A stretch of 64,000 nt of DNA, taken from the NCBI GenBank assembly GCA_038249055.1, contig JBBRWS010000004.1, forward strand, positions 17,939-81,938. Reading direction: 5' to 3'. This document shows positions 1 to 64,000 of the stretch, piece by piece. Source of the DNA: Minisyncoccia bacterium (lineage in GTDB: Bacteria > Patescibacteriota > Minisyncoccia > Phycocordibacterales > UBA9973). Each line of letters begins with the position of its first letter. Positions within the stretch are counted from its first letter, which is position 1. The notes below the pieces were generated by a model. That model did not search any database. It had not been told where the DNA came from and saw nothing but the letters and a program-made list of their open reading frames with translations. The translations under genes and the position numbers were made by a program.

Positions 1-272
1 GTGGAATCAGTGATATTTATATTATTTCTGGTATCTTATGGAAAAGAATTTCTTTAGGTATGCCATTGCAAGTTGATGTTGCTAAATCTACTTATGATAC
101 AAAAGGGCTTCCTTCTAATCCCATTAATAATCCAGGCTTGTTAGCAATAAAAGCCGCAATAGAACCACTAGATTCCTCTTATCTATATTATCTTCATGAT
201 AAAAATGGTAAAGTACATTATGCAGTAACATATGAGGAGCATAAGCGAAATATAGATAATTATCTTAGATAA
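1..272 (+). CDS. mltG: MltG/YceG-family endolytic murein transglycosylase, C-terminal part (5' end lies outside the window)
   Basis: Frame is open from nt 3. The translation ...WKRISLGMPLQVDVA...LPSNPINNPGL...YLYYLHD..GKVHYAVTYEEHKRN matches the conserved MltG C-terminus. Confidence 0.6.
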   Translation, partial: GISDIYIISGILWKRISLGMPLQVDVAKSTYDTKGLPSNPINNPGLLAIKAAIEPLDSSYLYYLHDKNGKVHYAVTYEEHKRNIDNYLR

Positions 273-294
273 TCACTGCCTCTGGCGGATATAT

Positions 295-1179
295 ATGATT
301 TTAAAAACAATAAAACAAAAAGAATATGAGTTGCTTGATTCAGGAAATGGAGAAAAATTGGAAAGATATGGTCCATATATTTTGAGACGCCCAGATCCGG
401 AGGCTTTATGGGAAAAAAGAAAAGATTTTTTATATTGGGATAAAGCGGAATTACAATTTGTTCGTAATAATAATAAAACTAAATGGATTGCAAAAGAGGG
501 TACTTCTAGAAATTGGAATATAGAATTTGGAGGTTTAAATTTCTCAATTCGTCCTACGTCTTTTAAACACACAGGTCTTTTTCCTGAGCAACTTCCAAAT
601 TGGAAATGGACAGAAAAGATAATTATTAATTACAAATTACTAATTAATAATGCAGAAAAGAAACCCAGTGTTTTAAATTTATTTGGATATACTGGTGGTG
701 CAACTTTAGCATGCGCAAAAGCAGGAGCAGAAGTTTGCCATGTTGATGGTTCAAAAACTGCAGTTGAATGGGCGCGAATTAATGCTCAACTTTCAGGACT
801 AGAAGATGCTCCAATAAGATGGATAGTGGATGATGTTTTAATGTTTCTAAAAAGAGAAATAAAAAGAGGAAGAAAATATGACGCGATAATAATGGACCCG
901 CCATCTTTTGGTCATGGACCAAAGGATGAGCTTTGGAAAATTGAAGAACATTTTTTAGTGTTAATGAAATTATGTAAAGAAGTTTTGTCCGATGATCCTT
1001 TGTTTGTTATTATAAATGGCTATACGGCAGGATATTCATCAATAGCTTATGAAAACAATTTAAAGGATATAATGAAAGAATATAAGGGTGAAATCGAAAA
1101 AGGAGAACTTGTGATTGAAGAAAGTGAAGGAGACAGACTTCTTCCTTGTGGTATATTTGCACGATGGAGTAAGAATTAG
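295..1179 (+). CDS. class I SAM-dependent RNA methyltransferase, RlmI/RlmK-like (PF10672-type)
   Basis: FGYTGGATLACAKAGAEVCHVDGS...WIVDDVLMFLK...YDAIIMDPPSFG resembles the RlmI Rossmann motifs (Gly-rich loop, DPP(K/S)F). Confidence 0.65.
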   Translation: MILKTIKQKEYELLDSGNGEKLERYGPYILRRPDPEALWEKRKDFLYWDKAELQFVRNNNKTKWIAKEGTSRNWNIEFGGLNFSIRPTSFKHTGLFPEQLPNWKWTEKIIINYKLLINNAEKKPSVLNLFGYTGGATLACAKAGAEVCHVDGSKTAVEWARINAQLSGLEDAPIRWIVDDVLMFLKREIKRGRKYDAIIMDPPSFGHGPKDELWKIEEHFLVLMKLCKEVLSDDPLFVIINGYTAGYSSIAYENNLKDIMKEYKGEIEKGELVIEESEGDRLLPCGIFARWSKN

Positions 1180-1224
1180 AAATTATAAAATAAGTTATAT
1201 TAAAATTTAATAAACTCTTCTCGA

Positions 1225-1306
1225 AATCCGCACATAATTTTCTGTTGAAAATTTGTTATGCTCAGACCGACGTCTTCCGCAATGCATTTCTCAAAGATTT
1301 ATTAAA
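1225..1306 (+). promoter_or_regulatory. conserved structured intergenic motif, copy 1 (hairpin AGAC-cgac-GTCT at 1264-1275), upstream of mnmA
   Basis: About 85% identical to 15170-15246. The flanks tgctc / tccgcaatg are conserved and the 4-bp stem changes compensatorily between copies. Confidence 0.5.
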
Positions 1307-1368
1307 TTTTAATTTCAAAAAGAGCTTATTTTTTGAAGTAATTACCTAACTTTACATATTATAGAATT

Positions 1369-2442
1369 ATGATTAAAAATAAAAAAACTATATTTGTTGG
1401 AGTATCAGGCGGAGTAGATTCGTCTGTTTCTGCTGCTATTTTAAAAAACCAAGGATATAATGTTGTTGGAGTTTTTATTCGTACTTGGACGCCAGATTTT
1501 ATAAAATGTACATGGCAGGATGAACGTCGTGATGCAATGAGGGTTTGTGCTCATTTGGGAATTCCATTTTTAGAATGTGATGCTGAAAATGAATATAAAA
1601 AAGGAGTTGCAGATTATATGATAGAAGAATACAAAAAAGGTAATACTCCTAATCCAGACGTAATGTGCAATAGAGAAGTAAAGTTTGGAGTTTTCTGGAA
1701 TTTTGCTAAAGAGCGGGGAGCTGATTATATTGCAACTGGTCATTATGCTATAAATAATTATGAATTAAAAATCAAGAATTTCGAATTAAATAAAGGGAAA
1801 GATGAATCTAAGGACCAATCATATTTTCTTTTGACACTTACTCAAAACGATTTGATTCACATTTTATTTCCAATTGGGCACTTAGAAAAAAAAGAAGTTC
1901 GTAAAATGGCTAAAAAATTTTGTATTCCGGTAGCAACCAAAAAAGATAGTCAAGGTGTTTGTTTTTTGGGTCCACTTGATATGAAAGATTTTTTAAGTCA
2001 TTATATTGAGACTAAAATCGGTAATGTTTTAAATAGTAATGGGGAAGTAATAGGAAGTCATAGTGGTGCAGTTTTTTTTACACTTGGAGAAAGACATGGA
2101 TTTAATCTCAATAAACTCGCTAAAAGTGACAAACCCCTATATGTAATATCAAAAGATGTTGAAAATAATACTATTACAGTCTCAGATGATATTTTAAATA
2201 ATAATACAAAATTAATTCAATATAATTTAATCAATACAAATTGGATAACTTTTATACCATTAGAAAATAAAATATATGATGCACAGATTCGATATCATGG
2301 AGAATTAATTAAATGTAAAATAGATATCCTAGAAAATAATAAAGCATTAATTAATTTTGATAAGGCAATATTAGTTTCAAAAGGTCAGTCAGTTGTGCTC
2401 TATGATAATGATGTTTGTCTTGGAGGTGGTGTAGTAATTTAA
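1369..2442 (+). CDS. mnmA: tRNA-specific 2-thiouridylase MnmA
   Basis: PP-loop SGGVDSSV is present, together with the C..KF...A...GADYIATGHYA motifs. Confidence 0.9.
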   Translation: MIKNKKTIFVGVSGGVDSSVSAAILKNQGYNVVGVFIRTWTPDFIKCTWQDERRDAMRVCAHLGIPFLECDAENEYKKGVADYMIEEYKKGNTPNPDVMCNREVKFGVFWNFAKERGADYIATGHYAINNYELKIKNFELNKGKDESKDQSYFLLTLTQNDLIHILFPIGHLEKKEVRKMAKKFCIPVATKKDSQGVCFLGPLDMKDFLSHYIETKIGNVLNSNGEVIGSHSGAVFFTLGERHGFNLNKLAKSDKPLYVISKDVENNTITVSDDILNNNTKLIQYNLINTNWITFIPLENKIYDAQIRYHGELIKCKIDILENNKALINFDKAILVSKGQSVVLYDNDVCLGGGVVI

Positions 2443-2511
2443 ATAATTTGATATATAGATTACTATAGAACAACGGCATTCGGACATTAAGTAAATTAAA
2501 GATTACTTTAT

Positions 2512-3030
2512 TTGCTTATGCTCCTTACTTGTTGTTATAATACAAATATGGAAAATATTTTTGATGCAGTAACAATTGATATTATGGTTCGTCTTTCAGT
2601 GGCATTATTATTGGGTATGATTATAGGTACTGAACGAGTTTGGGCACATAAAACAGCTGGGATGCGTACATACGCACTGGTTTCTATGGGGGCAGCACTA
2701 TTTATTATAATTTCAGAAATGGTAGGAATTAAATATATTAATATAGGTGTCTTTGATCCTACGAGAATAGCTGCTCAAGTTATAATGGGAGTTGGCTTTC
2801 TTGGTACTGGTTTGATTTTTTCTAAAGAATCAAAATTAATTGGTCTAACTACAGCTACTGGTTTATGGGTTTCAGCAGGTATTGGAATGGCATCTGGATT
2901 TAAACTCTACGGTGTTGCTATTATTGCGACAACATTCACTTTATTTATTTTTGTTGTTTTATGGTATTTAGAAGAGCAATTAAAAAAATCTAAATATTTT
3001 AAAAGCAGAGAGCCATTAGATAATATTTAA
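2512..3030 (+). CDS. MgtC/SapB family membrane protein (start probably at M-ENIFDAV, nt 2548)
   Basis: RLSVALLLGMIIGTERVWAHKTAGMRTYALVSMGAALF is the MgtC signature. Confidence 0.7.
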   Translation: MLMLLTCCYNTNMENIFDAVTIDIMVRLSVALLLGMIIGTERVWAHKTAGMRTYALVSMGAALFIIISEMVGIKYINIGVFDPTRIAAQVIMGVGFLGTGLIFSKESKLIGLTTATGLWVSAGIGMASGFKLYGVAIIATTFTLFIFVVLWYLEEQLKKSKYFKSREPLDNI

Positions 3031-3035
3031 AAAAA

Positions 3036-3066
3036 AGACCTTCATTCTAATGTGAAGGTCTTTTTA
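3036..3066 (+). terminator. rho-independent terminator after the MgtC-like gene
   Basis: Stem gaccttca / tgaaggtc followed by a T run. Confidence 0.75.
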
Positions 3067-3218
3067 AATTTAAGATTTTGTTGTACTATATAAAAATACG
3101 ACCCCACTTTAGTCTGCAATTGCGGAATACGGGGTTTAAATTATTAAAATTATAAAGATAAATTAAGTAGGTTTGGTTTGTATCTAAATGATAATAATCA
3201 TAACCTGCTTCTAATCGG

Positions 3219-5090
3219 ATGCAATCAAATGAAATTCGTGAAAAATTTCTCAAATTTTTTGAAAATAGAGAACATAAAATAATACCTTCAGCTTCTCTTA
3301 TTCCTGAAAATGATCCTTCAGTTCTTTTTAATACCGCAGGAATGCAACCCATAGTTCCTTATCTATTAGGACAGAAGCATCCTATGGGAACTCGCCTAGT
3401 TGATTCACAAAAATGTGTCAGAACTAATGATATTGATGAAGTTGGAGATAATCGACATCTTACTTTTTTTGAAATGCTTGGAAATTGGTCATTAGGAGAT
3501 TATTTTAAAGAGGATGCTATAAAATGGAGCTATGAATTTTTGACTGACAAAGAAGAAGGGCTTGGTCTAGATATAAATAGAATTTATGTAACTGTTTTTG
3601 AGGGAAATGAAGATGCCCCTAGAGACACTAATGCTGCAAGTATTTGGGTTAAATATTTACCTGAAAACCGAATATATTTTATGCCCGCAAAAAATAATTG
3701 GTGGAGTGCAGGGGATAATGGTCCTTGTGGTGCTGATACTGAAATATTTTATGACCCAAACGAGAAAGCTATTGGTGATATTACCCATGATGAATTTGTG
3801 AAAGCAGATGATGAAGGTATAATTATTGAAATATGGAATAATGTTTTTATGGAATATGAGAAAAAAAATGGAAAAGTTATTGGAAAACTTTTAAAACATA
3901 ATGTAGATACTGGAATGGGATTTGAAAGAATAACTATGGTTAAACAGGGGAAGAAAACTGTTTTTGAAACTGATTTATTTAGTTCTATAATTTCAAAAAT
4001 TGAAGAGTCTTCAGGAAAAAAATACGGAGAGAAAACAGATGAAGAGTATATTATAAATGGAGAGGAGTTTTTTGTGGATACTAGAAAAATGATGAGAATA
4101 GTAGCTGATCATTTACGTTCGAGCGTTTTTATAATAGCTGATGGTGGTACACCTTCTAATTCTGGAAGTGGTTATGTTATCAGACGTATACTTCGAAGAG
4201 TTATAAGATTTTCAGACAAATTGGAATTTAAAAAAGGTAGTCTATTGGAAATTATAGATTTAATAATTGAAAAATATAAAATAGCATATCCAGAAATAGA
4301 AAAAAATAAAAATTTTATTAAAAATGAAATTATAAATGAGGAATTAAAGTTTCGTCAAACACTTGAGAATGGGTTAAAGGTAATCGAAAAATCTATGACA
4401 GCAATGGAGGTAACTTCTACTGGTGAAAATATTTCTGGAAAAATTAAAGAAATTTTATCTGGTGAAGTTGCCTTTGATTTATATCAAAGTCATGGATTTC
4501 CTATTGAACTTACAATAGAAGAAGCGAAATCAAGAGGAATGTCCGTCGATTTGGATGCTTATAATATTAAAATGAAGGAGCATCAAATACTTTCTCAAAC
4601 TTCTTCTGCAGGTATGTTTAAAGGAGGTCTTTCTAATCATAGTGAAAAGACTATTCGTTTACATACTGCACATCACTTGCTTTTAGCTGCTCTTCAAGAA
4701 ATAGTAAGTAAAGATATAAAACAGAAAGGAAGTAATATTACCGAAGAACGTTTAAGAATAGATTTTACTTGTGATCATAAGCTAACTGATGAAGAAAAGA
4801 ATTCAGTCGAAAATTGGGTAAATGATAAAATAAATAGAAACCTAAATGTTATTCGTCGTGAAATGCCATTAGTAGAAGCAGAAAAGATAGGAGCTCAAAT
4901 GGAATTTGGTGCAAAATATCCTGAAATCGTTTCTATTTATTTTGTAGAAGATGAAAATGGCAATACAGTATCTAAAGAATTCTGCGGAGGACCTCATGTT
5001 TCAAAGACAAAAGAACTTGGTCGATTTAAGATTCAAAAAGAAGAAGCTAGTTCTCAAGGGGTACGACGAATTAAGGCAATTTTAGAATAA
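3219..5090 (+). CDS. alaS: alanyl-tRNA synthetase, short form (623 aa, no C-Ala domain)
   Basis: LFNTAGMQP and FEMLGNWSLGDYFK motifs; an editing-domain HxxxH (HTAHHLL) and FCGGPHV are present. Confidence 0.85.
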   Translation: MQSNEIREKFLKFFENREHKIIPSASLIPENDPSVLFNTAGMQPIVPYLLGQKHPMGTRLVDSQKCVRTNDIDEVGDNRHLTFFEMLGNWSLGDYFKEDAIKWSYEFLTDKEEGLGLDINRIYVTVFEGNEDAPRDTNAASIWVKYLPENRIYFMPAKNNWWSAGDNGPCGADTEIFYDPNEKAIGDITHDEFVKADDEGIIIEIWNNVFMEYEKKNGKVIGKLLKHNVDTGMGFERITMVKQGKKTVFETDLFSSIISKIEESSGKKYGEKTDEEYIINGEEFFVDTRKMMRIVADHLRSSVFIIADGGTPSNSGSGYVIRRILRRVIRFSDKLEFKKGSLLEIIDLIIEKYKIAYPEIEKNKNFIKNEIINEELKFRQTLENGLKVIEKSMTAMEVTSTGENISGKIKEILSGEVAFDLYQSHGFPIELTIEEAKSRGMSVDLDAYNIKMKEHQILSQTSSAGMFKGGLSNHSEKTIRLHTAHHLLLAALQEIVSKDIKQKGSNITEERLRIDFTCDHKLTDEEKNSVENWVNDKINRNLNVIRREMPLVEAEKIGAQMEFGAKYPEIVSIYFVEDENGNTVSKEFCGGPHVSKTKELGRFKIQKEEASSQGVRRIKAILE

Positions 5091-5132
5091 AATGATACAA
5101 TATAAATATATAAATTAATTTTTAAACACTAT

Positions 5133-5693
5133 ATGAAAAAAGATAAGGGTTTAGCACCATTAGTTATAGTTGCAATATTAGCAGGAGTTATAATTGTAGT
5201 TGTAGGTATTTTTTATTTATTAAAAAATAAAAATCCAAGTGAAAATATTTCTATTAATCCAGAAGTTCAAATTCCTGTAGAAAATAAACAGATAAAAAAA
5301 ATTGAGATTTGTAAAGAAGAATCACCTTCAACGGTTACACTTATTTCACCAAATGGAGGAGAAGTTTATAAGGCAGGGGAGAAAATATCTGTTAAATGGG
5401 AAAATTGTAATAATAAAAGTCCAGTTTCTATAACATTAATGAAACAAAAACCAGCAACCCTTTACACTGAAGATGAAAAAAATGTAGTTGCAGTATTTAA
5501 GTTGGATGAAGAAGTAAAAGAAGATCAAAATATTAGTCCTAGAGAAGTTACTTTGCCCGTCTTTGATCAAAATTTACAATCAGGAGAGTATTATTTTATT
5601 TCTTTATCTAGTAAAAGTGACAAAGAAAATGTAGGGCCTAGTTATAATCTTAGAGATTATTCTGATAAATTATTCACAATTAATTTAAATTAA
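5133..5693 (+). CDS. hypothetical N-terminally membrane-anchored protein with a beta-sandwich-like extracellular domain
   Basis: An N-terminal TM helix, then GGEVYKAGEKISVKW-like repeat content. No recognisable enzyme motif. Confidence 0.45.
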   Translation: MKKDKGLAPLVIVAILAGVIIVVVGIFYLLKNKNPSENISINPEVQIPVENKQIKKIEICKEESPSTVTLISPNGGEVYKAGEKISVKWENCNNKSPVSITLMKQKPATLYTEDEKNVVAVFKLDEEVKEDQNISPREVTLPVFDQNLQSGEYYFISLSSKSDKENVGPSYNLRDYSDKLFTINLN

Positions 5694-5721
5694 AAAAATA
5701 AATACAAATATGTCTGAAATA

Positions 5722-5756
5722 AGCACTCCCTTATAGATATTATATGGGAGTGCTTT
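5722..5756 (+). terminator. terminator-like hairpin (agcactccc / gggagtgct)
   Basis: A 9-bp stem with a 14-nt loop and a weak T tail. Confidence 0.45.
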
Positions 5757-5761
5757 ACATA

Positions 5762-5790
5762 TTGACAATATGTGTTATTAATGATATACT
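5762..5790 (+). promoter_or_regulatory. sigma70-like promoter TTGACA-17-TATACT
   Basis: Near-consensus hexamers about 85 nt upstream of the 5877 CDS. Confidence 0.55.
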
Positions 5791-5876
5791 TAAACTAATG
5801 TAAATATTTCCTGTACCATTCTTGTAGTGAGATTGGAGGGATAAAAAAATTTTCTAATCATCTAAAACTTAAACAG

Positions 5877-6806
5877 ATGAAAAAGATTTTTGTATTGTTC
5901 GTTGTCATGGTTTTGTTAATCACAGTGCCTTCTTGTCAAAAAGAAGAAATCCTTATTAGTGACGTACAAATTGAGGCCATAAAGGCTCAATTGGTTGCTA
6001 CTCCAACTCTTTCAAAAGAAGAGGTTGAAACTGTATTGTCTAGTCAAAAACTTAAATCCGCTTCTCTTAACGAAGAAGAAACTCTGGTTCAGGTTTTAGA
6101 TTTGGATGAACGGACCTTCGAGGTGAACGATCAGTTTGCAATCAAAAATTTAGTTTATATGGAATTTGGGCAAAATGGTAATTTGTTAAAACTCATTACC
6201 ATCCGTCAAATATTCGATGTAAATAACGGTAACATTGATGTAAATTCATATTCAATTGAGTATGAAATCGGGTGTAGTTATTCAAGAAATTTCCAATTAG
6301 GTGTTCAAGGAAATGTAAATCAAATTACTTTCTTTTTACATTTTAAAAACGGAAAGCAACTTGCTTTTTATGGAAACGGGAATAATAATATTACACTCTT
6401 ACCAATTGCACGTGCAAGCTGGCAACTGCTTGTAAATTATTACGATAATATTTTACAACAGCAGTACTTAACTGATTTGATTAATTTCTATGATCAATCC
6501 AACGTTATAAATTTAAGATTAGAACTGAAAAGTAAGAATCTTAAGTCTACCGTTAAATTTGACCGAAATTTAATTGAAGGAGCATACAACGTTCAACTTG
6601 GTGGATTCGATGCATCTGGAAATTACAGGTATATGAGTTATCAAGTTATGTATGACTCGTCTATGCCGGAAAAAATTTCCTTTGAAGCATATTTTGACAT
6701 TCAAGATGTAAATATTTGTGGGACCAATGGTTGCTATGGATATTCTACCAAGGATTCAAAATACACTGTTTATAATGCAGATGGTACTATTTTGTACAGT
6801 CTGTAG
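5877..6806 (+). CDS. hypothetical secreted protein / lipoprotein
   Basis: Signal peptide MKKIFVLFVVMVLLITVPSC followed by a Cys. No catalytic motifs. Confidence 0.5.
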   Translation: MKKIFVLFVVMVLLITVPSCQKEEILISDVQIEAIKAQLVATPTLSKEEVETVLSSQKLKSASLNEEETLVQVLDLDERTFEVNDQFAIKNLVYMEFGQNGNLLKLITIRQIFDVNNGNIDVNSYSIEYEIGCSYSRNFQLGVQGNVNQITFFLHFKNGKQLAFYGNGNNNITLLPIARASWQLLVNYYDNILQQQYLTDLINFYDQSNVINLRLELKSKNLKSTVKFDRNLIEGAYNVQLGGFDASGNYRYMSYQVMYDSSMPEKISFEAYFDIQDVNICGTNGCYGYSTKDSKYTVYNADGTILYSL

Positions 6807-6855
6807 GATAGATTAACCCTCTAAATTTATCAAACAAAGTTTGGTAAATAATATA

Positions 6856-6890
6856 TAAAAAAGCCCGACTTGTTCGGTGCTTTTTTTTAT
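6856..6890 (+). terminator. putative terminator (imperfect GC stem plus T8)
   Basis: aagcccgacttgttcggtgcttttttttat. Confidence 0.45.
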
Positions 6891-6913
6891 ATTTATAGTA
6901 TAATGAACTCACT

Positions 6914-8098
6914 ATGGGATTTTTATTTTCATCACAAAAAAAAGAAAAGCTAATCGCTATTTTTGATATTGGTTCAGGAAGTGTTGGTGGTGCTATGGTT
7001 CGTATGCCAATAGATGGAAATGGTGTTCCCATAATAATAAAATCTGTTCGTGGTAATGAGATTAAGTTTCGTAAGGATTTTGACTTCAATTCATTATTGA
7101 AAGATATGACCTCATCACTTTATCTGACTGCAAATTCATTATATGAAAAAAAAATTGGTGCACCTGATGAAATATATTGTGTGATGGCTTCTCCTTGGTA
7201 TTTATTTGAAACAAAAATTATAAAAATGTCTAGAAATAATTCATTTATTTTTACTAAACGTTTAGCAAATGAATTAATTCAAAAAGAAATATCTAGTCTT
7301 ACTGAAATTTATAAAACTAAATATGGTACCTTAGAAGGTTCTCCGGAAATAATAGAACAAAATACAATAAAAGTAGCTTTAAATGGGTATAATATTAAAG
7401 ACCCAATTGGTAAAAAATGTAAATCACTTGAGATGGATATGTTGATATCTTTAGCACCAGAATTATGTCTCAATAAAATACGTGAGACTTTATCAAAAAT
7501 TTTTCATCACACAAGCGTTCGTTTTTCATCTTTCACAATGGCTACTTATTTAGCAATTAGGGATAAATACGTAAAGGACGATTCGTATTTGTTACTTGAT
7601 ATTAGTGGTGAGATTACTGATGTGGGAATAGTTTCAAAAGGTATTTTAAAGGCCGTGCTATCTTTTCCTTTTGGTAAGAAAACTTTTTTTAATCAAATTT
7701 GTTCTAAGTTAGATATTGAATTACGCGATGCAAAAGAATTATTCAAATTATATAGTAGTGATAATCTTTCTCCAGATTTTAAGAAAAAAGTAATACCCGT
7801 TTTTAAATCCATTGAAAATTCTTGGAATGAATCATTCCGTCAATGTATAGGTACACTACCAAGAACACTTTTTTTACCCGATACTATATTTTTAACAGCA
7901 GATAATGATATTAAAAATTGGTTTGCTGAAGTTCTTCGTAATGAGGAATTTATTCAACCAAAAGTTTTTGATAATAAGTTCACAGTTATAACAATAGAAG
8001 GACCTGAGTTTTTGAATATGTGTGATATTGATGGCGGAACTTGTGATCCTTTTATAATGATTGAAGCAATTTCTATAATGAGAAAAATGGGTAAGTAA
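6914..8098 (+). CDS. actin-like ATPase, FtsA/PilM family
   Basis: Phosphate-1 motif IAIFDIGSGSVGG and adenosine motif LLLDISGEITDVGIV...FPFG. Confidence 0.6.
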   Translation: MGFLFSSQKKEKLIAIFDIGSGSVGGAMVRMPIDGNGVPIIIKSVRGNEIKFRKDFDFNSLLKDMTSSLYLTANSLYEKKIGAPDEIYCVMASPWYLFETKIIKMSRNNSFIFTKRLANELIQKEISSLTEIYKTKYGTLEGSPEIIEQNTIKVALNGYNIKDPIGKKCKSLEMDMLISLAPELCLNKIRETLSKIFHHTSVRFSSFTMATYLAIRDKYVKDDSYLLLDISGEITDVGIVSKGILKAVLSFPFGKKTFFNQICSKLDIELRDAKELFKLYSSDNLSPDFKKKVIPVFKSIENSWNESFRQCIGTLPRTLFLPDTIFLTADNDIKNWFAEVLRNEEFIQPKVFDNKFTVITIEGPEFLNMCDIDGGTCDPFIMIEAISIMRKMGK

Positions 8099-8100
8099 TT

Positions 8101-9456
8101 ATGGCGAGAATTATTTTAGAAGATATAAAATTAAATAAGAGACATAATATTATCTTAAAAAAAGAAGATGTTCCTTTTGTAAGTGAGTCAATTCCAAAAA
8201 AAGAAATTATACCAGAAGTTCCCAAAGAATCTAAAATAGATGAATATTTTAAATTTAAATCATATGAAAAGCAGAGATTACAAAGAACACCGCAAATTAA
8301 AAAAAGTAATAATGGATTTAATAAAGTAATTTTATTTATTTTTATATTATCACTTGTTGCTGGTTTAGTATATTGGGGTGGAATATTATTCCAAAAAGTA
8401 GATATAAATATTAGTTCAAAACACCAACCCATATCATATAATAATAAACAGTTTATTTCCCTAAAGGATTCAAATGGAGAAACTGATAATTTTATGATTA
8501 TGATTTATTCAGATAAGAAATCTAAAACAGTTACCTTAACTGAACCTAAGGAAGTTTCTGTTAACTCAACTGGAAGTATCACTTTATATAATGAGTTTAG
8601 TAATAATCCCCAAAAACTATTAGCAGGTACTTTCATTGCTGATAATGAAGGTAAAACTTATAAAATGGATGATACTGTTACTATACCAGGATATAAGATG
8701 GATAATAATAAATTAATCCCAGGTCAGATTGTTGCCAATATTAGCTCATTTCTTCCTGGGGAAGCTTATAATGGTTCACCAAAAGATTTTTTTATAACTT
8801 CATTTAAAGGAACATCTAAATATAATAAAATTTATGGTAAGTTAAAAAGTCCATTAGAAGGAGGTGCGGCTGGTCTAGTATATACACCGAGTGTTTCTGA
8901 TATTCGTATTATAGACAATATAGCTAAAACATCTTTTAAAGATGACTTATATAAAAAGGTTCAGGCTTCTGTTTACCCGGGATATATTTTATATCCAAAC
9001 GCAATGACCTTTTCATATAAAATAGGTAATAATATTTTTTCAAAAACACCAGAGACTGCGATTATGATAGAAGGAGTTTTATCAGTTGTTTTATTAAAAG
9101 AAAAAAATTTAATGGATAATATAATAAAAGTTTCATTACCACAAATTAAAGGAGAAGAACTGAAGGAGATTAAAATAGATGGCATGAATAATCTATCTTT
9201 TAATTTTACAAATAAAGATCAATTAATAACAAAAGATATAAATTCTATCTCATTTAATTTAACAGGGAATATAGATGCAATTTGGAATCCAGATGTAGAG
9301 ATTCTTAAAACAAAATTAATTGGAATTAATAAAAATGAAGTATTGTCTATCTTTAGACAAGATCCTGGAATATCATCTGCCTTAGTTAAAATTTTCCCTC
9401 CATGGCAAAAATATATTCCTAATGATATATCTAAAATTAATATATTTGTAAAATAA
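8101..9456 (+). CDS. hypothetical single-pass membrane protein with a large extracytoplasmic domain
   Basis: A TM helix at about residues 76-97 (VILFIFILSLVAGLVYWGGILF). It is tightly coupled to the upstream actin-like gene (2-nt gap). Confidence 0.45.
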   Translation: MARIILEDIKLNKRHNIILKKEDVPFVSESIPKKEIIPEVPKESKIDEYFKFKSYEKQRLQRTPQIKKSNNGFNKVILFIFILSLVAGLVYWGGILFQKVDINISSKHQPISYNNKQFISLKDSNGETDNFMIMIYSDKKSKTVTLTEPKEVSVNSTGSITLYNEFSNNPQKLLAGTFIADNEGKTYKMDDTVTIPGYKMDNNKLIPGQIVANISSFLPGEAYNGSPKDFFITSFKGTSKYNKIYGKLKSPLEGGAAGLVYTPSVSDIRIIDNIAKTSFKDDLYKKVQASVYPGYILYPNAMTFSYKIGNNIFSKTPETAIMIEGVLSVVLLKEKNLMDNIIKVSLPQIKGEELKEIKIDGMNNLSFNFTNKDQLITKDINSISFNLTGNIDAIWNPDVEILKTKLIGINKNEVLSIFRQDPGISSALVKIFPPWQKYIPNDISKINIFVK

Positions 9457-9551
9457 TAAACTAAGATAAATATTTTTTACGTAAATTTAAGGCATTATAA
9501 AAATAATTTTTAAGAAGAGCATATTAATAATTTAAATTTTATGCAAAAAGG

Positions 9552-9580
9552 TTGACTAAAAATTAATTATTTGTTATATT
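9552..9580 (+). promoter_or_regulatory. sigma70-like promoter TTGACT-17-TATATT upstream of infA
   Basis: Read directly from the sequence. Confidence 0.5.
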
Positions 9581-9592
9581 AATCAAGCATTA

Positions 9593-9808
9593 ATGAATCA
9601 AAAAGACGACAAAAACACTGTTATGGGAATAGTTACGGAAGCACTTCCTAACACACTTTTTCGCGTAGATACTGGGGATGGTAAAATTGTTCTCTCTTAT
9701 CTTGCTGGGAAAATGCGTATGCACAGAATAAAGGTATTAGTAGGAGATAAGGTTGAAGTTCTTTTAGATCCTTATGGTGGTAAAGGGAGGATTATAAAAA
9801 GAAATTAG
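9593..9808 (+). CDS. infA: translation initiation factor IF-1
   Basis: ALPNTLFRV...GKMRMHRIKVLVGDKV...GKGRII is the S1-like IF-1 signature. Confidence 0.9.
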   Translation: MNQKDDKNTVMGIVTEALPNTLFRVDTGDGKIVLSYLAGKMRMHRIKVLVGDKVEVLLDPYGGKGRIIKRN

Positions 9809-9912
9809 CCTTGCTTATTTTATTAAATTAGTGTAATATGAAAAGACATATGCTTATGTAATAAAAATACAGGGTAAAAGCCCTATATTTTTCTTTAGCA
9901 TTTAGATGAAAT

Positions 9913-10023
9913 ATGAAAATCAAATCTGCAGTAAAAAAAATTTGTACAAAATGTAAACTGATCAAGCGAAGCGGTCATCTTCGTGTTATTTGTGATAATC
10001 CTAAGCATAAACAAAAACAATAA
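9913..10023 (+). CDS. rpmJ: 50S ribosomal protein L36 (36 aa; below the ORF-track size cutoff)
   Basis: Manual translation gives [36 protein letters not shown], with the zinc-ribbon Cys/His pattern of L36. Confidence 0.85.
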
Positions 10024-10029
10024 TTTTAT

Positions 10030-10410
10030 ATGAGAATTCTCGGTATAACTATTCCAAACAATAAACATCTAGACGTAGGATTAACTTGCCTTTATGGTAT
10101 AGGTATATCCCGTTCAAGAAAAATTTTAGATCAAGCTGGTATTGATAGAAATATCAAAGGAGATGCTTTAACTGTTGATCAAGAAAATACAATACGTAAA
10201 ATAATCGAAACTATGTCCATCGAAGGTACTTTAAAGCGTGAAGTTGCTTCTAACATAAAAAGATTAAAAGATATTAAAGCTTACAGAGGTGTAAGACATA
10301 TGCGACGTTTACCAGTAAATGGTCAAAGAACAAAGACTAATTCTCGCACAGTGAGAGGAAATGTTCGAAAGACTATGGGAAGTGGTAGAAGAAAAGCTGA
10401 AAAAACTTAG
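10030..10410 (+). CDS. rpsM: 30S ribosomal protein S13
   Basis: MRILGITIPNNKHLDVGLTCLYGIGISRSRKIL. Confidence 0.95.
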   Translation: MRILGITIPNNKHLDVGLTCLYGIGISRSRKILDQAGIDRNIKGDALTVDQENTIRKIIETMSIEGTLKREVASNIKRLKDIKAYRGVRHMRRLPVNGQRTKTNSRTVRGNVRKTMGSGRRKAEKT

Positions 10411-10420
10411 GATAATTTTA

Positions 10421-10474
10421 TAGTTTCTAGGTAGTAAACTTACTAGAAATTAGAAACTTATTACTAGAAACTAA
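10421..10474 (+). promoter_or_regulatory. CTAG-rich palindromic leader element (TTTCTAG-N12-CTAGAAA plus tagtttctag / ctagaaacta) between rpsM and rpsK
   Basis: The inverted repeats are visible directly in the sequence. Confidence 0.35.
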
Positions 10475-10482
10475 TTAAAAAT

Positions 10483-10932
10483 ATGGGAAAGATAAAAATT
10501 ATAACAAAAGAAGAAGATAAAAAGGAAGTTTTGGATAAAGTTCCAGAAGTAACACCTAAACCAGGTACAAAAGTTCCTAAGAAGAAGATTGTTTCAGGTA
10601 CTCTACACGTAGAGGCCACTTTTAATAATACAAAAATAGTCTTGTCAGATAAAGAAGGAAATACTTTATTTTGGACTTCAGCTGGAGCACTTGGATTCAA
10701 GGGAGCAAAAAAGGGTACACCTTTTGCTGCTTCAAAGGCAGGATCTGTAATAGGTGAAAAAGCTAAAGCACTTGGAATTAAAGAAGTAGATGTTAAAGTT
10801 AAAGGAGTAGGTAGTGGTCGTGAACCTACCATTCGTGCGTTTATGGCCTATGATATTGAAATTACAGGAGTAAACGACGTAACACCAGTTCCTCACAATG
10901 GTCCTAAACCTAAGAAGCCTCGTAGAGTATAA
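10483..10932 (+). CDS. rpsK: 30S ribosomal protein S11 (with a Lys-rich N-terminal extension)
   Basis: GTLHVEATFNNTKIVLSDKEGNTLFWTSAGALGFKGAKKGTPFAA. Confidence 0.95.
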   Translation: MGKIKIITKEEDKKEVLDKVPEVTPKPGTKVPKKKIVSGTLHVEATFNNTKIVLSDKEGNTLFWTSAGALGFKGAKKGTPFAASKAGSVIGEKAKALGIKEVDVKVKGVGSGREPTIRAFMAYDIEITGVNDVTPVPHNGPKPKKPRRV

Positions 10933-10938
10933 AAAATT

Positions 10939-11547
10939 ATGAAAACAGTTCAAATGTATAAAATTTGCAGAAGACTTGGCCCTGGAGTGTTTGAAAAATG
11001 TCAAACAACTAAGTTTGCTATGTCCGAAGCTCGTCATGCTAAAAATTCAAAAGGGAAGCGTCCTAAACCTCTTTCTGGTTATGCTACTCAATTTATTGAA
11101 AAGCAAAAAGTTCGTTTTATGTATGGTATCAGTGAACGTCAGTTCTCTAACTATATTAAAGAAGCTGTAGACCACAAGGGTTCTCCTGCAACTGAATATC
11201 TTTTTGAATTATTAGAAAATAGACTAGACAACGTTGCTTACAGACTTGGTTTAACTCATTCTCGTCGTCTTTCTCGTCAAATGGTTTCTCATGGTCATAT
11301 CATTGTTAATGGAAAAAAGACAACAGTAGCATCACAAAGAGTACAAGTTGGAGACATTATTTCTATCCGTGAAGGTAGTAAAAAAAGTGTTCTATTCGCA
11401 GATATGGTAAACAAAATGAAAGATTATACATGTCCAAACTGGTTAACATTTAATGCTGAATCTCTTTCTGGAAAAATTCAAGGCAAACCTAAAAACATTG
11501 AGGGATATATTGACCTCAACACAGTATTAGAGTTTTATAGTCGTTAG
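10939..11547 (+). CDS. rpsD: 30S ribosomal protein S4
   Basis: MKTVQMYKICRRLGPGVFEKCQTTKFA...GISERQFSNYIKEA. Confidence 0.95.
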   Translation: MKTVQMYKICRRLGPGVFEKCQTTKFAMSEARHAKNSKGKRPKPLSGYATQFIEKQKVRFMYGISERQFSNYIKEAVDHKGSPATEYLFELLENRLDNVAYRLGLTHSRRLSRQMVSHGHIIVNGKKTTVASQRVQVGDIISIREGSKKSVLFADMVNKMKDYTCPNWLTFNAESLSGKIQGKPKNIEGYIDLNTVLEFYSR

Positions 11548-11613
11548 ATTAGCTTATGGTTAATTTTTAATAAATAATTATGAAAGCTTCATGCTTTCCA
11601 ATATCATATAACT

Positions 11614-12591
11614 ATGTCTGATTTAAATATTATACTACCATCAAAATTATCTATTGTTTCTGAAGTAGGTACAAATGGTGTCTATGAAATAGATGGTCTT
11701 TATCCTGGGTATGGACATACTTTGGGTAATTCACTTCGACGTATTATTTTGTCATCTTTAACAGGAGCTGCTATTACATCAATTAAAATTGATGGAGTAG
11801 ATCATGAATTTTCAGTTATTGATGGTGTAAAAGAAGATGTTATAACGATTTTGCTTCATTTAAAGCAAGTTCGTTTTCGTTTAAATACTGATGAACCTCA
11901 AACTGTTAAACTTCAAGTAAAAGGACCTAAACTTATAACCGCAGGTGATATTGAAACTACAGGACAAGTTGAAATTTTAAATAATGATTTATATATTGCA
12001 GAAGTTACAGGTAAAAACGCTTTATCTATTGAAATGACAGTAGAAAAAGGTTTAGGTTTTATGCCAAAGGAAATGCACCAAAAGACTAAAAATGAAGTTG
12101 GTGTTATTTCTTTAGATGCAATATTTACACCAATTCGTCGTGTGTCTTATGAGGTAGAAAATATGCGCGTTGGAGATAAAACAAACCATAATCGTCTACG
12201 TATGACCATTGAAACAGATGGAACTTTAACACCACGTGAAGCTCTTGAAAAAGCTATCACTGTTATGGTAGAACAGTTACAAGCAATCGTTGGATTTACT
12301 GTCTCCCATAGAGTTATTGGTAAAGAAATAGAAAAAGAAGAGAAAAAAGATAAAAAAGAAGAAGTAGAAAAGGAAGAAACTAGTGAATTTACAGATATAC
12401 TTAAAACCAGAATTGATACCCTTGAATTATCTACTCGAACATTAAATTCTTTAACAGGTGCAAATATTAGAACAATAGGCGGAATTGCACGAAAAAAGAA
12501 GGAAGATTTATTAGAAATTGAAGGAATTGGAGATAAAGGTATTCAAGAAATCAAAAAAGTCCTTAGTGTTTATGGAATAACACTTAAATAA
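11614..12591 (+). CDS. rpoA: DNA-directed RNA polymerase alpha subunit
   Basis: GYGHTLGNSLRRIILSSLTGAAITSIKIDGV and a C-terminal domain are present. Confidence 0.95.
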   Translation: MSDLNIILPSKLSIVSEVGTNGVYEIDGLYPGYGHTLGNSLRRIILSSLTGAAITSIKIDGVDHEFSVIDGVKEDVITILLHLKQVRFRLNTDEPQTVKLQVKGPKLITAGDIETTGQVEILNNDLYIAEVTGKNALSIEMTVEKGLGFMPKEMHQKTKNEVGVISLDAIFTPIRRVSYEVENMRVGDKTNHNRLRMTIETDGTLTPREALEKAITVMVEQLQAIVGFTVSHRVIGKEIEKEEKKDKKEEVEKEETSEFTDILKTRIDTLELSTRTLNSLTGANIRTIGGIARKKKEDLLEIEGIGDKGIQEIKKVLSVYGITLK

Positions 12592-12618
12592 TTAGTAATT
12601 AGTAATAAGTAATAATAT

Positions 12619-12972
12619 ATGAGACACGGTAATAATGTACGAAAATTTGGAAGAAACAAGAATCAGCGCCACGCTCTGTTAAAGGGTCTTATGTTAGCGC
12701 TTATTGCTCATGGAAAGATACAAACTACAGAGGCTAAGGCTAAAGAGCTTCGTCCTTCTATTGAAAAGATGGTTACAAAGGCCAATATTGGTACATTAGC
12801 ATCTAGACGTTTAGTTATATCACGTTTGTATAACCTTACAGCTGAAGCAAATAAATTGATTGATGATATCGCACCAAAATACAAAGGCAGAACTGGTGGT
12901 TATACTCGCATTACCAAACTTCCACGTCGAGAGGGAGATGCAAGTAAAATGGCAATAATCGAATTTATATAA
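12619..12972 (+). CDS. rplQ: 50S ribosomal protein L17
   Basis: MRHGNNVRKFGRNKNQRHALLKGL. Confidence 0.95.
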   Translation: MRHGNNVRKFGRNKNQRHALLKGLMLALIAHGKIQTTEAKAKELRPSIEKMVTKANIGTLASRRLVISRLYNLTAEANKLIDDIAPKYKGRTGGYTRITKLPRREGDASKMAIIEFI

Positions 12973-12977
12973 TATTT

Positions 12978-13328
12978 ATGACTACTACACATACAATTGA
13001 TGCAGAAGGTAAGACATTGGGTTTTGTTGCAAGTGCAACAGCTAAAATTCTTATGGGCAAAAATTCTACGGACTATGTTCCAAACAAAGTTGCAGATGTT
13101 CTTGTTATTATCAAAAATGCTAGTAAAACAAAAACAACTGAACGCCGAATGAAAGATACTTTACACGAAACATATTCAGGACAACCAGGTGGTTTCAAAA
13201 CAAAAACAAACGAAAAGATTTTAGATACAAAAGGATGGAAGGGATTATATGAATTAGCTGTATACGGAATGCTTCCTTCAAACAAATTAAGACCACTAAT
13301 GATGAAGCGTTTAACAATAAAAGATTAA
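12978..13328 (+). CDS. rplM: 50S ribosomal protein L13 (short)
   Basis: MTTTHTIDAEGKTLGFVASATAKILMGK. Confidence 0.85.
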   Translation: MTTTHTIDAEGKTLGFVASATAKILMGKNSTDYVPNKVADVLVIIKNASKTKTTERRMKDTLHETYSGQPGGFKTKTNEKILDTKGWKGLYELAVYGMLPSNKLRPLMMKRLTIKD

Positions 13329-13336
13329 TAAATATC

Positions 13337-13747
13337 ATGGAAAAAAAATCAACAACAAAAGAATACTTTAGAGCCATCGGACGCCGCAAGACTGCTACCG
13401 CTGTTGTTCGTCTTTATAAAGCTGCAAAAAATACTTATTCTATAAATGGTAAAGATTTAACTGAATATTTTAAAACTGCTGATTTAAAAAAGATCGTAAC
13501 TTCTGCTTTTGAGACTGCAACTCCAGCTGAAAAATTTGAAGTTGTTGTAACAACTAAAGGAGGAGGAATTCATTCACAAGCTGAAGCAGTTCGTCATGGT
13601 ATTTCAAGAGCTTTAGTTCTTCAAGATGGAGAACTACGTGGAGTATTAAAGAAGGCAAAAATGCTTAAACGTGACCCCCGTGTTGTTGAAAGAAAGAAAT
13701 TCGGACTTAAAAAGGCTCGTAAGTCTCCACAATGGTCAAAACGTTAA
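13337..13747 (+). CDS. rpsI: 30S ribosomal protein S9
   Basis: FRAIGRRKTATAVVRLY...KKARKSPQWSKR. Confidence 0.95.
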   Translation: MEKKSTTKEYFRAIGRRKTATAVVRLYKAAKNTYSINGKDLTEYFKTADLKKIVTSAFETATPAEKFEVVVTTKGGGIHSQAEAVRHGISRALVLQDGELRGVLKKAKMLKRDPRVVERKKFGLKKARKSPQWSKR

Positions 13748-13754
13748 TATTGAT

Positions 13755-13777
13755 AAAAGCCCCATCTGGGGCTTTTT
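13755..13777 (+). terminator. rho-independent terminator after rpsI
   Basis: aaaagccccatctggggcttttt. Confidence 0.85.
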
Positions 13778-13803
13778 GATTATTAAATTTTACATTGTAT
13801 AAT
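13776..13803 (+). promoter_or_regulatory. sigma70-like promoter TTGATT-16-TATAAT upstream of grpE
   Basis: Read directly from the sequence. Confidence 0.55.
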
Positions 13804-13850
13804 ACTAGAATGTATAAAAATTTAAATTATTATTAATATAATAAAAAAAT

Positions 13851-14420
13851 ATGAATGATGAAGAAATAAAAAATGAAGATATTGATGATGTAACTTTTGT
13901 TGAAAGCACAGAAGATGGTGAAGCTTTACCTTCAAAAGATATAGTAAAGAAATTAAGAGATGATTTAAAACTTTGTCGCAAAGAGAAAGAAGATTATTTA
14001 GTTGGATGGCAGAGAGCCAAAGCAGATTATATAAATCTTCAAAAAGAACTTGATTTAGCGAGGGTTAATATTTCAATTCTAACTAAACAGAAAATGGTAG
14101 AAAAAATACTCCCAGCCTTAGATAGTTTTGAAATGGCATTTTCCAATAAAGAACATTGGGAAAGTTTAGATAAAGACTGGAGATTAGGAATAGAATCTAT
14201 TTATCAACAATTTGTTTCCGGTTTAAGTATTTCGGGTGTGGAAAAAATTGATGAAATTAATGTAAATTTTGATCCTAATATTCATCAGTCTATAAGTATT
14301 ATAGAAACAAACGAAGAATCAAAAGACCATACAATAGAGAAAGTTCTTCAAGTTGGATATAAAATAGGTGATAGAGTTATTCGTCCCGCAAAAGTAACTA
14401 TTTACGAATACAAGAATTAA
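13851..14420 (+). CDS. grpE: nucleotide exchange factor GrpE
   Basis: A coiled-coil N-terminus and the conserved core ...RAKADYINLQKELD...KILPALDSFEMAF. Confidence 0.9.
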   Translation: MNDEEIKNEDIDDVTFVESTEDGEALPSKDIVKKLRDDLKLCRKEKEDYLVGWQRAKADYINLQKELDLARVNISILTKQKMVEKILPALDSFEMAFSNKEHWESLDKDWRLGIESIYQQFVSGLSISGVEKIDEINVNFDPNIHQSISIIETNEESKDHTIEKVLQVGYKIGDRVIRPAKVTIYEYKN

Positions 14421-14450
14421 TTTTTAGTTGCTAGTTTATAGTGACTAGAA

Positions 14451-14486
14451 AAATACACATATCAGCCATGGCTGATATGTGTATTT
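14451..14486. terminator. bidirectional terminator (36-bp perfect palindrome) between grpE and the convergent PaaX-like gene
   Basis: aaatacacatatcagccatggctgatatgtgtattt. Confidence 0.8.
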
Positions 14487-15043
14487 TAGTTATTTTTCTT
14501 AAAACAAAGTGATAAAAATTCTTTTTTAGTTAGTTCATCAATTTTATCTGTAACTATTATCATCATTTCCGTGGTAAGATTTAAATCATTTTTTATATTT
14601 GTAAATAAATTTTCATATGGATACATAGAAATCCAAACGGAATTTTTAATACAAATAAACCAAGCTTTTTTTAGTAGATAACGTAATGCTTCACGTTCAC
14701 TTTTTCTATCTTCAGGAAGATCAAGAATAATGATTCTCCAATATCCATCCCAATCATTAGATATAAGTGTAGTATCATTATCTATTGCATTGTTATTAAC
14801 TCGCTTTTTACCTTCATTAGACAATCTATAGTAAGGCTGATAATCAGACTGGAAACACTCCACAAGGCCATCAGTGGTTAGATTCTTTATTGAGCGGGAT
14901 ATTGCGTATTCAGGCTTATTTTTGCTTGTATGGAGGTCTTTTATAGTTTTTTCAACCTCTTTTTTGAGAAAATCAAAAGAAACTGCCTTTTTGCCGGTTA
15001 AAGTTTTGAATATTGCCCTTTGAATTGAGGTCTTTTGAGCCAT
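14486..15043 (-). CDS. PaaX-family winged-helix transcriptional regulator, short form
   Basis: A wHTH (AISRSIKNLTTDGLVE) followed by WDGYWRIIILDLPEDRK...LRYLLKK, which matches the PaaX WDGKWLLLL middle-domain signature. Confidence 0.5.
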   Translation of the reverse strand: MAQKTSIQRAIFKTLTGKKAVSFDFLKKEVEKTIKDLHTSKNKPEYAISRSIKNLTTDGLVECFQSDYQPYYRLSNEGKKRVNNNAIDNDTTLISNDWDGYWRIIILDLPEDRKSEREALRYLLKKAWFICIKNSVWISMYPYENLFTNIKNDLNLTTEMMIIVTDKIDELTKKEFLSLCFKKNN

Positions 15044-15169
15044 GTTGTGTATTATATCACTATTCGTGTATTATACAATAGTTTTGCGGTCACGAAATAC
15101 TTGTCAAAATAAAAAGGTAGGTGTATACTATATGCGTGTTTTGGATTTTTAAAAATATAAAATAGCTTT

Positions 15170-15246
15170 TTTCAAAATACGCACATAATTTTCTACTGAA
15201 AATTTGTTATGCTCGGGCCGTCGCCCTCCGCAATGTATTTTTCAAA
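15170..15246 (+). promoter_or_regulatory. conserved structured intergenic motif, copy 2 (hairpin GGGC-cgtc-GCCC at 15215-15226), upstream of dnaK
   Basis: See copy 1. The stem shows compensatory base changes relative to copy 1. Confidence 0.5.
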
Positions 15247-15364
15247 AACTATTTTATTTTTTTTAAAAATTTATAAATTTATTATCAAAACATTATTAAT
15301 TATCTGGTTTAGTTTTTATTTCTAGTCACTAGAAACTAACTACTAGAACCTAATCAAAAAATAT

Positions 15365-17257
15365 ATGAGTAAAATTATAGGTATAGACTTGGGTACAACA
15401 AATAGTGCATTCGCAATTATAGAAGGTGGTCAACCAAAAATATTAGAAAATATTGAAGGAGCTCGTACAACACCTTCTGTTGTTACTGTTACAAAAAATG
15501 GTGATCGTATGGTTGGTTTACTTGCTAAGCGTCAAGCCATAACGAATCCAGAAAATACTGTTTATGGTATTAAGCGTTTCATTGGTCACTTGTTTGATGA
15601 CCCTGAAATACAGAAGGATGACAAAATGACTCCTTATAAAATTCAAAAAGGAACTACAGGTGGAGTTGAAGTAAAACTTGGAGAACAATGGTTACGACCA
15701 GAAGAAATATCCGCAAAGATTTTAGGAAAACTTAAAGCAGATGCAGAAGCAAAACTAGGAGAAAAAATTACAGAAGCAGTTATTACTGTTCCTGCTTATT
15801 TTAACGATGCTCAAAGAAAAGCAACTAAAGATGCAGGTATTATCGCAGGGTTGGATGTTAAACGTATTATAAATGAACCAACTGCAGCAGCTCTTGCTTA
15901 TGGTTTTAATACAAAGAAAAATGAAAAAATAGTTGTTTATGACTTTGGGGGTGGAACTTTTGATGTCTCTGTTCTTGAAGTTGGAGATGATGTTATTGAA
16001 GTTAAATCAACTGACGGTGACTCACACATGGGAGGTGAAGATATAGATCAAAAAATAGTTAAATGGATTGCCGATGAATACAGAAAAGAATCAGGTATTG
16101 ATGTAACAAAAGATGTTCTTGCCCTTCAGCGTCTTAAAGAAGCAGCTGAAAAAGCTAAGCACGAACTTTCTACAACAATGGAATCAGAAATAAATATTCC
16201 GTTTATTACATCTGATGCTTCTGGTCCAAAACATTTACTTTTGAAAATGACACGTGCAACTCTCGAATCATTAACTGAGGAATATGTTACTCGCTCAATT
16301 GAAATAACAAAGAGAGCTGTTGAAGCTTCACCATTTAAAATGAATGAAATTAATGAAATCATTTTAGTCGGTGGTCAAACCAGAATGCCAGCCATCGTTG
16401 AAGCTGTAAAGAAGTTATTCGGTAAAGAACCAAATCGTTCTATAAATCCCGATGAAGTTGTTGCTCTTGGTGCCGCTGTTCAAGCTGGAGTTTTACAAGG
16501 TGATGTTCGTGATGTTTTACTTCTAGATGTTATTCCATTATCACTTGGTATTGAAACACTAGGAGGAGTTTCTACAAAGCTTGTAGAGCGCAATACAACT
16601 ATTCCTAGTTCAAAATCTCAGACATTTTCTACTGCTGCTGACAATCAGACTGCTGTAGATATTCATATAACTCAAGGAGAAAGACCAATGGCCTCAGATA
16701 ATAAATCCCTCGGTAAATTTATTTTAGATGGAATTCCACCAGCACCACGAGGTATGCCACAAATTGAAGTTACTTTTGATGTTGATGCAAATGGTATATT
16801 GAATGTAAAAGCAAAAGATAAAGCTTCAGGCAAAGAACAATCAATCCGTATTGAAGCAAGTTCAGGACTAACTGAGGCTGATATAAAGAAAATGAGAGAA
16901 GAAGCTGAACTTCATGCAGATGAAGATGCAAAGAAAAAAGAATTAGCTGATGAAAAAAATACTGCAGAAATGATGATATTCTCTGCTGAAAAATCATTAA
17001 AAGAATATGGTGACAAAGTTGCTCCAGAAATTAAAACTTCAGTTGAAGAAAAATTAGCAGCAGTTAGAACAGCCAAAGAAGGCTCAGATATTTCTGTTAT
17101 AAAAGCAGCTATCGAAGCACTTTCAACGGAACTTTCAAAAATTGGGGAAGCTATGGCAAAAGAAGCACCTGCTGCTGGTCAAGCAGAAACAACTACTGAA
17201 CCTCAAAGTGAAGAAATAAAAGATGCAGAAGTAAAAGAAGGAGGAGAACAAAAATAA
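15365..17257 (+). CDS. dnaK: molecular chaperone DnaK (Hsp70)
   Basis: [18 protein letters not shown] and the other canonical Hsp70 motifs are present. Confidence 0.97.
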
Positions 17258-17325
17258 AACAAGAATAAATATTTATAGACTTCTAAAAATAGCTTCTCTC
17301 TTCGGGTACGAAAATTTTTTGCTAA

Positions 17326-17365
17326 AAATTTTCTGAAATACTCGCGCCGACGCGCTCGCAACTTC
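17326..17365 (+). promoter_or_regulatory. conserved structured intergenic motif, copy 3, short (hairpin GCGC-cgac-GCGC at 17344-17355), upstream of dnaJ
   Basis: It shares the aattttctg...gaaa...ctc[stem-cgac-stem]tc(c)gcaa architecture with copies 1 and 2. Confidence 0.4.
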
Positions 17366-17496
17366 TTACAGAAGCAGTATACCTTTCACATTTTGATTAC
17401 AAAATGTTCAAGGTCTTGCGTTATGGGTCTCTACCCATAACTCACCCGAATAGAGAACTATTTTTATCCGTCTATATATTTATGCTATTATAAAAT

Positions 17497-18588
17497 ATGC
17501 CTAAAAATTATTACGAAACACTCGGTGTAGAAAAAAATGCCACAAAAGATGAAATAAAAAAAGCATTTCATAAAATGGCACATAAATATCATCCAGACAA
17601 AAACAAAGGCGATGATAAAAAATTTAAAGAAGTGAATGAAGCTCATCAGGTTCTTTCTGATGATCAAAAACGTGCTAAATATGATCAATTTGGCTCTGCT
17701 GATGGTCCTTCTATGGGTGGTGGTTCTTATGGTAACCAAGGTGATGGATTTGGCGGATTTGATTTCTCTGGTTTTCAAAATGGCCAAGGTTTTGATATGG
17801 GTGATTTAGGAGATATTTTTGGGGATATGTTTTCTGGTGGAATGGGCAGAAGTTCAAAGAGTGCTCGTCGTGGAAGGGATATACAAACTGAAATTGATTT
17901 ATCTTTTGAGGAGTCTATTTTTGGAGTGGTTAAAAATGTAAATATTTCCAAACAATCCACTTGTGAAATATGCAAAGGTACTGGTGGAAAAATAGGATCA
18001 AAAATGAATACATGTAATACATGTAAAGGGCAAGGAAAAGTTCGAGAAATTAAACGCTCAATACTTGGTAGTTTTGAAACAGTGAAAGTTTGTGATACTT
18101 GTTTAGGAAGTGGAAAAATTCCTTCTGAAAAATGTTCAACTTGTAAGGGTGCTGGAGTTTATAAAAAACAAAAAGAATTAGAATTAAATATTCCTGCTGG
18201 TATTAACAATGGAGAAATGCTTAAAATGGCAGGTGCCGGTGAGGATATTCAAGGAGGTCCATCGGGTGATTTATATATAAAAGTTCATGTTAAGCCTCAT
18301 CATTTATTTAAACGTGATGGCTTAAATTTAACTATGGATTTGTCTATAAAACTTACAGAAGCTCTCCTAGGAACAGTTTACAGTCTGAAGACCTTAGAGG
18401 GAAATACTGTGGATATTAAAATACCTGAAGGAATAAATCATAATGAATTACTTCGAGTTAGAGGAAAAGGAGTACCATCAAGTCGTGGTAGAGGAGATAT
18501 AATACTGAAGATTATAGTTAAAATGCCGTCAAAAATTTCTCATAAATCAAAAGAATTAATTGAGGAGTTGAAAAAAGAAGGTATTTAA
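17497..18588 (+). CDS. dnaJ: molecular chaperone DnaJ
   Basis: J domain with HPDKN, a G/F-rich region and four CxxCxGxG zinc-finger repeats. Confidence 0.95.
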   Translation: MPKNYYETLGVEKNATKDEIKKAFHKMAHKYHPDKNKGDDKKFKEVNEAHQVLSDDQKRAKYDQFGSADGPSMGGGSYGNQGDGFGGFDFSGFQNGQGFDMGDLGDIFGDMFSGGMGRSSKSARRGRDIQTEIDLSFEESIFGVVKNVNISKQSTCEICKGTGGKIGSKMNTCNTCKGQGKVREIKRSILGSFETVKVCDTCLGSGKIPSEKCSTCKGAGVYKKQKELELNIPAGINNGEMLKMAGAGEDIQGGPSGDLYIKVHVKPHHLFKRDGLNLTMDLSIKLTEALLGTVYSLKTLEGNTVDIKIPEGINHNELLRVRGKGVPSSRGRGDIILKIIVKMPSKISHKSKELIEELKKEGI

Positions 18589-18745
18589 TTTTATCCACGT
18601 TGACTTATTTTTTGTAGATGATATAAAGAAACTATGTATACATTTGTACAAACACATATAGAGAACCGTACAAGATCAATCTTAAAATTTGAGATCGCTT
18701 GTGAGTGTTTGTATATTTAATAAATTTTAAAAACCAACTTTCAAA

Positions 18746-18788
18746 AGCGACCTCAATAAAAAAGGTCGCTTTTGTTCTTTTTGGTTGA
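18746..18788 (+). terminator. rho-independent terminator about 160 nt downstream of dnaJ
   Basis: Stem agcgacc / ggtcgct followed by tttgttcttttt. Confidence 0.7.
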
Positions 18789-18917
18789 TATATATCAATT
18801 TTGAATCAGATACTAGGTATATGATTCAAAGAGGAGTTTATAAAACTTCTAAAATAAAATTTATAAAAGGTAATGAACTTCCTTTGAATAGTTCTTTAAA
18901 AAATAAATATAACTGAT

Positions 18918-19454
18918 ATGATTAGATATGAAAGTTTTACCAGTTTTGATTTAAAAAATTCAAAACTGAGAGGGTATTTTAAATGGTGGTCAAATAAAAC
19001 CTTTAAGGAACCTCGTATGCTTAATAGAACGGTTAAATTCTTCAAGGAAAATTTAATTTTTGCTGTTTTTGCTTTCAGTGATGAAGTTCTTATAGGAGCA
19101 GCTGGACTTATTCCTTGTGTAAACAGACATAAAGAAAAAATGTTTCAGGATGAAATGCTTGTTGTTGAATTCGCTTCAAATTTTGTTGATTCCAATTTTA
19201 GAGATCAGCATATTGGGACCGAATTAGTAAACATAAGACGTTCATTTTGTATTGAAAGGAAGTTACTCGCCGTTATTGTAACTGGAAGTAGTGAAATTAA
19301 AGCCATTTTAGCTCATTATGCTGTTCCAATGAAGGGTATTAAAAAGTATTCTCATATTTACAATGAAGTTCGTATTTGCGAATGCACCGAAGAAGAGAAA
19401 TTGAATTGTAAAAATTGCCCCTTGAAAGATAAAGCAATTTGGGTGTTTGTTTAA
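18918..19454 (+). CDS. putative GNAT-family acetyltransferase
   Basis: LVVEFASNFVDSNFRDQHIGTELV resembles GNAT motif A. Weak. Confidence 0.4.
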   Translation: MIRYESFTSFDLKNSKLRGYFKWWSNKTFKEPRMLNRTVKFFKENLIFAVFAFSDEVLIGAAGLIPCVNRHKEKMFQDEMLVVEFASNFVDSNFRDQHIGTELVNIRRSFCIERKLLAVIVTGSSEIKAILAHYAVPMKGIKKYSHIYNEVRICECTEEEKLNCKNCPLKDKAIWVFV

Positions 19455-19546
19455 GGATTTTTTAATATACATTGACATTTTATTAAAATGTTGTTATTAT
19501 TTTTCATAAATAATAACGTATATTTAAATAACTTAAATCAAACTAA

Positions 19547-20095
19547 ATGGAACTTTTAGCAGAATTAATTGAAGAAAAATGCCAATTTTTAAGGAAAAGA
19601 ATTGATCATTTAGATGGAAATTATTTACTTAGTTCTCAATTTGTTACCTTTGAAAATAATATTAAAATTCAAGGTGAGCAATTGCAAATAGGTAATGTTG
19701 TTGCAAGAAGAATTAATTGGAATGAGAGGGTTAAAAATCTTATTAAATCCGGTTTTTCATCTCCCGATATTATTAATGCTCTTACTTCAAATCAGGATAA
19801 TGTGGCTGAGTCTTTTCTTATCGGAAAAATTTATCTTAATTCAAATACCAACGTAGGTGCTGAAATTGATTTAATTCGCAAGTACGTGAGAGGTATTTTA
19901 TCAAGAGAATATCTTTTATGCTTCTACACTTTATCTTTTAAAAATGATAAGTATAGATTGATGGAGGAGACTTCAGACTGGGAAAACGGGATCACACTTA
20001 TTGCAAGAAGTATATATGATTTTGAAAAAAACCCTACAAGTTTTATTAACGATCGTATCAAAAAATGGCAAACTAAAGAAAAAGAACCCTTGTGA
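19547..20095 (+). CDS. hypothetical protein
   Basis: An ORF with no recognised motifs, followed by a hairpin and T run. Confidence 0.45.
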   Translation: MELLAELIEEKCQFLRKRIDHLDGNYLLSSQFVTFENNIKIQGEQLQIGNVVARRINWNERVKNLIKSGFSSPDIINALTSNQDNVAESFLIGKIYLNSNTNVGAEIDLIRKYVRGILSREYLLCFYTLSFKNDKYRLMEETSDWENGITLIARSIYDFEKNPTSFINDRIKKWQTKEKEPL

Positions 20096-20115
20096 AAGCA
20101 AGAGGTTCTTTTTAA
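20083..20115 (+). terminator. putative terminator overlapping the stop codon of the 19547 CDS
   Basis: Stem agaacc / ggttct followed by ttttt. Confidence 0.5.
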
Positions 20116-20230
20116 TTATAATTTTCTTTACAAATTCTCTCATTTTGTTATCATATTCTCTATTACTATTATTTATCACAGGCCGAAGGTACTCTGAGTA
20201 ATCTCAAAGTGCACAAAGGCTTGGAATGAG

Positions 20231-21607
20231 ATGACTAAACGTTCAATCACTTCCAAAAAACTTTGGAAGCTGGGGATCAGTGATTTCAATACCCAATATT
20301 TTGATTTTAATAAAGATGGGGATTTAATCGCAAAAGAAGGTAATAATGTTTATAATATCCGATACTTAGCAGAAAAATTTGGAACATCACTTGAAATACT
20401 GTTTCCTTATATCGTTGAAGAAAGAGTAGAAGATCTACTTGATCTTTCTTCGTCATTAATTAAAAAATTAAAATATCAAGGTAAGTTTTTTTATCACTAT
20501 CCCATGAAGAGTAATCAGACCAAAGAAGTAGTCATGGCCATGGTTGGTGAAGGAGCAAACATTGAAACATCTTCATATAATGAACTATATATTATAAAGA
20601 AAATGTTAGAGCAACAATCTTTTAATGAAAAAATAAGAATTCTTTGTAACGGGCCAAAAACTGATAAATATATAAATCTAATAGACGAACTTCAGCACCG
20701 TGGATTAAAAATTCTACCAATTATAGAAGGACCTGGTGAATTACAAATGTTTCAATTTTCTAAGTATGATGTTGGAATAAGACTAGATATTCCCGTTAAA
20801 TCAAAGGCAAACTGGAATAAAAAAATAGACAGGTTTGGTTTTAGTAGAATAGAATTATTAAAAATGTCTCCGTTTAAGAATTTGAAAGTTTTGCATTATA
20901 GAATAGGTAAGCTTGAAAAACCGTCTGATATTATTGAATCTACAAAATATGCACTAAATGTTTATTTTAAATTAAAGGAAACGAATCCCACTTTGGATAC
21001 TATCGATATTGGAGGAGGAATGCCTATTCCATTCGAAAGAAATAAAAAATATTCTGTTGAGAAAATATTAGAGAAACTTTTTGAGCTTTTGAAAAGAGAA
21101 TCTGAAAAGAGAGGAGTACCACATCCAAATCTTATTTGTGAATGGGGACGATATATGACCGCTCCCGCACAAATTACTATTTTTAAAGTAATAGATACTA
21201 AAAAGATAGTGAATAAAGGTGTTGAAGCAAAAAAATGGTATGTTATAGATGGTAGTCTTATGAATGATTTGATAGACACATGGTCTATAAATCAAAAGTG
21301 GTTTGTATGCCCAATAAATAATAAACTAGATGGTAAGCTTAATGATGTTTGGATTGCGGGTTCTAGTTGTGATTCTGATGATATTTATACTGGAATAGAT
21401 GAATCCATCCCATTACCAGATTATGATTATGATCAGCATGAACCATTTTATGTAGTATTTTTTGATACGGGGGCTTATCAAGATGCTTTAGCATCACACC
21501 ATTGTATGCTTTCGTCTCCTATAAAAATAATTGCTGAGAATGGTCATATTGTTGTGGCTCGTAAACGCGAATCTGCTGAAGATGTTGGAAAAGAGTTTGG
21601 TTGGTAG
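20231..21607 (+). CDS. PLP-dependent arginine/ornithine decarboxylase (fold-type III, SpeA-like)
   Basis: FYHYPMKSNQTKEVV resembles the SpeA PLP-binding motif (YPVKVNQ) and TLDTIDIGGGMPI resembles the SpeA LDVGGGLG motif. Confidence 0.6.
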   Translation: MTKRSITSKKLWKLGISDFNTQYFDFNKDGDLIAKEGNNVYNIRYLAEKFGTSLEILFPYIVEERVEDLLDLSSSLIKKLKYQGKFFYHYPMKSNQTKEVVMAMVGEGANIETSSYNELYIIKKMLEQQSFNEKIRILCNGPKTDKYINLIDELQHRGLKILPIIEGPGELQMFQFSKYDVGIRLDIPVKSKANWNKKIDRFGFSRIELLKMSPFKNLKVLHYRIGKLEKPSDIIESTKYALNVYFKLKETNPTLDTIDIGGGMPIPFERNKKYSVEKILEKLFELLKRESEKRGVPHPNLICEWGRYMTAPAQITIFKVIDTKKIVNKGVEAKKWYVIDGSLMNDLIDTWSINQKWFVCPINNKLDGKLNDVWIAGSSCDSDDIYTGIDESIPLPDYDYDQHEPFYVVFFDTGAYQDALASHHCMLSSPIKIIAENGHIVVARKRESAEDVGKEFGW

Positions 21608-21669
21608 TAGAATATAATTATCAATTAATAATAATTTTAATAAAGCTACACAAATTATATTTTAAGAAA

Positions 21670-21721
21670 TCTTTTAGAGGTCCAACCTCTAACTGGCTCC
21701 GGAGGTTGTACCTCTAAAAGA
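21670..21721. repeat. 20-bp-stem palindromic hairpin (related to the element at 42996-43032)
   Basis: tcttttagaggtccaacctc ... gaggttgtacctctaaaaga. It shares the 11-mers gtccaacctct and agaggttgtac with the second hairpin. Confidence 0.6.
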
Positions 21722-21766
21722 GTGATTCAGATTTTTTTCTAAAATAATTTTATATGCTAAAAACAT

Positions 21767-22792
21767 ATGCAAAATACAAATTTACCTACTTTAGAATTTA
21801 TTCTAAAAAATTATAAAAATTTTAACGCTCGTGCCACAAAAGACTCAACATTATCATATTGGCGCCACATAGAAAAAGGTGGAAAAATGTTTTGGGCTAT
21901 GGGTGGAGCTATGTCTTCCGCTCAGCTTGGTATTACTCTTGCCCCAGCAATCAGAAATGGTTTAATACACGGTATGTCAGTTACGGGTGCTAACCTAGAG
22001 GAATCATTGTTCCGTTTAGTTGCTCACAAAAGTTATAAGGATTTTCCCGATTACAGATACTTTACAAAAGAAGATGACACTAAAATATTAAACGACCGTA
22101 TGCGCCGTGTCACAGATACAAGTATTCCTGAAGATGAAGCTTTTCGTGTTGTTGAAAAGCAGATTGTTCCTACTTGGAAAGAAGCGTCAGAAAAAGGTAC
22201 AAGAAAGTTCTGGCATGAATACTTTTATGATTTAATTCAATCTATTGATAAAGAAAAACATGAAGGTAATGCGGAGGAATGCTGGCTACTTGCTGCTGCA
22301 GAAAATAATATCCCAATAGTAGTTCCAGGTTACGAGGATTCAACTTTTGGAAACATTTTTGCTTCATATGTTAAAACAGGTGAATGTAGTGCAAATATTG
22401 CAAAATCTGGTGTTGAATATATGGGTGCTTGGTATGACCAATATCAAGAACTTTCAAAAGGAGAGGGAGTTGGTTTTTACCAAATAGGAGGAGGTATTTC
22501 AGGAGATTTCCCAATTTGCGTAGTTCCTTCTTTGAAATATGACATGCAAATTGATAATGTTAAACCATGGTCATATTTCTGCCAGATTTCAGATTCTACA
22601 ACTTCATATGGTTCTTATTCAGGTGCTACTCCAAATGAAAAAATTACTTGGGATAAACTTACAAAAGAAACACCAATGTTTGTTATTGAATCAGATGCGA
22701 CTATTGTAGTTCCTTTAGTTATCCAAGCATTACTAGAATGCAAAGCAAATCCAACTGAAGCAAATAAATTAATAGAAAAATATAGTGCATAG
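21767..22792 (+). CDS. deoxyhypusine synthase-like protein (DHS / homospermidine-synthase family)
   Basis: MGGAMSSAQLGITLAPAIRNGLIHGMSVTGANLEESLFRL matches the DHS NAD/spermidine-binding core. Its 3' end overlaps the next gene by 8 nt. Confidence 0.7.
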   Translation: MQNTNLPTLEFILKNYKNFNARATKDSTLSYWRHIEKGGKMFWAMGGAMSSAQLGITLAPAIRNGLIHGMSVTGANLEESLFRLVAHKSYKDFPDYRYFTKEDDTKILNDRMRRVTDTSIPEDEAFRVVEKQIVPTWKEASEKGTRKFWHEYFYDLIQSIDKEKHEGNAEECWLLAAAENNIPIVVPGYEDSTFGNIFASYVKTGECSANIAKSGVEYMGAWYDQYQELSKGEGVGFYQIGGGISGDFPICVVPSLKYDMQIDNVKPWSYFCQISDSTTSYGSYSGATPNEKITWDKLTKETPMFVIESDATIVVPLVIQALLECKANPTEANKLIEKYSA

Positions 22793-23861
22793 TTTGGTAA
22801 TGAATAATTCTATTGAAAATAAAAAAATATTAGAGGACAAAATTGCAAATTTTGACCCCAATGATAGTGGTGCGCTATACCACGGTATTTTTGGATTGCC
22901 TTTTAACGAGCTTGAATCAAAGGTTGTTTTAGTGCCTGTGCCATGGGAAGCTACTGTTTCCTATGGTGAAGGTACCGCTCTGGGCCCTAAAGCAATACTA
23001 GACGCCTCACAGCAGATAGATTTGTATGATTTGATTAATCCAAATGGCTGGAAAGAGGGTATTGCAATGCAAGATATTCCTTCAAGTATTTTATATAAGA
23101 GTAAACAAGTCAGAGAAAAAACTTTAAAGTACCTAGAAGGTTATAATGAAAAGAAAATCGATACAAATTTGCGAAATGAAATTAATGCTGATTGTTTAGA
23201 TCTTAAAAATTATGTAAAAGAGACTACAGAAAAATTATTAGAAGAGGGCAAAATTGTAGGAATTGTTGGGGGTGAGCATAGCGTTCCTCTTGGATATTTA
23301 GAAGCTCTTTCAAATAAATATGAGGATTTTGGAATACTACATATCGATGCACACTCTGATTTGAGAGATGCATATTTAGGATTGGAATATTCTCATGCCT
23401 CAATATTCTTTAATGCTCTAAAGATTAAAAACATTTCAAAGTTAGTTCAAGTTGGAGTTCGTGATTTTTGTGAACAAGAACATGAACTAATAGGAAAAGA
23501 AAAAAATCGCATAGCTTTATTTACAGATTATGAGATAAAAAAGGATGTTTATTGTGGTAAAACTTTAAAAGAAAAATTTGGAGAAATAATTAAAGAGCTT
23601 CCAGAAAATGTTTATATTTCTTTTGATATAGATGGCTTGATTCCTTATTTAAGTCCCAGCACAGGTACTCCTGTCATTGGTGGTTTTGCTATTGAAGAAA
23701 TGATTTTCTTATTTGAAGAATTAATTTTGTCTGGTAAAAAAATAATTGGCTTTGATTTATGTGAAGTAGCCCAAGGGGATAATGAATGGGATGGAAATGT
23801 GGGTGCTAGAGTTTTATATAAACTTTGTTTACTAACATTAAAGAGTCAAGAAAATAAGTAA
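22785..23861 (+). CDS. speB: agmatinase / ureohydrolase (arginase family)
   Basis: GGEHSV, HIDAHSDL and SFDIDGL are the Mn-binding ureohydrolase motifs. Confidence 0.8.
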   Translation: MHSLVMNNSIENKKILEDKIANFDPNDSGALYHGIFGLPFNELESKVVLVPVPWEATVSYGEGTALGPKAILDASQQIDLYDLINPNGWKEGIAMQDIPSSILYKSKQVREKTLKYLEGYNEKKIDTNLRNEINADCLDLKNYVKETTEKLLEEGKIVGIVGGEHSVPLGYLEALSNKYEDFGILHIDAHSDLRDAYLGLEYSHASIFFNALKIKNISKLVQVGVRDFCEQEHELIGKEKNRIALFTDYEIKKDVYCGKTLKEKFGEIIKELPENVYISFDIDGLIPYLSPSTGTPVIGGFAIEEMIFLFEELILSGKKIIGFDLCEVAQGDNEWDGNVGARVLYKLCLLTLKSQENK

Positions 23862-23871
23862 TATTTAATCT

Positions 23872-23897
23872 AAAAACACCCAATATTGGGTGTTTTT
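23872..23897. terminator. bidirectional terminator between convergent genes
   Basis: aaaaacacccaatattgggtgttttt. Confidence 0.85.
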
Positions 23898-23913
23898 AGA
23901 TATTTCATATTAC

Positions 23914-24837
23914 TTAACTATTCAATATTTTTATAAAATCCCTAGTAAACATTTTTTTATTAATTTTAGTAACTAGGTTTATGTTACAATTTTTATCACC
24001 ATAGGTTCTTTTTTCCATCACAGTCATACCTCTTGTATATTCTCCCTTTGTTTCAATTCTAATATCAGCCTTAATTAAAGAATATGCACTTGGGTTAATC
24101 AAGTAGTATCCAGCTAAAGCGTCATAAACTAAAGCGCCTTTTATTTTCTCAAAATTATTTATTCCTTCGATAAATTTTTTCATCATTGATATAATTGGTC
24201 TATATAGATTTCCTTTTTTAAGGCATTCAAAATCTTTCATAGTTAAAACTATTTTATTACATACATCGAGAGGAACTAGAATAATTTTTGCACCTGAATT
24301 AAAGACAATTTCAGCAGCCTCTGGATCGACAAAAATATTAAATTCAGCAGTTCTATTTTTATTTCCTGGACAATCAATCGCTCCACCCATAATAATAAAT
24401 TCCTTAACCAGTTTTGGTAAATTAGGTTCTTTTATTATAGCCTTTGCAATATTTGTTTCCGGGCCAATTACAACAATAGAAGTCCGACCCGGATTAGTCT
24501 TAATTATCTCGATTATCTTATCGACAGCTAGACCGTTTAGGGGCTCTTCTTTGGCTATTGTGGCCCCATCTAGACCGCTTTCACCGTGAACATTAGCCAA
24601 TATTAAGTCTCTACTTAAGGGTTTTTCAGACCCAGAATATATAGGTATTCCACCATCAACTAAATCAATTATATATCTTGCATTATCGGTAACATTTTTT
24701 AATGTTGAATTTCCGGCCACTGTGGCAATAGCTTTAATATCAACAACGCCAGACTTTTGTAATAGTAGAATAGCCAAGGCATCATCATGACCTGGATCAG
24801 TATCTATTATAATTTGTTTTTTTATATATTTTTTCAT
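23914..24837 (-). CDS. nucleoside hydrolase (inosine-uridine-preferring (IU-NH) family)
   Basis: IIIDTDPGHDDALAI is the hallmark Asp cluster. Confidence 0.85.
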   Translation of the reverse strand: MKKYIKKQIIIDTDPGHDDALAILLLQKSGVVDIKAIATVAGNSTLKNVTDNARYIIDLVDGGIPIYSGSEKPLSRDLILANVHGESGLDGATIAKEEPLNGLAVDKIIEIIKTNPGRTSIVVIGPETNIAKAIIKEPNLPKLVKEFIIMGGAIDCPGNKNRTAEFNIFVDPEAAEIVFNSGAKIILVPLDVCNKIVLTMKDFECLKKGNLYRPIISMMKKFIEGINNFEKIKGALVYDALAGYYLINPSAYSLIKADIRIETKGEYTRGMTVMEKRTYGDKNCNINLVTKINKKMFTRDFIKILNS

Positions 24838-24853
24838 AAATTTATTTAATATA

Positions 24854-25528
24854 TTAATTTATAATTTTTTCCAAACTTAAACTTTTATATAGTTCCTCGA
24901 TATTTTTTATTGTTTTATATTCATTATTTTCTAAATCAGTAATATATATAACATTTAACCCCGCTTCAATGGCTGGAAGTATATCTGAACCAAGAGAATC
25001 TCCAATCATAACAACTTCATCTGGATTAACTGAATATTTTACACAAATATCCTCATATATTTGTTTACTACCACCTTTAGGCATTTGACCTCCTTTTTCC
25101 CAAGCGATGATAAAATCAAAATTATTTTCATCGACATCTATAGCCTTTAAAATTTTTAAAGCTTGGATTGTAGGCCCATCTGTAATAGCACCCACAATAA
25201 AGCCTAATTTTTTTAGATTTTTTAATAATTCATTTGAATAAAGAATTACACTTAAATATTCTTCTGGATTAAGTGACAGTATCGCATCATACCAAACCCC
25301 AATATCTAATCCCGATAATTCAAAACTATATTCACCACGACCATTATATTTACGACGACAATCATCTGCTATTTTTTTACCTTCTTGTAATGATATATTT
25401 AATTCTCTGGCCAAAGTGCTCTCAAGTGTTCTTGAATACTGCGAATAAAATAATTTCGCTTTTTCGCCATATGAAAGGGTATTATCTATATCAAACAATA
25501 CTATTTTGATTTTATTTTTATTTATCAT
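24854..25528 (-). CDS. HAD-superfamily hydrolase (subfamily IA-like)
   Basis: Motif I LFDIDNTL and motif IV GDSLGSDI. Confidence 0.75.
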   Translation of the reverse strand: MINKNKIKIVLFDIDNTLSYGEKAKLFYSQYSRTLESTLARELNISLQEGKKIADDCRRKYNGRGEYSFELSGLDIGVWYDAILSLNPEEYLSVILYSNELLKNLKKLGFIVGAITDGPTIQALKILKAIDVDENNFDFIIAWEKGGQMPKGGSKQIYEDICVKYSVNPDEVVMIGDSLGSDILPAIEAGLNVIYITDLENNEYKTIKNIEELYKSLSLEKIIN

Positions 25529-25546
25529 ATATTTTTATAAATTAAT

Positions 25547-25574
25547 TTAATAAAGCAAAAACACACTTCCGGAC
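25547..25574 (-). terminator. minus-strand terminator just upstream of the HAD gene
   Basis: acacacttccg gac ggaagtgtgt, with a T run on the minus strand. Confidence 0.6.
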
Positions 25575-25619
25575 GGAAGTGTGTTTAAGATGTTTAATAG
25601 CGATATTATAACAAATTAA

Positions 25620-25682
25620 CTAGAAACCACTCCACCCGAGGTGATGTAGTGTATGATGCCAATTTGTTTTAATAATCTTCAT
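25620..25682 (-). CDS. candidate 20-aa small ORF (MKIIKTNWHHTLHHLGWSGF), possibly leaderless
   Basis: It sits between two minus-strand terminators. On the minus strand a TTGACA-16-TAATAC promoter (25717-25690) places the transcription start site at the ATG. Confidence 0.2.
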   Translation of the reverse strand: MKIIKTNWHHTLHHLGWSGF

Positions 25683-25848
25683 ATTCTCAGTATTAACCTT
25701 TCTTTGGTTCTTGTCAACTGCCCATTAAAATTAATTTATTTAACAATCTCTTTAGTAAACGACTTTTCTACATCATTTAAATCTTTTTCATATAATGATT
25801 ATGTCATTTTATTGTTACTATAATAAAAAAGATTAAATTTCAAATCAT

Positions 25849-25877
25849 AAAAAAGCCGGAAATAATTCCGGCCTTTT
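25849..25877. terminator. bidirectional terminator after the minus-strand 25892 CDS
   Basis: aaaaaagccggaaataattccggcctttt. Confidence 0.8.
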
Positions 25878-25891
25878 ATTTGTTTAGATGT

Positions 25892-26308
25892 TTAGTAGCA
25901 GACTCTCATGAGCCCATAAACTTTAGTTCTAATATCATCTCTAATTTCACGCAATCTTTCGATAGATAAATTAAATGGATCTTCGATTTCCCATAGAGTA
26001 ACAGAAGGGTGTTTAAAGACAAAATCAGGACAATCTTCTTTTTTACACATAACAATTACCTTGTCGGCTGATTTTATCATTTCCTCAGTAATGTATTTAG
26101 CGCTTTTAGAAGAAAGATCAATCCTTTCTTCTCTCATGACTTGTATTACATTAGGGTGTAATCTTTTCCATAATGCGGGAGTAGAAGGATCAATACCGGC
26201 ACTTGAGGCATCATTTGAATCTGTCATTTGGTTATAAAAACCTTCTGCCATTTGACTCCTACCTACATTGCCATGACAAATGAATAATAATTTTGGATCT
26301 GTATTCAT
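25892..26308 (-). CDS. arsenate reductase (thioredoxin-coupled ArsC) / LMW phosphotyrosine phosphatase family
   Basis: P-loop LFICHGNVGRSQMAE, and a second Cys pair in VMCKKEDCP as in Bacillus ArsC. Confidence 0.7.
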   Translation of the reverse strand: MNTDPKLLFICHGNVGRSQMAEGFYNQMTDSNDASSAGIDPSTPALWKRLHPNVIQVMREERIDLSSKSAKYITEEMIKSADKVIVMCKKEDCPDFVFKHPSVTLWEIEDPFNLSIERLREIRDDIRTKVYGLMRVCY

Positions 26309-26492
26309 GAGATTAAATATTAGATTGTTTTAAGAATTTATTTATATTTATGGTACCATACCTTTAAAATAATACAAATTTGAATAGTTGGTGCACTTTT
26401 AAAAAGTTGCAAGTTTTATACTAGTATGCTAGTATATGCGTAAGTACTAATGCACATTAAATTCAAAAATATAAATACAAAAACCAAATATT

Positions 26493-27608
26493 ATGGACGT
26501 AAAAAGCTTACTTAAAGAAAAAGCATACCAAAACATTCCATTAAGTTTTGAAGAAGCTTATGAACTAGCAGCTTATACAATTGAGGGATGCAATGGTAAT
26601 GACCTTGCACAAATTCAATCAGTTGCTGTACTCTGTGCGTTGCATAATAAAGCAACATATCTTCACAAAGATGCATATCTTCAGATTGCTGGCATTTCTG
26701 CCGGAATCATTGATTTTGATATTAAAAAATCAATAAACGGATTTGCAAAACCAAAAGTTCCATATGTTGTTGATAACTGTGGAATGGGAGGAGATCACTT
26801 TGTAACTGCTAATGTTTCTACTTTAGCTGGATTAACTGCTGCATCTCTTGGTGTATACGTGTGTAAACATGGATCACCCGCAAATGCAGATAAGGGCAGA
26901 CAAGGAAGTTCAGATTTCATAAATTTTTGTGGAATACCAAACATCTTGCCTAAAAATGATATTGAAAGGATGATTGAATCTCATAGATTTGGTTATATTG
27001 AGGCTTTGGATACTAATTTTAAAGTTGTTCATCAGCAGACGCATAATTTTGCTCATCTGCCACATATGAATGACCTTATTGGCCCATTAACTCATCCTAT
27101 TGATCCTGTGCTTCTAAAGTATAAAATCATAGGGATTAATCATCTTGTACCAGTTGAAGTTGTAGTCAAGGCATTAAAAGTATTAAACGAAAAAGGATAT
27201 ACTTTTTTTGAAAAAGCTATGGCCGTTAGAGGAAGTGTTGGGTCTACAAATCAAGATGGAATTGATGAATTATCAATTACAAAATGGGGAACAACAGTTT
27301 CTGAATTATCTGAAAATGGTATTAGATCTTATTCTATCAATTCTGATGATTTCGGTATTAATCCAGTAGATAAATCATTTTTGACTCCGCCAAATGGTAT
27401 GAGTAAGGCTGATTTTTCGTTAAGTATTCTCAACAACGAGTCACCAAAAGAAAGTATTTATATGATTGCAGCAAGCAGTGCACTTATATTACAAATGGTT
27501 GGTGAAGTTAAAACTTTGAAAGAAGGATTTAATGTATCTTACGAACAGATTCGTTCTGGAAAAGTTGTTTCGTATTTATCAGATTTGAAAAATAGTATTG
27601 TTATTTAA
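26493..27608 (+). CDS. TrpD-like glycosyltransferase-family-3 protein (anthranilate phosphoribosyltransferase homolog), paralog 1
   Basis: DNCGMGGDHFVTANVSTLAGLTAASLGVYVCKHGSPANADKGRQGSSDF matches TrpD GTGGD...KHGNR...GSAD. Confidence 0.7.
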   Translation: MDVKSLLKEKAYQNIPLSFEEAYELAAYTIEGCNGNDLAQIQSVAVLCALHNKATYLHKDAYLQIAGISAGIIDFDIKKSINGFAKPKVPYVVDNCGMGGDHFVTANVSTLAGLTAASLGVYVCKHGSPANADKGRQGSSDFINFCGIPNILPKNDIERMIESHRFGYIEALDTNFKVVHQQTHNFAHLPHMNDLIGPLTHPIDPVLLKYKIIGINHLVPVEVVVKALKVLNEKGYTFFEKAMAVRGSVGSTNQDGIDELSITKWGTTVSELSENGIRSYSINSDDFGINPVDKSFLTPPNGMSKADFSLSILNNESPKESIYMIAASSALILQMVGEVKTLKEGFNVSYEQIRSGKVVSYLSDLKNSIVI

Positions 27609-27620
27609 ATTAACAATTTA

Positions 27621-27660
27621 GGGATAATTATTTTTTATAAATAATTATCCCTTTTGTTTT
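27621..27660 (+). terminator. rho-independent terminator
   Basis: gggataattat (loop) ataattatccc followed by ttttgtttt. Confidence 0.75.
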
Positions 27661-27689
27661 GTAATTATTATATTGTATAATCAATCATT

Positions 27690-28508
27690 ATGCCTACTAA
27701 ATTTAATTTTAATAAAAAAAATAATATCTTAATAGGGGCAGTGCACTTGCCTCCACTTCTTGGGTATCCAGATTTTCCTGGTTTTGAAATAGCACTTAGA
27801 AATGCAAAAACCGATTTAGAAACATTTCAAAAAGCTGGATTTGATGCAGTTATTATCGAAAACAATTATGATATTCCTCATTTTGAAAATGTTAACCCAT
27901 CTATAGGAATTTCTATGAGTATTTTGTGTTATCAATTAAAACAAATAGCAACAATACCCATAGGAATAAGTGTATTGTGGAATGATTATAAAACCGCACT
28001 TTCTATTGCAAAAACTATAGGGGCGGATTTTATTAGAATTCCTGTTTTTGTAGATACCGTTGAAACAAGTTACGGTGTTATTAAAGGTAACTCAAAAGAG
28101 GTTATTGATTTTAGAAAAAGTATAGACGCAGAAAATATTTTAATTTATACTGATATACACGTAAAACACGCGAAATTACTTTCTTCCTATTCTTTAATTG
28201 AATCAGCGACAAAGGCTATATCTGAGGGTAGTGATGGTCTAATAATAACCGGTAAATGGACAGGTGAACAACCTTCAATGGAAGACCTAAGGTCGGTTCG
28301 TGAATCTGTTGGCGATTTTCCAATTATTGCTGGAAGCGGTGTTGATAATAAAAATATTAAAGAAATATTTTCTTATGCGAACAGTTGCATTGTAAGTACT
28401 TCAGTAAAAGAAGGCATAAATAACAATAAAGAAATAAATATAAAAAACTATTCACAAAGAATTAACTTAGAAGAATGTATAAAATTAGTAAAAACAGTCA
28501 ACAATTAA
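27690..28508 (+). CDS. BtpA/SgcQ-family TIM-barrel protein
   Basis: LIGAVHLPPLLGYPDF...DAVIIENNYDIP matches the BtpA N-terminal signature. Confidence 0.65.
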   Translation: MPTKFNFNKKNNILIGAVHLPPLLGYPDFPGFEIALRNAKTDLETFQKAGFDAVIIENNYDIPHFENVNPSIGISMSILCYQLKQIATIPIGISVLWNDYKTALSIAKTIGADFIRIPVFVDTVETSYGVIKGNSKEVIDFRKSIDAENILIYTDIHVKHAKLLSSYSLIESATKAISEGSDGLIITGKWTGEQPSMEDLRSVRESVGDFPIIAGSGVDNKNIKEIFSYANSCIVSTSVKEGINNNKEINIKNYSQRINLEECIKLVKTVNN

Positions 28509-28521
28509 ATATAAAAATAAT

Positions 28522-28806
28522 ATGAAAAAAATTAAAACGAATGATTTAATTGATATAATAAATTCTATAAATAATGATAAAAATCTTTTAAATTCTTTTT
28601 TGACAGATTTATTGACACCAGCAGAATATACGGAAATAAAAAAACGTTGGGAAATTGTAAAAATGCTGAATGAGGGTATAAATCAACATCAAATATCAAA
28701 AAGTCTTCACGTTGGAATAGCTACAGTAACGCGAGGTTCTAGAGCCATAAAAGATTCAAAAGGTGGTTTTAAGAAAGTTTTAAATCAAAAAGACCATCTC
28801 AACTAA
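28522..28806 (+). CDS. YerC/YecD-family TrpR-like DNA-binding protein
   Basis: LLTPAEYTEIKKRWEIVKMLNEGINQHQISKSLHVGIATVTRGSR aligns with B. subtilis YerC. Confidence 0.7.
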   Translation: MKKIKTNDLIDIINSINNDKNLLNSFLTDLLTPAEYTEIKKRWEIVKMLNEGINQHQISKSLHVGIATVTRGSRAIKDSKGGFKKVLNQKDHLN

Positions 28807-28822
28807 TTAGCAGAGATGGTCT
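28791..28822. terminator. hairpin between convergent genes (agaccatctc / gagatggtct)
   Basis: A 10-bp stem. The YerC stop codon lies in the loop. Confidence 0.55.
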
Positions 28823-28852
28823 ATGATGGTTTAATTTTCAAATACACACTTT

Positions 28853-29953
28853 TCATGAAGTAATAATATCAGAGATTAATAAGTCGATTATTTTCTTATT
28901 TACATGTTGCATTACAACAATATGAGCTCTATCATTTTTTGTAGCAAGTTGCCACTTATTAATGATATTTTTTGATGGCTTATCAAAAGTTACAATATTT
29001 GAATTAATATTTAACTTAGGATTATAATGTATATCCATAAGCATCTTTTCCAAATATTTTGCATTTTCAATACATTCGATAGCTTCTTTTTTGAATCCGA
29101 TAATTCCCTTATTGTTTATTAATGCCCACAAAAATACTGCGAGCTGGCCATTTCTGGAGCCTGAGATAGTTGTATCGTCTGAGTCTATATATTCTATACA
29201 GTCGACAAAACTACCATGCGGTTTTTCTTTTGAAAGAAAAACACCAGAAGGAAAGGGGATACCAAAAAATTTATGAGCTGAGAGAGAAATACTATTAATA
29301 GGTTTATTAAAATTTAATTCATGTTCAATGCCTAAAAAGGGAAGAAACCCTCCAAATAAGGCTGCATCACAGTGAATATAAAAATTTTCATGTGATGTTT
29401 CTTTGAGTATGGATAAAACTTTATCAACATCATCAATAGCTCCATCAAAAGTAGTTCCTATAGTTAAATTAAGAATAGGAATTTTTCTTTCCTTGGATAA
29501 GAGATCATAAAGGTTTTCATAATTCATTTCACCATTTGATGATTCAACTTCCGCATATGGAACATTAAGAATAACTGAATTTTTCTTAATTGAATAATGC
29601 CCATCTGCTGAGTAAATTACTCCATCTGGATACTTGTTTCTTCCAAGAAGAAGCCCCATCAAATTACTTTCTGTTCCACCATTCGTAAGGTATCCCCACG
29701 AATTTTGGTCAAGGTTATAAATTCCTTTAAAGAATTCGAGCACTTTTTGCTCATATTCTTTTGAGTGCATTCTGTACGAACCATCCGTACAGCTTGGATC
29801 ACCTACATTGTTAATAACAAAATCAAAGAATTTATAAAATTCTGAAAAATCATTATTAAGATTACCAGGAAAACCTAGCATAAATGGAGCACTAGATTGC
29901 AGTCGCCAGTAAAACTGGCGCATTTCATCAGTCAACGTTATTAAAGCTTTCAT
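28853..29953 (-). CDS. PLP-dependent histidine decarboxylase-family (group II) decarboxylase
   Basis: SWGYLTNGGTESNLMGLLLGR and PLP-Lys context ISLSAHKFFGIPFPSGVFL. Close to bacterial HdcA (about 378 aa). Confidence 0.75.
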   Translation of the reverse strand: MKALITLTDEMRQFYWRLQSSAPFMLGFPGNLNNDFSEFYKFFDFVINNVGDPSCTDGSYRMHSKEYEQKVLEFFKGIYNLDQNSWGYLTNGGTESNLMGLLLGRNKYPDGVIYSADGHYSIKKNSVILNVPYAEVESSNGEMNYENLYDLLSKERKIPILNLTIGTTFDGAIDDVDKVLSILKETSHENFYIHCDAALFGGFLPFLGIEHELNFNKPINSISLSAHKFFGIPFPSGVFLSKEKPHGSFVDCIEYIDSDDTTISGSRNGQLAVFLWALINNKGIIGFKKEAIECIENAKYLEKMLMDIHYNPKLNINSNIVTFDKPSKNIINKWQLATKNDRAHIVVMQHVNKKIIDLLISDIITS

Positions 29954-30140
29954 ATTGCTTATATTTAATTTTTAGGGCAAAATTGCCAACTATCCTTACT
30001 TAAAATGATACTACGCTAAATTACATTAGTCAATATGGCTGAATAATGTCTAAATGCATTTAGCACTTTTGTATATTTTGTATGCTATCGCACATATACT
30101 GTTTTTTTGCGAGTGGAGAAAAAATAAATAAAATTATATG

Positions 30141-30296
30141 ATATAATACGACCTATATGACATGGTTTATTATTGTAGTTGGAGCTTCATTTTTATGGGT
30201 ATTGGTAAATATTGCCAATCAATACCTTGTTTCTAAATTTTCTCAAAAGGAAAAGAGTTCCGGTGGTCTTGTTTTATTTTCTAGTCTCAGAAGTAT
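30141..30296 (+). repeat. diverged direct duplication (copy A) of the EamA-transporter promoter-proximal region and 5' coding end
   Basis: About 80% nt identity to 37295-37443. The atataatac...atgacatggttt stretch is shared. Confidence 0.7.
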
Positions 30297-30342
30297 GTTT
30301 ATTAGTATTTTTAATGTTTCTAGTTTATATACATTAATTTAA
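30157..30342 (+). pseudogene. N-terminal fragment / paralog of the EamA-like transporter gene (61 codons)
   Basis: MTWFIIVVGASFLWVLVNIANQYLVSKFSQKEKSSGGLVLFSSL compared with MTWFFIALGAPFLWAIVNIADQFLVSKYSEKEKERSSGGLVLFSSL at 37304. It then diverges and stops. Confidence 0.6.
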
Positions 30343-30407
30343 TTAATCTCATGAGGTTTATTTATTCTTAGGGTTATTTTATAAATTTAAAATATTTTTA
30401 ATAAATT

Positions 30408-31616
30408 ATGGAAATCAATATTACTTTATCGGATGAGGAATTAAAAGAAATAGCTTTAAAGCAGAATAAATCGATTGAGGAGGTTGCGAATGATTATAAG
30501 CACATGATAAAAGATTTAGGTTATTCAAATAAAAAACTTAACGAAATAATCGAGAACTCCGCCTATATCAGGTTTCCTAATAATTTTTTACTACACGGAT
30601 ACGGTAAAAACAACGAGCTTAACTCAAAATACTTATGCTATGATAATTTAGATATTTTTAATGAAATTCCAAAAACCGAGTTAGCTATAGTTACAGGATT
30701 CGGTCCTACTAATTCTCCAACCGCTGGTACGCTGTGTTCAATTTTTAGAGTACTTGAACTTCAAAAACTAACTGGAATTTATACTCATATAATTATTTCA
30801 GAATTAAGTGCATTAAATTCAAGACAAAAGCCATTAAATGAACTAATAAAAAATTCTCATCAGTTTATATCATTTATTAAAAAATTAGGCTTTGATGAGA
30901 AAAATGGTGAGATTAGAACACACAACCACCATGATCATTCTCGGGTATTTTCACTTGTTTCTAGTGTTTTAAGTATTAGTGATTTGCTCGAAAAAATAGA
31001 AGTCACCAATGATACGTATAAAAGACTGCAATTACTTGGAAACGATTTCTCAAAAATGGTGAGCAGAACATATACAATGACAGACATTATATTACCAATA
31101 GTACGTGATAAAAAACGAGGAGTAATAGTTCCATTAGGATTGGAAGAACACCACCATCCTCATTTAGCGAGAATAGCACTAAATAGAATGAAACTAAAAA
31201 TAGGAGGTCTGGATAGTTTAGTTAAACACGACGCTGAAATTGGAGCATTACACGGGAAGCTTATTAGCGGTTTCTTTCCTTATGTTAAAATGTCAAAAAG
31301 TATTCCTGATTCTTCAATAAATCTAGGAGATAGTGAAGAAGAATTACATAAAAAAATAATAGAATGCGGGATAAGAAATGAAGAGGTTATTTTACAAATG
31401 ATGATACTTGCTTCCAATTGGAGTCCTGATAGATTAAATGAGGCAAAAAGTGCCTTTGAAAATTTAACAATAGATTACAAGCGATGGGAAAAGATAAAAT
31501 ATGACTATTTAAAGTTTTTTACTGAAATTAAAACTCTTTGGGAGGAGTCAAAATATGATAAAGAAATTAATACACACGAAGAGCTATTTTCAAATATAGG
31601 GGACACGGAAAAATAA
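30408..31616 (+). CDS. divergent tryptophanyl-tRNA-synthetase-like class I aaRS paralog (402 aa, N-terminal extension)
   Basis: Degenerate HIGH region TGFGPTNSPTAGTL (compare TrpRS TGxxPSGxxTIGN). KMSKS is intact (YVKMSKSIPDS). Confidence 0.55.
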   Translation: MEINITLSDEELKEIALKQNKSIEEVANDYKHMIKDLGYSNKKLNEIIENSAYIRFPNNFLLHGYGKNNELNSKYLCYDNLDIFNEIPKTELAIVTGFGPTNSPTAGTLCSIFRVLELQKLTGIYTHIIISELSALNSRQKPLNELIKNSHQFISFIKKLGFDEKNGEIRTHNHHDHSRVFSLVSSVLSISDLLEKIEVTNDTYKRLQLLGNDFSKMVSRTYTMTDIILPIVRDKKRGVIVPLGLEEHHHPHLARIALNRMKLKIGGLDSLVKHDAEIGALHGKLISGFFPYVKMSKSIPDSSINLGDSEEELHKKIIECGIRNEEVILQMMILASNWSPDRLNEAKSAFENLTIDYKRWEKIKYDYLKFFTEIKTLWEESKYDKEINTHEELFSNIGDTEK

Positions 31617-31650
31617 AAAAACACTACAATATAAGATTATTGTAGTGTTT
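31614..31650. terminator. bidirectional terminator between the convergent TrpRS-like gene and trpS
   Basis: aaaaaaacactacaat ataagatt attgtagtgttt. Confidence 0.8.
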
Positions 31651-31678
31651 CTAGATTTCAGTTTGTTGAGAAAAAAAA

Positions 31679-32686
31679 TTAATTTTCTTCAAAACCCATG
31701 GCTTTTTCAACTCTTTGGATAACCTCATTGGCATTTGCGCGAGCAATAGAGATGCCTTTTTTCAAAACTTCAGCCACTTGTTCATCTGAAATTTGTGTGC
31801 GTCTCTTTTGAAAAGAAGTAGTGAACTCAATGATAATATCAGCAACAAGTGTTTTGAATTTACCCATCACTTTCTCACCATTGAGATGTTGTTCAATAAG
31901 CGCATTAACTTCGCCTAATCTTTCTGGAGCGATAGCTTTTACAATAGCAACAAGATTGTCGAGCTTTTCACTTGTTTGCCCTTCGATGGCAGTCTCAGCT
32001 CTTTTCATTTTCTTTCTGATGTCTTCTGGACTATCATTAAGAAAAATTGCTCCTTCTGGTTTACTCTTGCTCATTTTTCCATCCCCAGTTAGTGACAAAA
32101 TGTTTACTGGTTCGTCGATGTTCATGGTTTCTGGACGGACAACAATTTTTCCGCCATTGCCATACTTGTTATTAAAAGCGTCAGCAAGTTCGCGAGCAAC
32201 TTCCATATGAGAAAATTGATCTTTTCCTACTGGAACCAACTGAGCATCCTGCAAGAGAATATCAGCTGCCATCATAATTGGATATGCCATAAGGAGGACG
32301 GTTGCTTGTTCTGGATTTTGTCCATCTTTTAATTTTTCCTTCAAAGTTGGCACGCGAGTCGCACGAGAAACAGTAATATGACGCTCGAGATAAAGTTTGA
32401 GCAAGGCAACCTCTTTGCGGAGACCACGTTGGTCAAAGATAACTATTTTCGATGGGTCTAATCCCAAAGCAATATAGTCCTTCACGATATCGCCTACTTT
32501 TAACTGTTCGGGTTCATGATCTGTTAGACCATGTAGAGTTGCAACGAAAACTAAAATTTCGCTTGATTCATTCAGCTTCTGCAATTCCAACAAAGGAAAT
32601 GTAGCACCAATCAAATTAGCGATAGTCAGGGTTGCAGTAGGTCTGATTCCTGTCAAAATTCTTTTCTTTGATTCTATTTTTTCCAT
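31679..32686 (-). CDS. trpS: tryptophanyl-tRNA synthetase
   Basis: RILTGIRPTATLTIANLIGA (a TIGN-type HIGH variant, as in Bacillus TrpRS) and KMSKSKPEGAIFL. Confidence 0.85.
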   Translation of the reverse strand: MEKIESKKRILTGIRPTATLTIANLIGATFPLLELQKLNESSEILVFVATLHGLTDHEPEQLKVGDIVKDYIALGLDPSKIVIFDQRGLRKEVALLKLYLERHITVSRATRVPTLKEKLKDGQNPEQATVLLMAYPIMMAADILLQDAQLVPVGKDQFSHMEVARELADAFNNKYGNGGKIVVRPETMNIDEPVNILSLTGDGKMSKSKPEGAIFLNDSPEDIRKKMKRAETAIEGQTSEKLDNLVAIVKAIAPERLGEVNALIEQHLNGEKVMGKFKTLVADIIIEFTTSFQKRRTQISDEQVAEVLKKGISIARANANEVIQRVEKAMGFEEN

Positions 32687-32883
32687 GGTTATATTTTTTA
32701 ATGAATTTATAGTGAATTATATCATTTTATGAGAAAATGTCAATGCTATAAATCTGATTAATTCTAATAATATCAGTATAGTTTTTTACTTTAAAATAAG
32801 CAAACTCAAATGTATCGTTATAATACAATTTATTGACACTTAATCTATTCATTGATATAATATTGTTTACTAAATTAAATATT

Positions 32884-34008
32884 ATGTATAATACTTTTTT
32901 AAGTGATAAAAATATTAGAGAACCGTACGAAACATTTTACAAACTGAATATTGGTTTATCGATTGATGAGTTTGAAGCACAAAACGCTATGCTGGAAATC
33001 TTTAATGAAAAAGACTTACAGAAAAAAACATATCTATTGACAATGTTACTAAATGGAATAATGATTAAGGGTCCTTCTGTGTCTGAGGTAAAAGGTTTAA
33101 TTAATGCTTCTTTATCCTTAGATGGTATACAAAAAAAACAAAAAATTACATTACCAAATAATGAATTGTTGGTTGGCGTAGCTGGTAGTGGAAAAAAGGG
33201 TTTTAAAACTATAAACATAACTACACCTGCTAGTTTTGTTGCTGCTGCCTGTGGTGCATATGTTGCAAAAGCGTGTTCTCATTCGACGTCGTCAAAAACA
33301 GGTTCCTCCGATTTTTTAGAATTAGTAGGTATTAATATAGATATTCCTTTTGTGGAAAAAGTAGAAATTTTGAAAAAGAAGAAAATTTCTTTTTTTTCAA
33401 TTGAGGATACTACTCCAAAATTTGCGGATGTTTATGGGGGTATATTTCATGCACCGCATGCAATGAGTTTTGCTTTGGCTGGGCTTAGCTTTCCGATACA
33501 AATTGATACTCTTGTGTATGGTTTATCACATCCTAATATTAAATTGTCTTTAGAGGTATATAAAGAATATGGTTTTAAAAATGTTTTAGTCTACTCATCT
33601 AGTGAGGATGGGGTACATTTTTTAGACGAACTCTCCATATCCGGGCGTGTAAATATCATTGGTATGAAAAATTATAAAGTTGGACAAACAGTATCAGCTA
33701 ACATAATAGATGAGTTTCCTTTTTTCTCAAATAGTAATTTAAAAGAATTAGCAGAAAAGGAATATCCAATTGATAACGTGAAATGTTCTCTAAAGGTACT
33801 TAATGGTACAGGTCTAAAAAGTCATATTGAAACTATATGTCTTAATGCGGCACCAATTATTCTTGCGGCTGGAAAAGTCAATTCATTAAAAGAGGGATAT
33901 TTGTTGGCAAAGAAAAATATTGAAAATGGAGAAGTATTTAAATTATTTTTAGAAGTTGTTGAATTGTATGGAGGAGATAGAAATAAAATATATAATATAA
34001 TTGACTGA
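32884..34008 (+). CDS. TrpD-like glycosyltransferase-family-3 protein, paralog 2 (degenerate GTGGD); the ORF could begin at 32833
   Basis: VGVAGSGKKGFKTINITTPASFVAAACGAYVAKACSHSTSSKTGSSDFLELVGI. Confidence 0.6.
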   Translation: MYNTFLSDKNIREPYETFYKLNIGLSIDEFEAQNAMLEIFNEKDLQKKTYLLTMLLNGIMIKGPSVSEVKGLINASLSLDGIQKKQKITLPNNELLVGVAGSGKKGFKTINITTPASFVAAACGAYVAKACSHSTSSKTGSSDFLELVGINIDIPFVEKVEILKKKKISFFSIEDTTPKFADVYGGIFHAPHAMSFALAGLSFPIQIDTLVYGLSHPNIKLSLEVYKEYGFKNVLVYSSSEDGVHFLDELSISGRVNIIGMKNYKVGQTVSANIIDEFPFFSNSNLKELAEKEYPIDNVKCSLKVLNGTGLKSHIETICLNAAPIILAAGKVNSLKEGYLLAKKNIENGEVFKLFLEVVELYGGDRNKIYNIID

Positions 34009-34915
34009 GAAAAATAGACAAGTTATGAATACAATACACAATAACAATCGTCATCCAGAAATTTTTCTGGGAACTTGGCGTATGGGAGGGGATGTTGAGG
34101 TAAATCCAAACAATGACGATGGAAGAGATGTTGACGCTATAAAATATGCAATTACTAGGGGTATTTCTCATATTGATACCTCAGAAAGTTATGCAAATGG
34201 CAAAACCGAGTTACTCATCAGTGATGCAATAAGACAATTTTCTAGAGATAGGTATTTTATAGCAACCAAAGTTCGTGAATACAATCTCTCTTATGATAAT
34301 ATCATTCGCTCTTGTATGAAATCTCTAGAAAGGCTAAATGTGTCATATATTGATTTATATTATATTCACAAACAAAATCCTCTTGTTGCAATAGAAGATA
34401 TCGCGAGAGCATTAAATAAACTGATGGAAATGGGTCTAATTAAAAATGTGGGGTTAAGTAATGTTGGAATTAATACAATAAAAAAATATTCCCAACTACT
34501 AAATAAACCAGTGTATGCGGTTCAAAATCAATATAATCTAGTCTGTCGTGAATCGCAAAGAAAGGGTATTATAGATTATTGTAAAAAAAATGGCATTAAG
34601 TTCATTGCGTGGAGACCTGTTCTACTTTCGTATCCCGGAGTCATAGACCCTTATTATCGTACTGGCACATATCAACTTCTAGATGAAATGGCTCAAAAGT
34701 ACAATAAATCAAATACTCAAATTGTAGCTAAATGGCTTTTACAGCAAGATGGTGTTTCAATTGTTTTTAAAAGTTCAAATAAAAAACATATTGATGAGAT
34801 TTTAGATGTAGACAATTTTAATCTTTCTGAAGCTGATTGGAATATCTTAGATAAAAATTTTCCAGTACAAAAAGATGTCGGATGTACTGCTGATGCATAC
34901 TTTGAGGTGTCATAA
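34001..34915 (+). CDS. aldo/keto reductase
   Basis: IDTSESYANGKTELLI...IATK and the wider aldo-keto reductase (AKR) fold pattern. It overlaps the upstream gene by 8 nt. Confidence 0.8.
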   Translation: MTEKNRQVMNTIHNNNRHPEIFLGTWRMGGDVEVNPNNDDGRDVDAIKYAITRGISHIDTSESYANGKTELLISDAIRQFSRDRYFIATKVREYNLSYDNIIRSCMKSLERLNVSYIDLYYIHKQNPLVAIEDIARALNKLMEMGLIKNVGLSNVGINTIKKYSQLLNKPVYAVQNQYNLVCRESQRKGIIDYCKKNGIKFIAWRPVLLSYPGVIDPYYRTGTYQLLDEMAQKYNKSNTQIVAKWLLQQDGVSIVFKSSNKKHIDEILDVDNFNLSEADWNILDKNFPVQKDVGCTADAYFEVS

Positions 34916-34937
34916 TAAAATAAAAATATAAAACTAT

Positions 34938-36032
34938 ATGAAAAAAGAACATAGTACCGTACTAGAATTAGTAAAATATGGTAACAAAAAAATAGATAAG
35001 TTATTGGAGATACTTGACGATAAAACCATAAATTGGATCGAGGTCTTGGGATACCTGTGTTATCATCGTGTTAGTGGGCTTGCCTATGAGATTATGAACT
35101 CAATTGAGGTAAGGAAGCTCGATTTTCCTGTATTTTTTACAATATATATGATTCATGAGTCTCAAGGAATAAGAACAAATTTGCAAAAAGAATATATAAA
35201 AATAATTTCTTCTAAATTATGCGAAGCTAATATAAAGCATGTTTTCTTAAAGGGGTCTGTTTTATCAAGTACTATTTATCCGATAGGCGCTAGGGCCTCT
35301 AATGATATTGATATATTGGTATCAAAAAAATCAATTTTAGAAGCTAAAAATGTATTGAATGATTTAGGGTTTTTGCAGGGTAAATATGATTACAAAAAAG
35401 ATGCCATCGATGAGGCTGACCAAGATGCACTTACAAAAAGTCTGAACACTAGAGGCGAAATGTTTCCATTTATTAAAATAATTAACGAGAGAACCGCTAA
35501 AACTATAGATGTTGATGTTAATTTCTCACTAGATTGGACACCAAATTCTTCGGATAGCGCAGTTGATTATTTTTTAGAAGAACGAACTCTTCTTCCTGTT
35601 GATGGAGATTTTTCAATTTATTCTTTAACAGAAGAACATTTATTTATCCATTTGTGTAGCCACCTATACAAAGATGCGGCTTTATTAGACATTGTGAAAA
35701 AAAGAAAAGTACTAGACCTGTATAAATTTGTTGATATATATACATTTATTCAAAAGTATTTCGAGCGGATTAATATTGAAAAGATATATAAAGATTCTGT
35801 AAAATATGGTTTTGATAAAAATGTTTTCTTCACACTAAATTACACCTCTATAATTTTTCCAGAGATATTGGAAATACCTAATGTTGTTTTACTTCATAAA
35901 AAATTTAATTATATAAACGATAATGTTATGGAAGAAATTTTTGACCAGGATAATCCTGAAAACAAAATGATAGATAGAGGTGGTTTAATTGATAGATTAT
36001 TTTCGTATGATATCATAAATAAATATAACTAA
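34938..36032 (+). CDS. Pol-beta-superfamily nucleotidyltransferase (NTP_transf_5 / PF14907-like)
   Basis: FLKGSVLSSTIYPIGARASNDIDILV carries the GS...DxD nucleotidyltransferase signature. Confidence 0.55.
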   Translation: MKKEHSTVLELVKYGNKKIDKLLEILDDKTINWIEVLGYLCYHRVSGLAYEIMNSIEVRKLDFPVFFTIYMIHESQGIRTNLQKEYIKIISSKLCEANIKHVFLKGSVLSSTIYPIGARASNDIDILVSKKSILEAKNVLNDLGFLQGKYDYKKDAIDEADQDALTKSLNTRGEMFPFIKIINERTAKTIDVDVNFSLDWTPNSSDSAVDYFLEERTLLPVDGDFSIYSLTEEHLFIHLCSHLYKDAALLDIVKKRKVLDLYKFVDIYTFIQKYFERINIEKIYKDSVKYGFDKNVFFTLNYTSIIFPEILEIPNVVLLHKKFNYINDNVMEEIFDQDNPENKMIDRGGLIDRLFSYDIINKYN

Positions 36033-36046
36033 TAATTGAAATTCCT

Positions 36047-37210
36047 ATGAATAATTTAACCTTAAGCACAGAATTATCTGAAATATTTAGTTGTAGTATT
36101 AAAACTATAAAAAATGATTTAAACCATACATTTCATACGATGATGAGTGATAGTCTGACGACAACTATTACATGTAACTATGCCTTATGTTCTGATCATT
36201 TGAAGGAATTCAGTAGTACTTTTAATGCTCTGATGAAACCTTCGCAGAATAATAGTCGTACTATCATTAGTGCTTTTGTTTTAGAAAATGAAGATATTTT
36301 CCAAAAAATAGAATCTGTGTTTCTATATGAAGGTTGGTCAAAGAACAGTGATATAAATAAATTTAATTTAGCAACTCATGATACATCCAGAGCTAAATGC
36401 ACAGCTGAAAATAAGTTTTACATAATTAAATGCTATGATCATTTTTATTATATTTATAACACAGAATCTAATGAGTGCCTGCTTGTAGTAAAGGACGAAA
36501 AAAAAGCTTTGACTATGATTAATATTTTATTACTATCGCCATATTTATCATATGGTGATTTATATGCTATCCATGGTGGATTGGTAAGTAATGGAAATAA
36601 TAATATCCTTCTTACTAATTTATCTTTGGGTGGAAAAACCACATTTGCTTTGCTTTTTTTAGAAAATGGATGGAAAATTGTGACAGAGGAAACTACATAT
36701 ATTACAAAACATGGACAGATACTAAATTATAATATAAGAAATTATTTCAATATCAGAGTTGGTACATATTTGGAATTTAAAGATTTTTTTATGAAAGCTG
36801 GTATTGTTAATGACTTCTTTTTAAGTATGGCAAACATGGATAAAAATGAATTATTTAAACTTGGGAAGAAAGAACAAATGCTAATATATTTTGATATTTT
36901 ATCTAAGGATAAAGCTAATTTACCAAATGATCAGATAACCCATACATTAAGAGTTTCTCTTGATAAAAACAAATCCGGTATTACGATTGAGAGTAGTAGT
37001 GGTCATGAAGAGATTGTCGACGGGTTCCTAGAAATAAGTTTTGCACCAACTGTTACACTTTTTAAAGGTCTGTTAAAGATAACTAATGTAGTTAAAGAAA
37101 AAAGTAAAAATGGGTTAATGCAAATATTCAAAACTGTAAAAAGTTACTCGTTAATATCTGGTCTTGATTACAGAAAAAATTTTGATTTTCTAATACAAGA
37201 AATAAAGTAA
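36047..37210 (+). CDS. HPr-kinase/phosphorylase C-domain-like P-loop protein
   Basis: IHGGLVSNGNNNILLTNLSLGGKTTFALLFLENGWKIVTEETTYI compared with the HprK_C consensus lHG..v...g.GvLltG.SGiGKSe.aLeLi.rGh.LvaDD.v. Confidence 0.5.
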   Translation: MNNLTLSTELSEIFSCSIKTIKNDLNHTFHTMMSDSLTTTITCNYALCSDHLKEFSSTFNALMKPSQNNSRTIISAFVLENEDIFQKIESVFLYEGWSKNSDINKFNLATHDTSRAKCTAENKFYIIKCYDHFYYIYNTESNECLLVVKDEKKALTMINILLLSPYLSYGDLYAIHGGLVSNGNNNILLTNLSLGGKTTFALLFLENGWKIVTEETTYITKHGQILNYNIRNYFNIRVGTYLEFKDFFMKAGIVNDFFLSMANMDKNELFKLGKKEQMLIYFDILSKDKANLPNDQITHTLRVSLDKNKSGITIESSSGHEEIVDGFLEISFAPTVTLFKGLLKITNVVKEKSKNGLMQIFKTVKSYSLISGLDYRKNFDFLIQEIK

Positions 37211-37294
37211 ATAAAACTCCTTTATAAAGATTTTAGTAAAGTTTTAGAAGAAGCATGTCTGTATATTAAAACAATATAAAGATTTTATGTTACA

Positions 37295-37443
37295 ATATAA
37301 TACATGACATGGTTTTTTATTGCACTTGGAGCTCCATTTTTATGGGCAATTGTAAATATTGCGGATCAGTTTCTAGTTTCTAAATATTCAGAAAAAGAAA
37401 AGGAGAGGAGCTCTGGGGGGCTTGTTTTATTTTCTAGTCTCAT
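37295..37443 (+). repeat. diverged direct duplication (copy B) at the start of the full-length EamA transporter gene
   Basis: Pairs with 30141-30296. Confidence 0.7.
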
Positions 37444-38224
37444 AGGTATTTTTATTGCTATTTTTATTGCTATCTTTACAACTGGTATTTTAGATGTAAG
37501 TAATTTAGATATTATTTTATTGCTTTTAGCTGGAGGATTATCTATTGTTTGGATTATTTTATATTTATACGCTATTGAAATTGAAGATATTTCAGTTATT
37601 GTACCTTGGTTTTTAACTGTCCCTATTTTTGGATTTATTCTAGGTTATATTTTTCTAGGAGAAACATTATCTACCTCGCAAATTTTTGGTTCCATTGTTG
37701 TATTTTTTGGGTTGATTTTACTTTCTATTGATTTTTTCGAGAGAAAGATTACTGCAAAAAAGAAAACAATTATATACATGCTTATTGCGTCTTTAATAAT
37801 TGCTTGCTCTGGTGTTTTATTTAAATTTGTAACGATTGAGGGTAATTTTTGGGTATCTTCATTCTGGGAATATTCTGGATTAGGAATAACAGGCTTATTT
37901 TTATATATCTTTATTCCTAAATATCGTAATGAATTTTTGTATATGCACAGAATGGGAGGAAGAAAGATTCTTATGGTTAATATAACAAGTGAATTAATGA
38001 CTATTTCAGGTAATTTAATGACAAATTTTGCCTTATTGTTGGCTCCAGTAAGTATGGTTTATCTTGTGGGAAGTTTTCATCCGGCGATTGTTTTAATTTT
38101 AACTATTATCGGTTCAAAATTTTTCCCTCATATTATAAAAGAAAATATTTCAAAAAAAGCTCTACTTCAAAAATTTATCGCAATTTTTATTATGATTATA
38201 GGCAGTGTATTTTTATTTAAATAA
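37304..38224 (+). CDS. EamA/DMT-superfamily transporter (about 10 TM helices)
   Basis: Multi-TM hydropathy pattern with two EamA-like halves. Confidence 0.6.
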   Translation: MTWFFIALGAPFLWAIVNIADQFLVSKYSEKEKERSSGGLVLFSSLIGIFIAIFIAIFTTGILDVSNLDIILLLLAGGLSIVWIILYLYAIEIEDISVIVPWFLTVPIFGFILGYIFLGETLSTSQIFGSIVVFFGLILLSIDFFERKITAKKKTIIYMLIASLIIACSGVLFKFVTIEGNFWVSSFWEYSGLGITGLFLYIFIPKYRNEFLYMHRMGGRKILMVNITSELMTISGNLMTNFALLLAPVSMVYLVGSFHPAIVLILTIIGSKFFPHIIKENISKKALLQKFIAIFIMIIGSVFLFK

Positions 38225-38339
38225 TTACTATAAATTAGGATTTTTAGGACTTATATAATTAATTAATAAAAAATTACGGCGGGGTTTACAAAATAAATTT
38301 TAAATTGTAGTATCTAGGTGAATCTTTAAATCATAAACA

Positions 38340-38816
38340 ATGAAGAAAATCGTTTTTTTAATGGCGATGATTGCTGTAGTTTTTACAGTTTCCGCCCAGG
38401 AAAAAACAGGGATAAAAGTTATCCCTGAAGTTAGGCTCGAGCCAGTCGTCTGGTTTGGTGGAGATAAAATGGTCTTTGAACCCACTGTGTCTATGGGTGC
38501 AAGGTTTGAACTCGGAAACTTTTCGGTTTTTCCGGCCTACAATGTTGGCTATTCTGACGAAGTTTGTCACAGCATGATCCTTTCTATCGATTATGTCCCT
38601 AAAAAATTTGGGGGATATTTGTATCTTAGTAAAGACCTTGGTTCGGAATATTTATATTCCGAAATAGGAGTGCAGTACATCTTTGCTTTTGGAAAGAAAG
38701 AAAGATTCAAAATCAATCCATTTGCCGGAGTCGGTCGTGATATGATCATTTACCCAGGTGATCCATTAGAATTTTACGCTACATTAGGTGTAAACTTTAT
38801 TTATTCTTTTAAATAG
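38340..38816 (+). CDS. hypothetical secreted protein
   Basis: Signal peptide MKKIVFLMAMIAVVFTVSAQE. Confidence 0.5.
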   Translation: MKKIVFLMAMIAVVFTVSAQEKTGIKVIPEVRLEPVVWFGGDKMVFEPTVSMGARFELGNFSVFPAYNVGYSDEVCHSMILSIDYVPKKFGGYLYLSKDLGSEYLYSEIGVQYIFAFGKKERFKINPFAGVGRDMIIYPGDPLEFYATLGVNFIYSFK

Positions 38817-38856
38817 GATATTCTCCTATAGAAAAAATCACCTAAAAAAACAAAAA

Positions 38857-38895
38857 AGAACCAAGAAAATTTATTTGACTTGGTTCTTTTTAATC
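38857..38895 (+). terminator. rho-independent terminator (9-bp stem, 13-nt loop, T5)
   Basis: agaaccaag...cttggttct ttttt. Confidence 0.6.
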
Positions 38896-39063
38896 TAAAA
38901 GTTCGCCTGATACTTACGTAGGGTTTATTTGGTCCATATTTACTTTTTGATAATGATTGTGGGTAGTGTATTCTTATTTGTATAAAATAATCTATACATG
39001 GATTATTTTTGGAATTAATGGTATAATTAAATATTAAATAGAACGAGGTATCTAATACCCCAT

Positions 39064-39885
39064 ATGGACAAACCTTTAGACTATAATAAAATAATGTCAG
39101 ATAAAAATCTTTTTAACGAGACTATTTATACTACACTTTCTGATGCAATAAAAATTCTTGAAGAAAGACAAAAGGACCCAAAAATTATAAAAAAAATTGA
39201 GGAGCTTTTAAAAGGTGATATACCTGAACCTCTAAATAAGATTGGGAAATATGGTATAAACGAAAAACAAGTAGCAACTCCAAGTTATGATACAAAATGG
39301 TTTATTGATTTAACTCAAAATAATGGATTATTACCAGTTTTTTTTGAATACCATAGTGATAAATTTACTTCAAATAATCATTTTAAACATTCTTTGGGTC
39401 AGTTGCGTATACACGATAACCATAATGATAAAAAAGGGGATAATATTGAAGAAAAAATAACTATTGTAGATTTTAATAAATACAATGGAAAGCCTTTGTG
39501 TGAAGTTAATACACTTTGGGGTGAACCATTAATATTATTTCACAAGAGATTGTTTGAAGCATGTGATTATAAGATTAATGATATAATATTCTCAGACTTT
39601 TCCGGGTGGCTAAAAAGAAATGGAGGTAGTGCCGAAAAATATTATGAAAAAGATTTGTTGTTATATATATGCCACGGTATTCTTTTTGAAAATTTTTTAA
39701 TGACTGACGATACCGAGGGAAATTTTACAAGAAATATATTTTTACCCGCTTTTGAAAAAGTTATAAAATTAACTGGATTAAAACCTTTAATAGTTCCAAT
39801 TCCACCAATGGACAATGAAGAAGACTCCCACTGGATTTCATATAATAAAATAATTAAAACACAAATTAATTTAATTAATTCATAA
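39064..39885 (+). CDS. hypothetical protein
   Basis: An ORF with no recognised motifs. It is the first gene of a tightly packed four-gene string. Confidence 0.45.
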   Translation: MDKPLDYNKIMSDKNLFNETIYTTLSDAIKILEERQKDPKIIKKIEELLKGDIPEPLNKIGKYGINEKQVATPSYDTKWFIDLTQNNGLLPVFFEYHSDKFTSNNHFKHSLGQLRIHDNHNDKKGDNIEEKITIVDFNKYNGKPLCEVNTLWGEPLILFHKRLFEACDYKINDIIFSDFSGWLKRNGGSAEKYYEKDLLLYICHGILFENFLMTDDTEGNFTRNIFLPAFEKVIKLTGLKPLIVPIPPMDNEEDSHWISYNKIIKTQINLINS

Positions 39886-39909
39886 TATATTATAATTTAA
39901 TTTTAAAAA

Positions 39910-40263
39910 ATGGATAAAAAAAATAAAATTTTATACACAACAGCATCAATACTTATTTTATTAGTAGTTGTAATAACAGCTTATAAAATTTTTATATTGC
40001 ATGACTACATGATTTCTTATGAAGTTGCTTGTGACCCAAAAATAGACACGTGCTATGTTTATAGTTGTGTTGAAACTACCGGTGATGAAAATTGTATAGA
40101 TTCAGAAGTTGAATATTATAAAATAATAGAAAGAAAAGCATCTCAGTCCTTAATGTGTGAATATAATAATCTTGATTGTTCTGTTTGCTTGGAAAATGAA
40201 ATTAATTGTCAAATTATAACTTGTGATTCTTCTTTAGAAGAAAATACTTGTAGTATTTTATGA
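39910..40263 (+). CDS. small Cys-rich membrane-anchored protein (13 Cys in the extracytoplasmic part)
   Basis: An N-terminal TM helix followed by C-rich repeats (CDPKIDTCYVYSC, CSVCLENEINCQIITC). Confidence 0.45.
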   Translation: MDKKNKILYTTASILILLVVVITAYKIFILHDYMISYEVACDPKIDTCYVYSCVETTGDENCIDSEVEYYKIIERKASQSLMCEYNNLDCSVCLENEINCQIITCDSSLEENTCSIL

Positions 40264-41285
40264 TACATAAGATAGTCTTTTTGGGGTTAAATAATGATAC
40301 TTTAATTTTACTCAATAAAAATAAGTCGTTTAATGTTATAGGTGTAAATTATTATGAATATTTTGATATTTGTACTCTTAACCCATTTGATTATATATTT
40401 TGTTTAGCTTATAAATTACATTATAAAAAAAAATCAAATGTAATATCTAAATTAATTTTTAAAATTTGGTGCATGTTGTCGGTTTTTTCAAGTAAAATAT
40501 ATAAAGAAAATAAAGAATATTTAAACTGTATATTAATGCATAAAATAGAAATCATAGACACTGAAGATGTTCATTATTTTTCTTCATTTATAACCTCAAA
40601 TGCAATAGATTTGCTAGTTATTAATTCATGGGGAATTATTCCAAATATAATTTTGACTTTACCAAAATTTAAAACTTTAAACATTCATCCATCATTGTTA
40701 CCTAAATATAGAGGTGCATTGCCAACGCTGTGGTCTTTAAAAAATAAAGATACAGCTACTGCTCTTACTTATATTGTATTAAATGACTCAATAGATGATG
40801 GCTTAATTGTGGCGCAACATGTTTTTAGTATAAATGAATTAGACGATTGGAAGAGTTTGGAGATAAAAATTTCTAAACTATTAAATGTGACTTTGTGTAA
40901 TGATATTTTAAATTATTTAAATAATACTTTTGTTCCAATTAAAACGACCTGTGATCCGTCATATACTGATTATTATAATAAATACAGAAGAATAGATTTA
41001 TTAAATGAATATTCAAGAGATATTTATAATAAGGTAGGACTATATCCTTACATAGAGCCATTTTTTTATTGTTACATAAAAATTTTAGATAGAAAAATAT
41101 TCTTAAAAAAGATTTATTATTATAAAAAGATAAATATAATCTTAGTCCCTGGTGGTATATATTTGGGATTAGGTTTTATTCTTTTTTTCTCAAAAGATGG
41201 TATACTCAAATCATATCTTTTTAAAGATATGCAATTTAGAGATAGTATTTTTATTATTTTTAAAAAAATAACATCAAAAATATGA
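40260..41285 (+). CDS. formyltransferase-family protein (Fmt/PurN/ArnA-like catalytic core) with a C-terminal TM segment
   Basis: LNIHPSLLPKYRGALPTLWSL...LNDSIDDGLIVAQ carries the catalytic Asn/His/Asp of formyltransferases. It overlaps both flanking genes by 4 nt (ATGA). Confidence 0.6.
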   Translation: MIHKIVFLGLNNDTLILLNKNKSFNVIGVNYYEYFDICTLNPFDYIFCLAYKLHYKKKSNVISKLIFKIWCMLSVFSSKIYKENKEYLNCILMHKIEIIDTEDVHYFSSFITSNAIDLLVINSWGIIPNIILTLPKFKTLNIHPSLLPKYRGALPTLWSLKNKDTATALTYIVLNDSIDDGLIVAQHVFSINELDDWKSLEIKISKLLNVTLCNDILNYLNNTFVPIKTTCDPSYTDYYNKYRRIDLLNEYSRDIYNKVGLYPYIEPFFYCYIKILDRKIFLKKIYYYKKINIILVPGGIYLGLGFILFFSKDGILKSYLFKDMQFRDSIFIIFKKITSKI

Positions 41286-42964
41286 TTTGTCCAAGTTACC
41301 CAACTCCATTTTTATATATTTTTTCTGAACAAGTTCCACAACTTTTGTATTATTCACACTTACCCCTTATTTTTATTTCCATTTTTATAGGTTTTTTTGT
41401 TTTGATTAAAGATAAAAAATCAAAATTAAGCATAGCATTGTCAACACCCCTATTCATTTTTTCTATTTGGTTGATATTTGATTTAATTACATGGACAAGT
41501 AATTCAAGTGACAACATAATGTTTGTCTGGTCTTTTTTTGGTATACTTTTTATTTCTTTAATTTATTTCTTTTTACGTTTTTTGTATATATTTTTTGAGG
41601 ATAAAGAAATCCCATTCTATTTATCATCGATAATATTTATTTTATATTTACCAGTTTTATTTTTAACTTTTACATCTTTAAATTTGTCCATTTTTGATTT
41701 AGTGCAATGTAGCTCTATAGAAAATAATTATTTCGTCGCCTATTATTATTCCATTGGAGTATTAATATTTATTTATCTTTGTTACTTTGTTGCAAAGCAC
41801 TATATTAGGTCCGACTCTTTTTCAAAATCTAAGATCTTACTAACTGGAGTTGGCACTATATTATTTTTGATTTTCTTTTTTTTAACTGGAATCATGGTTA
41901 CTATATTAAAATATTTTAATATAGTAAAGGATTTTCAGATTGAACAATATGGCTTTTTCCCGATTATTATTTTTATAATATTACTCGCTCTGACTGTTAT
42001 AAAATATAAAGTATTTAACATTAAGCTTTTAGCAGTTCGTTCTTTAGTGTTTGCGCTAGCTTTTTTAATCGGTTCTCAATTTTTCTTTATAAAAGTAACA
42101 ACAAATTTTATTTTAAATGGTATCACTTTTGTCGGGGTTATCATTTTTGGTCAATCTCTTATAAAATCAGTCAAAAAAGAAATCGAGCAAAAGGAATATC
42201 TTGAAAAACTTTCAGAAATGTTGAAACATTCAAGAACTCGTCTTGAAGAAGCAAATGTAAAATTACAAAGCTTGGATAAACTTAAAACTGAATTCGTTTC
42301 TTTGGCCTCACATCAACTACGTAGCCCCCTTACAGCTATTAAAGGTTATACTTCAATGCTTCTTGAGGGAGACTATGGAGAAATAAACCCACAGGCAAGA
42401 GAAATCGTTGAGAGAGTAGCAGAATCAAGCAAAAACCTAACATTGGTAGTTGAAGACCTTCTAAATGTTGCCAAAATTGAACAAGGAGGAATGAAATACG
42501 AAATAGATAAAGTTGATTTTAGTGAACTAGTTGAAAATACAGCGAGGGATTTATCTATTACTGCAGAAAAGAAAGGCTTGAAATTAATTGATAGTATTCC
42601 AAAAGATCAAAAATTCTTTGTTAGTGGAGATAAGGAAAAACTTAGACAGGTTTTGATTAATTTGATTGATAACTCAATGAAATATACTCCCTCTGGTCAA
42701 ATAGAAGTAAACATGAATTTCAAAGATGGAAAAATTCTTTTATCTATTAAAGATACAGGAGTGGGAATATCAAAAGAAGTAATAGGAACTTTGTTTGCAA
42801 AGTTTTCTCGCGGAGATGGTGCCAAATTAAATAGTACTGGTACAGGTCTTGGACTATACTTGGTAAAAGAAATTGTAGAAGCTCACCATGGCCGAGTCTG
42901 GGTAGAATCAGAGGGCACTGGTCACGGCTCAACATTCTTTGTGGAAATTGAAGGGGTGGAGTAA
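41282..42964 (+). CDS. sensor histidine kinase with an about 8-TM N-terminal domain
   Basis: HisKA H-box LASHQLRSPLTAIKGY and the N, G1 and G2 boxes (LIDNSMKYTP, DTGVGI, GTGLGL). Confidence 0.85.
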   Translation: MICPSYPTPFLYIFSEQVPQLLYYSHLPLIFISIFIGFFVLIKDKKSKLSIALSTPLFIFSIWLIFDLITWTSNSSDNIMFVWSFFGILFISLIYFFLRFLYIFFEDKEIPFYLSSIIFILYLPVLFLTFTSLNLSIFDLVQCSSIENNYFVAYYYSIGVLIFIYLCYFVAKHYIRSDSFSKSKILLTGVGTILFLIFFFLTGIMVTILKYFNIVKDFQIEQYGFFPIIIFIILLALTVIKYKVFNIKLLAVRSLVFALAFLIGSQFFFIKVTTNFILNGITFVGVIIFGQSLIKSVKKEIEQKEYLEKLSEMLKHSRTRLEEANVKLQSLDKLKTEFVSLASHQLRSPLTAIKGYTSMLLEGDYGEINPQAREIVERVAESSKNLTLVVEDLLNVAKIEQGGMKYEIDKVDFSELVENTARDLSITAEKKGLKLIDSIPKDQKFFVSGDKEKLRQVLINLIDNSMKYTPSGQIEVNMNFKDGKILLSIKDTGVGISKEVIGTLFAKFSRGDGAKLNSTGTGLGLYLVKEIVEAHHGRVWVESEGTGHGSTFFVEIEGVE

Positions 42965-42987
42965 TTACGAATTAATAATTAAGAATT

Positions 42988-43040
42988 AAAAAAAATAGAG
43001 GTTGTACGTCTAAGGAAGACGTCCAACCTCTATTTTTTTT
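42988..43040. terminator. bidirectional terminator (A8, 15-bp stem, T8) between the histidine kinase gene and convergent cysS
   Basis: tagaggttgtacgtc taaggaa gacgtccaacctcta. Related to the hairpin at 21670. Confidence 0.85.
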
Positions 43041-43046
43041 ATCTAT

Positions 43047-44411
43047 TTATATTTTAGAAATTACTGAACCAGCATCAGTATCTTTTATTTCATATCCCAA
43101 AGAATTTATTTTTTTTCTTAGCTCGTCACTTTTTGCCCAATCTTTTTCTATGCGAACTTTTTCACGCTCTGTAACTAATTCCTTTATATCATCGGGAATT
43201 ATGATTTCTGTTTCTTTTTTTATTTTATCTAAACCAAACCCAAAAACTTTATCAAAATCTAAAATGGTTGCTTTTTTATCTATATCAGAAAGGGAAGTGT
43301 CTTTCAATAATTCCCAGACAAGAGCCAAGGCTTTAGGACTTTCAAGGTTATTGTCTAAATACTCCACAAAACGTGATTTATAAGTAGTATTTATCGTTCC
43401 AGTATCACTTCCAAGGGCTAAAAATGCCTCTCTGAGCCTTTCTAATGCAGTTTGAGCCCCACTTACTGCTTCTAAAGTAAAGTTTGTTCTAGTGGTATAG
43501 CTTGAAGTGTATAGCCAATATCTAAAAGCAATAGGATCAATATTTTTATTTATTAAATCTTGTAATGTATAAAAATTACCAAGCGACTTACTCATTTTTT
43601 GTCCGTCTACAAGCAAATGCTCGTTGTGCATAAAATATTTTGCAAAGCTTCTACCAGTAGCACATTCTGACTGTGCTATTTCATTTTCATGGTGAGGAAA
43701 AATATTATCTACTCCTCCAGTGTGAATATCAAAACTTTCACCAAGTTCACTCATACTCATAGCAGAACATTCTATATGCCAACCTGGGCGTCCTTTGCCT
43801 AAATCGGTTTCCCAAAATACTTCGCCATCAGTTTCATCCCATGCTTTCCAAAGAGCAAAATCTTGAGCGTTTTCTTTTTCATATTCATCTTTTTTGAGTC
43901 GGTTGTCAGCATTTTCTTTTAAATCCGAAAGATTGAAGTGAGATAGTTTACCGTACTCTTTATCCTTATGAATATCAAAGTATACAGAGCCATCACTTGT
44001 TTTATATGCAAAACCTTTTTTCTCTAATTCCTGAATAAGAGTGACCATTTGATGTATATAATCAGTTGCTTTGGTATAGATATCTGCTGGAACAATATTT
44101 AAAGCATCTCTATCTTTAAAGAATTCTTCTGTGTAAAATTCAGTAAGCTCCTTTAGGGATTTATTCTGAGCTTGGACTTCACGGATTATTTTATCTTCAA
44201 CATCAGTTATATTCATGACGTGTTTAACGCTATAACCACTATATTTTAAGTATCTTTTAAGTAAATCAGCAAAAATATATGCACGCCAATTACCTATATG
44301 AAGATGATTGTAAACAGTTGGACCACATGTATACAAACCAACACTACCATAAAGGTTTGGTTCAAAAGCTTCTTTTTTTCTACTAAGTGTATTAAATATG
44401 ATTAAAGACAT
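43047..44411 (-). CDS. cysS: cysteinyl-tRNA synthetase
   Basis: GPTVYNHLHIGN and KMSKSLGNF. Confidence 0.95.
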   Translation of the reverse strand: MSLIIFNTLSRKKEAFEPNLYGSVGLYTCGPTVYNHLHIGNWRAYIFADLLKRYLKYSGYSVKHVMNITDVEDKIIREVQAQNKSLKELTEFYTEEFFKDRDALNIVPADIYTKATDYIHQMVTLIQELEKKGFAYKTSDGSVYFDIHKDKEYGKLSHFNLSDLKENADNRLKKDEYEKENAQDFALWKAWDETDGEVFWETDLGKGRPGWHIECSAMSMSELGESFDIHTGGVDNIFPHHENEIAQSECATGRSFAKYFMHNEHLLVDGQKMSKSLGNFYTLQDLINKNIDPIAFRYWLYTSSYTTRTNFTLEAVSGAQTALERLREAFLALGSDTGTINTTYKSRFVEYLDNNLESPKALALVWELLKDTSLSDIDKKATILDFDKVFGFGLDKIKKETEIIIPDDIKELVTEREKVRIEKDWAKSDELRKKINSLGYEIKDTDAGSVISKI

Positions 44412-45201
44412 ATAAATATATTGATATAATAACGACTAAAGATGTTACAACTAATGCAATTAATAATTTTATCTTTCTATTGTTCTGCTTTATTAAAATT
44501 AAATTATTAAGATTATATAAATTAATTAAACTTTTATTTTGTGAAGCGATTATAAGTTTTACTTTGATAAACTCTTCTGTAATAATGGATGAATAGTTTT
44601 CAAACTTATCTCCAAAAATCTGAATTAAATATTTTGACATAGTATCGAGGACTTTATCGTGTGACCCAATAATTTCTTCCATTTTTATTAAAATTTGATT
44701 CTTCTTAAAAATTAACCATGGAGTATTTTTAGTTTTTGATTTATTTATTTTATTTTCTATTTCTTTTATATAATTTTCATTTTGACTAAGTTGCTCTTTT
44801 AGATTTAAATATAAACTTTTAATTAAATAGAATGATAGTAAATCAGTATGCTTAATCTGTAGTTGTTCAGGAAGGGTAGTATCAATTTCTAAATTCTTTA
44901 TAAATTCACTAAAAGCTTCAACTGGTTTATCGTGAATTGTTAAAACAAAATTATTATTGATAATAAAATCTATTTTATTTTTTTGAACAATATTTTCTTT
45001 GCTCAAAATTTGTGGAAAATATAAAGAACTAAAAATATAACCGGAATTTAGTTTGGTCTTGGATTCTTCATTTTTTATCCTCATTTCTTCTTCTATAGAC
45101 AAAGGGATAGAATATTGTTCTATTACATAAAGAATTTCTTCCTCACTAGGTGTCTCTAAATCTACCCAAGTTAGCTCTTTATGACTATATTTTGATATCA
45201 T
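44392..45201 (-). CDS. hypothetical protein with a CorA-like N-terminal region and a single C-terminal TM helix
   Basis: LTWVDLETPSEEEILYVIEQYSIPLSIEEEM resembles the CorA N-terminus. No GMN motif is seen. Confidence 0.35.
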   Translation of the reverse strand: MISKYSHKELTWVDLETPSEEEILYVIEQYSIPLSIEEEMRIKNEESKTKLNSGYIFSSLYFPQILSKENIVQKNKIDFIINNNFVLTIHDKPVEAFSEFIKNLEIDTTLPEQLQIKHTDLLSFYLIKSLYLNLKEQLSQNENYIKEIENKINKSKTKNTPWLIFKKNQILIKMEEIIGSHDKVLDTMSKYLIQIFGDKFENYSSIITEEFIKVKLIIASQNKSLINLYNLNNLILIKQNNRKIKLLIALVVTSLVVIISIYLYVFNHI

Positions 45202-45306
45202 GCTGTTTATTATACAATTTTGCTTGCTTTTTTCAAAACTTTTGTGTATTATAGTTGTTATCCGGAGATTCCATATATTAAAGGGATTATAAGGGTAAAA
45301 TCAATT

Positions 45307-45678
45307 ATGCCTAAAACAATAAAGACAGCAGAAAAGACGAAGAAAGCAGCTCCCGAAATAAAGGAGTTTGCAGTTATTTTAACAGGTGGCAAACAGTACA
45401 AAGTGGCTGTTGGTGATGTGTTAAAAGTAGAAAAGATTGATGGAGAATTCAATATTGGAGATAAGGTAATTTTTGATAAAGTTTTACTTGTAGACAATGG
45501 AACAGATACAACAATCGGAGCTCCATATATAGAAAAAGCTACAGTTGAATCATTGTTCCAAAGATTTGGTAAAGCTAAGACAGTAAATGTAGTTAAATAT
45601 AAACAAAAAAGTAGATACCTTAAAAAGAACGGACACAGACAACCTTTTATAGAAGTAAAAATCTCAGCAATTAAATAA
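45307..45678 (+). CDS. rplU: 50S ribosomal protein L21 (the longer ORF from 45220 is probably spurious upstream extension)
   Basis: FAVILTGGKQYKVAVGDVLKVEKI...KYKQKSRYLKKNGHRQPFIEVKISAI. Confidence 0.85.
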   Translation: MPKTIKTAEKTKKAAPEIKEFAVILTGGKQYKVAVGDVLKVEKIDGEFNIGDKVIFDKVLLVDNGTDTTIGAPYIEKATVESLFQRFGKAKTVNVVKYKQKSRYLKKNGHRQPFIEVKISAIK

Positions 45679-45683
45679 AAATC

Positions 45684-45710
45684 AGCCCCGAAAGGGGTTG
45701 TTTTTTATTT
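45684..45710 (+). terminator. rho-independent terminator with a GAAA tetraloop after rplU
   Basis: agcccc gaaa ggggtt gttttttattt. Confidence 0.8.
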
Positions 45711-45780
45711 GACTAATTATTTTGTAAGTTGTAATCTGAAGGAAAAGACAATGTTTTCTCACTCTTTAAAATTCTAAACT

Positions 45781-46230
45781 ATGAAAAAATTTTATGATTT
45801 GAGGATTTTTCACCCCATGGTAATGGGTGGTGAATACGAAAAAGTAAGAAGGGCAATTCAGGTGATGATTTGCAATATACTTTTAGAAAAACTGAACCAA
45901 TCAGAAAAGGATATTTTTCTGATTAAAAACTACTTTATTTGGGATCCAAATTATCCAGAACAAGGTGAGACACAAGACTTGTTGGAACATCTTGTTTTTG
46001 ATGCAATAAGTCACGCTGGTACTCTAAACTGTTCCGACAATTTTATTTCAAAAATGTATCTTTATGATCTTGAAAAATTTACCGGTATTTCAGACCCTTC
46101 AACTTTCATGGCTCTTGTTGAAAAGATAAATGAAAAATGGGAAAGATTGGCCGTAATTACAGTCTTTAGTGTTAATGGTAATAATCCAGAAATAACATTC
46201 AGGTTATTAACAAAACTTGAACTGGATTAA
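45781..46230 (+). CDS. hypothetical protein
   Basis: An ORF bounded by terminators. No recognised motifs. Confidence 0.45.
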   Translation: MKKFYDLRIFHPMVMGGEYEKVRRAIQVMICNILLEKLNQSEKDIFLIKNYFIWDPNYPEQGETQDLLEHLVFDAISHAGTLNCSDNFISKMYLYDLEKFTGISDPSTFMALVEKINEKWERLAVITVFSVNGNNPEITFRLLTKLELD

Positions 46231-46251
46231 AATATTTAAATTAAAGATATA

Positions 46252-46284
46252 TAAAAACCATCCTTGTAATAGGGATGGTTTTTT
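46252..46284 (+). terminator. rho-independent terminator
   Basis: aaccatcc ttgtaatag ggatggtt tttt. Confidence 0.8.
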
Positions 46285-46413
46285 GTATTAAAAGTTATTA
46301 AAATATTTTAAATATAATTTCCATCGCTTTACTCTATAGCGTAAAGTGATGGAAGTGTGCTTATAACTTTTTCTGCTTATTATTTTTTTATTTAAATATT
46401 ATGCTCTATAATA

Positions 46414-47067
46414 TTAAGCGCGATTTTTAAGAGCATTTTTTATCGTTTCTCCATCAGAATACTCAAGTTCTGTTCCAGTAGAAAGGCCACGACCAAGTGA
46501 TACAATTTTAAAATTATATTTATTTTGCAATCCTGATAATTGCTCTCTTAAATACATATCAGTATGTTCTCCTTGTGGATTTAAAGAAAGGGCAATAATA
46601 ACTTCCTTTAAACTATCCCCGCCTGAATGACTATCAAGTCGGGCAGGTTTTTTGGCCCTATTTTCAACTGTATTTAATAATTCTTTTAAACGTAAAAAAC
46701 TAGGTGTTTCTTTCGTAACGATAGGTGCTAACCCTCCAAGAATAAAATACATTCCAGAATAATTTTTACTTCTTTTTATATTTTCATAATCAGCATCTTT
46801 TTCAATAATTAAAAGGGAAGTCTTATCTGTTTTTGTATTCTTGCAAACATCACACAATTGATTACTTTCACCCTTAAAAAATAAAAAACAAGAAGGACAT
46901 TGATGAATTAAATTTTTCAATCCAAGGATACTATCCCCAAGTTCTTTTGAATAAGTAGGATTTTTATGAAGCAGAAAATAAACAAAGCGCTTTGCTTGTC
47001 GTTCTCCTATTCCAGGAAATTCTTTAAAGTATTCTGTTAGTTTTTCTATTGGATCCATAGTGTGCAT
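46414..47067 (-). CDS. recR: recombination protein RecR
   Basis: HhH (LPGIGERQAKRF), a C4 zinc finger (CPSC...CDVC) and a Toprim domain. Confidence 0.9.
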   Translation of the reverse strand: MHTMDPIEKLTEYFKEFPGIGERQAKRFVYFLLHKNPTYSKELGDSILGLKNLIHQCPSCFLFFKGESNQLCDVCKNTKTDKTSLLIIEKDADYENIKRSKNYSGMYFILGGLAPIVTKETPSFLRLKELLNTVENRAKKPARLDSHSGGDSLKEVIIALSLNPQGEHTDMYLREQLSGLQNKYNFKIVSLGRGLSTGTELEYSDGETIKNALKNRA

Positions 47068-47112
47068 TTTAAAGCGGAGTCATAATAATATTATGATGAA
47101 GCTTAACTAAAT

Positions 47113-48495
47113 TTAAAATTGGTCCATTCCGCTAGTTTGAGGTGAACTATAATTATTATTTGATTTATCTATAGACATAAATGTTGTTGATTTTTCATCA
47201 AAGTAAAGATCGACTTTACCAACAGGTCCATTTCGATGTTTTTCAATTAATATTTCAGCAATATTTGTTTTTTCACTTTCGTCTTTTCCTTTATCTTCAC
47301 GATGGATAAACATTACAATATCAGCATCTTGTTCAATAGAACCAGAATCACGAAGGTCGGATAAACGAGGGCGACCACCACGAGATTCAACTGCACGAGA
47401 AAGTTGGGAAAGTGCAATAACCGGAACATCAAACTCTTTTGCAAGTGCTTTAAGAGAACGGGAAATTTCAGTGACTTGGTTTACCATATTGTCATAGTTC
47501 TTTGATGTAGACATTAACTGTAAATAGTCAACAATAATTAAACCAATACCATGCTCTGCTCTAATACGGCGACAAACCGAACGCATTCTTATAATAGAGT
47601 TGCCAGCAAGGTCATCCACAAAAATAGGAGCTTTTGCTAATGCATCAAGAGAATCACGAATTTTTGAAAATTCTCCATCAGATGATAGATTTCCAGTTCT
47701 TAAATTCCATGCGTTAACTTTTGATTGTGCGGCTAGAAGTCTATCAACCAATTGTTGAGTGCTCATTTCGAGAGAAAAGATAACAGTAGGAGTGCCATGA
47801 TTTAGCGCTGCTTGACGAGCAATATCGAGAGCAAGAGTTGTTTTACCCATAGAAGGTCGTGCAGCAAGAATAATCAAATCTGATTTTTGAAGACCGGAAA
47901 GATATTGATCTAAATCATGAAATCCCGTGGGTACGCCTCGTAGCTCACCTTTATTTTCATGAAGTTTTTCCAAACGTTCCCAAGCTTCTGGTAAACTATC
48001 TTTTAGAGATTGAAATGCATGACTACTAGTATTATTATTAATACCCATCATTTTTTTCTCAGCCTGATCGAGAATTTCAAAAACATCTTCTACATCATCT
48101 CTAAAACCAAGCTCTGAAATATGATCTCCTGCTTCAATAATTTTTCTTAAAATATTTTTTTTAGTTACTATATCAGAATAATATTTTATATTTGTAGAGG
48201 CAGGAACAGAATTAGTTAATTCACTTAAATAACTACTTCCTCCGATTTGGTCAAGTAATCCTTTTTCTTCAAGTTTGTGAGACATTGATAATATATCAAT
48301 TGGTTCACCCTTACTTGAAAGTTCAAGCATTATTTTATAAATTTGTGCATGCTTTGTAGCATAAAATGATTCTGTACTTATAATGTCATTAATTTCATGG
48401 ATTGCACCAGGTCGGAGCATTATAGAACCTAATATAGCTTTTTCTGCATCAATACTTTGCGGTGGTACTCTTAGTTTTGTTTTTTTGTCTGTCAT
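47113..48495 (-). CDS. dnaB: replicative DNA helicase DnaB
   Basis: PPQSIDAEKAILGSIM and Walker A ARPSMGKTTLALDIA. Confidence 0.95.
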   Translation of the reverse strand: MTDKKTKLRVPPQSIDAEKAILGSIMLRPGAIHEINDIISTESFYATKHAQIYKIMLELSSKGEPIDILSMSHKLEEKGLLDQIGGSSYLSELTNSVPASTNIKYYSDIVTKKNILRKIIEAGDHISELGFRDDVEDVFEILDQAEKKMMGINNNTSSHAFQSLKDSLPEAWERLEKLHENKGELRGVPTGFHDLDQYLSGLQKSDLIILAARPSMGKTTLALDIARQAALNHGTPTVIFSLEMSTQQLVDRLLAAQSKVNAWNLRTGNLSSDGEFSKIRDSLDALAKAPIFVDDLAGNSIIRMRSVCRRIRAEHGIGLIIVDYLQLMSTSKNYDNMVNQVTEISRSLKALAKEFDVPVIALSQLSRAVESRGGRPRLSDLRDSGSIEQDADIVMFIHREDKGKDESEKTNIAEILIEKHRNGPVGKVDLYFDEKSTTFMSIDKSNNNYSSPQTSGMDQF

Positions 48496-48620
48496 CCCGT
48501 TAGAAGTAGATAATCTTTAGATTATCGTACATAAAATTAAATAATAATGAGGAAATTTACCAAAATTTAACAACATCCTCATTTAGAAAATTACATGCAT
48601 AACTTCTAACGGGATCATGA
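48496..48620 (-). promoter_or_regulatory. structured 5' leader of dnaB with nested inverted repeats
   Basis: cccgttagaagt (48496-48507) pairs with acttctaacggg (48604-48615). An inner pair atgagga / tcctcat is also present. Confidence 0.35.
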
Positions 48621-48837
48621 GAGTTATTGTATCATCAATTTAGTTTACCCGAAACTTGATTATTCTAATAAATATGTGCGTAAAATGTGCAAAACTATTT
48701 GTTATTTGGTATTATATAGGTCATGAATAAAAGATTATTATCGGGAATAAAACCATCCGGAGCAAAAAAAGCTAAAATTATTGCAGTGGATAAAATAAAA
48801 ATTATTAGAAATAATATCAGAATAAATATTTAAATTT

Positions 48838-49050
48838 ATGAAATATATTTTCGCTCTTATTCTCTTAATACTTAATCTTGTCGCTGTACCTTTGAATATT
48901 CTTTATATGAAAGTTCAAAAATGGTATTTACCAATGTGGAAAAAAGATAAAGTTATTTATTTTGCTTTCGCACCCTTTTATTGGATACTTGTTGGATTAA
49001 CCTTTGCTTTTGGATACCCATGTGACATATTAGCAAGGCTTGTTCATTAA
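48838..49050 (+). CDS. hypothetical small membrane protein (2 TM)
   Basis: Hydrophobic ORF. Weak support. Confidence 0.3.
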   Translation: MKYIFALILLILNLVAVPLNILYMKVQKWYLPMWKKDKVIYFAFAPFYWILVGLTFAFGYPCDILARLVH

Positions 49051-49064
49051 AATTTTACTTGTAA

Positions 49065-49268
49065 ATTTATCTGTGATATTATAAGAAAGTAGCCATTGAT
49101 CCAGATGACACTGGGGAGGCGAGAGAAGAAAGCCTTTTGGTAAGTAGAACTCTCCGTTAATCTGCGTAAAAGATTACGAATTAAGTTATAAAGTAGGGTG
49201 GCACCGCGAACCAAAAATCGCCCCTGCAAATTTATCAATTAGATAAGTTTGAAGAGGCGATTTTTTGT
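49065..49268 (+). promoter_or_regulatory. T-box riboswitch leader (Asp specifier GAC) preceding aspS
   Basis: T-box sequence agtagGGTGGcACCGCG at 49192-49208. GAC lies in the stem I specifier region (49107-49109). AGAGA motif at about 49122. Terminator atcgcc...ggcgatttttt at 49214-49267. Confidence 0.75.
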
Positions 49269-49325
49269 ACCAATAATGATATAATAAATTATTGAAACAT
49301 TTAAACACAACTTCAACATTTTTTT

Positions 49326-50675
49326 ATGAAAGACAGAATTTATATAAAAGAATTAAGTAAACACACTGGCGAAGAAGTTACAATTGCTGGATGGGTGGAT
49401 GTTCGTCGTGACCAGGGAAAAATGATTTTCTTAGATTTTCGTGACATGACAGGAAAAGTACAAGGTGTTATTTTGCCTAACTATATTGAAACTTTAGAAG
49501 TAGGAAAAACTTTACGTAATGAATTTGTTGTTAAAATAAAAGGTAAAGTAAACGAAAGACCCGAAAGAAACAAAAAAGCCGGTATTCTTAATGGGGATAT
49601 CGAACTTGAAATATTGGAAATAATAGTTTTGGCTGAAGCTGCGCCACTTCCTTTTGATATGTCAGTGGATGGATACAACCTAGAACTAAGTACGGAATTA
49701 GATAACAGAGCATTAGTTTTAAGACAACCAAAAGTACAAGCAATATTTAAAGTTAGCGAAACTATAATAGATTCATTTAGAGATTTTATGAAAAGTAATA
49801 TGTTTTTTGAATTTCAAGCACCTTCAATGGTTCCAGCAACTGCTGAAGGAGGAGCGGAGGTTTTTCAAATAGATTATTTTGGGAAAAAAGCGTTTCTATC
49901 TCAATCACCACAACTTTATAAACAAATTGTAATGTCTGCATTTGAAAGATGTTTTTCTGTAAATAAAGTTTTTCGTGCTGAACCATCTTCCACAACAAGA
50001 CATATCACTGAAATAGTTTGTTTAGATGCTGAAATGGGTTTTATAGATTCCTGGACTGATATACGCGATATGGCAGAAGAAACAGTAAGACATATTTTGA
50101 AACAAGTGGAAACAAAAAATGCAGATCATCTCAAAATGTTAAATGTTGAAATGCCAGTTATGATAGACAAAACTCCTACCTATTCACTTCGAGAAGTTCA
50201 ACAAAAGATTTTCGAATACAATGGACGGGACAACAGAGGAGACAAAGACACAAATCCACAAGATGAAAGAGAAATATGTGAAATTGTAAAAAAGGAAACT
50301 GGTTCAGATTTCGTATTTATTTACGGATACCCAACTCGTAAAAAACCTTTTTATGTTTATCCAAATCCAAACGAACCAGAATACAATGAAGGAGTAGACC
50401 TTATTTGTCGTGGAGTAGAATGGCTCTCAGGAGGAAGAAGAATAAATAATTATGACCAACTTATGGAGCATGTAAAGATTTGGGGTATGGATCCTGATAA
50501 AATTAAAATGTTTTTGGAAGCATTTAAATACGGTGTTCCACCTGAAGGAGGATTTGCTTTTGGAGCAGAGCGTATTACTATGCAATTATTGGGCTTAAAA
50601 AACATTCGTGAAGCATGTATGTTTCCAAGAGATATGAATAGAATTGATGAAAGATTAAGTGAAGAAGGTTATTAA
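49326..50675 (+). CDS. aspS: aspartyl-tRNA synthetase, archaeal/short type (449 aa)
   Basis: Class II motifs FRAEPSSTTRHITEI and GFAFGAERI. There is no bacterial GAD insertion. Confidence 0.9.
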   Translation: MKDRIYIKELSKHTGEEVTIAGWVDVRRDQGKMIFLDFRDMTGKVQGVILPNYIETLEVGKTLRNEFVVKIKGKVNERPERNKKAGILNGDIELEILEIIVLAEAAPLPFDMSVDGYNLELSTELDNRALVLRQPKVQAIFKVSETIIDSFRDFMKSNMFFEFQAPSMVPATAEGGAEVFQIDYFGKKAFLSQSPQLYKQIVMSAFERCFSVNKVFRAEPSSTTRHITEIVCLDAEMGFIDSWTDIRDMAEETVRHILKQVETKNADHLKMLNVEMPVMIDKTPTYSLREVQQKIFEYNGRDNRGDKDTNPQDEREICEIVKKETGSDFVFIYGYPTRKKPFYVYPNPNEPEYNEGVDLICRGVEWLSGGRRINNYDQLMEHVKIWGMDPDKIKMFLEAFKYGVPPEGGFAFGAERITMQLLGLKNIREACMFPRDMNRIDERLSEEGY

Positions 50676-50688
50676 TTAATATAAACTT

Positions 50689-51141
50689 ATGGATGATTGT
50701 ATATTTTGTAAAATATTAAAAGGTGAAATTCACTCATATAAAATATGGGAGGATGAAAAACATTTAGCCTTTTTAACTATATATCCCAACACTACTGGTG
50801 CTACAGTTGTCATAACAAAAGAACATCACGAAAGTTATGCTTTTGATGCTTCAGACGAAGTATTGTCTAGTTTAATTTTAGCTTCAAAAAAAGTTGCTCT
50901 TCTTCTTGATAAAAAATTTGAAGACGTAGGACGTACAGCTATGGTTTTGGAAGGTTACGGCGTAAATCATTTACATTCAAAACTTTTTCCAATGCATGGA
51001 ACTACAAAAAATGAATGGAGTCATATAGCTTCAAATGTTGACAAATTTTTTGATAAATATGAAGGTTATATTTCATCACATAATTATAAAAGAGCAGATG
51101 ATGAGTGGCTAGTGGAAATAGCGAGGAAAATTAAAGAATAA
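50689..51141 (+). CDS. HIT-family hydrolase
   Basis: CIFCKI N-terminus and the histidine triad region VNHLHSKLFPMHG. Confidence 0.75.
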   Translation: MDDCIFCKILKGEIHSYKIWEDEKHLAFLTIYPNTTGATVVITKEHHESYAFDASDEVLSSLILASKKVALLLDKKFEDVGRTAMVLEGYGVNHLHSKLFPMHGTTKNEWSHIASNVDKFFDKYEGYISSHNYKRADDEWLVEIARKIKE

Positions 51142-51143
51142 TA

Positions 51144-51917
51144 ATGCAAGAGACATATTCACCATATCAAATACGACAGGGGACATTTGAGGGGCCTTTA
51201 GAATTACTTCTTTCTCTTATAGAACAAAGAAAGCTTTTTGTTAATGAAATTTCTTTAGCTGAAGTAACCAATGACTATATTTCTTACATAAAATCTTTAT
51301 CTGACGTACCAACAGATAAACATATCGCTGATGTTTCTTATTTTATTTTAATAGCAGCGACCCTAATATTAATTAAATCTAAATCTCTTTTACCCAATTT
51401 ATCTCTTACCGACGATGAAACGGAAAAAATTGTTGATCTTGAAGCACGTTTAAAATTATTTAAAGTTATAAAGGAAGCTAGCATTGAAATAGGAAATAAT
51501 TTTGGTATTAAAATAATTTTTATGCCAAATGAACGTATTTGGAGTGAACCACTTTTCTCTCCTGATGCATTAATTACACAAGATAGCATGTTTGTATCAA
51601 TATCTGAGGTTCTCACTCATATTCCAAAGAGAACTGAAAAACTACCAGAAATAGAGATAAAAAAGATAATAAACATAGATGAAATAATAAATAATTTAAC
51701 AGAAAGAATTCAAGGAGCAATTAATTTATCTTTTAAAAAATTTACCGAGAGTAGCGGAGCTGAAAATCAAGAAGAGGCAAAAGTTCATGTTATTATTTCG
51801 TTCCTTGCTATGTTAGAATTGGTCAGAGAGGGAATAATCGATGTTATACAAAATTCCTCTTTTGGAGACATAGAGATTAACAGACAATTAAATGAAGATG
51901 TCTCACCAAGCATTTAG
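51144..51917 (+). CDS. scpA: segregation and condensation protein A
   Basis: FEGPLELLLSLIEQRKLFVNEISLAEVTNDYISYI. Confidence 0.8.
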   Translation: MQETYSPYQIRQGTFEGPLELLLSLIEQRKLFVNEISLAEVTNDYISYIKSLSDVPTDKHIADVSYFILIAATLILIKSKSLLPNLSLTDDETEKIVDLEARLKLFKVIKEASIEIGNNFGIKIIFMPNERIWSEPLFSPDALITQDSMFVSISEVLTHIPKRTEKLPEIEIKKIINIDEIINNLTERIQGAINLSFKKFTESSGAENQEEAKVHVIISFLAMLELVREGIIDVIQNSSFGDIEINRQLNEDVSPSI

Positions 51918-51950
51918 TAAAATAATCTACTGAGTATAAAATTAAATTAT

Positions 51951-52496
51951 ATGCAAACAAAATTAGAATCAAAAATTGAAGGCTTACTTTTTTATAAAGG
52001 CGAAGATGTCCAGATTAAAATTTTGGCTCAACTTTTAAAAGTAAGTGAGGAAGAAATAGAAGAAGCCTTAAAAAAATTGGAATCATCGCTCACAGATCGT
52101 GGACTAGTTCTTGTAAGAAAAGATGATTCTGTTGTTCTCGGAATAACAGGTGAACTAAGTCCTCTCATAGAATCTATACGTAAAGATGAAATTACAAAAG
52201 AACTGACCAAATCATCTTTGGAAACTTTATCTATTGTTCTATATAAAAATGGTGTGTCTCGTAGTGAAGTAGATTATATTAGAGGAGTAAATTCAAGTTT
52301 TATTCTTCGCAACTTGCTTGTACGTGGTTTAATAGAAAAAATAATTGACCCGAAAGATAGCAGGAGAGTACTTTATCGACCAACATTTGATACATTATCA
52401 TTTATGGGAGTTTCATCTATAGATCAATTACCTAAATATAATGAGGTGAGAAATCAATTACAAGAAGTAATTAATCAAGAAGCAAAAAATGACTAA
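51951..52496 (+). CDS. scpB: segregation and condensation protein B
   Basis: IEGLLFYKGEDVQIKILAQLLKVSEEEIEEAL is the ScpB winged-helix N-terminus. Confidence 0.8.
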   Translation: MQTKLESKIEGLLFYKGEDVQIKILAQLLKVSEEEIEEALKKLESSLTDRGLVLVRKDDSVVLGITGELSPLIESIRKDEITKELTKSSLETLSIVLYKNGVSRSEVDYIRGVNSSFILRNLLVRGLIEKIIDPKDSRRVLYRPTFDTLSFMGVSSIDQLPKYNEVRNQLQEVINQEAKND

Positions 52497-53547
52497 TGCT
52501 TTAAAAATTTTTATCCCAGCAACAATAAGTTTTATTATTGGGATACTTCTGACTCCGATCGCAACACACTATTTTTTTAAATATAAAATGTGGAGACGAA
52601 CTTCAAGGAATGATAATATCGCTTCAGCAAATTTAACTGGATTTGCTAAAATTCACGATGAGCATGCAGAAGTATCAACTCCTCGTACCGGCGGAATGAT
52701 AATATGGATAGCAGTTATTTTAACCATTGCTATTATATGGTTCATTGATTTAATTTTTCAAAATAGTTTAAGTAATAAATTATATTTTATAAGTCGAAAT
52801 CAAACATTGCTACCATTTTTTGCTTTAATAATTGCTTCATTGGTTGGTCTTGGAGATGATTTCTTACAAATTTTTGGTCGTGGTAAATGGACTACAGACC
52901 CAATAATTTTACGATATATAAAAATAGGAATTATTTTACTATTAGGAACTGTAATTTCTTTTTGGTTTTATTTTAAACTAGGAGTAACTGATATTTATAT
53001 TCCTTGGTATGGATTTGTCTATTTGGGTTATTTTTTTATTCCGTTCTTTATACTTGTAATGCTTTCACTTTGGTCTTCAAGTGTGATAGACGGTATTGAC
53101 GGTCTTTCGGGAGGAGTTATGGCTTCTATTTTTATGGCTTATACATTGATTTCTTTTTTTAATAATCAATTAGATATTGCTGCCTTTTGCGCTGTAATAA
53201 CTGGAGGTATAATGGCATTTTTATGGTTTAATATTCCTCCAGCTCGTTTCTATATGGGTGAAACTGGGATGATAGGTCTTACTGTGACTCTTTCTGTTAT
53301 CTCTTTTATGACGGATACTGTTCTACTTCTTCCTATTATCGCATTTCCACTTTTCATAACATCTCTGTCTAATATAATACAAATGTTATCTAGAAAATTT
53401 AGAAATGGTAAAAAAGTATTTTTATTTGCACCACTTCATCATCATTTTGAAGCATTAGGATGGCCAAAATACAAAGTTACAATGAGATATTGGATCGTAG
53501 GTATTATGACATCAATAATTGGAGTAATTATTTCATTAATTAATTAA
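52489..53547 (+). CDS. mraY: phospho-N-acetylmuramoyl-pentapeptide transferase
   Basis: GLGDDFLQIFGRGKW, DGIDGLSGG and PLHHHFEALGWPK. Confidence 0.8.
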   Translation: MTNALKIFIPATISFIIGILLTPIATHYFFKYKMWRRTSRNDNIASANLTGFAKIHDEHAEVSTPRTGGMIIWIAVILTIAIIWFIDLIFQNSLSNKLYFISRNQTLLPFFALIIASLVGLGDDFLQIFGRGKWTTDPIILRYIKIGIILLLGTVISFWFYFKLGVTDIYIPWYGFVYLGYFFIPFFILVMLSLWSSSVIDGIDGLSGGVMASIFMAYTLISFFNNQLDIAAFCAVITGGIMAFLWFNIPPARFYMGETGMIGLTVTLSVISFMTDTVLLLPIIAFPLFITSLSNIIQMLSRKFRNGKKVFLFAPLHHHFEALGWPKYKVTMRYWIVGIMTSIIGVIISLIN

Positions 53548-53625
53548 GATTATTAATACAGTTAGATAGGTGCCTATTATTATTTAAAGACAATTACTAA
53601 TATCTATGATTCGAAATTTGACTAG

Positions 53626-54741
53626 ATGAAAAAATACAGTATTGATAAAATTTTTTTGGGGATAGTTATAGCTCTTGTAGTTATTGGATTAATTACATTT
53701 ACTTCCGCTTCATTAGGAATACTTGCAAAAAATGAAACCAAATTCTACGGTGTTATTTTCGGACAATTTGTATTTGGTTTTTTGGGTGGCATAATAGCAT
53801 TATTTATTGGTCTTAAAATTCCTCTGAAATTATTAAAACAATATTCTTTAATATTATTTATTATATCTATTATATTAACAGGGTTAGTCTTCATCCCTGG
53901 AATAGGACAGTCTCACGGAGGAGCTCGTAGATGGGTAGATATTTTAGGTTATTCTTTTCAACCTGTTGAATTTTTAAAAATAGGATTTATTATTTATTTT
54001 GCAGCTTGGCTTTCTTGGGTAAAAGGAAAAGTAAAAGATCCACTTTTTAGTATTTTACCTCTTATTATATTTTTAGGAATTATTGCAACTGTTCTACTCA
54101 AGCAACCAGATACAAAGAGTTTAATTCTTATTACTATTACAGCTCTAATAATGTTATTTGTTTCTGGAACTCCTATAAAATATATTCTAGGATTTTTTGG
54201 AATAGCAATAATAGCATTCGCAATTTTAGTATCATTCCAACCGTATTTAAAAGAAAGAGTTAATACTTTTCTAAATCCTAGTGAAAATAGCCAAGGATCA
54301 TCGTATCAGCTACAACAATCATTAATAGCTGTTGGGTCAGGTGGAATATTTGGTAGAGGTCTTGGTCAAAGTATTCAAAAATTTAACTACCTTCCTGAAC
54401 CTCAAGGTGATTCTATCTTTGCTGTTATAGGAGAAGAATTAGGATTTGTAGGGTGCACCGTATTAATTTTATTATATATCTCTTTTGCTATGAGAGGATT
54501 TAGAATTGCAATCAGAAATGCACCTGATTCATTCAGTAAACTTGTTGTAATAGGATTTATTACTATTATTACAGCTCAGTCATTCATGAATATAGCTTCT
54601 ATAATAGGAGTTTTTCCTTTAACTGGAGTTCCTCTTGTATTCATTTCACATGGTGGAACTGCACTATTGTTATCTTTAGGAATGATGGGAATCATTCTAA
54701 ATATTTCTCGTTTTCAAAGTAAACTAGCAATAGATAAATAA
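53626..54741 (+). CDS. ftsW: shape, elongation, division and sporulation (SEDS) family peptidoglycan polymerase FtsW/RodA
   Basis: FQPVEFLKIGFIIY, SIFAVIGEELGF and the multi-TM profile. Confidence 0.85.
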   Translation: MKKYSIDKIFLGIVIALVVIGLITFTSASLGILAKNETKFYGVIFGQFVFGFLGGIIALFIGLKIPLKLLKQYSLILFIISIILTGLVFIPGIGQSHGGARRWVDILGYSFQPVEFLKIGFIIYFAAWLSWVKGKVKDPLFSILPLIIFLGIIATVLLKQPDTKSLILITITALIMLFVSGTPIKYILGFFGIAIIAFAILVSFQPYLKERVNTFLNPSENSQGSSYQLQQSLIAVGSGGIFGRGLGQSIQKFNYLPEPQGDSIFAVIGEELGFVGCTVLILLYISFAMRGFRIAIRNAPDSFSKLVVIGFITIITAQSFMNIASIIGVFPLTGVPLVFISHGGTALLLSLGMMGIILNISRFQSKLAIDK

Positions 54742-54863
54742 AAACAATCATTAGACTAGTTTTTAAATACCAATATAGAACATTAAATTAGATTGACAAT
54801 CTATGTATATTGTTGTAATATATAAGAAAATTCTTTAAAAAATTCAACTAAAAAATTATAAAA

Positions 54864-55313
54864 ATGAGAACATTTAACTCTAATTATTTATTTTTACCTT
54901 CTTGGTTTCAACACCTAAAAGAAATTGAAGTAATAAATTTAAAGGTGGGCAATCTAATTACTCTTGAAACAGTTGATGCATGCAAGACTTCATTAATAAA
55001 AAAAGAAATTCTTTACAAGGTTACTAAAATTGAAGAAGTTTCTGAACATTTAGTAATTTCTTTTAATTTTTATGGAATTTTGGAATGGAAAATGGTTTCA
55101 ATGTTTATTAAAAAATTATTTTTTGGAACTTTTCCATATTCGTATGGACCAAAAACTGACGTTGTGATTTCATTTTGCCAAGATTCTCCTGACTGGAATT
55201 CAAAAACTGTTGAACTTTACAAAAAATCTGACAAGATAAAACAAATTAATAAATTTATGCAAATAAACAACATTCTTTTGATTAGAAAACAAGTTACAAA
55301 AGCCAGCAATTAA
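54864..55313 (+). CDS. hypothetical protein
   Basis: An ORF followed by a strong terminator. Confidence 0.4.
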   Translation: MRTFNSNYLFLPSWFQHLKEIEVINLKVGNLITLETVDACKTSLIKKEILYKVTKIEEVSEHLVISFNFYGILEWKMVSMFIKKLFFGTFPYSYGPKTDVVISFCQDSPDWNSKTVELYKKSDKIKQINKFMQINNILLIRKQVTKASN

Positions 55314-55333
55314 TCATTGTTAGTTATTTAATC

Positions 55334-55372
55334 AAAAAAAACCTATATGCTCCCATGCATATAGGTTTTTTT
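55334..55372 (+). terminator. rho-independent terminator
   Basis: aacctatatgc tcccat gcatataggtt ttttt. Confidence 0.85.
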
Positions 55373-55535
55373 ACTAGAAATATATGTACAAATACGTTAT
55401 AATTAACTCATATGAATCCCGTTAGAGATGTGCTTGTTATGGTATACGGGATAGATATAAATATCGATAAGGTTTATATTATTATAATTAATTTATAAGG
55501 TACGGAAGTCTAATGACTTCCTATCTCAAACAGGG

Positions 55536-56666
55536 ATGAAAATATTACTTACAGGAGGTGGTACAGGGGGGCATTTTTATCCTCTGATAGCAATAGCTGA
55601 AAAACTTGTTGAAGTTGCAGATAAACAAAAGATTATTGATCTTAAACTTTATTACATGTCCGATAAACCATATGATAAACGTATACTTTTTGAAAATAAG
55701 ATAACATTTGTTCAAATACCTTCAGGTAAGATGCGTACTTATTTTTCTATCCAGAATTTTTTTGATATTTTTAAGACTATTACTGGAGCTTTTTTTGGTC
55801 TTCTTAGTATGTATTTTATTTATCCAGATGTTGTTATATCAAAAGGTGGGTATGCAGCATTTCCAGCTGTTTTAGCTGCTAAATTATTAAGAATCCCTGT
55901 AATAGTTCATGAATCTGATTCATATCCAGGAAGATTAAATATTTGGACTGCAAAATTTGCATTACATGTTGCAATCTCTTGGCCAGAAGCTTCAGAATAT
56001 TTACCTGAATCAAAAACTGCTCTAACCGGCCAACCTATTCGTAGGGAAATTTTACATGGTGATCCAAACGGAGCACATGATTTCTTTAAACTTAGCCCTG
56101 ACCTTCCCACTATACTTATTTTAGGTGGTTCTCAAGGTGCACAAACAATAAATGATATCGTTGTAGATACATTACCCGAACTTCTTTCTAGGTATCAAAT
56201 TATTCATCAAACGGGGATTAAAAATATTGAAGAAGTTAAATCACGTTCTAATTTACTTTTGGATAAAAATCCCAACATATCAAGATATGTACCAATCCCA
56301 TATTTAAATAATCTGGCCACAAGAATGGCAGCGGGCTGTTCAAATCTTGTAGTTTCTCGTGCTGGTTCAGCTATTTTTGAAATTGCATCATGGGGTATTC
56401 CATCAATAATTATACCTATTACCAATTCTAATGGTGATCACCAAAGAAAAAATGCATATAATTATGCAAGAAGCGGTTCATGTGAAGTGATAGAAGAGGG
56501 TAATTTAACTTCACATTTATTTGTTTCAGAAGTAGATAAATTATTTTCATTACCACAAAAACTTACCAAAATGAAAGAAAATGCTTTAGCATTTTCTTCA
56601 CCACTTGCAGCTGAAAAAATAGCTCAATCTGCAATAAATTTAGCTTTAACACATTACCAACAATAA
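55536..56666 (+). CDS. murG: UDP-GlcNAc:undecaprenyl-PP-MurNAc-pentapeptide GlcNAc transferase
   Basis: MKILLTGGGTGGHFYPLIAIAEKL. Confidence 0.9.
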   Translation: MKILLTGGGTGGHFYPLIAIAEKLVEVADKQKIIDLKLYYMSDKPYDKRILFENKITFVQIPSGKMRTYFSIQNFFDIFKTITGAFFGLLSMYFIYPDVVISKGGYAAFPAVLAAKLLRIPVIVHESDSYPGRLNIWTAKFALHVAISWPEASEYLPESKTALTGQPIRREILHGDPNGAHDFFKLSPDLPTILILGGSQGAQTINDIVVDTLPELLSRYQIIHQTGIKNIEEVKSRSNLLLDKNPNISRYVPIPYLNNLATRMAAGCSNLVVSRAGSAIFEIASWGIPSIIIPITNSNGDHQRKNAYNYARSGSCEVIEEGNLTSHLFVSEVDKLFSLPQKLTKMKENALAFSSPLAAEKIAQSAINLALTHYQQ

Positions 56667-56720
56667 TCCTTGCAATGTATTAAATTAGACAAAAGTATTA
56701 ATAAATAGTATAGATTAAAT

Positions 56721-58214
56721 ATGATAGATAATAGTAAAAATTCTAATAAAAAAGTTGTTACTCGTTTTGCGCCCTCTCCAACAGGATTTGTTCATGTTGG
56801 TAACATACGCACGGCACTTTATGCTTGGGCCTTTGCAAAGAAAAATAATGGTACTTTTATTTTAAGAATAGAAGATACAGATAAGTCTAGAGAGGTAGAA
56901 GGTTCTATTGGTCATGTTATGGCCTCTTTAAAATGGCTTGGAATAGAATGGAACGAAGGACCAGATATTGGTGGACCAAATGCTCCATATAAACAATCAG
57001 AAAGATTAGATTCATATAAAAAATATGCAAAAATTTTAGTAGAGAAAGGTCTAGCTTATGCTGATCCGTACACAGAAGAAGAAGTAGAAATATTTAGAAA
57101 AAAAGCAGACGAAGAAAAAAGACCATTCTTATATAGAGATCATAGACCTGACAATCCACCAATTTGGGATGGAACTCAACCTCTACGTTTCAAAGTTCCA
57201 ATAATAAAGAGTTATGAATGGGAAGACTTAGTTAGAGGGCATTTAAAAGCTGGGCCTGAAGCCTTGGATGATTTTATTTTAATTAAAGGTGATGGATATC
57301 CAACATACAACTTTGCTCATATTATAGATGACCTAGAAATGGGAGTTACTCATATAATGCGTGGGGATGAATTTATATCATCAACTCCAAAGTTTTTATC
57401 AATATATGACGCACTTGAGATAAAAAGACCCGAGTTCGTTATGTTACCTCCAATAATGGGCTCTGAAGGTAAAAAAAAATTAGGCAAAAGAGATGGGGCT
57501 AAAGATTTCTTGGAATACGAAAAAGAGGGTTATTTACCAGATGCTATGATAAATTTCTTAGCTTTTATAGGATGGAATCATGGCGATGAAAAAGAAATTC
57601 TAACCCCGGATGAATTTATAAATCTATTTGATATAAAACAAATTCATATTAGTGGTGGTCAATTTAATGAAGAAAAATTAGATTGGATAAATCATGAACA
57701 TCTAAAATTACTAACACTTGAAAAACAAGAAGAATATATATCAAAATATATCCCTGATAATATTAAAAGTCTACCTAATTATTCAAGAGATATTTTACAC
57801 AACATCACCCCTATAGTTATAGAAAGGATTAAAAATGGAAAAGAAATATTAGAAATGGCAAATAATGGTGACCTAACTTATTTCTTTAGCGAGCCAACTT
57901 ATTCAAAAGATTCTTTATTTTTTAAATCATCAAAAATACCAGAGGATAATAAATACGAAATACTTTCGTCATATATTACAAACTTCATTTCTTTATTGGA
58001 TGAAATTTCAGATTCTGATTTTAATAAAGAAAATATTAAAAATAAAATTTGGGCATATGCAGAGGAGGTTGGACGAGGTGATATTCTTTGGCCAATGCGT
58101 TTTGCATTATCAGGAGTAGATAAATCACCTGACCCTTTTGTTTTAGCTTCTATTCTTGGTAAAAATGAAACTATCAGTCGCTTAAAAAATGCGATAAAAA
58201 TACTTAAAATATAG
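56721..58214 (+). CDS. gltX: glutamyl-tRNA synthetase
   Basis: VTRFAPSPTGFVHVGNIRTALYAW; KMSKS-equivalent region. Confidence 0.9.
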   Translation: MIDNSKNSNKKVVTRFAPSPTGFVHVGNIRTALYAWAFAKKNNGTFILRIEDTDKSREVEGSIGHVMASLKWLGIEWNEGPDIGGPNAPYKQSERLDSYKKYAKILVEKGLAYADPYTEEEVEIFRKKADEEKRPFLYRDHRPDNPPIWDGTQPLRFKVPIIKSYEWEDLVRGHLKAGPEALDDFILIKGDGYPTYNFAHIIDDLEMGVTHIMRGDEFISSTPKFLSIYDALEIKRPEFVMLPPIMGSEGKKKLGKRDGAKDFLEYEKEGYLPDAMINFLAFIGWNHGDEKEILTPDEFINLFDIKQIHISGGQFNEEKLDWINHEHLKLLTLEKQEEYISKYIPDNIKSLPNYSRDILHNITPIVIERIKNGKEILEMANNGDLTYFFSEPTYSKDSLFFKSSKIPEDNKYEILSSYITNFISLLDEISDSDFNKENIKNKIWAYAEEVGRGDILWPMRFALSGVDKSPDPFVLASILGKNETISRLKNAIKILKI

Positions 58215-58231
58215 TATAATGTAAAGAGTTA

Positions 58232-59506
58232 ATGAAAAAATTAATACTTTATATACTAATAATAGCTATTTATGCATCGATATTTCCATATCAGGTGCTT
58301 GCTTTGACTGCAACTGAAGTACGCAATCAAATAGAAGAAGCTAATAAGCAAATAGAAGCACTTGATAAAGAGATTAAGCAATATCAATCACAAATAACAC
58401 AAACAAGTTCTCAAAAAAATACTTTGTCTAATTTAATAAAAGAACTTACTTTAACAAGAAGCAAATTAATTAAAGAGAAAGAACAAATACAAAAAAAAAT
58501 TACAGCTACTGGTTTAATAATTAAAGATATTTCCGGTGATATAACTGAAAAAGAAAAATCTATAAATATATCTAAAGAATCATTGGCTCAAATGATAAAT
58601 AGTTTAAATCAAAATGATAATGTACCAATAGTAGAAAGATTGCTTTCAGTAAATGATTTTACTGATTTTAGTAGAGAATATAACAATATTATTACTTTAA
58701 ATGAAAAAATCAGGGAAAATATAGTAAATGTATCTTTAAAAAAGAAAGAGCTTTTAACTTCAAAAGTTCAAAAAGAAGGCGAGCAACAAAATTTAAACTC
58801 ACTTAAAAGCAATCTACTGCAAAAAGAACAAATAGTAGCAATTGCAAAAAAAGAAAAAGATTCTTTGTTGAGTCAAACAAAGAACAAAGAAGCTGAATAC
58901 CAGAAACTCCTAGCGGAAAAAATTAAGATTCGAGATGCTTTTGATAAAGCATTAGAAGATTATGAAGCTCAACTGTATTTTATTTTAAACCCAAAACTTA
59001 TACCAAAAGAAGGTTCGGGTGTATTATCTTGGCCTCTAAAATATATACTGATAACTTCTCAATATGGTGCTAGGTGGGGTAAATTTCATTATGGATTAGA
59101 TTTTAGAGCAGCAGTCGGAACACAAGTTACCGCTATGGCAACCGGAGTTGTAGAGGGCACAGGAGATACAGACATTGCTTGTAAGGGTGCCTCTTTTGGA
59201 AAATGGGTGTTTATAAAATACAATAATGGATTATCAAGTACCTATGGCCATTTATCTGTAATAACAGCTAAGGTTGGACAAAGTGTTAAAGCAGGAGATA
59301 CAGTTGGGCTTTCTGGAAATACAGGCTCATCAACAGGCCCACACTTACACGTAGCAGTTTACGCTTCAGATGGAGTAAAAGTAGATACAGTTCCAAGTAA
59401 AAGTTGTAATGGTAAAATATTTACCCAACCAATAGCAGCACTAAGTGCATATTTAAATCCTGGATCATATTTACCTAAAATAACCCCATTGATGGTTAAA
59501 AAATAA
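58232..59506 (+). CDS. M23-family peptidase with an N-terminal coiled coil (EnvC-like)
   Basis: HYGLDFRAAVGTQV and GNTGSSTGPHLHVAVY. Confidence 0.85.
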   Translation: MKKLILYILIIAIYASIFPYQVLALTATEVRNQIEEANKQIEALDKEIKQYQSQITQTSSQKNTLSNLIKELTLTRSKLIKEKEQIQKKITATGLIIKDISGDITEKEKSINISKESLAQMINSLNQNDNVPIVERLLSVNDFTDFSREYNNIITLNEKIRENIVNVSLKKKELLTSKVQKEGEQQNLNSLKSNLLQKEQIVAIAKKEKDSLLSQTKNKEAEYQKLLAEKIKIRDAFDKALEDYEAQLYFILNPKLIPKEGSGVLSWPLKYILITSQYGARWGKFHYGLDFRAAVGTQVTAMATGVVEGTGDTDIACKGASFGKWVFIKYNNGLSSTYGHLSVITAKVGQSVKAGDTVGLSGNTGSSTGPHLHVAVYASDGVKVDTVPSKSCNGKIFTQPIAALSAYLNPGSYLPKITPLMVKK

Positions 59507-59521
59507 CATTTTTTATTTTTA

Positions 59522-59863
59522 GTGTGGTATAATAAAATCACATACATGAACGACGACGAAAGAAAACCTAAAATACACATACATACTGGAGGATTAATTA
59601 TTTTAATTATAATTCTTATAGTGTTATTTAAAGTTGATATTCTTTCAACTGTAAAATCTCCACAATTTCAAAAAAACATTACATATATAACTGAAAAAAC
59701 AAAAGACATTTGGGAAAATGGTATTATGGAACCATTTAAAACAAGATTATTTGATCCAATCGTTAATGCAGGAAATGATAACATTGAAAAGCTACAAAAT
59801 GGTATAAAAAATAATGTCATTAAAGTAACATCTGAAGAAGATGTACAAAAAATTTTAGATTAA
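59522..59863 (+). CDS. hypothetical small membrane protein
   Basis: An ORF with a TM segment LIILIIILIVLF, followed by a terminator. Confidence 0.4.
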   Translation: MWYNKITYMNDDERKPKIHIHTGGLIILIIILIVLFKVDILSTVKSPQFQKNITYITEKTKDIWENGIMEPFKTRLFDPIVNAGNDNIEKLQNGIKNNVIKVTSEEDVQKILD

Positions 59864-59893
59864 AATCACTATTGAATTTAATAGTGATTTTTT
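59863..59893 (+). terminator. rho-independent terminator
   Basis: aaatcactatt gaattt aatagtgattt ttt. Confidence 0.7.
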
Positions 59894-60074
59894 GTGCCCG
59901 AGGTGGGATATCTTTCTCTATGAGAGCGGGACCGCGAGTACGCTTATCGAATACTACGTAGCCACCCAGTAGGTCATTCTGCTAAATGAGGTATTTCGCT
60001 CTGGTTAACACCAGAGAACGAAAAGTCTTTCGATTCCCACACGCAAGCCAAGCAGTTGGCTTGCTCTCGGGCAC
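59894..60074. other. tRNA-Leu-derived mosaic tRNA-like element (pseudo-tRNA or integration scar)
   Basis: ttgtgcccgaggtggga (59892-59908) is an exact direct repeat of 60108-60124, which is the reverse complement of the tRNA-Leu 3' end. The 3' part contains TTCGATTCCCAC...CTCGGGCAC, complementary to the 5' GTGCCCGAG. Confidence 0.4.
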
Positions 60075-60109
60075 AATAAAAAAACACGGCTTACACCGTG
60101 ATTTTTATT
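60075..60109. terminator. bidirectional hairpin (A run - cacgg/ccgtg - T run) directly downstream of tRNA-Leu
   Basis: aataaaaaaacacggcttacaccgtgatttttatt. Confidence 0.7.
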
Positions 60110-60110
60110 G

Positions 60111-60192
60111 TGCCCGAGGTGGGAATCGAACCCACATCCCTTACGAGACACGATTTTAAGTCGTGCGCGTATACCAGTTCCGCCACTCGGGC
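60111..60192 (-). tRNA. tRNA-Leu (anticodon UAA), type II with a long variable arm; CCA not encoded
   Basis: Reverse complement gives GCCCGAGTGGCGGAACTGGTATACGCGCACGACTTAAAATCGTGTCTCGTAAGGGATGTGGGTTCGATTCCCACCTCGGGCA. It has a 7-bp acceptor stem, anticodon loop CUUAAAA, T-loop TTCGATT and discriminator A. Confidence 0.85.
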
Positions 60193-60270
60193 AATTCGTT
60201 TTAAACACTAAAACACATTCATATAATTACATAATTTTCAAAAAATTACAAATTTTGATATACTCAACAT

Positions 60271-61686
60271 ATGTCAAAACAGTATTACACAACAATAGGG
60301 CTTGAAGTACACGCAGAATTAAACACTAAATCTAAAATGTTTTGTGGTTGTATAAATAACCCCGATGAAAAAACTCCAAATGTAAATATTTGTCCTATAT
60401 GTATGGCTCACCCTGGTACATTACCAGTGATTAATAAAAAAGCAGTAGAAAGTGTTGTAAAAGTTGGATTAGCTTTAGGTGCAAATATTGCAGACTTTAC
60501 AGAATTCGACCGAAAAAATTATTTTTACCCAGACATACCAAAAGCATATCAGATATCCCAATATAAATTTCCTATAGTATCAGGTGGTAAATTAAATGGA
60601 ATAGATATAACACGAGTTCATTTAGAAGAGGACACTGCTACATCAAAACATGATAAGGGAGATTATTCTCTTGTTGATTTTAATCGTGCCGGTGTACCCT
60701 TAATGGAGTTAGTAACAGAACCAGTAATTCACTCATCAAAAGAAGCGGGTGATTTTGGAAGAGAACTTCAGTTGCTTTTAAAATATCTTGGTGTTTCAGA
60801 AGCAAATATGGAGAAGGGTCAAATGCGAGTAGAGTTAAATATTTCAATTTCAGAAGATAAAGATAAACTTGGAACCAAATGTGAGGTTAAAAATATAAAT
60901 TCTTTTAAGGCTGTTGAAAGAGCTGCTGAATATGAAATAAAAAGAATGACTGAACTTCTTGATAGTAACCGCGCTCATGAAATAGTTCAGGAAACTCGTG
61001 GATGGGATGAAAACAAACAATCAACTTTTTCTCAACGCTCAAAAGAAAATGCAAATGATTATAGATATTTTCCGGATCCAGATTTACCAAAATTATTTTT
61101 AGCTAAAGTATTTAGTAATGAAGAAATTAAAAGTAAATTACCAGAACTCCCTGAGGCAAAAAGAAATAGATACCGAAATGATTACGGAATTAAAGATGAG
61201 GATATAGAAAGCTATATAACTGATCAAGAACTAGGTACATGGTTTGAGGAAGTTGCACATATTTTAAATGATAAAAATAAAATAAAAAATTCATCAAATT
61301 ATATAACTTCAGACTATTTGGGGCTAAAAAAAATAAATAGTAATATTAAATTACCAAACCCAAAGAATTTTTCTGAATTAATTGAAATGGTTAGCGACGG
61401 AAGAGTTTCATCTAGAGGGGCTAAAGATATTTTAGCTTTAATTGTATTAAATGATGAATCACCATTAAAAATTGCAGAGGAAAAAGGTTTTATTCAAAAT
61501 CACGATGAAGGTGCTCTGAAAGAGATTGTTCAAAAAATTATAGATTTAAATCCTGAAGTTGTTGCTACTTATAAAGGAGGCAAAGAAAATGCAATAATGT
61601 CACTTGTTGGCCAAGTTATGAAAGAATCACATGGTTCAGCCAATCCAGGATTGGTCCAAAAAATATTAAAAGAATTACTTGCTTAA
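60271..61686 (+). CDS. gatB: Asp-tRNA(Asn)/Glu-tRNA(Gln) amidotransferase subunit B
   Basis: YYTTIGLEVHAELNTKSKMFCGC. Confidence 0.95.
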   Translation: MSKQYYTTIGLEVHAELNTKSKMFCGCINNPDEKTPNVNICPICMAHPGTLPVINKKAVESVVKVGLALGANIADFTEFDRKNYFYPDIPKAYQISQYKFPIVSGGKLNGIDITRVHLEEDTATSKHDKGDYSLVDFNRAGVPLMELVTEPVIHSSKEAGDFGRELQLLLKYLGVSEANMEKGQMRVELNISISEDKDKLGTKCEVKNINSFKAVERAAEYEIKRMTELLDSNRAHEIVQETRGWDENKQSTFSQRSKENANDYRYFPDPDLPKLFLAKVFSNEEIKSKLPELPEAKRNRYRNDYGIKDEDIESYITDQELGTWFEEVAHILNDKNKIKNSSNYITSDYLGLKKINSNIKLPNPKNFSELIEMVSDGRVSSRGAKDILALIVLNDESPLKIAEEKGFIQNHDEGALKEIVQKIIDLNPEVVATYKGGKENAIMSLVGQVMKESHGSANPGLVQKILKELLA

Positions 61687-61912
61687 AATGAAAGAGGAAA
61701 TAAAACTAGGTAAATATAGACATTATAAGGGACATATTTGCCAAGTTATTGGAGTAGCTCACAATAGTGAAGACCTTAACCAAAAACTCGTAATATATTT
61801 TCATCCTGACGAAAATGGAATCAATCAACTCTGGGCCAGACCAATCGAAATGTTTCAAGAAAATATAGATACCGATACTTATAAAGGACCTCGATTTAAA
61901 TATTTAGACTAA
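61679..61912 (+). CDS. DUF1653-family small protein
   Basis: YRHYKGHICQVIGVAHNSEDLNQKLVIYF...LWARPIEMF. It overlaps gatB by 8 nt. Confidence 0.55.
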   Translation: MLKMKEEIKLGKYRHYKGHICQVIGVAHNSEDLNQKLVIYFHPDENGINQLWARPIEMFQENIDTDTYKGPRFKYLD

Positions 61913-61930
61913 AAAATACCGGAGAAATTT

Positions 61931-61965
61931 CTCCGGTATTTTATATTTTAAGCTTATTAGATTAA
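61931..61965. terminator. bidirectional terminator between convergent genes
   Basis: aaaaaataccggagaaatttctccggtatttt. Confidence 0.85.
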
Positions 61966-62307
61966 GGACATTAAATATGGTAAATCATCATCTATATCAA
62001 TCTTTCGAATACAACCATCTATATTTTTTAATTCAAGAGGTAATTCGTTTGTGTAAATATAAATTTTATTTTTTTTATTTACTCTTTTTGTAATTGCTGC
62101 CAATTTTTCAAAACCTAATGGTTTATCGAAAATAAATACTACATAATTACCCCCTGGCATATTATGCCTAACCATATCTATAGCATTTTCACAATTTCTA
62201 TAAAATAAAAAAACTTTTTCATTTTTTAAATATCTTTTACTAATTTTAGGCGATGTTTTAACAAAACCATCTGTAATAACAAAAAGAACTTTTTTATCTA
62301 CTATCAT
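61957..62307 (-). CDS. stand-alone receiver-like (CheY-fold) domain protein, start at MIVDKK; divergent motifs
   Basis: KVLFVITDG...YVVFIFDKPLGFEKL...IYIYT follows the receiver-domain pattern with the acidic pocket and phospho-Asp position conserved. Weak. Confidence 0.35.
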   Translation of the reverse strand: MIVDKKVLFVITDGFVKTSPKISKRYLKNEKVFLFYRNCENAIDMVRHNMPGGNYVVFIFDKPLGFEKLAAITKRVNKKNKIYIYTNELPLELKNIDGCIRKIDIDDDLPYLMSLI

Positions 62308-62367
62308 CTTAAATAATTTAAAGTAAAATTTAATAAAGATTAACATAAAACAATGCATTGTCAAAAT

Positions 62368-62396
62368 TTTTGTTTTAATTACTAAATTGGTATAAT
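62368..62396 (+). promoter_or_regulatory. promoter with an extended -10 (TGGTATAAT) upstream of gap
   Basis: TGgTATAAT at 62388-62396 with a weak -35. This argues for the gap start at 62425, not 62395. Confidence 0.45.
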
Positions 62397-62424
62397 GACT
62401 TTATATAATTTAACAGATTTATTT

Positions 62425-63453
62425 ATGGATAAAAAATTAAAAGTAGCTATCAATGGTTTTGGAAGAATAGGTCGCGCATTTTTAAAAATTGCATGGGAAA
62501 GAAATGATATTGAAATAGTGGCCATAAATGACCTCGGCTCCATTGAAAGTCTTTCTTACTTACTTCGTCATGATACTGTTTATCGTAATTGGGGTCACAA
62601 AGTAGAAGTTGTGGGTACCGACTTAGTTATTGATGATAAAGTAGTTAAATTTATTTCAGAAAAAGATACCACAAAACTTCCTTGGAGTGTTTTAGGAATT
62701 GATGTAGTTGTTGAATCAACAGGTTTATTTACTTCTTTTGATAAAGCAAAATTCCATATTGAACAGGGCGCTAAAAAAGTTGTTATAAGTGCTCCCTCAA
62801 AAGGTTCAGAAAGCGAAACTCATGGAGAAACTATTCTTCTTGGTGTAAATGAAGAAAAATTTGGTACTTGTGATATTACTTCAAATGCATCTTGCACTAC
62901 AAACGCAGCTAGCCCTATTATTGCAATAATGCATGAATCAATAGGAGTGGAGAAAGCAATATTAAATACAGTACACGGATATACTGCTACTCAATCACTC
63001 GTTGATGGTCCAAGTAAGAAAGACCTCAGAGAAGGACGCGCTGCGGCTCAGAACATTATTCCTTCTTCCACTGGTGCAGCAATTGCCGTTACAGAAGCTT
63101 TTCCAGTTCTAAAAGGATTATTTGATGGTATATCTATACGAGTACCTGTCCCAGCTGGTTCTATTGTCGATATAACATTTATAGCAAAGAGAGATACCAC
63201 TAAAGAAGAAATAAATGAAATAATGAAAAAAGCAGCGCTTGACCCTCGATGGGAAAAATTATTTGCAGTTACTGAAGACCATCTTGTTTCTTCAGATATA
63301 TTAGGTGAAAGTCATGCTTCAATTGCAGATTTAGAATTAACTCGTGTTGTAGGAGGAAATTTAGTAAAAGTCATGGGCTGGTATGATAATGAAATGGGGT
63401 ATACATATACACTCATTGACCATGTAATTAAAACTGGAAATACAATTAAATAA
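62425..63453 (+). CDS. gap: glyceraldehyde-3-phosphate dehydrogenase
   Basis: KVAINGFGRIGR and the catalytic ASCTTN. Confidence 0.9.
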   Translation: MDKKLKVAINGFGRIGRAFLKIAWERNDIEIVAINDLGSIESLSYLLRHDTVYRNWGHKVEVVGTDLVIDDKVVKFISEKDTTKLPWSVLGIDVVVESTGLFTSFDKAKFHIEQGAKKVVISAPSKGSESETHGETILLGVNEEKFGTCDITSNASCTTNAASPIIAIMHESIGVEKAILNTVHGYTATQSLVDGPSKKDLREGRAAAQNIIPSSTGAAIAVTEAFPVLKGLFDGISIRVPVPAGSIVDITFIAKRDTTKEEINEIMKKAALDPRWEKLFAVTEDHLVSSDILGESHASIADLELTRVVGGNLVKVMGWYDNEMGYTYTLIDHVIKTGNTIK

Positions 63454-63460
63454 ATTTTAA

Positions 63461-63498
63461 AAAATACTATCCGGCACAATACCGGATAGTATTTTTTA
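63461..63498 (+). terminator. rho-independent terminator after gap
   Basis: atactatccgg cacaata ccggatagtat ttttt. Confidence 0.85.
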
Positions 63499-63590
63499 TT
63501 TCACAATATTTTTTAAAAAAAATCAAAGTATTAATATTCACGACTAGTAAAGAATTATTTTGTTAAATTTTTGACAAGAAATACTTTTTT

Positions 63591-63839
63591 ATGGTATTGT
63601 TCTTAAAAAACAAAAAGTGGAGGAAACTTATGATCACAGATCAAAGAATAGGCGAGATTGCCATGTTGTTAGTTCTTAAAACATTCGAAAATGTTGAAGG
63701 AGAAATCATCCCATATGATGAATTTGAAATTCTCATAAATGATGAAGAGGAATTAACAATGGCCCAAGTTATTGGAATTGAAATTTCAGAATATGTTGAA
63801 TTTCTGAAAGTTTTATATTCTAAAGCAAATGAATTATAA
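63591..63839 (+). CDS. hypothetical small acidic protein (possible start at 63630)
   Basis: ORF only. Confidence 0.35.
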   Translation: MVLFLKNKKWRKLMITDQRIGEIAMLLVLKTFENVEGEIIPYDEFEILINDEEELTMAQVIGIEISEYVEFLKVLYSKANEL

Positions 63840-63856
63840 GATCTAACATGGAATTA

Positions 63857-63886
63857 GGATACCCGCAAATTTGCGGGTATTTTTAT
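63857..63886. terminator. bidirectional terminator (22-bp perfect palindrome)
   Basis: atacccgcaaatttgcgggtat tttt. Confidence 0.8.
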
Positions 63887-64000
63887 ATTTCTCCCTTAAA
63901 TACAAAAGTTGCAGGACCCCGAAGTATTATTTCTCCTTTTTCATTTTCTGATAGATAAAGATTACCACCTGGAAATTCTAATGTTATTTCTTTTTTAAAA
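63883..64000 (-). CDS. 3' end of an unidentified minus-strand CDS (...EFPGGNLYLSENEKGEIILRGPATFVFKGEI*)
   Basis: Open frame running off the window edge, with its stop at 63883-63885. Confidence 0.3.
   Translation of the reverse strand, partial: FKKEITLEFPGGNLYLSENEKGEIILRGPATFVFKGEI

Follow-up and report, generated by a model that had tools for sequence, protein, structure and literature searches.

A synthetase-like enzyme family with a TrpD-like partner in a mobile bacterial cassette and its possible role in a small-molecule pathway directed at tryptophanyl-tRNA synthetase

The 402-aa protein encoded in the 64,000-nucleotide stretch of Patescibacteria DNA analyzed here (the window) belongs to a small, sharply separated, and apparently undescribed family of synthetase-derived enzymes and, judged from its sequence, is probably not a tryptophanyl-tRNA synthetase (TrpRS) at all. 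The family is separate from true TrpRS and tyrosyl-tRNA synthetase (TyrRS), its ATP signatures are conserved, its genes frequently adjoin genes for TrpD-like or HAD enzymes, and fusions with these enzymes have arisen repeatedly. The cassette carrying the gene is spread over hosts of very different GC content, the two clades of the family are linked to TrpRS and TyrRS, respectively, and transporters are found in the clusters. We regard it as an even call that this is a nontranslational enzyme of the Trp/Tyr-synthetase fold which, with a dedicated TrpD-like partner, serves a mobile small-molecule pathway targeting TrpRS. The best reading of the 402-aa protein (the paralog), whose chemistry we infer, is that of an ATP-dependent aromatic-amino-acid ligase in such a pathway, with the co-located synthetase serving as self-protection.

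Layout of the locus and the neighboring TrpRS

A preliminary description of the locus had reported a convergent gene pair at 30408-31616 (+, 402 aa) and 31679-32686 (-, 335 aa), and both open reading frames were present at exactly these positions. In the window they belong to a cassette of six genes (30408-37210), comprising the paralog, a TrpRS, a TrpD-like enzyme, an aldo-keto reductase, a PF14907 nucleotidyltransferase, and a P-loop protein of the PEPCK/HprK fold, with an EamA transporter alongside. The features are as follows.

30154-30316, plus strand: truncated copy of the 5'-terminal part of EamA, containing a 61-aa ORF (30157-30342)
30408-31616, plus strand: class Ic (TrpRS/TyrRS-fold) aminoacyl-tRNA synthetase-like enzyme, 402 aa, clade I, with PTAGT and KMSKS motifs
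31617-31652: bidirectional intrinsic terminator common to the paralog and TrpRS genes, with a 15-bp stem between an A-run and a T-run
31679-32686, minus strand: genuine TrpRS of the Patescibacteria/CPR type, 335 aa (TIGR00233 and full-length alignment)
32716-32861: region of two divergent promoters, each a perfect (12/12) match to the extended -10 sigma-70 type
32743-32716, minus strand: predicted TrpRS promoter (12/12, extended -10 sigma-70-type)
32833-32861, plus strand: predicted promoter of the TrpD-like operon (12/12, extended -10 sigma-70-type)
32833-34008, plus strand: partner TrpD-like enzyme (glycosyltransferase family 3), GSGKK subfamily; start uncertain (32833, 32863, or 32884)
34001-34915, plus strand: aldo-keto reductase (PF00248, 195 bits; gene-caller start 34025)
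34938-36032, plus strand: nucleotidyltransferase-fold protein (PF14907, 106.5 bits)
36047-37210, plus strand: 387-aa P-loop protein (GGKTT) of the PEPCK/HprK-type fold, putative kinase (AF2 and Foldseek)
37304-38224, plus strand: EamA-family transporter (PF00892) flanking the cassette, candidate exporter

The mechanical ORF start of the TrpD-like gene, TTG 32833, is overlapped by the plus-strand promoter; thus, translation probably begins at TTG 32863, the start chosen by the gene caller, or at ATG 32884. Segments 30154-30316 and 37301-37469, which are spaced approximately 7,150 bp apart, share 82 to 85% DNA identity, and the truncated EamA duplicate at 30154-30316 marks the cassette's left boundary. 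Close by in the window lie further genes, for a nucleoside hydrolase, a HAD protein, a regulator resembling TrpR, and the other TrpD-like protein.

The 335-aa protein had been called a canonical TrpRS, and this was borne out: it passed the trpS equivalog TIGR00233 (227.6 bits; cutoff, 176.75), carried GIRPTATLTIANLIGA and GKMSKS, and aligned end to end with Bacillus stearothermophilus TrpRS (PDB 1i6k/5dk4), retaining His43, Met129, Asp132, VPVGxDQ, and KMSKS in the numbering of that enzyme. Its TIAN motif was present as described but is not a peculiarity of this gene, being the norm of the lineage: of 105 relatives with a recognizable motif, 99 had T[IV]AN. Homologs numbered 2,873, and the named ones come from CPR. 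The cassette was absent within 10 kb of two relatives (67% and 81% identity), and no second TrpRS was visible in the 64-kb window. By these comparisons the 335-aa gene is an ordinary housekeeping-type TrpRS of CPR that fills the TrpRS slot of the cassette. The one TrpRS visible in the window is of the host type, and no extra copy that could confer resistance is seen at this locus.

A separate family with a class Ic fold

The 402-aa protein matched Pfam PF00579 weakly (39.2 bits, residues 90 to 367); the match begins at residue 90, which leaves about 85 extra N-terminal residues compared with bacterial TrpRS, close to the extension of about 80 aa originally noted. All of the TrpRS and TyrRS equivalogs were failed, with scores of 33 to 41 bits against cutoffs of 176 to 891 bits: 37.1 bits for TIGR00233 (cutoff, 176.75), 33 to 41 bits for the archaeal-type TrpRS models NF008925-8 (320 to 891), and 39 bits for the TyrRS equivalog NF006330 (220). 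Close homologs at 60 to 92% identity numbered 293. The family profile retrieved just 180 proteins among 1.84 billion representatives (E<1e-3) and reached no solved TrpRS or TyrRS among the PDB sequences (E<0.01). Thus, the earlier view of the protein as a divergent TrpRS paralog was not supported, given its equivalog scores of 33 to 41 bits, its 180 relatives, and its fusion to metabolic enzymes in other genomes. As a divergent paralog of this genome's own TrpRS it was likewise rejected, being a member of a separate conserved family that scores far under the cutoffs.

The AF2 model of the protein was of moderate quality only (pLDDT, 76.7). In Foldseek searches with this model, archaeal and eukaryotic TrpRS structures ranked at the top (PDB 3a04, 3jxe, and 3tze; E values of 7e-12 to 1e-9 and TM scores of 0.55 to 0.6), whereas TyrRS followed at about 4e-8. 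The alignments covered 365 to 398 columns and so included the N-terminal region; these enzymes and the paralog have in common the class Ic Rossmann fold, a KMSKS loop, and a helical domain at the C terminus. However, identity among the TrpRS matches was only 12 to 19%, and the paralog differs from these enzymes in its HIGH motif, which is PTAGT, and in being fused to or paired with metabolic enzymes. Profile comparison with hhalign gave the same ranking, with 99.3% probability for TrpRS (E of 4e-20, 269 columns) and 97.5% for TyrRS (E of 7e-12, with a TyrRS profile of only three sequences). The protein is therefore assigned, from model and profile, to the class Ic (W/Y) Rossmann fold, nearer TrpRS than TyrRS; neither membership in a different synthetase family nor loss of the Rossmann fold was found. 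Assignment as a TyrRS was rejected, with NF006330 below its cutoff and TyrRS ranked under TrpRS by both hhalign and Foldseek. In TrpRS the C-terminal helical domain binds the anticodon, and in the paralog it is kept according to both the AF2 model and hhalign.

The paralog contains GFGPTNSPTAGTL and FPYVKMSKSI, confirming that KMSKS is kept. The HIGH region (PTAGTL) had been called degenerate, but PTAGT was invariant in 16 of 16 aligned clade I members and corresponds to P-H-x-G-T at the same position in the sister clade II; nearly all family members carry PTAGT or PHxGT together with KMSKS. Family-wide invariant residues were G97, G99, P104, and G107 of the HIGH loop; K294, S296, K297, and S298 of KMSKS; and G244 and E247. 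Beyond the subclade of the window protein, identity to it was only 21 to 45%. The comparison with bacterial TrpRS, including TrpRS II of Deinococcus radiodurans and the indolmycin-resistant copies, showed that the Asp132, GxDQ, KMSKS, and TIGN positions map onto the paralog: hhalign placed PTAGT on TIGN and D226, which is nearly invariant across the family, on the Trp-binding Asp132. Agreement with the TrpRS motifs was incomplete, in that E246/E247 aligned with the pair in GxDQ, the motif that binds the ribose and amino group, but GLEE replaces GxDQ, and the His43 position is Ser. PTAGT is not a canonical HIGH motif but appears compatible with ATP use and is best understood as a conserved variant signature, not decay; the paralog looks catalytically competent.

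Partner genes and distribution of the cassette

Two TrpD-like genes had been placed near the synthetase pair. Both are real at the domain level, with PF00591 scores of 99.3 bits (32833-34008) and 100.2 bits (26493-27608), and both fall under the trpD equivalog cutoff, but only the former belongs with the paralog; the gene at 26493-27608 has canonical GMGGD/KHG motifs and is of a different subfamily. The partner scored 132 bits against TIGR01245 (cutoff, 199). All 18 partner proteins examined have GSGK[KED] where TrpD has the substrate-binding motif GTGGD, and they lack KHGN, the other such motif; N[IV][ST][ST], GSxD, and DE are retained. Partners from both clades and from the fusions make up a single subfamily. 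With the equivalog not passed, GSGKK in place of GTGGD, and no KHGN, the product of 32833-34008 was rejected as an anthranilate phosphoribosyltransferase TrpD.

The TrpD-like enzyme adjoins the paralog in most contexts examined and is fused to it in four (P0126, P0127, P0136, and L017), and a Cof-type HAD::paralog fusion was found in P0152. These links point toward the auxiliary role in Trp-derived chemistry that had been suggested at the outset. The aldo-keto reductase of the cassette is conserved at 56 to 88% identity; actinomycete clusters have an SDR and an FAD oxidoreductase in its slot, and clade II clusters have a Zn-ADH there. The PF14907 protein was kept in all CPR/Bacilli-type cassettes (38 to 88% identity). 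The 387-aa P-loop protein had no Pfam match and a weak match to TIGR04355; its AF2 model (pLDDT, 91.4) matched ATP-PEPCK in Foldseek (E of 1e-7) and, more weakly, HprK/P, and of its 129 homologs in the database, the named ones have locus tags adjoining those of the paralog. We consider it a putative, cassette-specific kinase.

The cassette recurs in genomes of 24 to 61% GC, with 49 to 90% paralog identity among these loci and broadly congruent identity patterns for the cassette genes. Because the taxonomic labels of metagenome-assembled genomes are unreliable, how widely the cassette has been transferred between hosts is judged mainly from these GC differences. The comparisons indicate strong purifying selection on the paralog across hosts. 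A full-length clade I paralog was present in only 17 of 185,579 species representatives, a patchy and rare distribution. CPR and Bacilli genomes of approximately 1 to 1.5 Mb are among the hosts.

A TrpRS gene lay within a few kilobases of the paralog in 22 of the 23 clade I (PTAGT) loci. They represent five or more lineages, namely, the CPR host type, two A-type groups, the TrpRS-II type of D. radiodurans, and an actinomycete type. The cassette-linked TrpRS of Bacilli-type loci is of the TrpRS-II type (374 bits). In locus L002 two TrpRS genes lie next to each other, and TrpRS types have been swapped between cassettes; the TrpRS-II genes and the TrpRS genes of L003, L005, and L013 match the paralog in their pattern of identities. 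A TyrRS gene accompanied the paralog in four of seven distinct clade II (PHxGT) contexts with readable neighbors, and in the other three no synthetase gene was found on the available contig. The cassettes contained no dedicated tRNA gene, and L008 was the sole locus with a tRNA-Trp gene beside the cassette.

Proposed pathway and alternative explanations

We infer the pathway as follows, including which amino acid is used, what accepts it, how the steps are ordered, and what the product and its target are. The paralog would bind tryptophan and ATP, yield Trp-AMP, and move the tryptophanyl group onto a small ribose-derived acceptor instead of tRNA. The acceptor would be built by the TrpD-like enzyme from a phosphoribosyl donor and then be processed by the reductase; in the CPR and Bacilli cassettes, the kinase-like and nucleotidyltransferase-like proteins may add further tailoring, and in other versions a HAD phosphatase may also act on the acceptor. 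Tubercidin biosynthesis offers a precedent, in which a PRPP transferase works together with a reductase, a phosphohydrolase, and an MFS transporter (PMC6112128). The predicted product would resemble tryptophanyl-adenylate, be exported, and target TrpRS, and the TrpRS within the cassette would protect or insulate the translation of the producer. The idea of resistance, originally attached to the 402-aa protein, fits the co-located genuine TrpRS or TyrRS better: where auxiliary or resistant TrpRS enzymes are concerned, the likeness lies in the neighboring TrpRS at other loci, not in the paralog.

Several known systems are consistent with this proposal. Resistance through a second TrpRS is on record (PMC9437257), and organisms that make synthetase inhibitors carry an additional, insensitive version of the enzyme under attack (PMC9437257, PMC7916415). 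The clusters for mupirocin, indolmycin, albomycin, and agrocin 84 combine a transporter with a copy of the targeted synthetase (PMC7916415, PMC9437257); synthetase and transporter genes also occur together in clusters described here. Aminoacyl nucleoside antibiotics are assembled by synthetase-like enzymes, and natural-product clusters with such enzymes can include a resistant form of the synthetase that is targeted (PMC12945691). Transporters (EamA, MFS, and ABC) were co-located with biosynthetic enzymes (reductases, phosphatases, an NRPS module, and an AMP-binding enzyme), the arrangement expected of an inhibitor cluster. SB-219383, a unique dipeptide from a Micromonospora strain with selective and potent activity against bacterial TyrRS (PMC9054317), is by analogy the kind of product that the model predicts; no gene cluster for it was found in the searchable literature, so its link to the paralog clusters is one of analogy only.

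The most specific form of the proposal is that the new family makes a new class of inhibitors that mimic aminoacyl-adenylates, directed at TrpRS in clade I and at TyrRS in clade II, and that the mobile cassette carries an insensitive copy of the target. We offer this tentatively and lean somewhat against it. If true, it would place such a pathway in ultrasmall Patescibacteria, small-genome Bacilli of the gut and rumen, Micromonosporaceae, and a Bacillus thuringiensis plasmid. Several points weigh against the proposed pathway in general: the TrpRS of the window is of the ordinary CPR housekeeping type, the TrpRS and TyrRS genes could equally supply aminoacyl-tRNA or reflect coregulation, three of the seven clade II contexts are without a synthetase on the available contig, the retained C-terminal helical domain is compatible with tRNA binding, and cassettes in reduced genomes of about 1 Mb could be salvage pathways.

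A pathway of primary metabolism in reduced genomes, serving either salvage (related to nucleosides, ribose, or tryptophan) or a cofactor, coregulated with TrpRS and producing no inhibitor, would suit the small CPR and Bacilli hosts, the very strong purifying selection, the housekeeping type of the window TrpRS, and the nucleoside hydrolase, HAD, TrpR-like, and second TrpD-like genes nearby. We consider it unlikely, however, in view of the gene contexts. The copy on B. thuringiensis plasmid pBMB172 is an IS-flanked operon of the paralog, GT3, Zn-ADH, HAD, MFS, and tyrS genes, in which the plasmid-borne tyrS is of a Thermus thermophilus-like subtype. Other copies lie beside Rgg, MFS, and GT3 genes and an NRPS module (L033) or beside genes for an AMP-binding enzyme, an ABC transporter, TyrRS, and an rSAM/SPASM protein (L031). 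In a Micromonospora cluster the EamA transporter adjoins HAD and TrpRS, and clade II clusters have an MFS or ABC transporter where the window has EamA. These contexts look like natural-product clusters. The patchy, rare distribution over 24 to 61% GC, the lack of the cassette within 10 kb of the same TrpRS type in CPR relatives, the swapped TrpRS types, and the paired TrpRS genes of L002 also speak against salvage.

In place of direct activation, the paralog could be an aminoacyl-tRNA-dependent transferase, resembling a cyclodipeptide synthase or AcmF/SbzA, that moves tryptophan from the Trp-tRNA of the neighboring TrpRS to a ribose-derived acceptor. Cyclodipeptide synthases are not known to carry the ATP signatures and are approximately 230 to 300 aa long. 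Like the paralog, they descend from the class Ic Rossmann fold, and they act in secondary metabolism (PMC12945691, PMC9437257); the cognate synthetase beside the paralog (TrpRS in clade I and TyrRS in clade II), the retained C-terminal helical domain, and the tRNA-Trp gene next to the L008 cassette are further points in favor of such a transferase. In contrast to cyclodipeptide synthases, of which AlbC has no C-terminal tRNA-binding domain (PMC9437257), the paralog keeps KMSKS, the HIGH loop, and the C-terminal helical domain, and Pfam returned PF00579 only and no cyclodipeptide synthase family; on these grounds it was rejected as a cyclodipeptide synthase. AcmF and SbzA likewise have a synthetase-derived domain recruited to join an amino acid to a small molecule, but they derive from other synthetase families (AlaRS-like and IleRS-like, respectively) and both use aminoacyl-tRNA. 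Another natural-product-type enzyme, MshC, is CysRS-like and also comes from a different family. Apart from cyclodipeptide synthases, a 2022 review lists no ligase derived from Trp/Tyr synthetases (PMC9437257). With the ATP signatures strictly conserved, a tRNA gene at a single locus, and a housekeeping TrpRS that would already provide Trp-tRNA and leave a dedicated copy unexplained, we find dependence on aminoacyl-tRNA improbable.

That the 402-aa protein is a very divergent second TrpRS, a stress, resistance, or alternative-substrate isoform charging tRNA-Trp, agrees with its class Ic fold, with TrpRS as its best structural and profile match, with its retained KMSKS, HIGH-type loop, Asp132 equivalent, and C-terminal helical domain, and with the existence of auxiliary TrpRS enzymes elsewhere (PMC9437257). 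It is nevertheless quite improbable: every TrpRS and TyrRS equivalog was failed by more than 130 bits, the family profile misses the canonical enzymes, the paralog nearly always stands beside a real TrpRS and not in its place, fusions to TrpD-like or HAD enzymes occur in several lineages, the sister clade accompanies TyrRS, the cassettes have no dedicated tRNA, and the 17 full-length clade I representatives among 185,579 species are very few.

Finally, we give equally little credence to the paralog being a regulatory or obligatory noncatalytic subunit that senses tryptophan for the TrpD-like phosphoribosyltransferase. The precedent for such a partnership is a tRNA-synthetase-like subunit of ATP-PRTase, which we take to be that of HisZ-HisG, where the HisRS paralog HisZ senses histidine on behalf of HisG; HisZ is noncatalytic and has lost its catalytic motifs. 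As in HisZ-HisG, a synthetase paralog is partnered with a phosphoribosyltransferase of the pathway of its cognate amino acid (the ATP-PRTase subunit is cited in the reference list of PMC9437257), and the frequent pairing and fusion with the TrpD-like enzyme and the conserved equivalent of the Trp-binding Asp point the same way. However, the partner here is of a divergent TrpD-like subfamily without other trp genes, and the co-occurring reductases, phosphatases, and exporters suggest a multistep pathway and not one regulated enzyme. KMSKS and the glycines of the HIGH loop are invariant despite identities of 21 to 45%, which argues that ATP chemistry is retained, and a HisZ-like protein with lost catalytic motifs was rejected, the ATP motifs being invariant in both clades.

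A separate family of synthetase-like proteins

Both convergent open reading frames were found where the preliminary description had placed them, at 30408-31616 (+, 402 amino acids, here called the paralog) and 31679-32686 (-, 335 amino acids), and the motifs quoted for them are present. The 335-aa protein passed the NCBI trpS equivalog (227.6 bits; cutoff, 176.75) and aligned over its full length with the tryptophanyl-tRNA synthetase (TrpRS) of B. stearothermophilus, with His43, Met129, Asp132, VPVGxDQ, and KMSKS kept. Its 2873 homologs at E<=1e-20 form a smooth identity gradient from 93% to 45%, with named members in Falkowbacteria, Yonathbacteria, Woesebacteria, Dojkabacteria, and Paceibacterota. 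The motif at the HIGH position could be recognised in 105 of the 120 closest relatives and is T[IV]AN or TLAN in 99 of them; thus, "TIAN" is the norm of the lineage, and we rejected the idea that it marks a special resistant variant. No paralog or TrpD-like gene was found within 10 kb of the TrpRS relatives at 67% (on a 965-kb contig) and 81% identity. Judged from its sequence, the 335-aa gene encodes an ordinary TrpRS, the housekeeping enzyme of a Patescibacteria (CPR) genome, and, because it is of the host type, an "extra, resistant copy" is putative at the window locus. A 129-aa open reading frame antisense to it (31821-32210, +) recurs in related loci by shadowing the conserved TrpRS coding sequence and is almost certainly not a gene.

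The 402-aa paralog had a weak match of 39 bits to the W/Y synthetase Pfam domain, over residues 90-367, and scored 33 to 41 bits against the TrpRS and tyrosyl-tRNA synthetase (TyrRS) equivalogs, whose cutoffs range from 176 to 891 bits, with the archaeal-type TrpRS, archaeal-type TyrRS, and bacterial trpS models almost tied. There were 293 homologs in a collection of 5.8 billion proteins, the best 120 being 60 to 92% identical over the full length. An alignment of 16 paralogs contained the invariant blocks VTGFGPT..PTAGTL, TGIYTHI, L.ALNSRQK, GEIRTHN, and GND.S, together with D226 in TDI.LP, G.EEH, and PY.KMSKSI..SSI. The family profile built from this alignment retrieved 180 of 1.84 billion representative proteins at E<=1e-3, 128 at <=1e-10, and 40 at <=1e-30 and did not reach the canonical TrpRS and TyrRS in that set, which would amount to thousands of clusters; among PDB sequences, it had no match at E<0.01. 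Two signature classes were distinguished, P-T-A-G-T-L in clade I (the window and actinomycete forms) and P-H-x-G-T-[LIV] in clade II. Nearly all members of both clades have KMSKS, and the glycines and proline of the HIGH loop, G244, E247, K294, S296, K297, and S298 are invariant across the family, with D226 nearly so. Since PTAGT is conserved in clade I and the HIGH-loop residues are invariant family-wide, the motif that had been called degenerate is most probably a clade-specific form of a real ATP signature. On this sequence evidence, the 402-aa protein is a member of a separate, tightly conserved family. We also rejected the possibility that it is the divergent TyrRS of the lineage, because most CPR genomes lack it and the profile does not reach TyrRS.

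In an AlphaFold model of the paralog (pLDDT 76.7, pTM 0.78), the Rossmann core is preceded by a helical N-terminal region and followed by a C-terminal helical domain; confidence is low at residues 196-212 and for the KMSKS loop. Foldseek ranked archaeal/eukaryotic TrpRS first (3a04, E 7e-12; also 3tze, 3jxe, and 4jfa; TM 0.55-0.6 over 365-398 aligned columns) and placed TyrRS and bacterial TrpRS lower, at approximately 4e-8. Profile-profile comparison with the cassette-linked TrpRS (99.3%, E 4e-20, 269 columns) put PTAGT onto TIGN and KMSKS onto KMSKS and extended into the C-terminal domain; the match to TyrRS was weaker (97.5%, E 7e-12), with a shallow TyrRS profile of three sequences. In the comparison with TrpRS, D226 falls on Asp132, and E246 and E247 fall on the D and Q of GxDQ. 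The C-terminal domain seen in the model is retained, so the protein may bind tRNA. A tRNA-binding protein of this kind could be a true second TrpRS, which, with a family profile that stops short of canonical TrpRS, we consider unlikely, or an aminoacyl-tRNA-dependent transferase, to which we give a similarly low probability.

The six-gene cassette and its partners

A GTDB scan with one genome per species identified 23 loci with paralog relatives; its peptide patterns were those of clade I, which makes the clade II counts minimum values. Clade I paralogs at 39 to 90% identity occupied 17 of these loci (16 full-length and one, the Polyangia locus L017, fused to a TrpD-like domain), while the other six, in Micromonospora, Salinispora, Pilimelia, and Actinoplanes, had shorter homologs (~330 aa, 30-33% identity). 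The CPR and small-genome Bacilli-type loci share a constant set of paralog, TrpRS, TrpD-like (glycosyltransferase family 3, GT3) protein, aldo-keto reductase (AKR), PF14907 nucleotidyltransferase, and a 387-aa protein, shuffled in order and orientation among loci according to synteny analysis; the Bacilli-type loci carry two HAD phosphatases besides. The actinomycete clusters run in the order HTH regulator, TrpD-like, paralog, SDR, FAD oxidoreductase, TrpRS, HAD, EamA transporter. Host GC ranges from 0.24 to 0.61, and the paralog is nevertheless 49 to 90% identical; from one cassette protein to another, the identity matrices largely agree. Horizontal spread is concluded from these GC differences and not from the NCBI names of the metagenome-assembled genomes (MAGs), which are inconsistent (Flavobacteriales, Ignavibacteriales, WS2, Parvarchaeum, and others). 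Paralog relatives were found on a single plasmid in PLSDB and on no viral contig. The PADLOC defence-system models gave just a weak AbiEii-like match, for the nucleotidyltransferase, and a known defence system was therefore rejected. There was no consistent dedicated tRNA across loci, as in a pyrrolysine-like cassette, and no riboswitch or T-box in the window cassette. One rumen Bacilli MAG (L008) has a tRNA-Trp (CCA) and then a T-box leader at 18308-18770, directly after the TrpD-like gene of its cassette, an arrangement not seen at the other loci examined.

Features in and around the window cassette (30408-37210)
30154-30316: truncated 5' copy of the EamA gene (61-aa ORF), left of the cassette, just upstream of the paralog
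31617-31652: hairpin with a 15-bp stem on which both ORFs converge, read as a bidirectional terminator
32743-32716 (-): extended -10 promoter, perfect 12/12 TG-extended sigma-70 consensus, in the TrpRS/TrpD-like gap (32716-32861)
32833-32861 (+): extended -10 promoter, perfect 12/12 TG-extended sigma-70 consensus, back to back with the (-) promoter
37304-38224: intact EamA transporter gene, right of the cassette

The two EamA copies (30154-30316 and 37301-37469) share 82 to 85% DNA identity over the first ~165 bp of the gene, lie ~7150 bp apart, and bracket exactly the six cassette genes; the duplicate looks like a scar left by rearrangement or insertion. Because the mechanical TTG start of the TrpD-like gene is covered by the (+) promoter, translation probably begins at 32863 or at the ATG at 32884, with a very short leader. 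The paralog and TrpRS are each predicted to be monocistronic, and the TrpD-like, AKR, nucleotidyltransferase, and 387-aa protein genes, possibly with EamA, to form one transcription unit.

Two nearby TrpD-like genes had been connected with the paralog; the one at 32833-34008 (+) is its partner, and the one at 26493-27608, with canonical GMGGD and KHG motifs, falls outside the system. The partner subfamily has GSGK[KED] where TrpD has GTGGD, lacks KHGN, and keeps N[IV][ST][ST] (the ribose-phosphate motif), GSxD, and the metal-binding DE, which is DQ in the type found at L003, L005, and L013. The TrpD-like proteins of those three loci are longer (~455 aa) and ~28% identical to that of the window, amid remaining cassette genes that stay 45 to 80% identical, which argues that the partner was replaced inside the cassette. 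Paralog and TrpD-like genes stand side by side in most additional contexts examined, including the clade II loci L028, L029, L031, L032, and L033 and a B. thuringiensis plasmid; no TrpD-like gene was seen near the paralog in L026/L027, and the L030 contig is too short to show neighbours. Independent TrpD-like::paralog fusions occur in the family proteins P0126, P0127, and P0136 and at L017, and P0152 is a Cof-type HAD::paralog fusion. A protein paired in this way could be a HisZ-like regulatory subunit, which, in a family that keeps the HIGH-loop and KMSKS residues, we regard as improbable.

A TrpRS gene lies within a few kilobases in 22 of 23 clade I loci, and these genes come from at least five lineages. 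The window and L001 carry the CPR host type, L002 and L006 form a further A-type group and L003, L005, and L013 another, the Bacilli-type loci have TrpRS of the D. radiodurans TrpRS-II type (374 bits to 2a4m), and the actinomycete loci have a different bacterial type (355 bits to 5tev); in L002, A-type and type-II genes are adjacent. The identity pattern of TrpRS-II is that of the paralog, and the enzymes of L003, L005, and L013 are 72 to 74% identical across GC 0.30-0.61, so both move along with the cassette. Identity between the window/L001 TrpRS and all other A-type cassette TrpRS is only 44 to 47%, while the other five window proteins are 53 to 84% identical to those of the other CPR-type loci (except the replaced TrpD-like protein of L003, L005, and L013). 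The slot is thus apparently always filled, by interchangeable TrpRS genes. In clade II, seven distinct contexts have readable neighbours, and a TyrRS gene is among them in four (L026/L027, L031, L032, and plasmid pBMB172); the other three, on short contigs, showed no synthetase.

The 387-aa protein has only 129 homologs, and the named ones come from MAGs that also carry the paralog, from which they are separated by one to three locus tags. Its model (pLDDT 91.4) matches ATP-dependent PEP carboxykinases (E 1e-7, TM ~0.4) and, more weakly, HPr kinase/phosphorylase, and its Walker A motif is GGKTT; this fold-level evidence points to a P-loop phosphotransferase. Neither it nor the nucleotidyltransferase occurs in the actinomycete or clade II clusters, which makes the pair accessory. 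A parallel exists in lasso-peptide clusters, where the phosphate that a homolog of HPr kinase places on a hydroxyl is decorated by a partner nucleotidyltransferase (PMC8498205); the accessory pair may by analogy perform similar tailoring, a likeness that does not imply that the lasso enzyme belongs to PF14907.

Natural-product-like contexts and a candidate pathway

On pBMB172, from cultured B. thuringiensis C15, an operon of paralog, GT3, Zn-ADH, HAD, MFS transporter, and tyrS, with a TyrRS of the T. thermophilus/6bqy-like subtype, is flanked by IS6, recombinase, and IS4 genes. L033 combines Rgg, MFS, paralog, and GT3 genes with an NRPS A-PCP-C module, and L031 also has an AMP-binding enzyme, an ABC transporter, TyrRS, and an rSAM/SPASM protein. 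Such contexts look like natural-product clusters, with pBMB172 the clearest case.

The best-supported reading is a ligase pathway, in which we infer the substrate, acceptor, product, and target. As an ATP-dependent ligase, the paralog would activate an aromatic amino acid, in clade I tryptophan by analogy with the neighbouring synthetase and from the conserved Asp226. The activated amino acid would pass to a ribose-derived acceptor that the GT3 partner makes and the reductase and phosphatase process, the product would be exported, and the co-located TrpRS or TyrRS would protect translation. Directly observed are the separateness of the family, its motif conservation, the synteny, the fusions, the synthetase linkage, the transporters, and the horizontal spread. 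That the cassette is instead a primary salvage pathway seems to us a minor possibility, with the transporters and cluster-like contexts against it.

The general logic of the ligase pathway, a synthetase-derived biosynthetic enzyme and a target synthetase in one cluster, is already known. Producers of synthetase inhibitors have insensitive second synthetase copies (PMC9437257, PMC7916415), aminoacyl nucleoside antibiotics are built by synthetase-like enzymes (PMC12945691), and tubercidin biosynthesis uses a PRPP transferase, a reductase, a phosphohydrolase, and an MFS transporter (PMC6112128). SB-219383, from Micromonospora, is described as a "unique dipeptide" that acts selectively and potently on bacterial TyrRS (PMC9054317); its gene cluster was not found in open-access papers or bioRxiv, so its likeness to the paralog clusters is an analogy. 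A 2022 review of synthetase duplications lists no non-translational TrpRS- or TyrRS-like paralog except cyclodipeptide synthases (PMC9437257). Open-access papers and bioRxiv yielded no description of the paralog family, of any pairing between a TrpRS/TyrRS-like and a TrpD-like enzyme, or of pBMB172, and the paralog family, partner subfamily, and cassette appear to be new.

If the ligase pathway is correct, a Trp/Tyr-synthetase-derived ligase joins the short list of synthetase paralogs with non-translational chemistry, and the clusters would offer unexplored natural inhibitors of TrpRS and TyrRS, both antibacterial targets. It would also place a conserved specialised-metabolite cassette in CPR bacteria, whose biosynthetic capacity is generally thought to be small, and the pairing of clade I with TrpRS and clade II with TyrRS would be a directly testable prediction of substrate specificity. 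Cultured entry points are B. thuringiensis C15 with pBMB172 and strains of Micromonospora, Salinispora, Actinoplanes, and Pilimelia. Even if details of the model are wrong, the tightly conserved, horizontally spread six-gene unit is a well-defined target that includes partner proteins without a described function.

Other paralog architectures and genes left of the cassette

L032 (681-6747, all on one strand) encodes a TyrRS that is extended by ~100 aa at its N terminus and, besides GT3 and Zn-ADH, two clade II paralogs that differ from each other. At L026/L027, the paralog domain of P0174 (911 aa) and P0216 (885 aa) follows a conserved fused N-terminal part of ~560-620 aa, which had no Pfam match even at E<=10; its "LLDDNIMSGMT" resembles a PRPP-binding loop, from which we would guess at a type I PRTase domain. 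Neighbours there are an APH-type kinase, a CAT-family acyltransferase, a HAD 5'-nucleotidase-like protein, and the TyrRS.

The window block at 26493-29953 combines the TrpD-like gene with canonical motifs, which scores below the trpD cutoff, with genes for a BtpA-family TIM-barrel protein, a TrpR/YerC-like repressor of 94 aa, and a PLP enzyme resembling histidine decarboxylase (NF002748, 390 bits), tryptophan or an aromatic amine being the common theme. It was rejected as part of the cassette, being missing at L001, the locus of the closest relative, and having a TrpD-like protein of the canonical-motif subfamily. Just to its left, at 23914-26308 (-), are nucleoside-salvage-type genes for an inosine-uridine nucleoside hydrolase, a HAD phosphatase, and a low-molecular-weight phosphatase; this HAD might stand in for those inside other versions of the cassette. 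A polyamine-type run at 20231-23861, downstream of dnaJ (17497-18588), encodes Orn/Arg decarboxylase-like, deoxyhypusine-synthase-family, and arginase/agmatinase-family proteins.

Follow-up and report, generated by a model that had tools for sequence, protein, structure and literature searches.

Limits and gene content of the island

The window, a stretch of 64,000 nt from a Minisyncoccia bacterium (GenBank accession number JBBRWS010000004.1), contains a six-gene island of 6.85 kb at 30379-37223. The limits of the island were set by DNA homology to two further loci, L006 and L005. In a blastn comparison, 87-90 % identity to L006 is confined to 30379-32809 and 32847-37223, and the flanks are unrelated. 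At the left border lies a truncated copy of the 5′-end of an EamA transporter gene (30154-30396, + strand, with a 61 aa ORF at 30157-30342), and the intact EamA counterpart starts at 37304. The resulting direct repeats, 30154-30396 and 37301-37576, are about 75-83 % identical and are spaced about 7150 nt apart.

A first-pass annotation had singled out the last two genes of the island, a nucleotidyltransferase gene (NT5; 34938-36032, + strand, 364 aa) and a P-loop kinase gene (36047-37210, + strand, 387 aa), as a candidate two-enzyme modification module. Both ORFs exist, the peptides quoted from them are present in their translations, and the genes are 14 nt apart (36033-36046), as had been reported. 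Profile searches also confirmed the neighbours named there, namely genes for a tryptophanyl-tRNA synthetase (TrpRS), a TrpD-like enzyme and an aldo-keto reductase (AKR). However, these are conserved partners of the pair within one mobile cassette, and the pair does not stand alone.

The four + strand genes TrpD-like, AKR, NT5 and kinase, in that order, are separated by tiny gaps and are predicted to be co-transcribed as an operon from a consensus promoter upstream of the TrpD-like gene. A putative divergent promoter region (32716-32861) between the TrpRS and TrpD-like genes includes two 12/12 matches to the sigma-70 consensus with an extended -10, at 32833-32861 (+ strand) and 32743-32716 (- strand). 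These are the only two perfect matches, but the total number of promoter-like sites does not exceed that in shuffled sequences and the promoter function of the 12/12 sites is putative. A search of the same region for operators found merely a trivial AT palindrome. In an Rfam scan of positions 24000-42000 of the window and of seven Bacilli loci, there was no T-box or other RNA element on the cluster genes, and T-boxes were found solely before unrelated MetRS-like genes.

Distribution and mobility of the cassette

In about 20 independent loci, the six protein families are found together. In all loci examined, NT5 and the HprK-like kinase gene are adjacent and codirectional, with NT5 first, and they overlap or have a gap of no more than 24 nt. 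As this order recurs in all of the other loci examined, the adjacency of the two genes is not accidental. Both are present together in every one of these loci, so the pair is not a peculiarity of this genome. No locus examined has the pair without the remaining cassette genes, and wherever the locus is sufficiently long the TrpD-like gene, the synthetase paralog aaRS_A and a genuine TrpRS accompany it. NT5 and the kinase gene thus stand at the end of a conserved cassette of six genes, which is spread by horizontal transfer and is organised around the TrpRS-type genes. This cassette was not described in any paper found by targeted full-text literature searches, in agreement with the first-pass view that the module may be uncharacterised.

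The cassette occurs chiefly in bacteria whose genomes are very small. Horizontal transfer has carried it among Patescibacteria, reduced Bacilli of the gut and rumen, and a few further lineages. Complete genomes with the cassette include OZ007038.1 and BOLA01000001.1. The GC content of the loci ranges from 0.23 to 0.61. No matches were found in viral contigs or plasmids, and no exporter or regulator is conserved across the loci. A RelA/SpoT gene adjoins the cassette in about seven loci. In the window, a gene for a Trp-repressor-like protein precedes the island by about 1.6 kb, and in L002, the sole lineage showing such adjacency, a tRNA-Trp gene adjoins the cluster.

The nucleotidyltransferase

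The assignment of the first enzyme of the pair to PF14907 (NTP_transf_5) was borne out. NT5 scores 106.5 bits (gathering score 31.2; E=2.2e-30), residues 31-307 align to positions 3-248 of the 249 in the Pfam model, and its close homologs are all annotated as PF14907. The motifs G106-S107, D123-x-D125 and D193 were identified, and G106, D123, D125 and D193 are invariant across 23 homologs. In searches with an AF2 model (pLDDT 91.5), the closest solved folds were MenT1 (E=4.7e-5), JHP933, MenT3/TglT, ANT(2'')-Ia, LnuA and FKRP. By motif and fold, NT5 is therefore predicted to be a catalytic Pol-beta-fold nucleotidyltransferase. It shares this catalytic fold with the MenT, AbiEii and TglT toxins and with ANT(2'')-Ia, LnuA and FKRP, but these belong to other families, and NT5 has extra N- and C-terminal helical regions and no antitoxin-type partner. 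Weak matches to AbiEii (E=3.6e-4) were recorded using PADLOC.

The closest relatives of NT5 outside the cassette are found in small-molecule contexts and not in lasso peptide clusters. Some of the next-nearest adjoin genes for adenylation enzymes, carrier proteins, a carbamoyltransferase and ABC exporters, and others adjoin genes for a guanylate-kinase-like protein and a CysRS-like protein. In the distant NT5 loci L022-L024, neither the kinase nor aaRS_A has a relative. In many loci the isoelectric point of NT5 is acidic to neutral, and such values are uninformative on nucleic-acid binding.

The P-loop kinase

The second enzyme had been described as an HprK-like P-loop kinase. A P-loop kinase core is present, but the thresholds for HprK families are not reached and the predicted fold of the whole protein is closer to that of PEP carboxykinase (PEPCK). 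The window kinase matched no Pfam family. It had no match to the HPr kinase/phosphorylase C-domain models PF07475 and TIGR00679. Relative to the 200-bit thresholds for HprK-related kinases A (TIGR04352) and B (TIGR04355), it also fell short, with 17.3 bits for TIGR04355 (E=0.002). Among 22 members of the kinase family, TIGR04355 matches four (best E 6.5e-6), PF07475 matches four (best E 0.028) and TIGR00679 matches one. Of the curated models, only those for HprK-related kinases A and B repeatedly pick up the family and its more remote relatives, and their scores are low (15-30 bits, with a cut-off of 200). The gene neighbourhoods known for these two kinase families, with PqqD-like and ATP-grasp partners, are absent from the cassette.

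The core H176-G-G, S193-L-G-G-K-T-T199 and T213-E-E215 is invariant in 22 homologs. Sequence and profile searches of PDB with the kinase retrieved nothing beyond a P-loop match to KaiC. The best structural matches of the AF2 model (pLDDT 90.1) in Foldseek were to the PEPCK/HprK/P superfamily, namely ATP-PEPCK (E~3e-7) over about 386 columns, which is the full length of the protein, and more weakly the HprK/P C-domain (E 3e-3 to 5e-2). The kinase has the common layout of this superfamily, a His about 21 residues before a GK[TS][TE] P-loop followed by an acidic pair, and together with the modelled fold this places it among the PEPCK-like P-loop kinases (His, P-loop GK[ST], acidic pair). However, the acidic pair is TEE where PEPCK and HprK have DD, identity to superfamily members is 9-13 % with a TM-score of about 0.4, and its 387 aa compare with about 530 aa for PEPCK. 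The kinase is HprK-like at the superfamily level only. It is a remote relative of HPr kinase and represents a new, rare branch of the PEPCK/HPr-kinase fold.

The family has at least 129 full-length homologs. Among 185,579 species genomes, at least 17 carry a member, and a search of 1.84 billion representative proteins yielded 56 matches. To our knowledge, all characterised close relatives of the P-loop core (HprK/P and the lasso kinases) phosphorylate proteins or peptides, an observation that runs against a small-molecule substrate.

Two tryptophanyl-tRNA-synthetase-type genes

The gene at 31679-32686 (- strand, 335 aa) is predicted to encode a bona fide bacterial-type TrpRS. The product scores 227.6 bits against TIGR00233 (trpS; cut-off 176.75), matches TrpRS in PDB at E=1e-35, and includes TIAN (a HIGH-type motif), KMSKS and the specificity residue D141. 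Its gene is part of the block with 87-90 % identity to L006. The cassette always includes a TrpRS. Two distinct TrpRS lineages occupy this position, and in about half of the loci it holds an enzyme of the Deinococcus radiodurans TrpRS-II auxiliary type.

The gene at 30408-31616 (+ strand, 402 aa) encodes aaRS_A, a putative divergent class Ic (Trp/Tyr-type) synthetase paralog. No other cassette gene is as conserved (58-90 % identity between loci, mean column identity 72 %). The sole Pfam support for aaRS_A is a match to PF00579 (E=6.8e-10; 39.2 bits against 21.1). It falls far short of every trpS and tyrS equivalog threshold, and neither sequence nor profile searches of PDB found a match. Using hhalign, residues 93-322 align with the cassette TrpRS with a probability of 96.7 %. 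In this alignment, KMSKS and the Asp at the position of the TrpRS specificity Asp are retained, HIGH is replaced by TAGT, and GxDQ by GLEE. The N-terminal 92 aa and C-terminal 80 aa are unaligned, and similarity to the anticodon-binding domain is undetectable. aaRS_A is read here as a TrpRS-derived, putatively adenylate-forming paralog.

The TrpD-like enzyme, the reductase and the HAD phosphatases

The TrpD-like phosphoribosyltransferase gene is at 32884-34008 (+ strand). The ORF was called from a TTG at 32833, but the true start is probably the ATG at 32884, downstream of the promoter. The product matches PF00591 (E=3.8e-28) but scores 132 bits against TIGR01245, below the cut-off of 199, and is on this basis a member of the Glycos_transf_3 fold family and not a TrpD equivalog. 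When aligned to solved TrpD, SSKxGSSD and LDE are retained, but GTGGD is GSGKK and KHGN is KACSH. The PRPP and metal motifs are thus kept, and the acceptor site is changed. The gene is found in 20 of 21 loci, and in L014 it is fused to that for a HAD phosphatase (HAD_2::TrpD-like).

The AKR gene (34001-34915, + strand, 304 aa; PF00248, E=1.4e-57) is present in 19 of the 21 loci. Two HAD phosphatases of the sugar-/alditol-phosphatase type recur in about half of the loci. We note that AKR is missing from two loci (L009 and L026) and that loci of the Patescibacteria type, the window island among them, have no HADs. These absences count against a small-molecule product.

Search for a peptide substrate

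Pairs consisting of an HPr-kinase homolog and a nucleotidyltransferase tailor lasso peptides (review PMC8498205), and this precedent, to which the first-pass annotation had pointed, is supported. The paeninodin and pseudomycoidin kinases with PsmN share with the cassette an HprK-core P-loop kinase adjoining a Pol-beta-fold nucleotidyltransferase and, presumably, the same logic, in which a hydroxyl is phosphorylated and a further group is then attached there (PMC8498205). However, when PsmK/PsmN are compared by description only, the cassette differs in having no precursor peptide, RRE, cyclase or protease, its kinase is below the HprK thresholds with a PEPCK-like two-domain predicted fold, and its partners are a phosphoribosyltransferase, an AKR, HADs and TrpRS-type enzymes.

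Lasso cyclase (Asn-synthase-like), B protease and RRE/PqqD were not found among the Pfam-annotated genes of L001-L004, L025, L026 and the neighbours in the window, and the earlier statement that maturases are absent stands for all loci with Pfam calls, which contain no lasso B, lasso C, PqqD, RRE or other maturase. All ORFs of 20 aa or longer between 29900 and 37350 were also considered. In the intergenic DNA of the window cassette, no free-standing short ORF was found outside the EamA remnant region, the other gaps being too small for a precursor gene. When 235 intergenic short ORFs from 22 loci were clustered, conservation was seen only among near-identical genomes and never across lineages.

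A RiPP-type tailoring pair, in which a ribosomal peptide is phosphorylated and then nucleotidylated or glycosylated as PsmK and PsmN do on the lasso peptide pseudomycoidin, is consequently very improbable, despite the joint action of both enzyme types in lasso clusters (PMC8498205) and the true PF14907 membership of NT5. Such a role is largely refuted by about 20 loci with neither maturase, RRE nor conserved short ORF, and the kinase scores and the non-lasso contexts of the closest outside relatives of NT5 also speak against it. Among the three targets that had been suggested, a small molecule fits best, a tRNA-linked substrate has some likelihood and a peptide is unsupported.

A possible small-molecule pathway

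From the observed gene content, co-occurrence, mobility, family and fold assignments and conserved motifs, we infer all of the chemical steps and the identity of the substrate that follow. In the reading we favour, to which we give about an even chance, the cassette serves to make or process a small molecule within the cell, a ribosyl or ribityl (nucleoside-like) compound linked to tryptophan, and the kinase and NT5 act in tandem on a hydroxyl. The TrpD-like enzyme would couple PRPP to an acceptor other than anthranilate, a HAD phosphatase would remove the 5′-phosphate and the reductase would reduce a carbonyl. The kinase would phosphorylate a hydroxyl on the intermediate, and NT5 would then add a nucleotidyl or other phospho-linked group at this position, following the kinase-then-transferase logic of the phosphoglycosylated lasso peptides, here on a small molecule. 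aaRS_A may convert tryptophan or a close aromatic analogue to an adenylate and then to an ester on a ribose-like acceptor. The genuine TrpRS carried with it could either shield translation from the Trp-AMP-like product or provide Trp-tRNA.

The small-molecule character is suggested by the recurrence of AKR and the two HADs, by the HAD_2::TrpD-like fusion in L014, and by the TrpD-like enzyme keeping PRPP and metal motifs next to a changed acceptor site. It is also suggested by the resemblance of the kinase, along its whole length, to the small-molecule kinase PEPCK, by that of NT5 to ANT(2''), LnuA and FKRP, and by the small-molecule-type genes adjoining the next-nearest NT5 relatives. The link to tryptophan rests on the TrpRS slot, which is always occupied, by one or other of two lineages, and on the KMSKS and specificity-type Asp of aaRS_A. 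As there is no conserved exporter or regulator, a secreted antibiotic is a weaker version of the small-molecule reading.

A more specific proposal, which is speculative and rather unlikely, is an aaRS-paralog-dependent pathway to a tryptophanyl-nucleoside- or nucleotide-like mimic of Trp-AMP or of the Trp-tRNA 3′ end. A repurposed TrpD would build the base-sugar, a repurposed TrpRS would attach the amino acid, and the PEPCK-fold kinase and PF14907 transferase would finish the molecule. The co-transferred TrpRS would confer immunity, and the cassette would be exchanged among ultra-small episymbionts and gut bacteria to manipulate or survive competition for tryptophan-dependent translation. Such a product might serve as an effector directed at TrpRS or as a new cofactor.

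If the small-molecule reading is correct, PF14907 enzymes and HprK/PEPCK-fold kinases would gain a role outside RiPP tailoring, a kinase family with no existing model would be newly defined, and a highly conserved TrpRS-derived enzyme, probably not charging tRNA, would be revealed. The six genes would also offer a compact target for heterologous expression. Few accessory genes are retained by the hosts (Patescibacteria and the reduced Bacilli of gut and rumen), which are presumed to be tryptophan-limited, and spread among such hosts suggests a selectable function tied to tryptophan or translation in host-dependent microbes.

Alternative explanations

The best solved match of NT5 is the tRNA-acting toxin MenT1, so a nucleic acid is a possible substrate. 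We give a minor but appreciable chance to the cassette acting on tRNA(Trp) or translation, tuning tryptophan decoding when tryptophan is limiting. NT5 would act on the tRNA 3′ end like MenT, the kinase would phosphorylate the tRNA or regulate NT5, recognition or recharging of tRNA(Trp) would fall to the two TrpRS-type proteins, and the TrpD-like protein would bind nucleic acid like TrpD2/YbiB. The obligatory presence of two TrpRS-type genes is consistent with this, as are the tRNA nucleotidyltransferase toxins MenT1 and MenT3 being the nearest solved folds to NT5, the weak AbiEii matches, the adjoining RelA/SpoT genes, the Trp-repressor-like gene upstream of the window island, and the extra TrpRS operons with a trp repressor known in CPR and DPANN genomes (PMC5370408). 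The tRNA-Trp gene in L002 also fits, but its adjacency is confined to one lineage. An AKR, two sugar-phosphatase-type HADs and a HAD::TrpD-like fusion suit a tRNA substrate poorly, the TrpD-like enzyme retains PRPP and metal motifs, and no T-box or other RNA element is associated with the cluster genes. The acidic to neutral NT5 of many loci is weak evidence in the same direction.

That the two enzymes form a protein-directed regulatory pair is improbable. Here the kinase would phosphorylate TrpRS, aaRS_A or NT5, and NT5 would nucleotidylate a protein, giving a switch for the TrpRS-type enzymes like HprK/P acting on HPr. The P-loop core does resemble those of HprK/P and of HprK-related kinases A and B, which are protein or peptide kinases, and there is precedent for kinase control of the nucleotidyltransferase fold in PDB titles (MenT1 phosphorylated at T39; TglT co-expressed with TakA). 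However, the kinase reaches no family threshold, its whole-protein match is PEPCK, a small-molecule kinase, and the phosphoribosyltransferase, AKR and HAD members would be left unexplained. A toxin-antitoxin or anti-phage module of the AbiE/MenAT type, in which a nucleotidyltransferase toxin and a neutralising partner hitch-hike with metabolic genes, is most unlikely. Mobility of the cassette, the MenT-like fold of NT5 and its weak AbiEii matches fit such a module. However, the type IV/VII AbiE/MenAT systems are stand-alone units of two genes that combine an AbiEii/DUF1814-type toxin and a neighbouring AbiEi-type antitoxin, whereas NT5 has a P-loop kinase as its partner and, like the kinase, is always accompanied by other cassette genes. 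NT5, at 364 aa and with the PF14907 architecture, also differs from the MenT toxins (190-300 aa), viral contigs and plasmids are without matches, and PADLOC found no defence-system match for the kinase or for members other than NT5.

Relationship to other mobile synthetase genes

Clusters for antibiotics directed against synthetases carry a resistant synthetase copy, as for indolmycin (TrpRS), albomycin (SerRS) and agrocin 84 (LeuRS), and synthetase-like tailoring enzymes are known for ascamycin. The cassette is similar in that a second, mobile, target-type synthetase lies among small-molecule enzymes, and in that this TrpRS is of the D. radiodurans TrpRS-II auxiliary type in about half of the loci. 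It differs in lacking a conserved exporter or regulator and all of the known pathway enzymes of those clusters, and in being carried by hosts with very small genomes.

Extra TrpRS operons of CPR and DPANN genomes comprise TrpRS-A, TrpRS-A-like, ORF1 and tRNA-Trp A73 (Mukai et al. 2017, PMC5370408). Like the cassette, these operons bring extra TrpRS-type genes by lateral transfer into organisms of the same kinds, and they also lie beside a bacterial-type TrpRS or trp repressor (PMC5370408). Nucleotidyltransferase, kinase, TrpD-like and AKR genes were not reported there (PMC5370408), and the cassette in turn includes neither tRNA-Trp(A73) nor ORF1. Unlike TrpRS-A1, aaRS_A carries invariant Trp residues.

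Gene content and distribution of the cassette

The genes for the PF14907 nucleotidyltransferase (NT5; 34938–36032) and the HprK-like P-loop protein (the kinase; 36047–37210) are separated by 14 nt in the window, as recorded in the first-pass annotation, and the peptides quoted there are both present in the translations of these ORFs. Further loci were gathered from contigs encoding homologs and by scanning 185,579 species genomes, at least 17 of which match (the scan is pattern-based and gives a lower bound). Including the window, there are approximately 20 independent loci, and the kinase gene always directly follows NT5 on the same strand, with a gap of ≤24 nt or an overlap (tblastn and all-against-all clustering). 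Adjacency of the pair therefore recurs well beyond this genome. However, the description of a two-enzyme module holds only for this adjacency, as every locus long enough to judge also includes genes for a TrpD-like Glycos_transf_3 protein, a divergent class Ic aminoacyl-tRNA synthetase paralog (aaRS_A; 30408–31616 in the window) and a genuine TrpRS (31679–32686, reverse strand). An aldo-keto reductase (AKR; 34001–34915) is found in most loci and is missing from L009 and L026. Among 22 clustered sequences (the window and L001–L021), a Cof-type HAD-IIB hydrolase is found in 12 and a beta-phosphoglucomutase/hexitol-phosphatase-type HAD in 11, both mainly in the Bacilli-type arrangement. The conservation, rarity and mobility of the cassette are well supported.

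The AKR appears fragmented in L002 (7863–8720), and likewise in L003 and L020, the called gene being 97 aa and the tblastn similarity extending over about 850 nt; these may be pseudogenes or assembly errors. A RelA/SpoT-family gene (HD, RelA_SpoT and TGS domains; approximately 480 aa) adjoins the cassette, on differing sides, in about seven loci (L001, L012, L014, L015, L016, L018 and L025), which could reflect inherited Bacilli synteny or a functional link to uncharged-tRNA sensing. In L004 (13593–13844) and L008 (7660–7848), a small MerR/HTH_17 (excisionase-like) DNA-binding gene adjoins the cassette TrpRS and could be a regulator or a mobile-element remnant. In one Bacilli lineage, a tRNA-Trp(CCA) gene (L002, 5933–6006) directly adjoins the TrpD-like gene. 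The T-box leaders of L002 and L016 lie upstream of unrelated MetRS-like genes, not of the cassette.

Boundaries, mobility and predicted transcription of the island

In the window, the cassette forms a discrete island. Identity to L006, its closest relative, is 87–90 % and confined to 30379–32809 and 32847–37223, and blastn found no similarity to L006 outside the 30379–37223 block. The island is bracketed by copies of the 5′-end of an EamA transporter gene (30154–30396 and 37301–37576; approximately 75–83 % identical). The truncated copy, with a remnant ORF of 61 aa (30157–30342), abuts the left border, and the intact EamA gene starts 94 nt past the kinase. From this partial duplication, the island seems to have entered through recombination at an EamA gene or close to one. 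The GC content of cassette-bearing loci ranges from 0.23 (gut Bacilli) to 0.61 (a contig labelled Thermoanaerobaculia). The cassette has therefore been carried by very different genomes, and mis-binning alone is a poorer explanation for this than real inter-phylum transfer, although the contigs labelled DPANN are short and could be mis-binned.

The DNA between TrpRS and the TrpD-like gene contains two perfect sigma-70 consensus sites, back to back. Their position suggests an operon of TrpD-like, AKR, NT5 and kinase genes, in that order, with the TrpD-like start at the ATG at 32884. TrpRS would be transcribed divergently from this operon, and aaRS_A converges on TrpRS.

The nucleotidyltransferase

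NT5 (364 aa, forward strand) was originally described as a PF14907-like Pol-beta nucleotidyltransferase and, by its Pfam match, belongs unambiguously to PF14907 (NTP_transf_5; E=2.2e-30, with 106.5 bits where the gathering score is 31.2). Aligning 23 homologs shows no variation at G106, D123, D125 or D193, the residues that make up the G[S]...DxD...D set in Pol-beta-fold nucleotidyltransferases. The structure model is confident (pLDDT 91.5), and among solved structures its fold is closest to those of the tRNA-modifying toxin MenT1 (E=4.7e-5), JHP933 and MenT3/TglT, followed by the small-molecule enzymes ANT(2″)-Ia and LnuA and the ribitol-phosphate transferase FKRP.

The nearest relatives outside the cassette are 31–37 % identical and none is in a lasso cluster. 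Some are found with AMP-binding enzymes and carrier proteins, a carbamoyltransferase and ABC exporters, and others with guanylate-kinase-like, CysRS-like and QueC-like proteins and a radical SAM enzyme. In L024 (10001–15417), a distant PF14907 relative (37 % identical) is followed by guanylate-kinase-like, CysRS-like, QueC-like and radical SAM genes and finally ABC exporters. A nucleotidyltransferase, a kinase and a class I aaRS thus come together here for a second time, in a different combination.

The kinase

The kinase (387 aa, forward strand) matches no Pfam family, and its sole curated match is to TIGR04355, 'HprK-related kinase B' (E=0.002; 17.3 bits, the cut-off being 200). The family to which it belongs is nevertheless well defined, with full-length homologs numbering at least 129 and 43–87 % identical. 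Invariant in the family are H176-G-G, S193-L-G-G-K-T-T199, T213-E-E215 and an R/N-rich segment after them. Among 22 aligned members, TIGR04355 matches four (best E 6.5e-6), TIGR04352 two and PF07475 four (best E 0.028), all below threshold. The AlphaFold2 model is confident (pLDDT 90.1, pTM 0.89), and among solved structures it best matches ATP-dependent PEP carboxykinases (E approximately 3e-7, probability 1.0); the alignment, of about 386 columns, spans essentially the entire protein, yet the TM-score is just 0.43 or so. The HprK/P C-domain ranks after these (E 3e-3 to 5e-2). When 1.84 billion representative proteins were searched with a profile, only 56 matched at E≤1e-3, 32 of them reaching E≤1e-10, the most distant of the 56 being tied to HprK models, again below threshold. 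Within the PEPCK/HprK P-loop kinase fold, the kinase therefore forms a branch that is both new and rare; the P-loop core first reported as HprK-like stands at the level of this fold, and the protein lies outside the HprK families.

The TrpRS, aaRS_A and TrpD-like proteins

Two kinds of TrpRS are found, and both exceed the trpS equivalog threshold of 176.75 (227.6 and 230.7 bits). The window and several Patescibacteria-type loci have a bacterial-type TrpRS, the Bacilli-type loci have one close to Deinococcus radiodurans TrpRS II (E=1.8e-107 to 2a4m), and L007 carries both. The TrpRS position is kept while different lineages occupy it, which argues that TrpRS activity is functionally required; two TrpD-like subtypes likewise share one position.

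The most conserved member is aaRS_A (58–90 % identity across phyla, 72 % mean column identity). Even so, it has diverged from known synthetases to the point that no PDB chain was matched by sequence or profile, and profile–profile comparison aligned residues 93–322 with the cassette TrpRSs (probability 96.7 %), leaving the N-terminal 92 and C-terminal 80 residues unaligned. The KMSKS motif is unchanged, and the TrpRS specificity Asp has its counterpart in D226; HIGH is replaced by TAGT and GxDQ by GLEE. Probably, aaRS_A forms the adenylate of tryptophan or of a similar aromatic amino acid, and the acceptor may be something other than a tRNA recognised in the normal way.

Relative to solved TrpD, the TrpD-like protein keeps SSKxGSSD and LDE, and has GSGKK for GTGGD and KACSH for KHGN, which suggests an enzyme that still uses PRPP but acts on another acceptor. 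In L014 (6055–7878, reverse strand), a single 607 aa ORF joins a HAD_2 phosphatase (residues 8–230) to a TrpD-like protein (residues 234–603), a Rosetta-stone indication that the two act consecutively.

By eye, the island TrpRS and TrpD-like protein (32884–34008) are tryptophan-free, and the other four island proteins contain tryptophan. Trp-free TrpRS genes have been noted in groundwater CPR bacteria (Mukai et al. 2017, PMC5370408).

Possible function

The analysis shows which genes the cassette contains, that they are linked and mobile, to which families and folds their products are assigned and which motifs are conserved. What we propose, and infer in all its chemical steps, is a pathway whose small-molecule substrate or product is a tryptophan-linked ribosyl or ribityl compound; this reading has about an even chance of being correct. 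The TrpD-like enzyme would couple PRPP to a non-anthranilate acceptor, a HAD phosphatase and the AKR would process the sugar, the kinase would phosphorylate a hydroxyl and NT5 would add a nucleotidyl or other phospho-linked group. An aromatic amino acid would be activated and then esterified by aaRS_A, and the co-carried TrpRS would provide immunity or Trp-tRNA. The kinase and NT5 steps would share the two-step logic of phosphoglycosylated lasso peptides, and of the general kinase-then-adenylyltransferase pattern seen in FAD synthesis.

Against this pathway, no exporter or regulator is conserved in the cassette. NT5 also resembles MenT toxins, which act on tRNA, with small-molecule enzymes next among its fold matches; a system directed at tRNA(Trp) or translation is possible but doubtful, and a toxin–antitoxin or defence pair, given the constant company of the other genes, is very improbable. 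Characterised relatives of the kinase core target proteins, which also counts against the small-molecule pathway; a protein-directed regulatory pair is unlikely. RiPP tailoring has a precedent, as the first-pass annotation stated, in lasso clusters with HPr-kinase-like and nucleotidyltransferase pairs: HPr-kinase homologs phosphorylate the precursor's C-terminal Ser, and the pseudomycoidin-cluster nucleotidyltransferase adds hexoses to the phosphorylated peptide (PMC8498205). Lasso cyclase, B protease and PqqD/RRE are absent from every Pfam-annotated locus, in agreement with the first-pass annotation, which reported no RiPP maturases. The peptide substrate it considered was not recovered, as short ORFs in cassette intergenic DNA are confined to the EamA remnant region and none conserved across lineages was found. 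With these absences, and outside NT5 relatives not in lasso clusters, RiPP tailoring is disfavoured and scarcely credible.

No description of this cassette emerged from full-text searches. [quoted passage not shown] 2017, PMC5370408). What is new is the kinase and PF14907 pair in a non-RiPP, aaRS-linked cassette, and a kinase family without an existing model.

Genes upstream of the island

Shortly upstream of the island, in the segments 26493–28806 and 28853–29953, there is another TrpD-like gene, which differs from the island copy (26 % identity) and scores 143 bits on TIGR01245, short of the cut-off. The same segments encode a BtpA/SgcQ-family TIM-barrel protein, a Trp-repressor-family protein (PF01371, E=4.9e-22) and a histidine-decarboxylase equivalog (NF002748, 390 bits with a cut-off of 305). 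In one Bacilli lineage (L002, L003 and L020), the cassette is likewise flanked by a related decarboxylase gene. Genes for an inosine-uridine nucleoside hydrolase and a HAD phosphatase (23914–25528) lie 5–6 kb upstream, placing ribose/nucleoside chemistry near a cassette that, in this genome, has no HADs of its own. Consecutive Orn/Arg-decarboxylase-like, deoxyhypusine-synthase-like and arginase/agmatinase-family genes (20231–23861) look like a polyamine or hypusine-type module.
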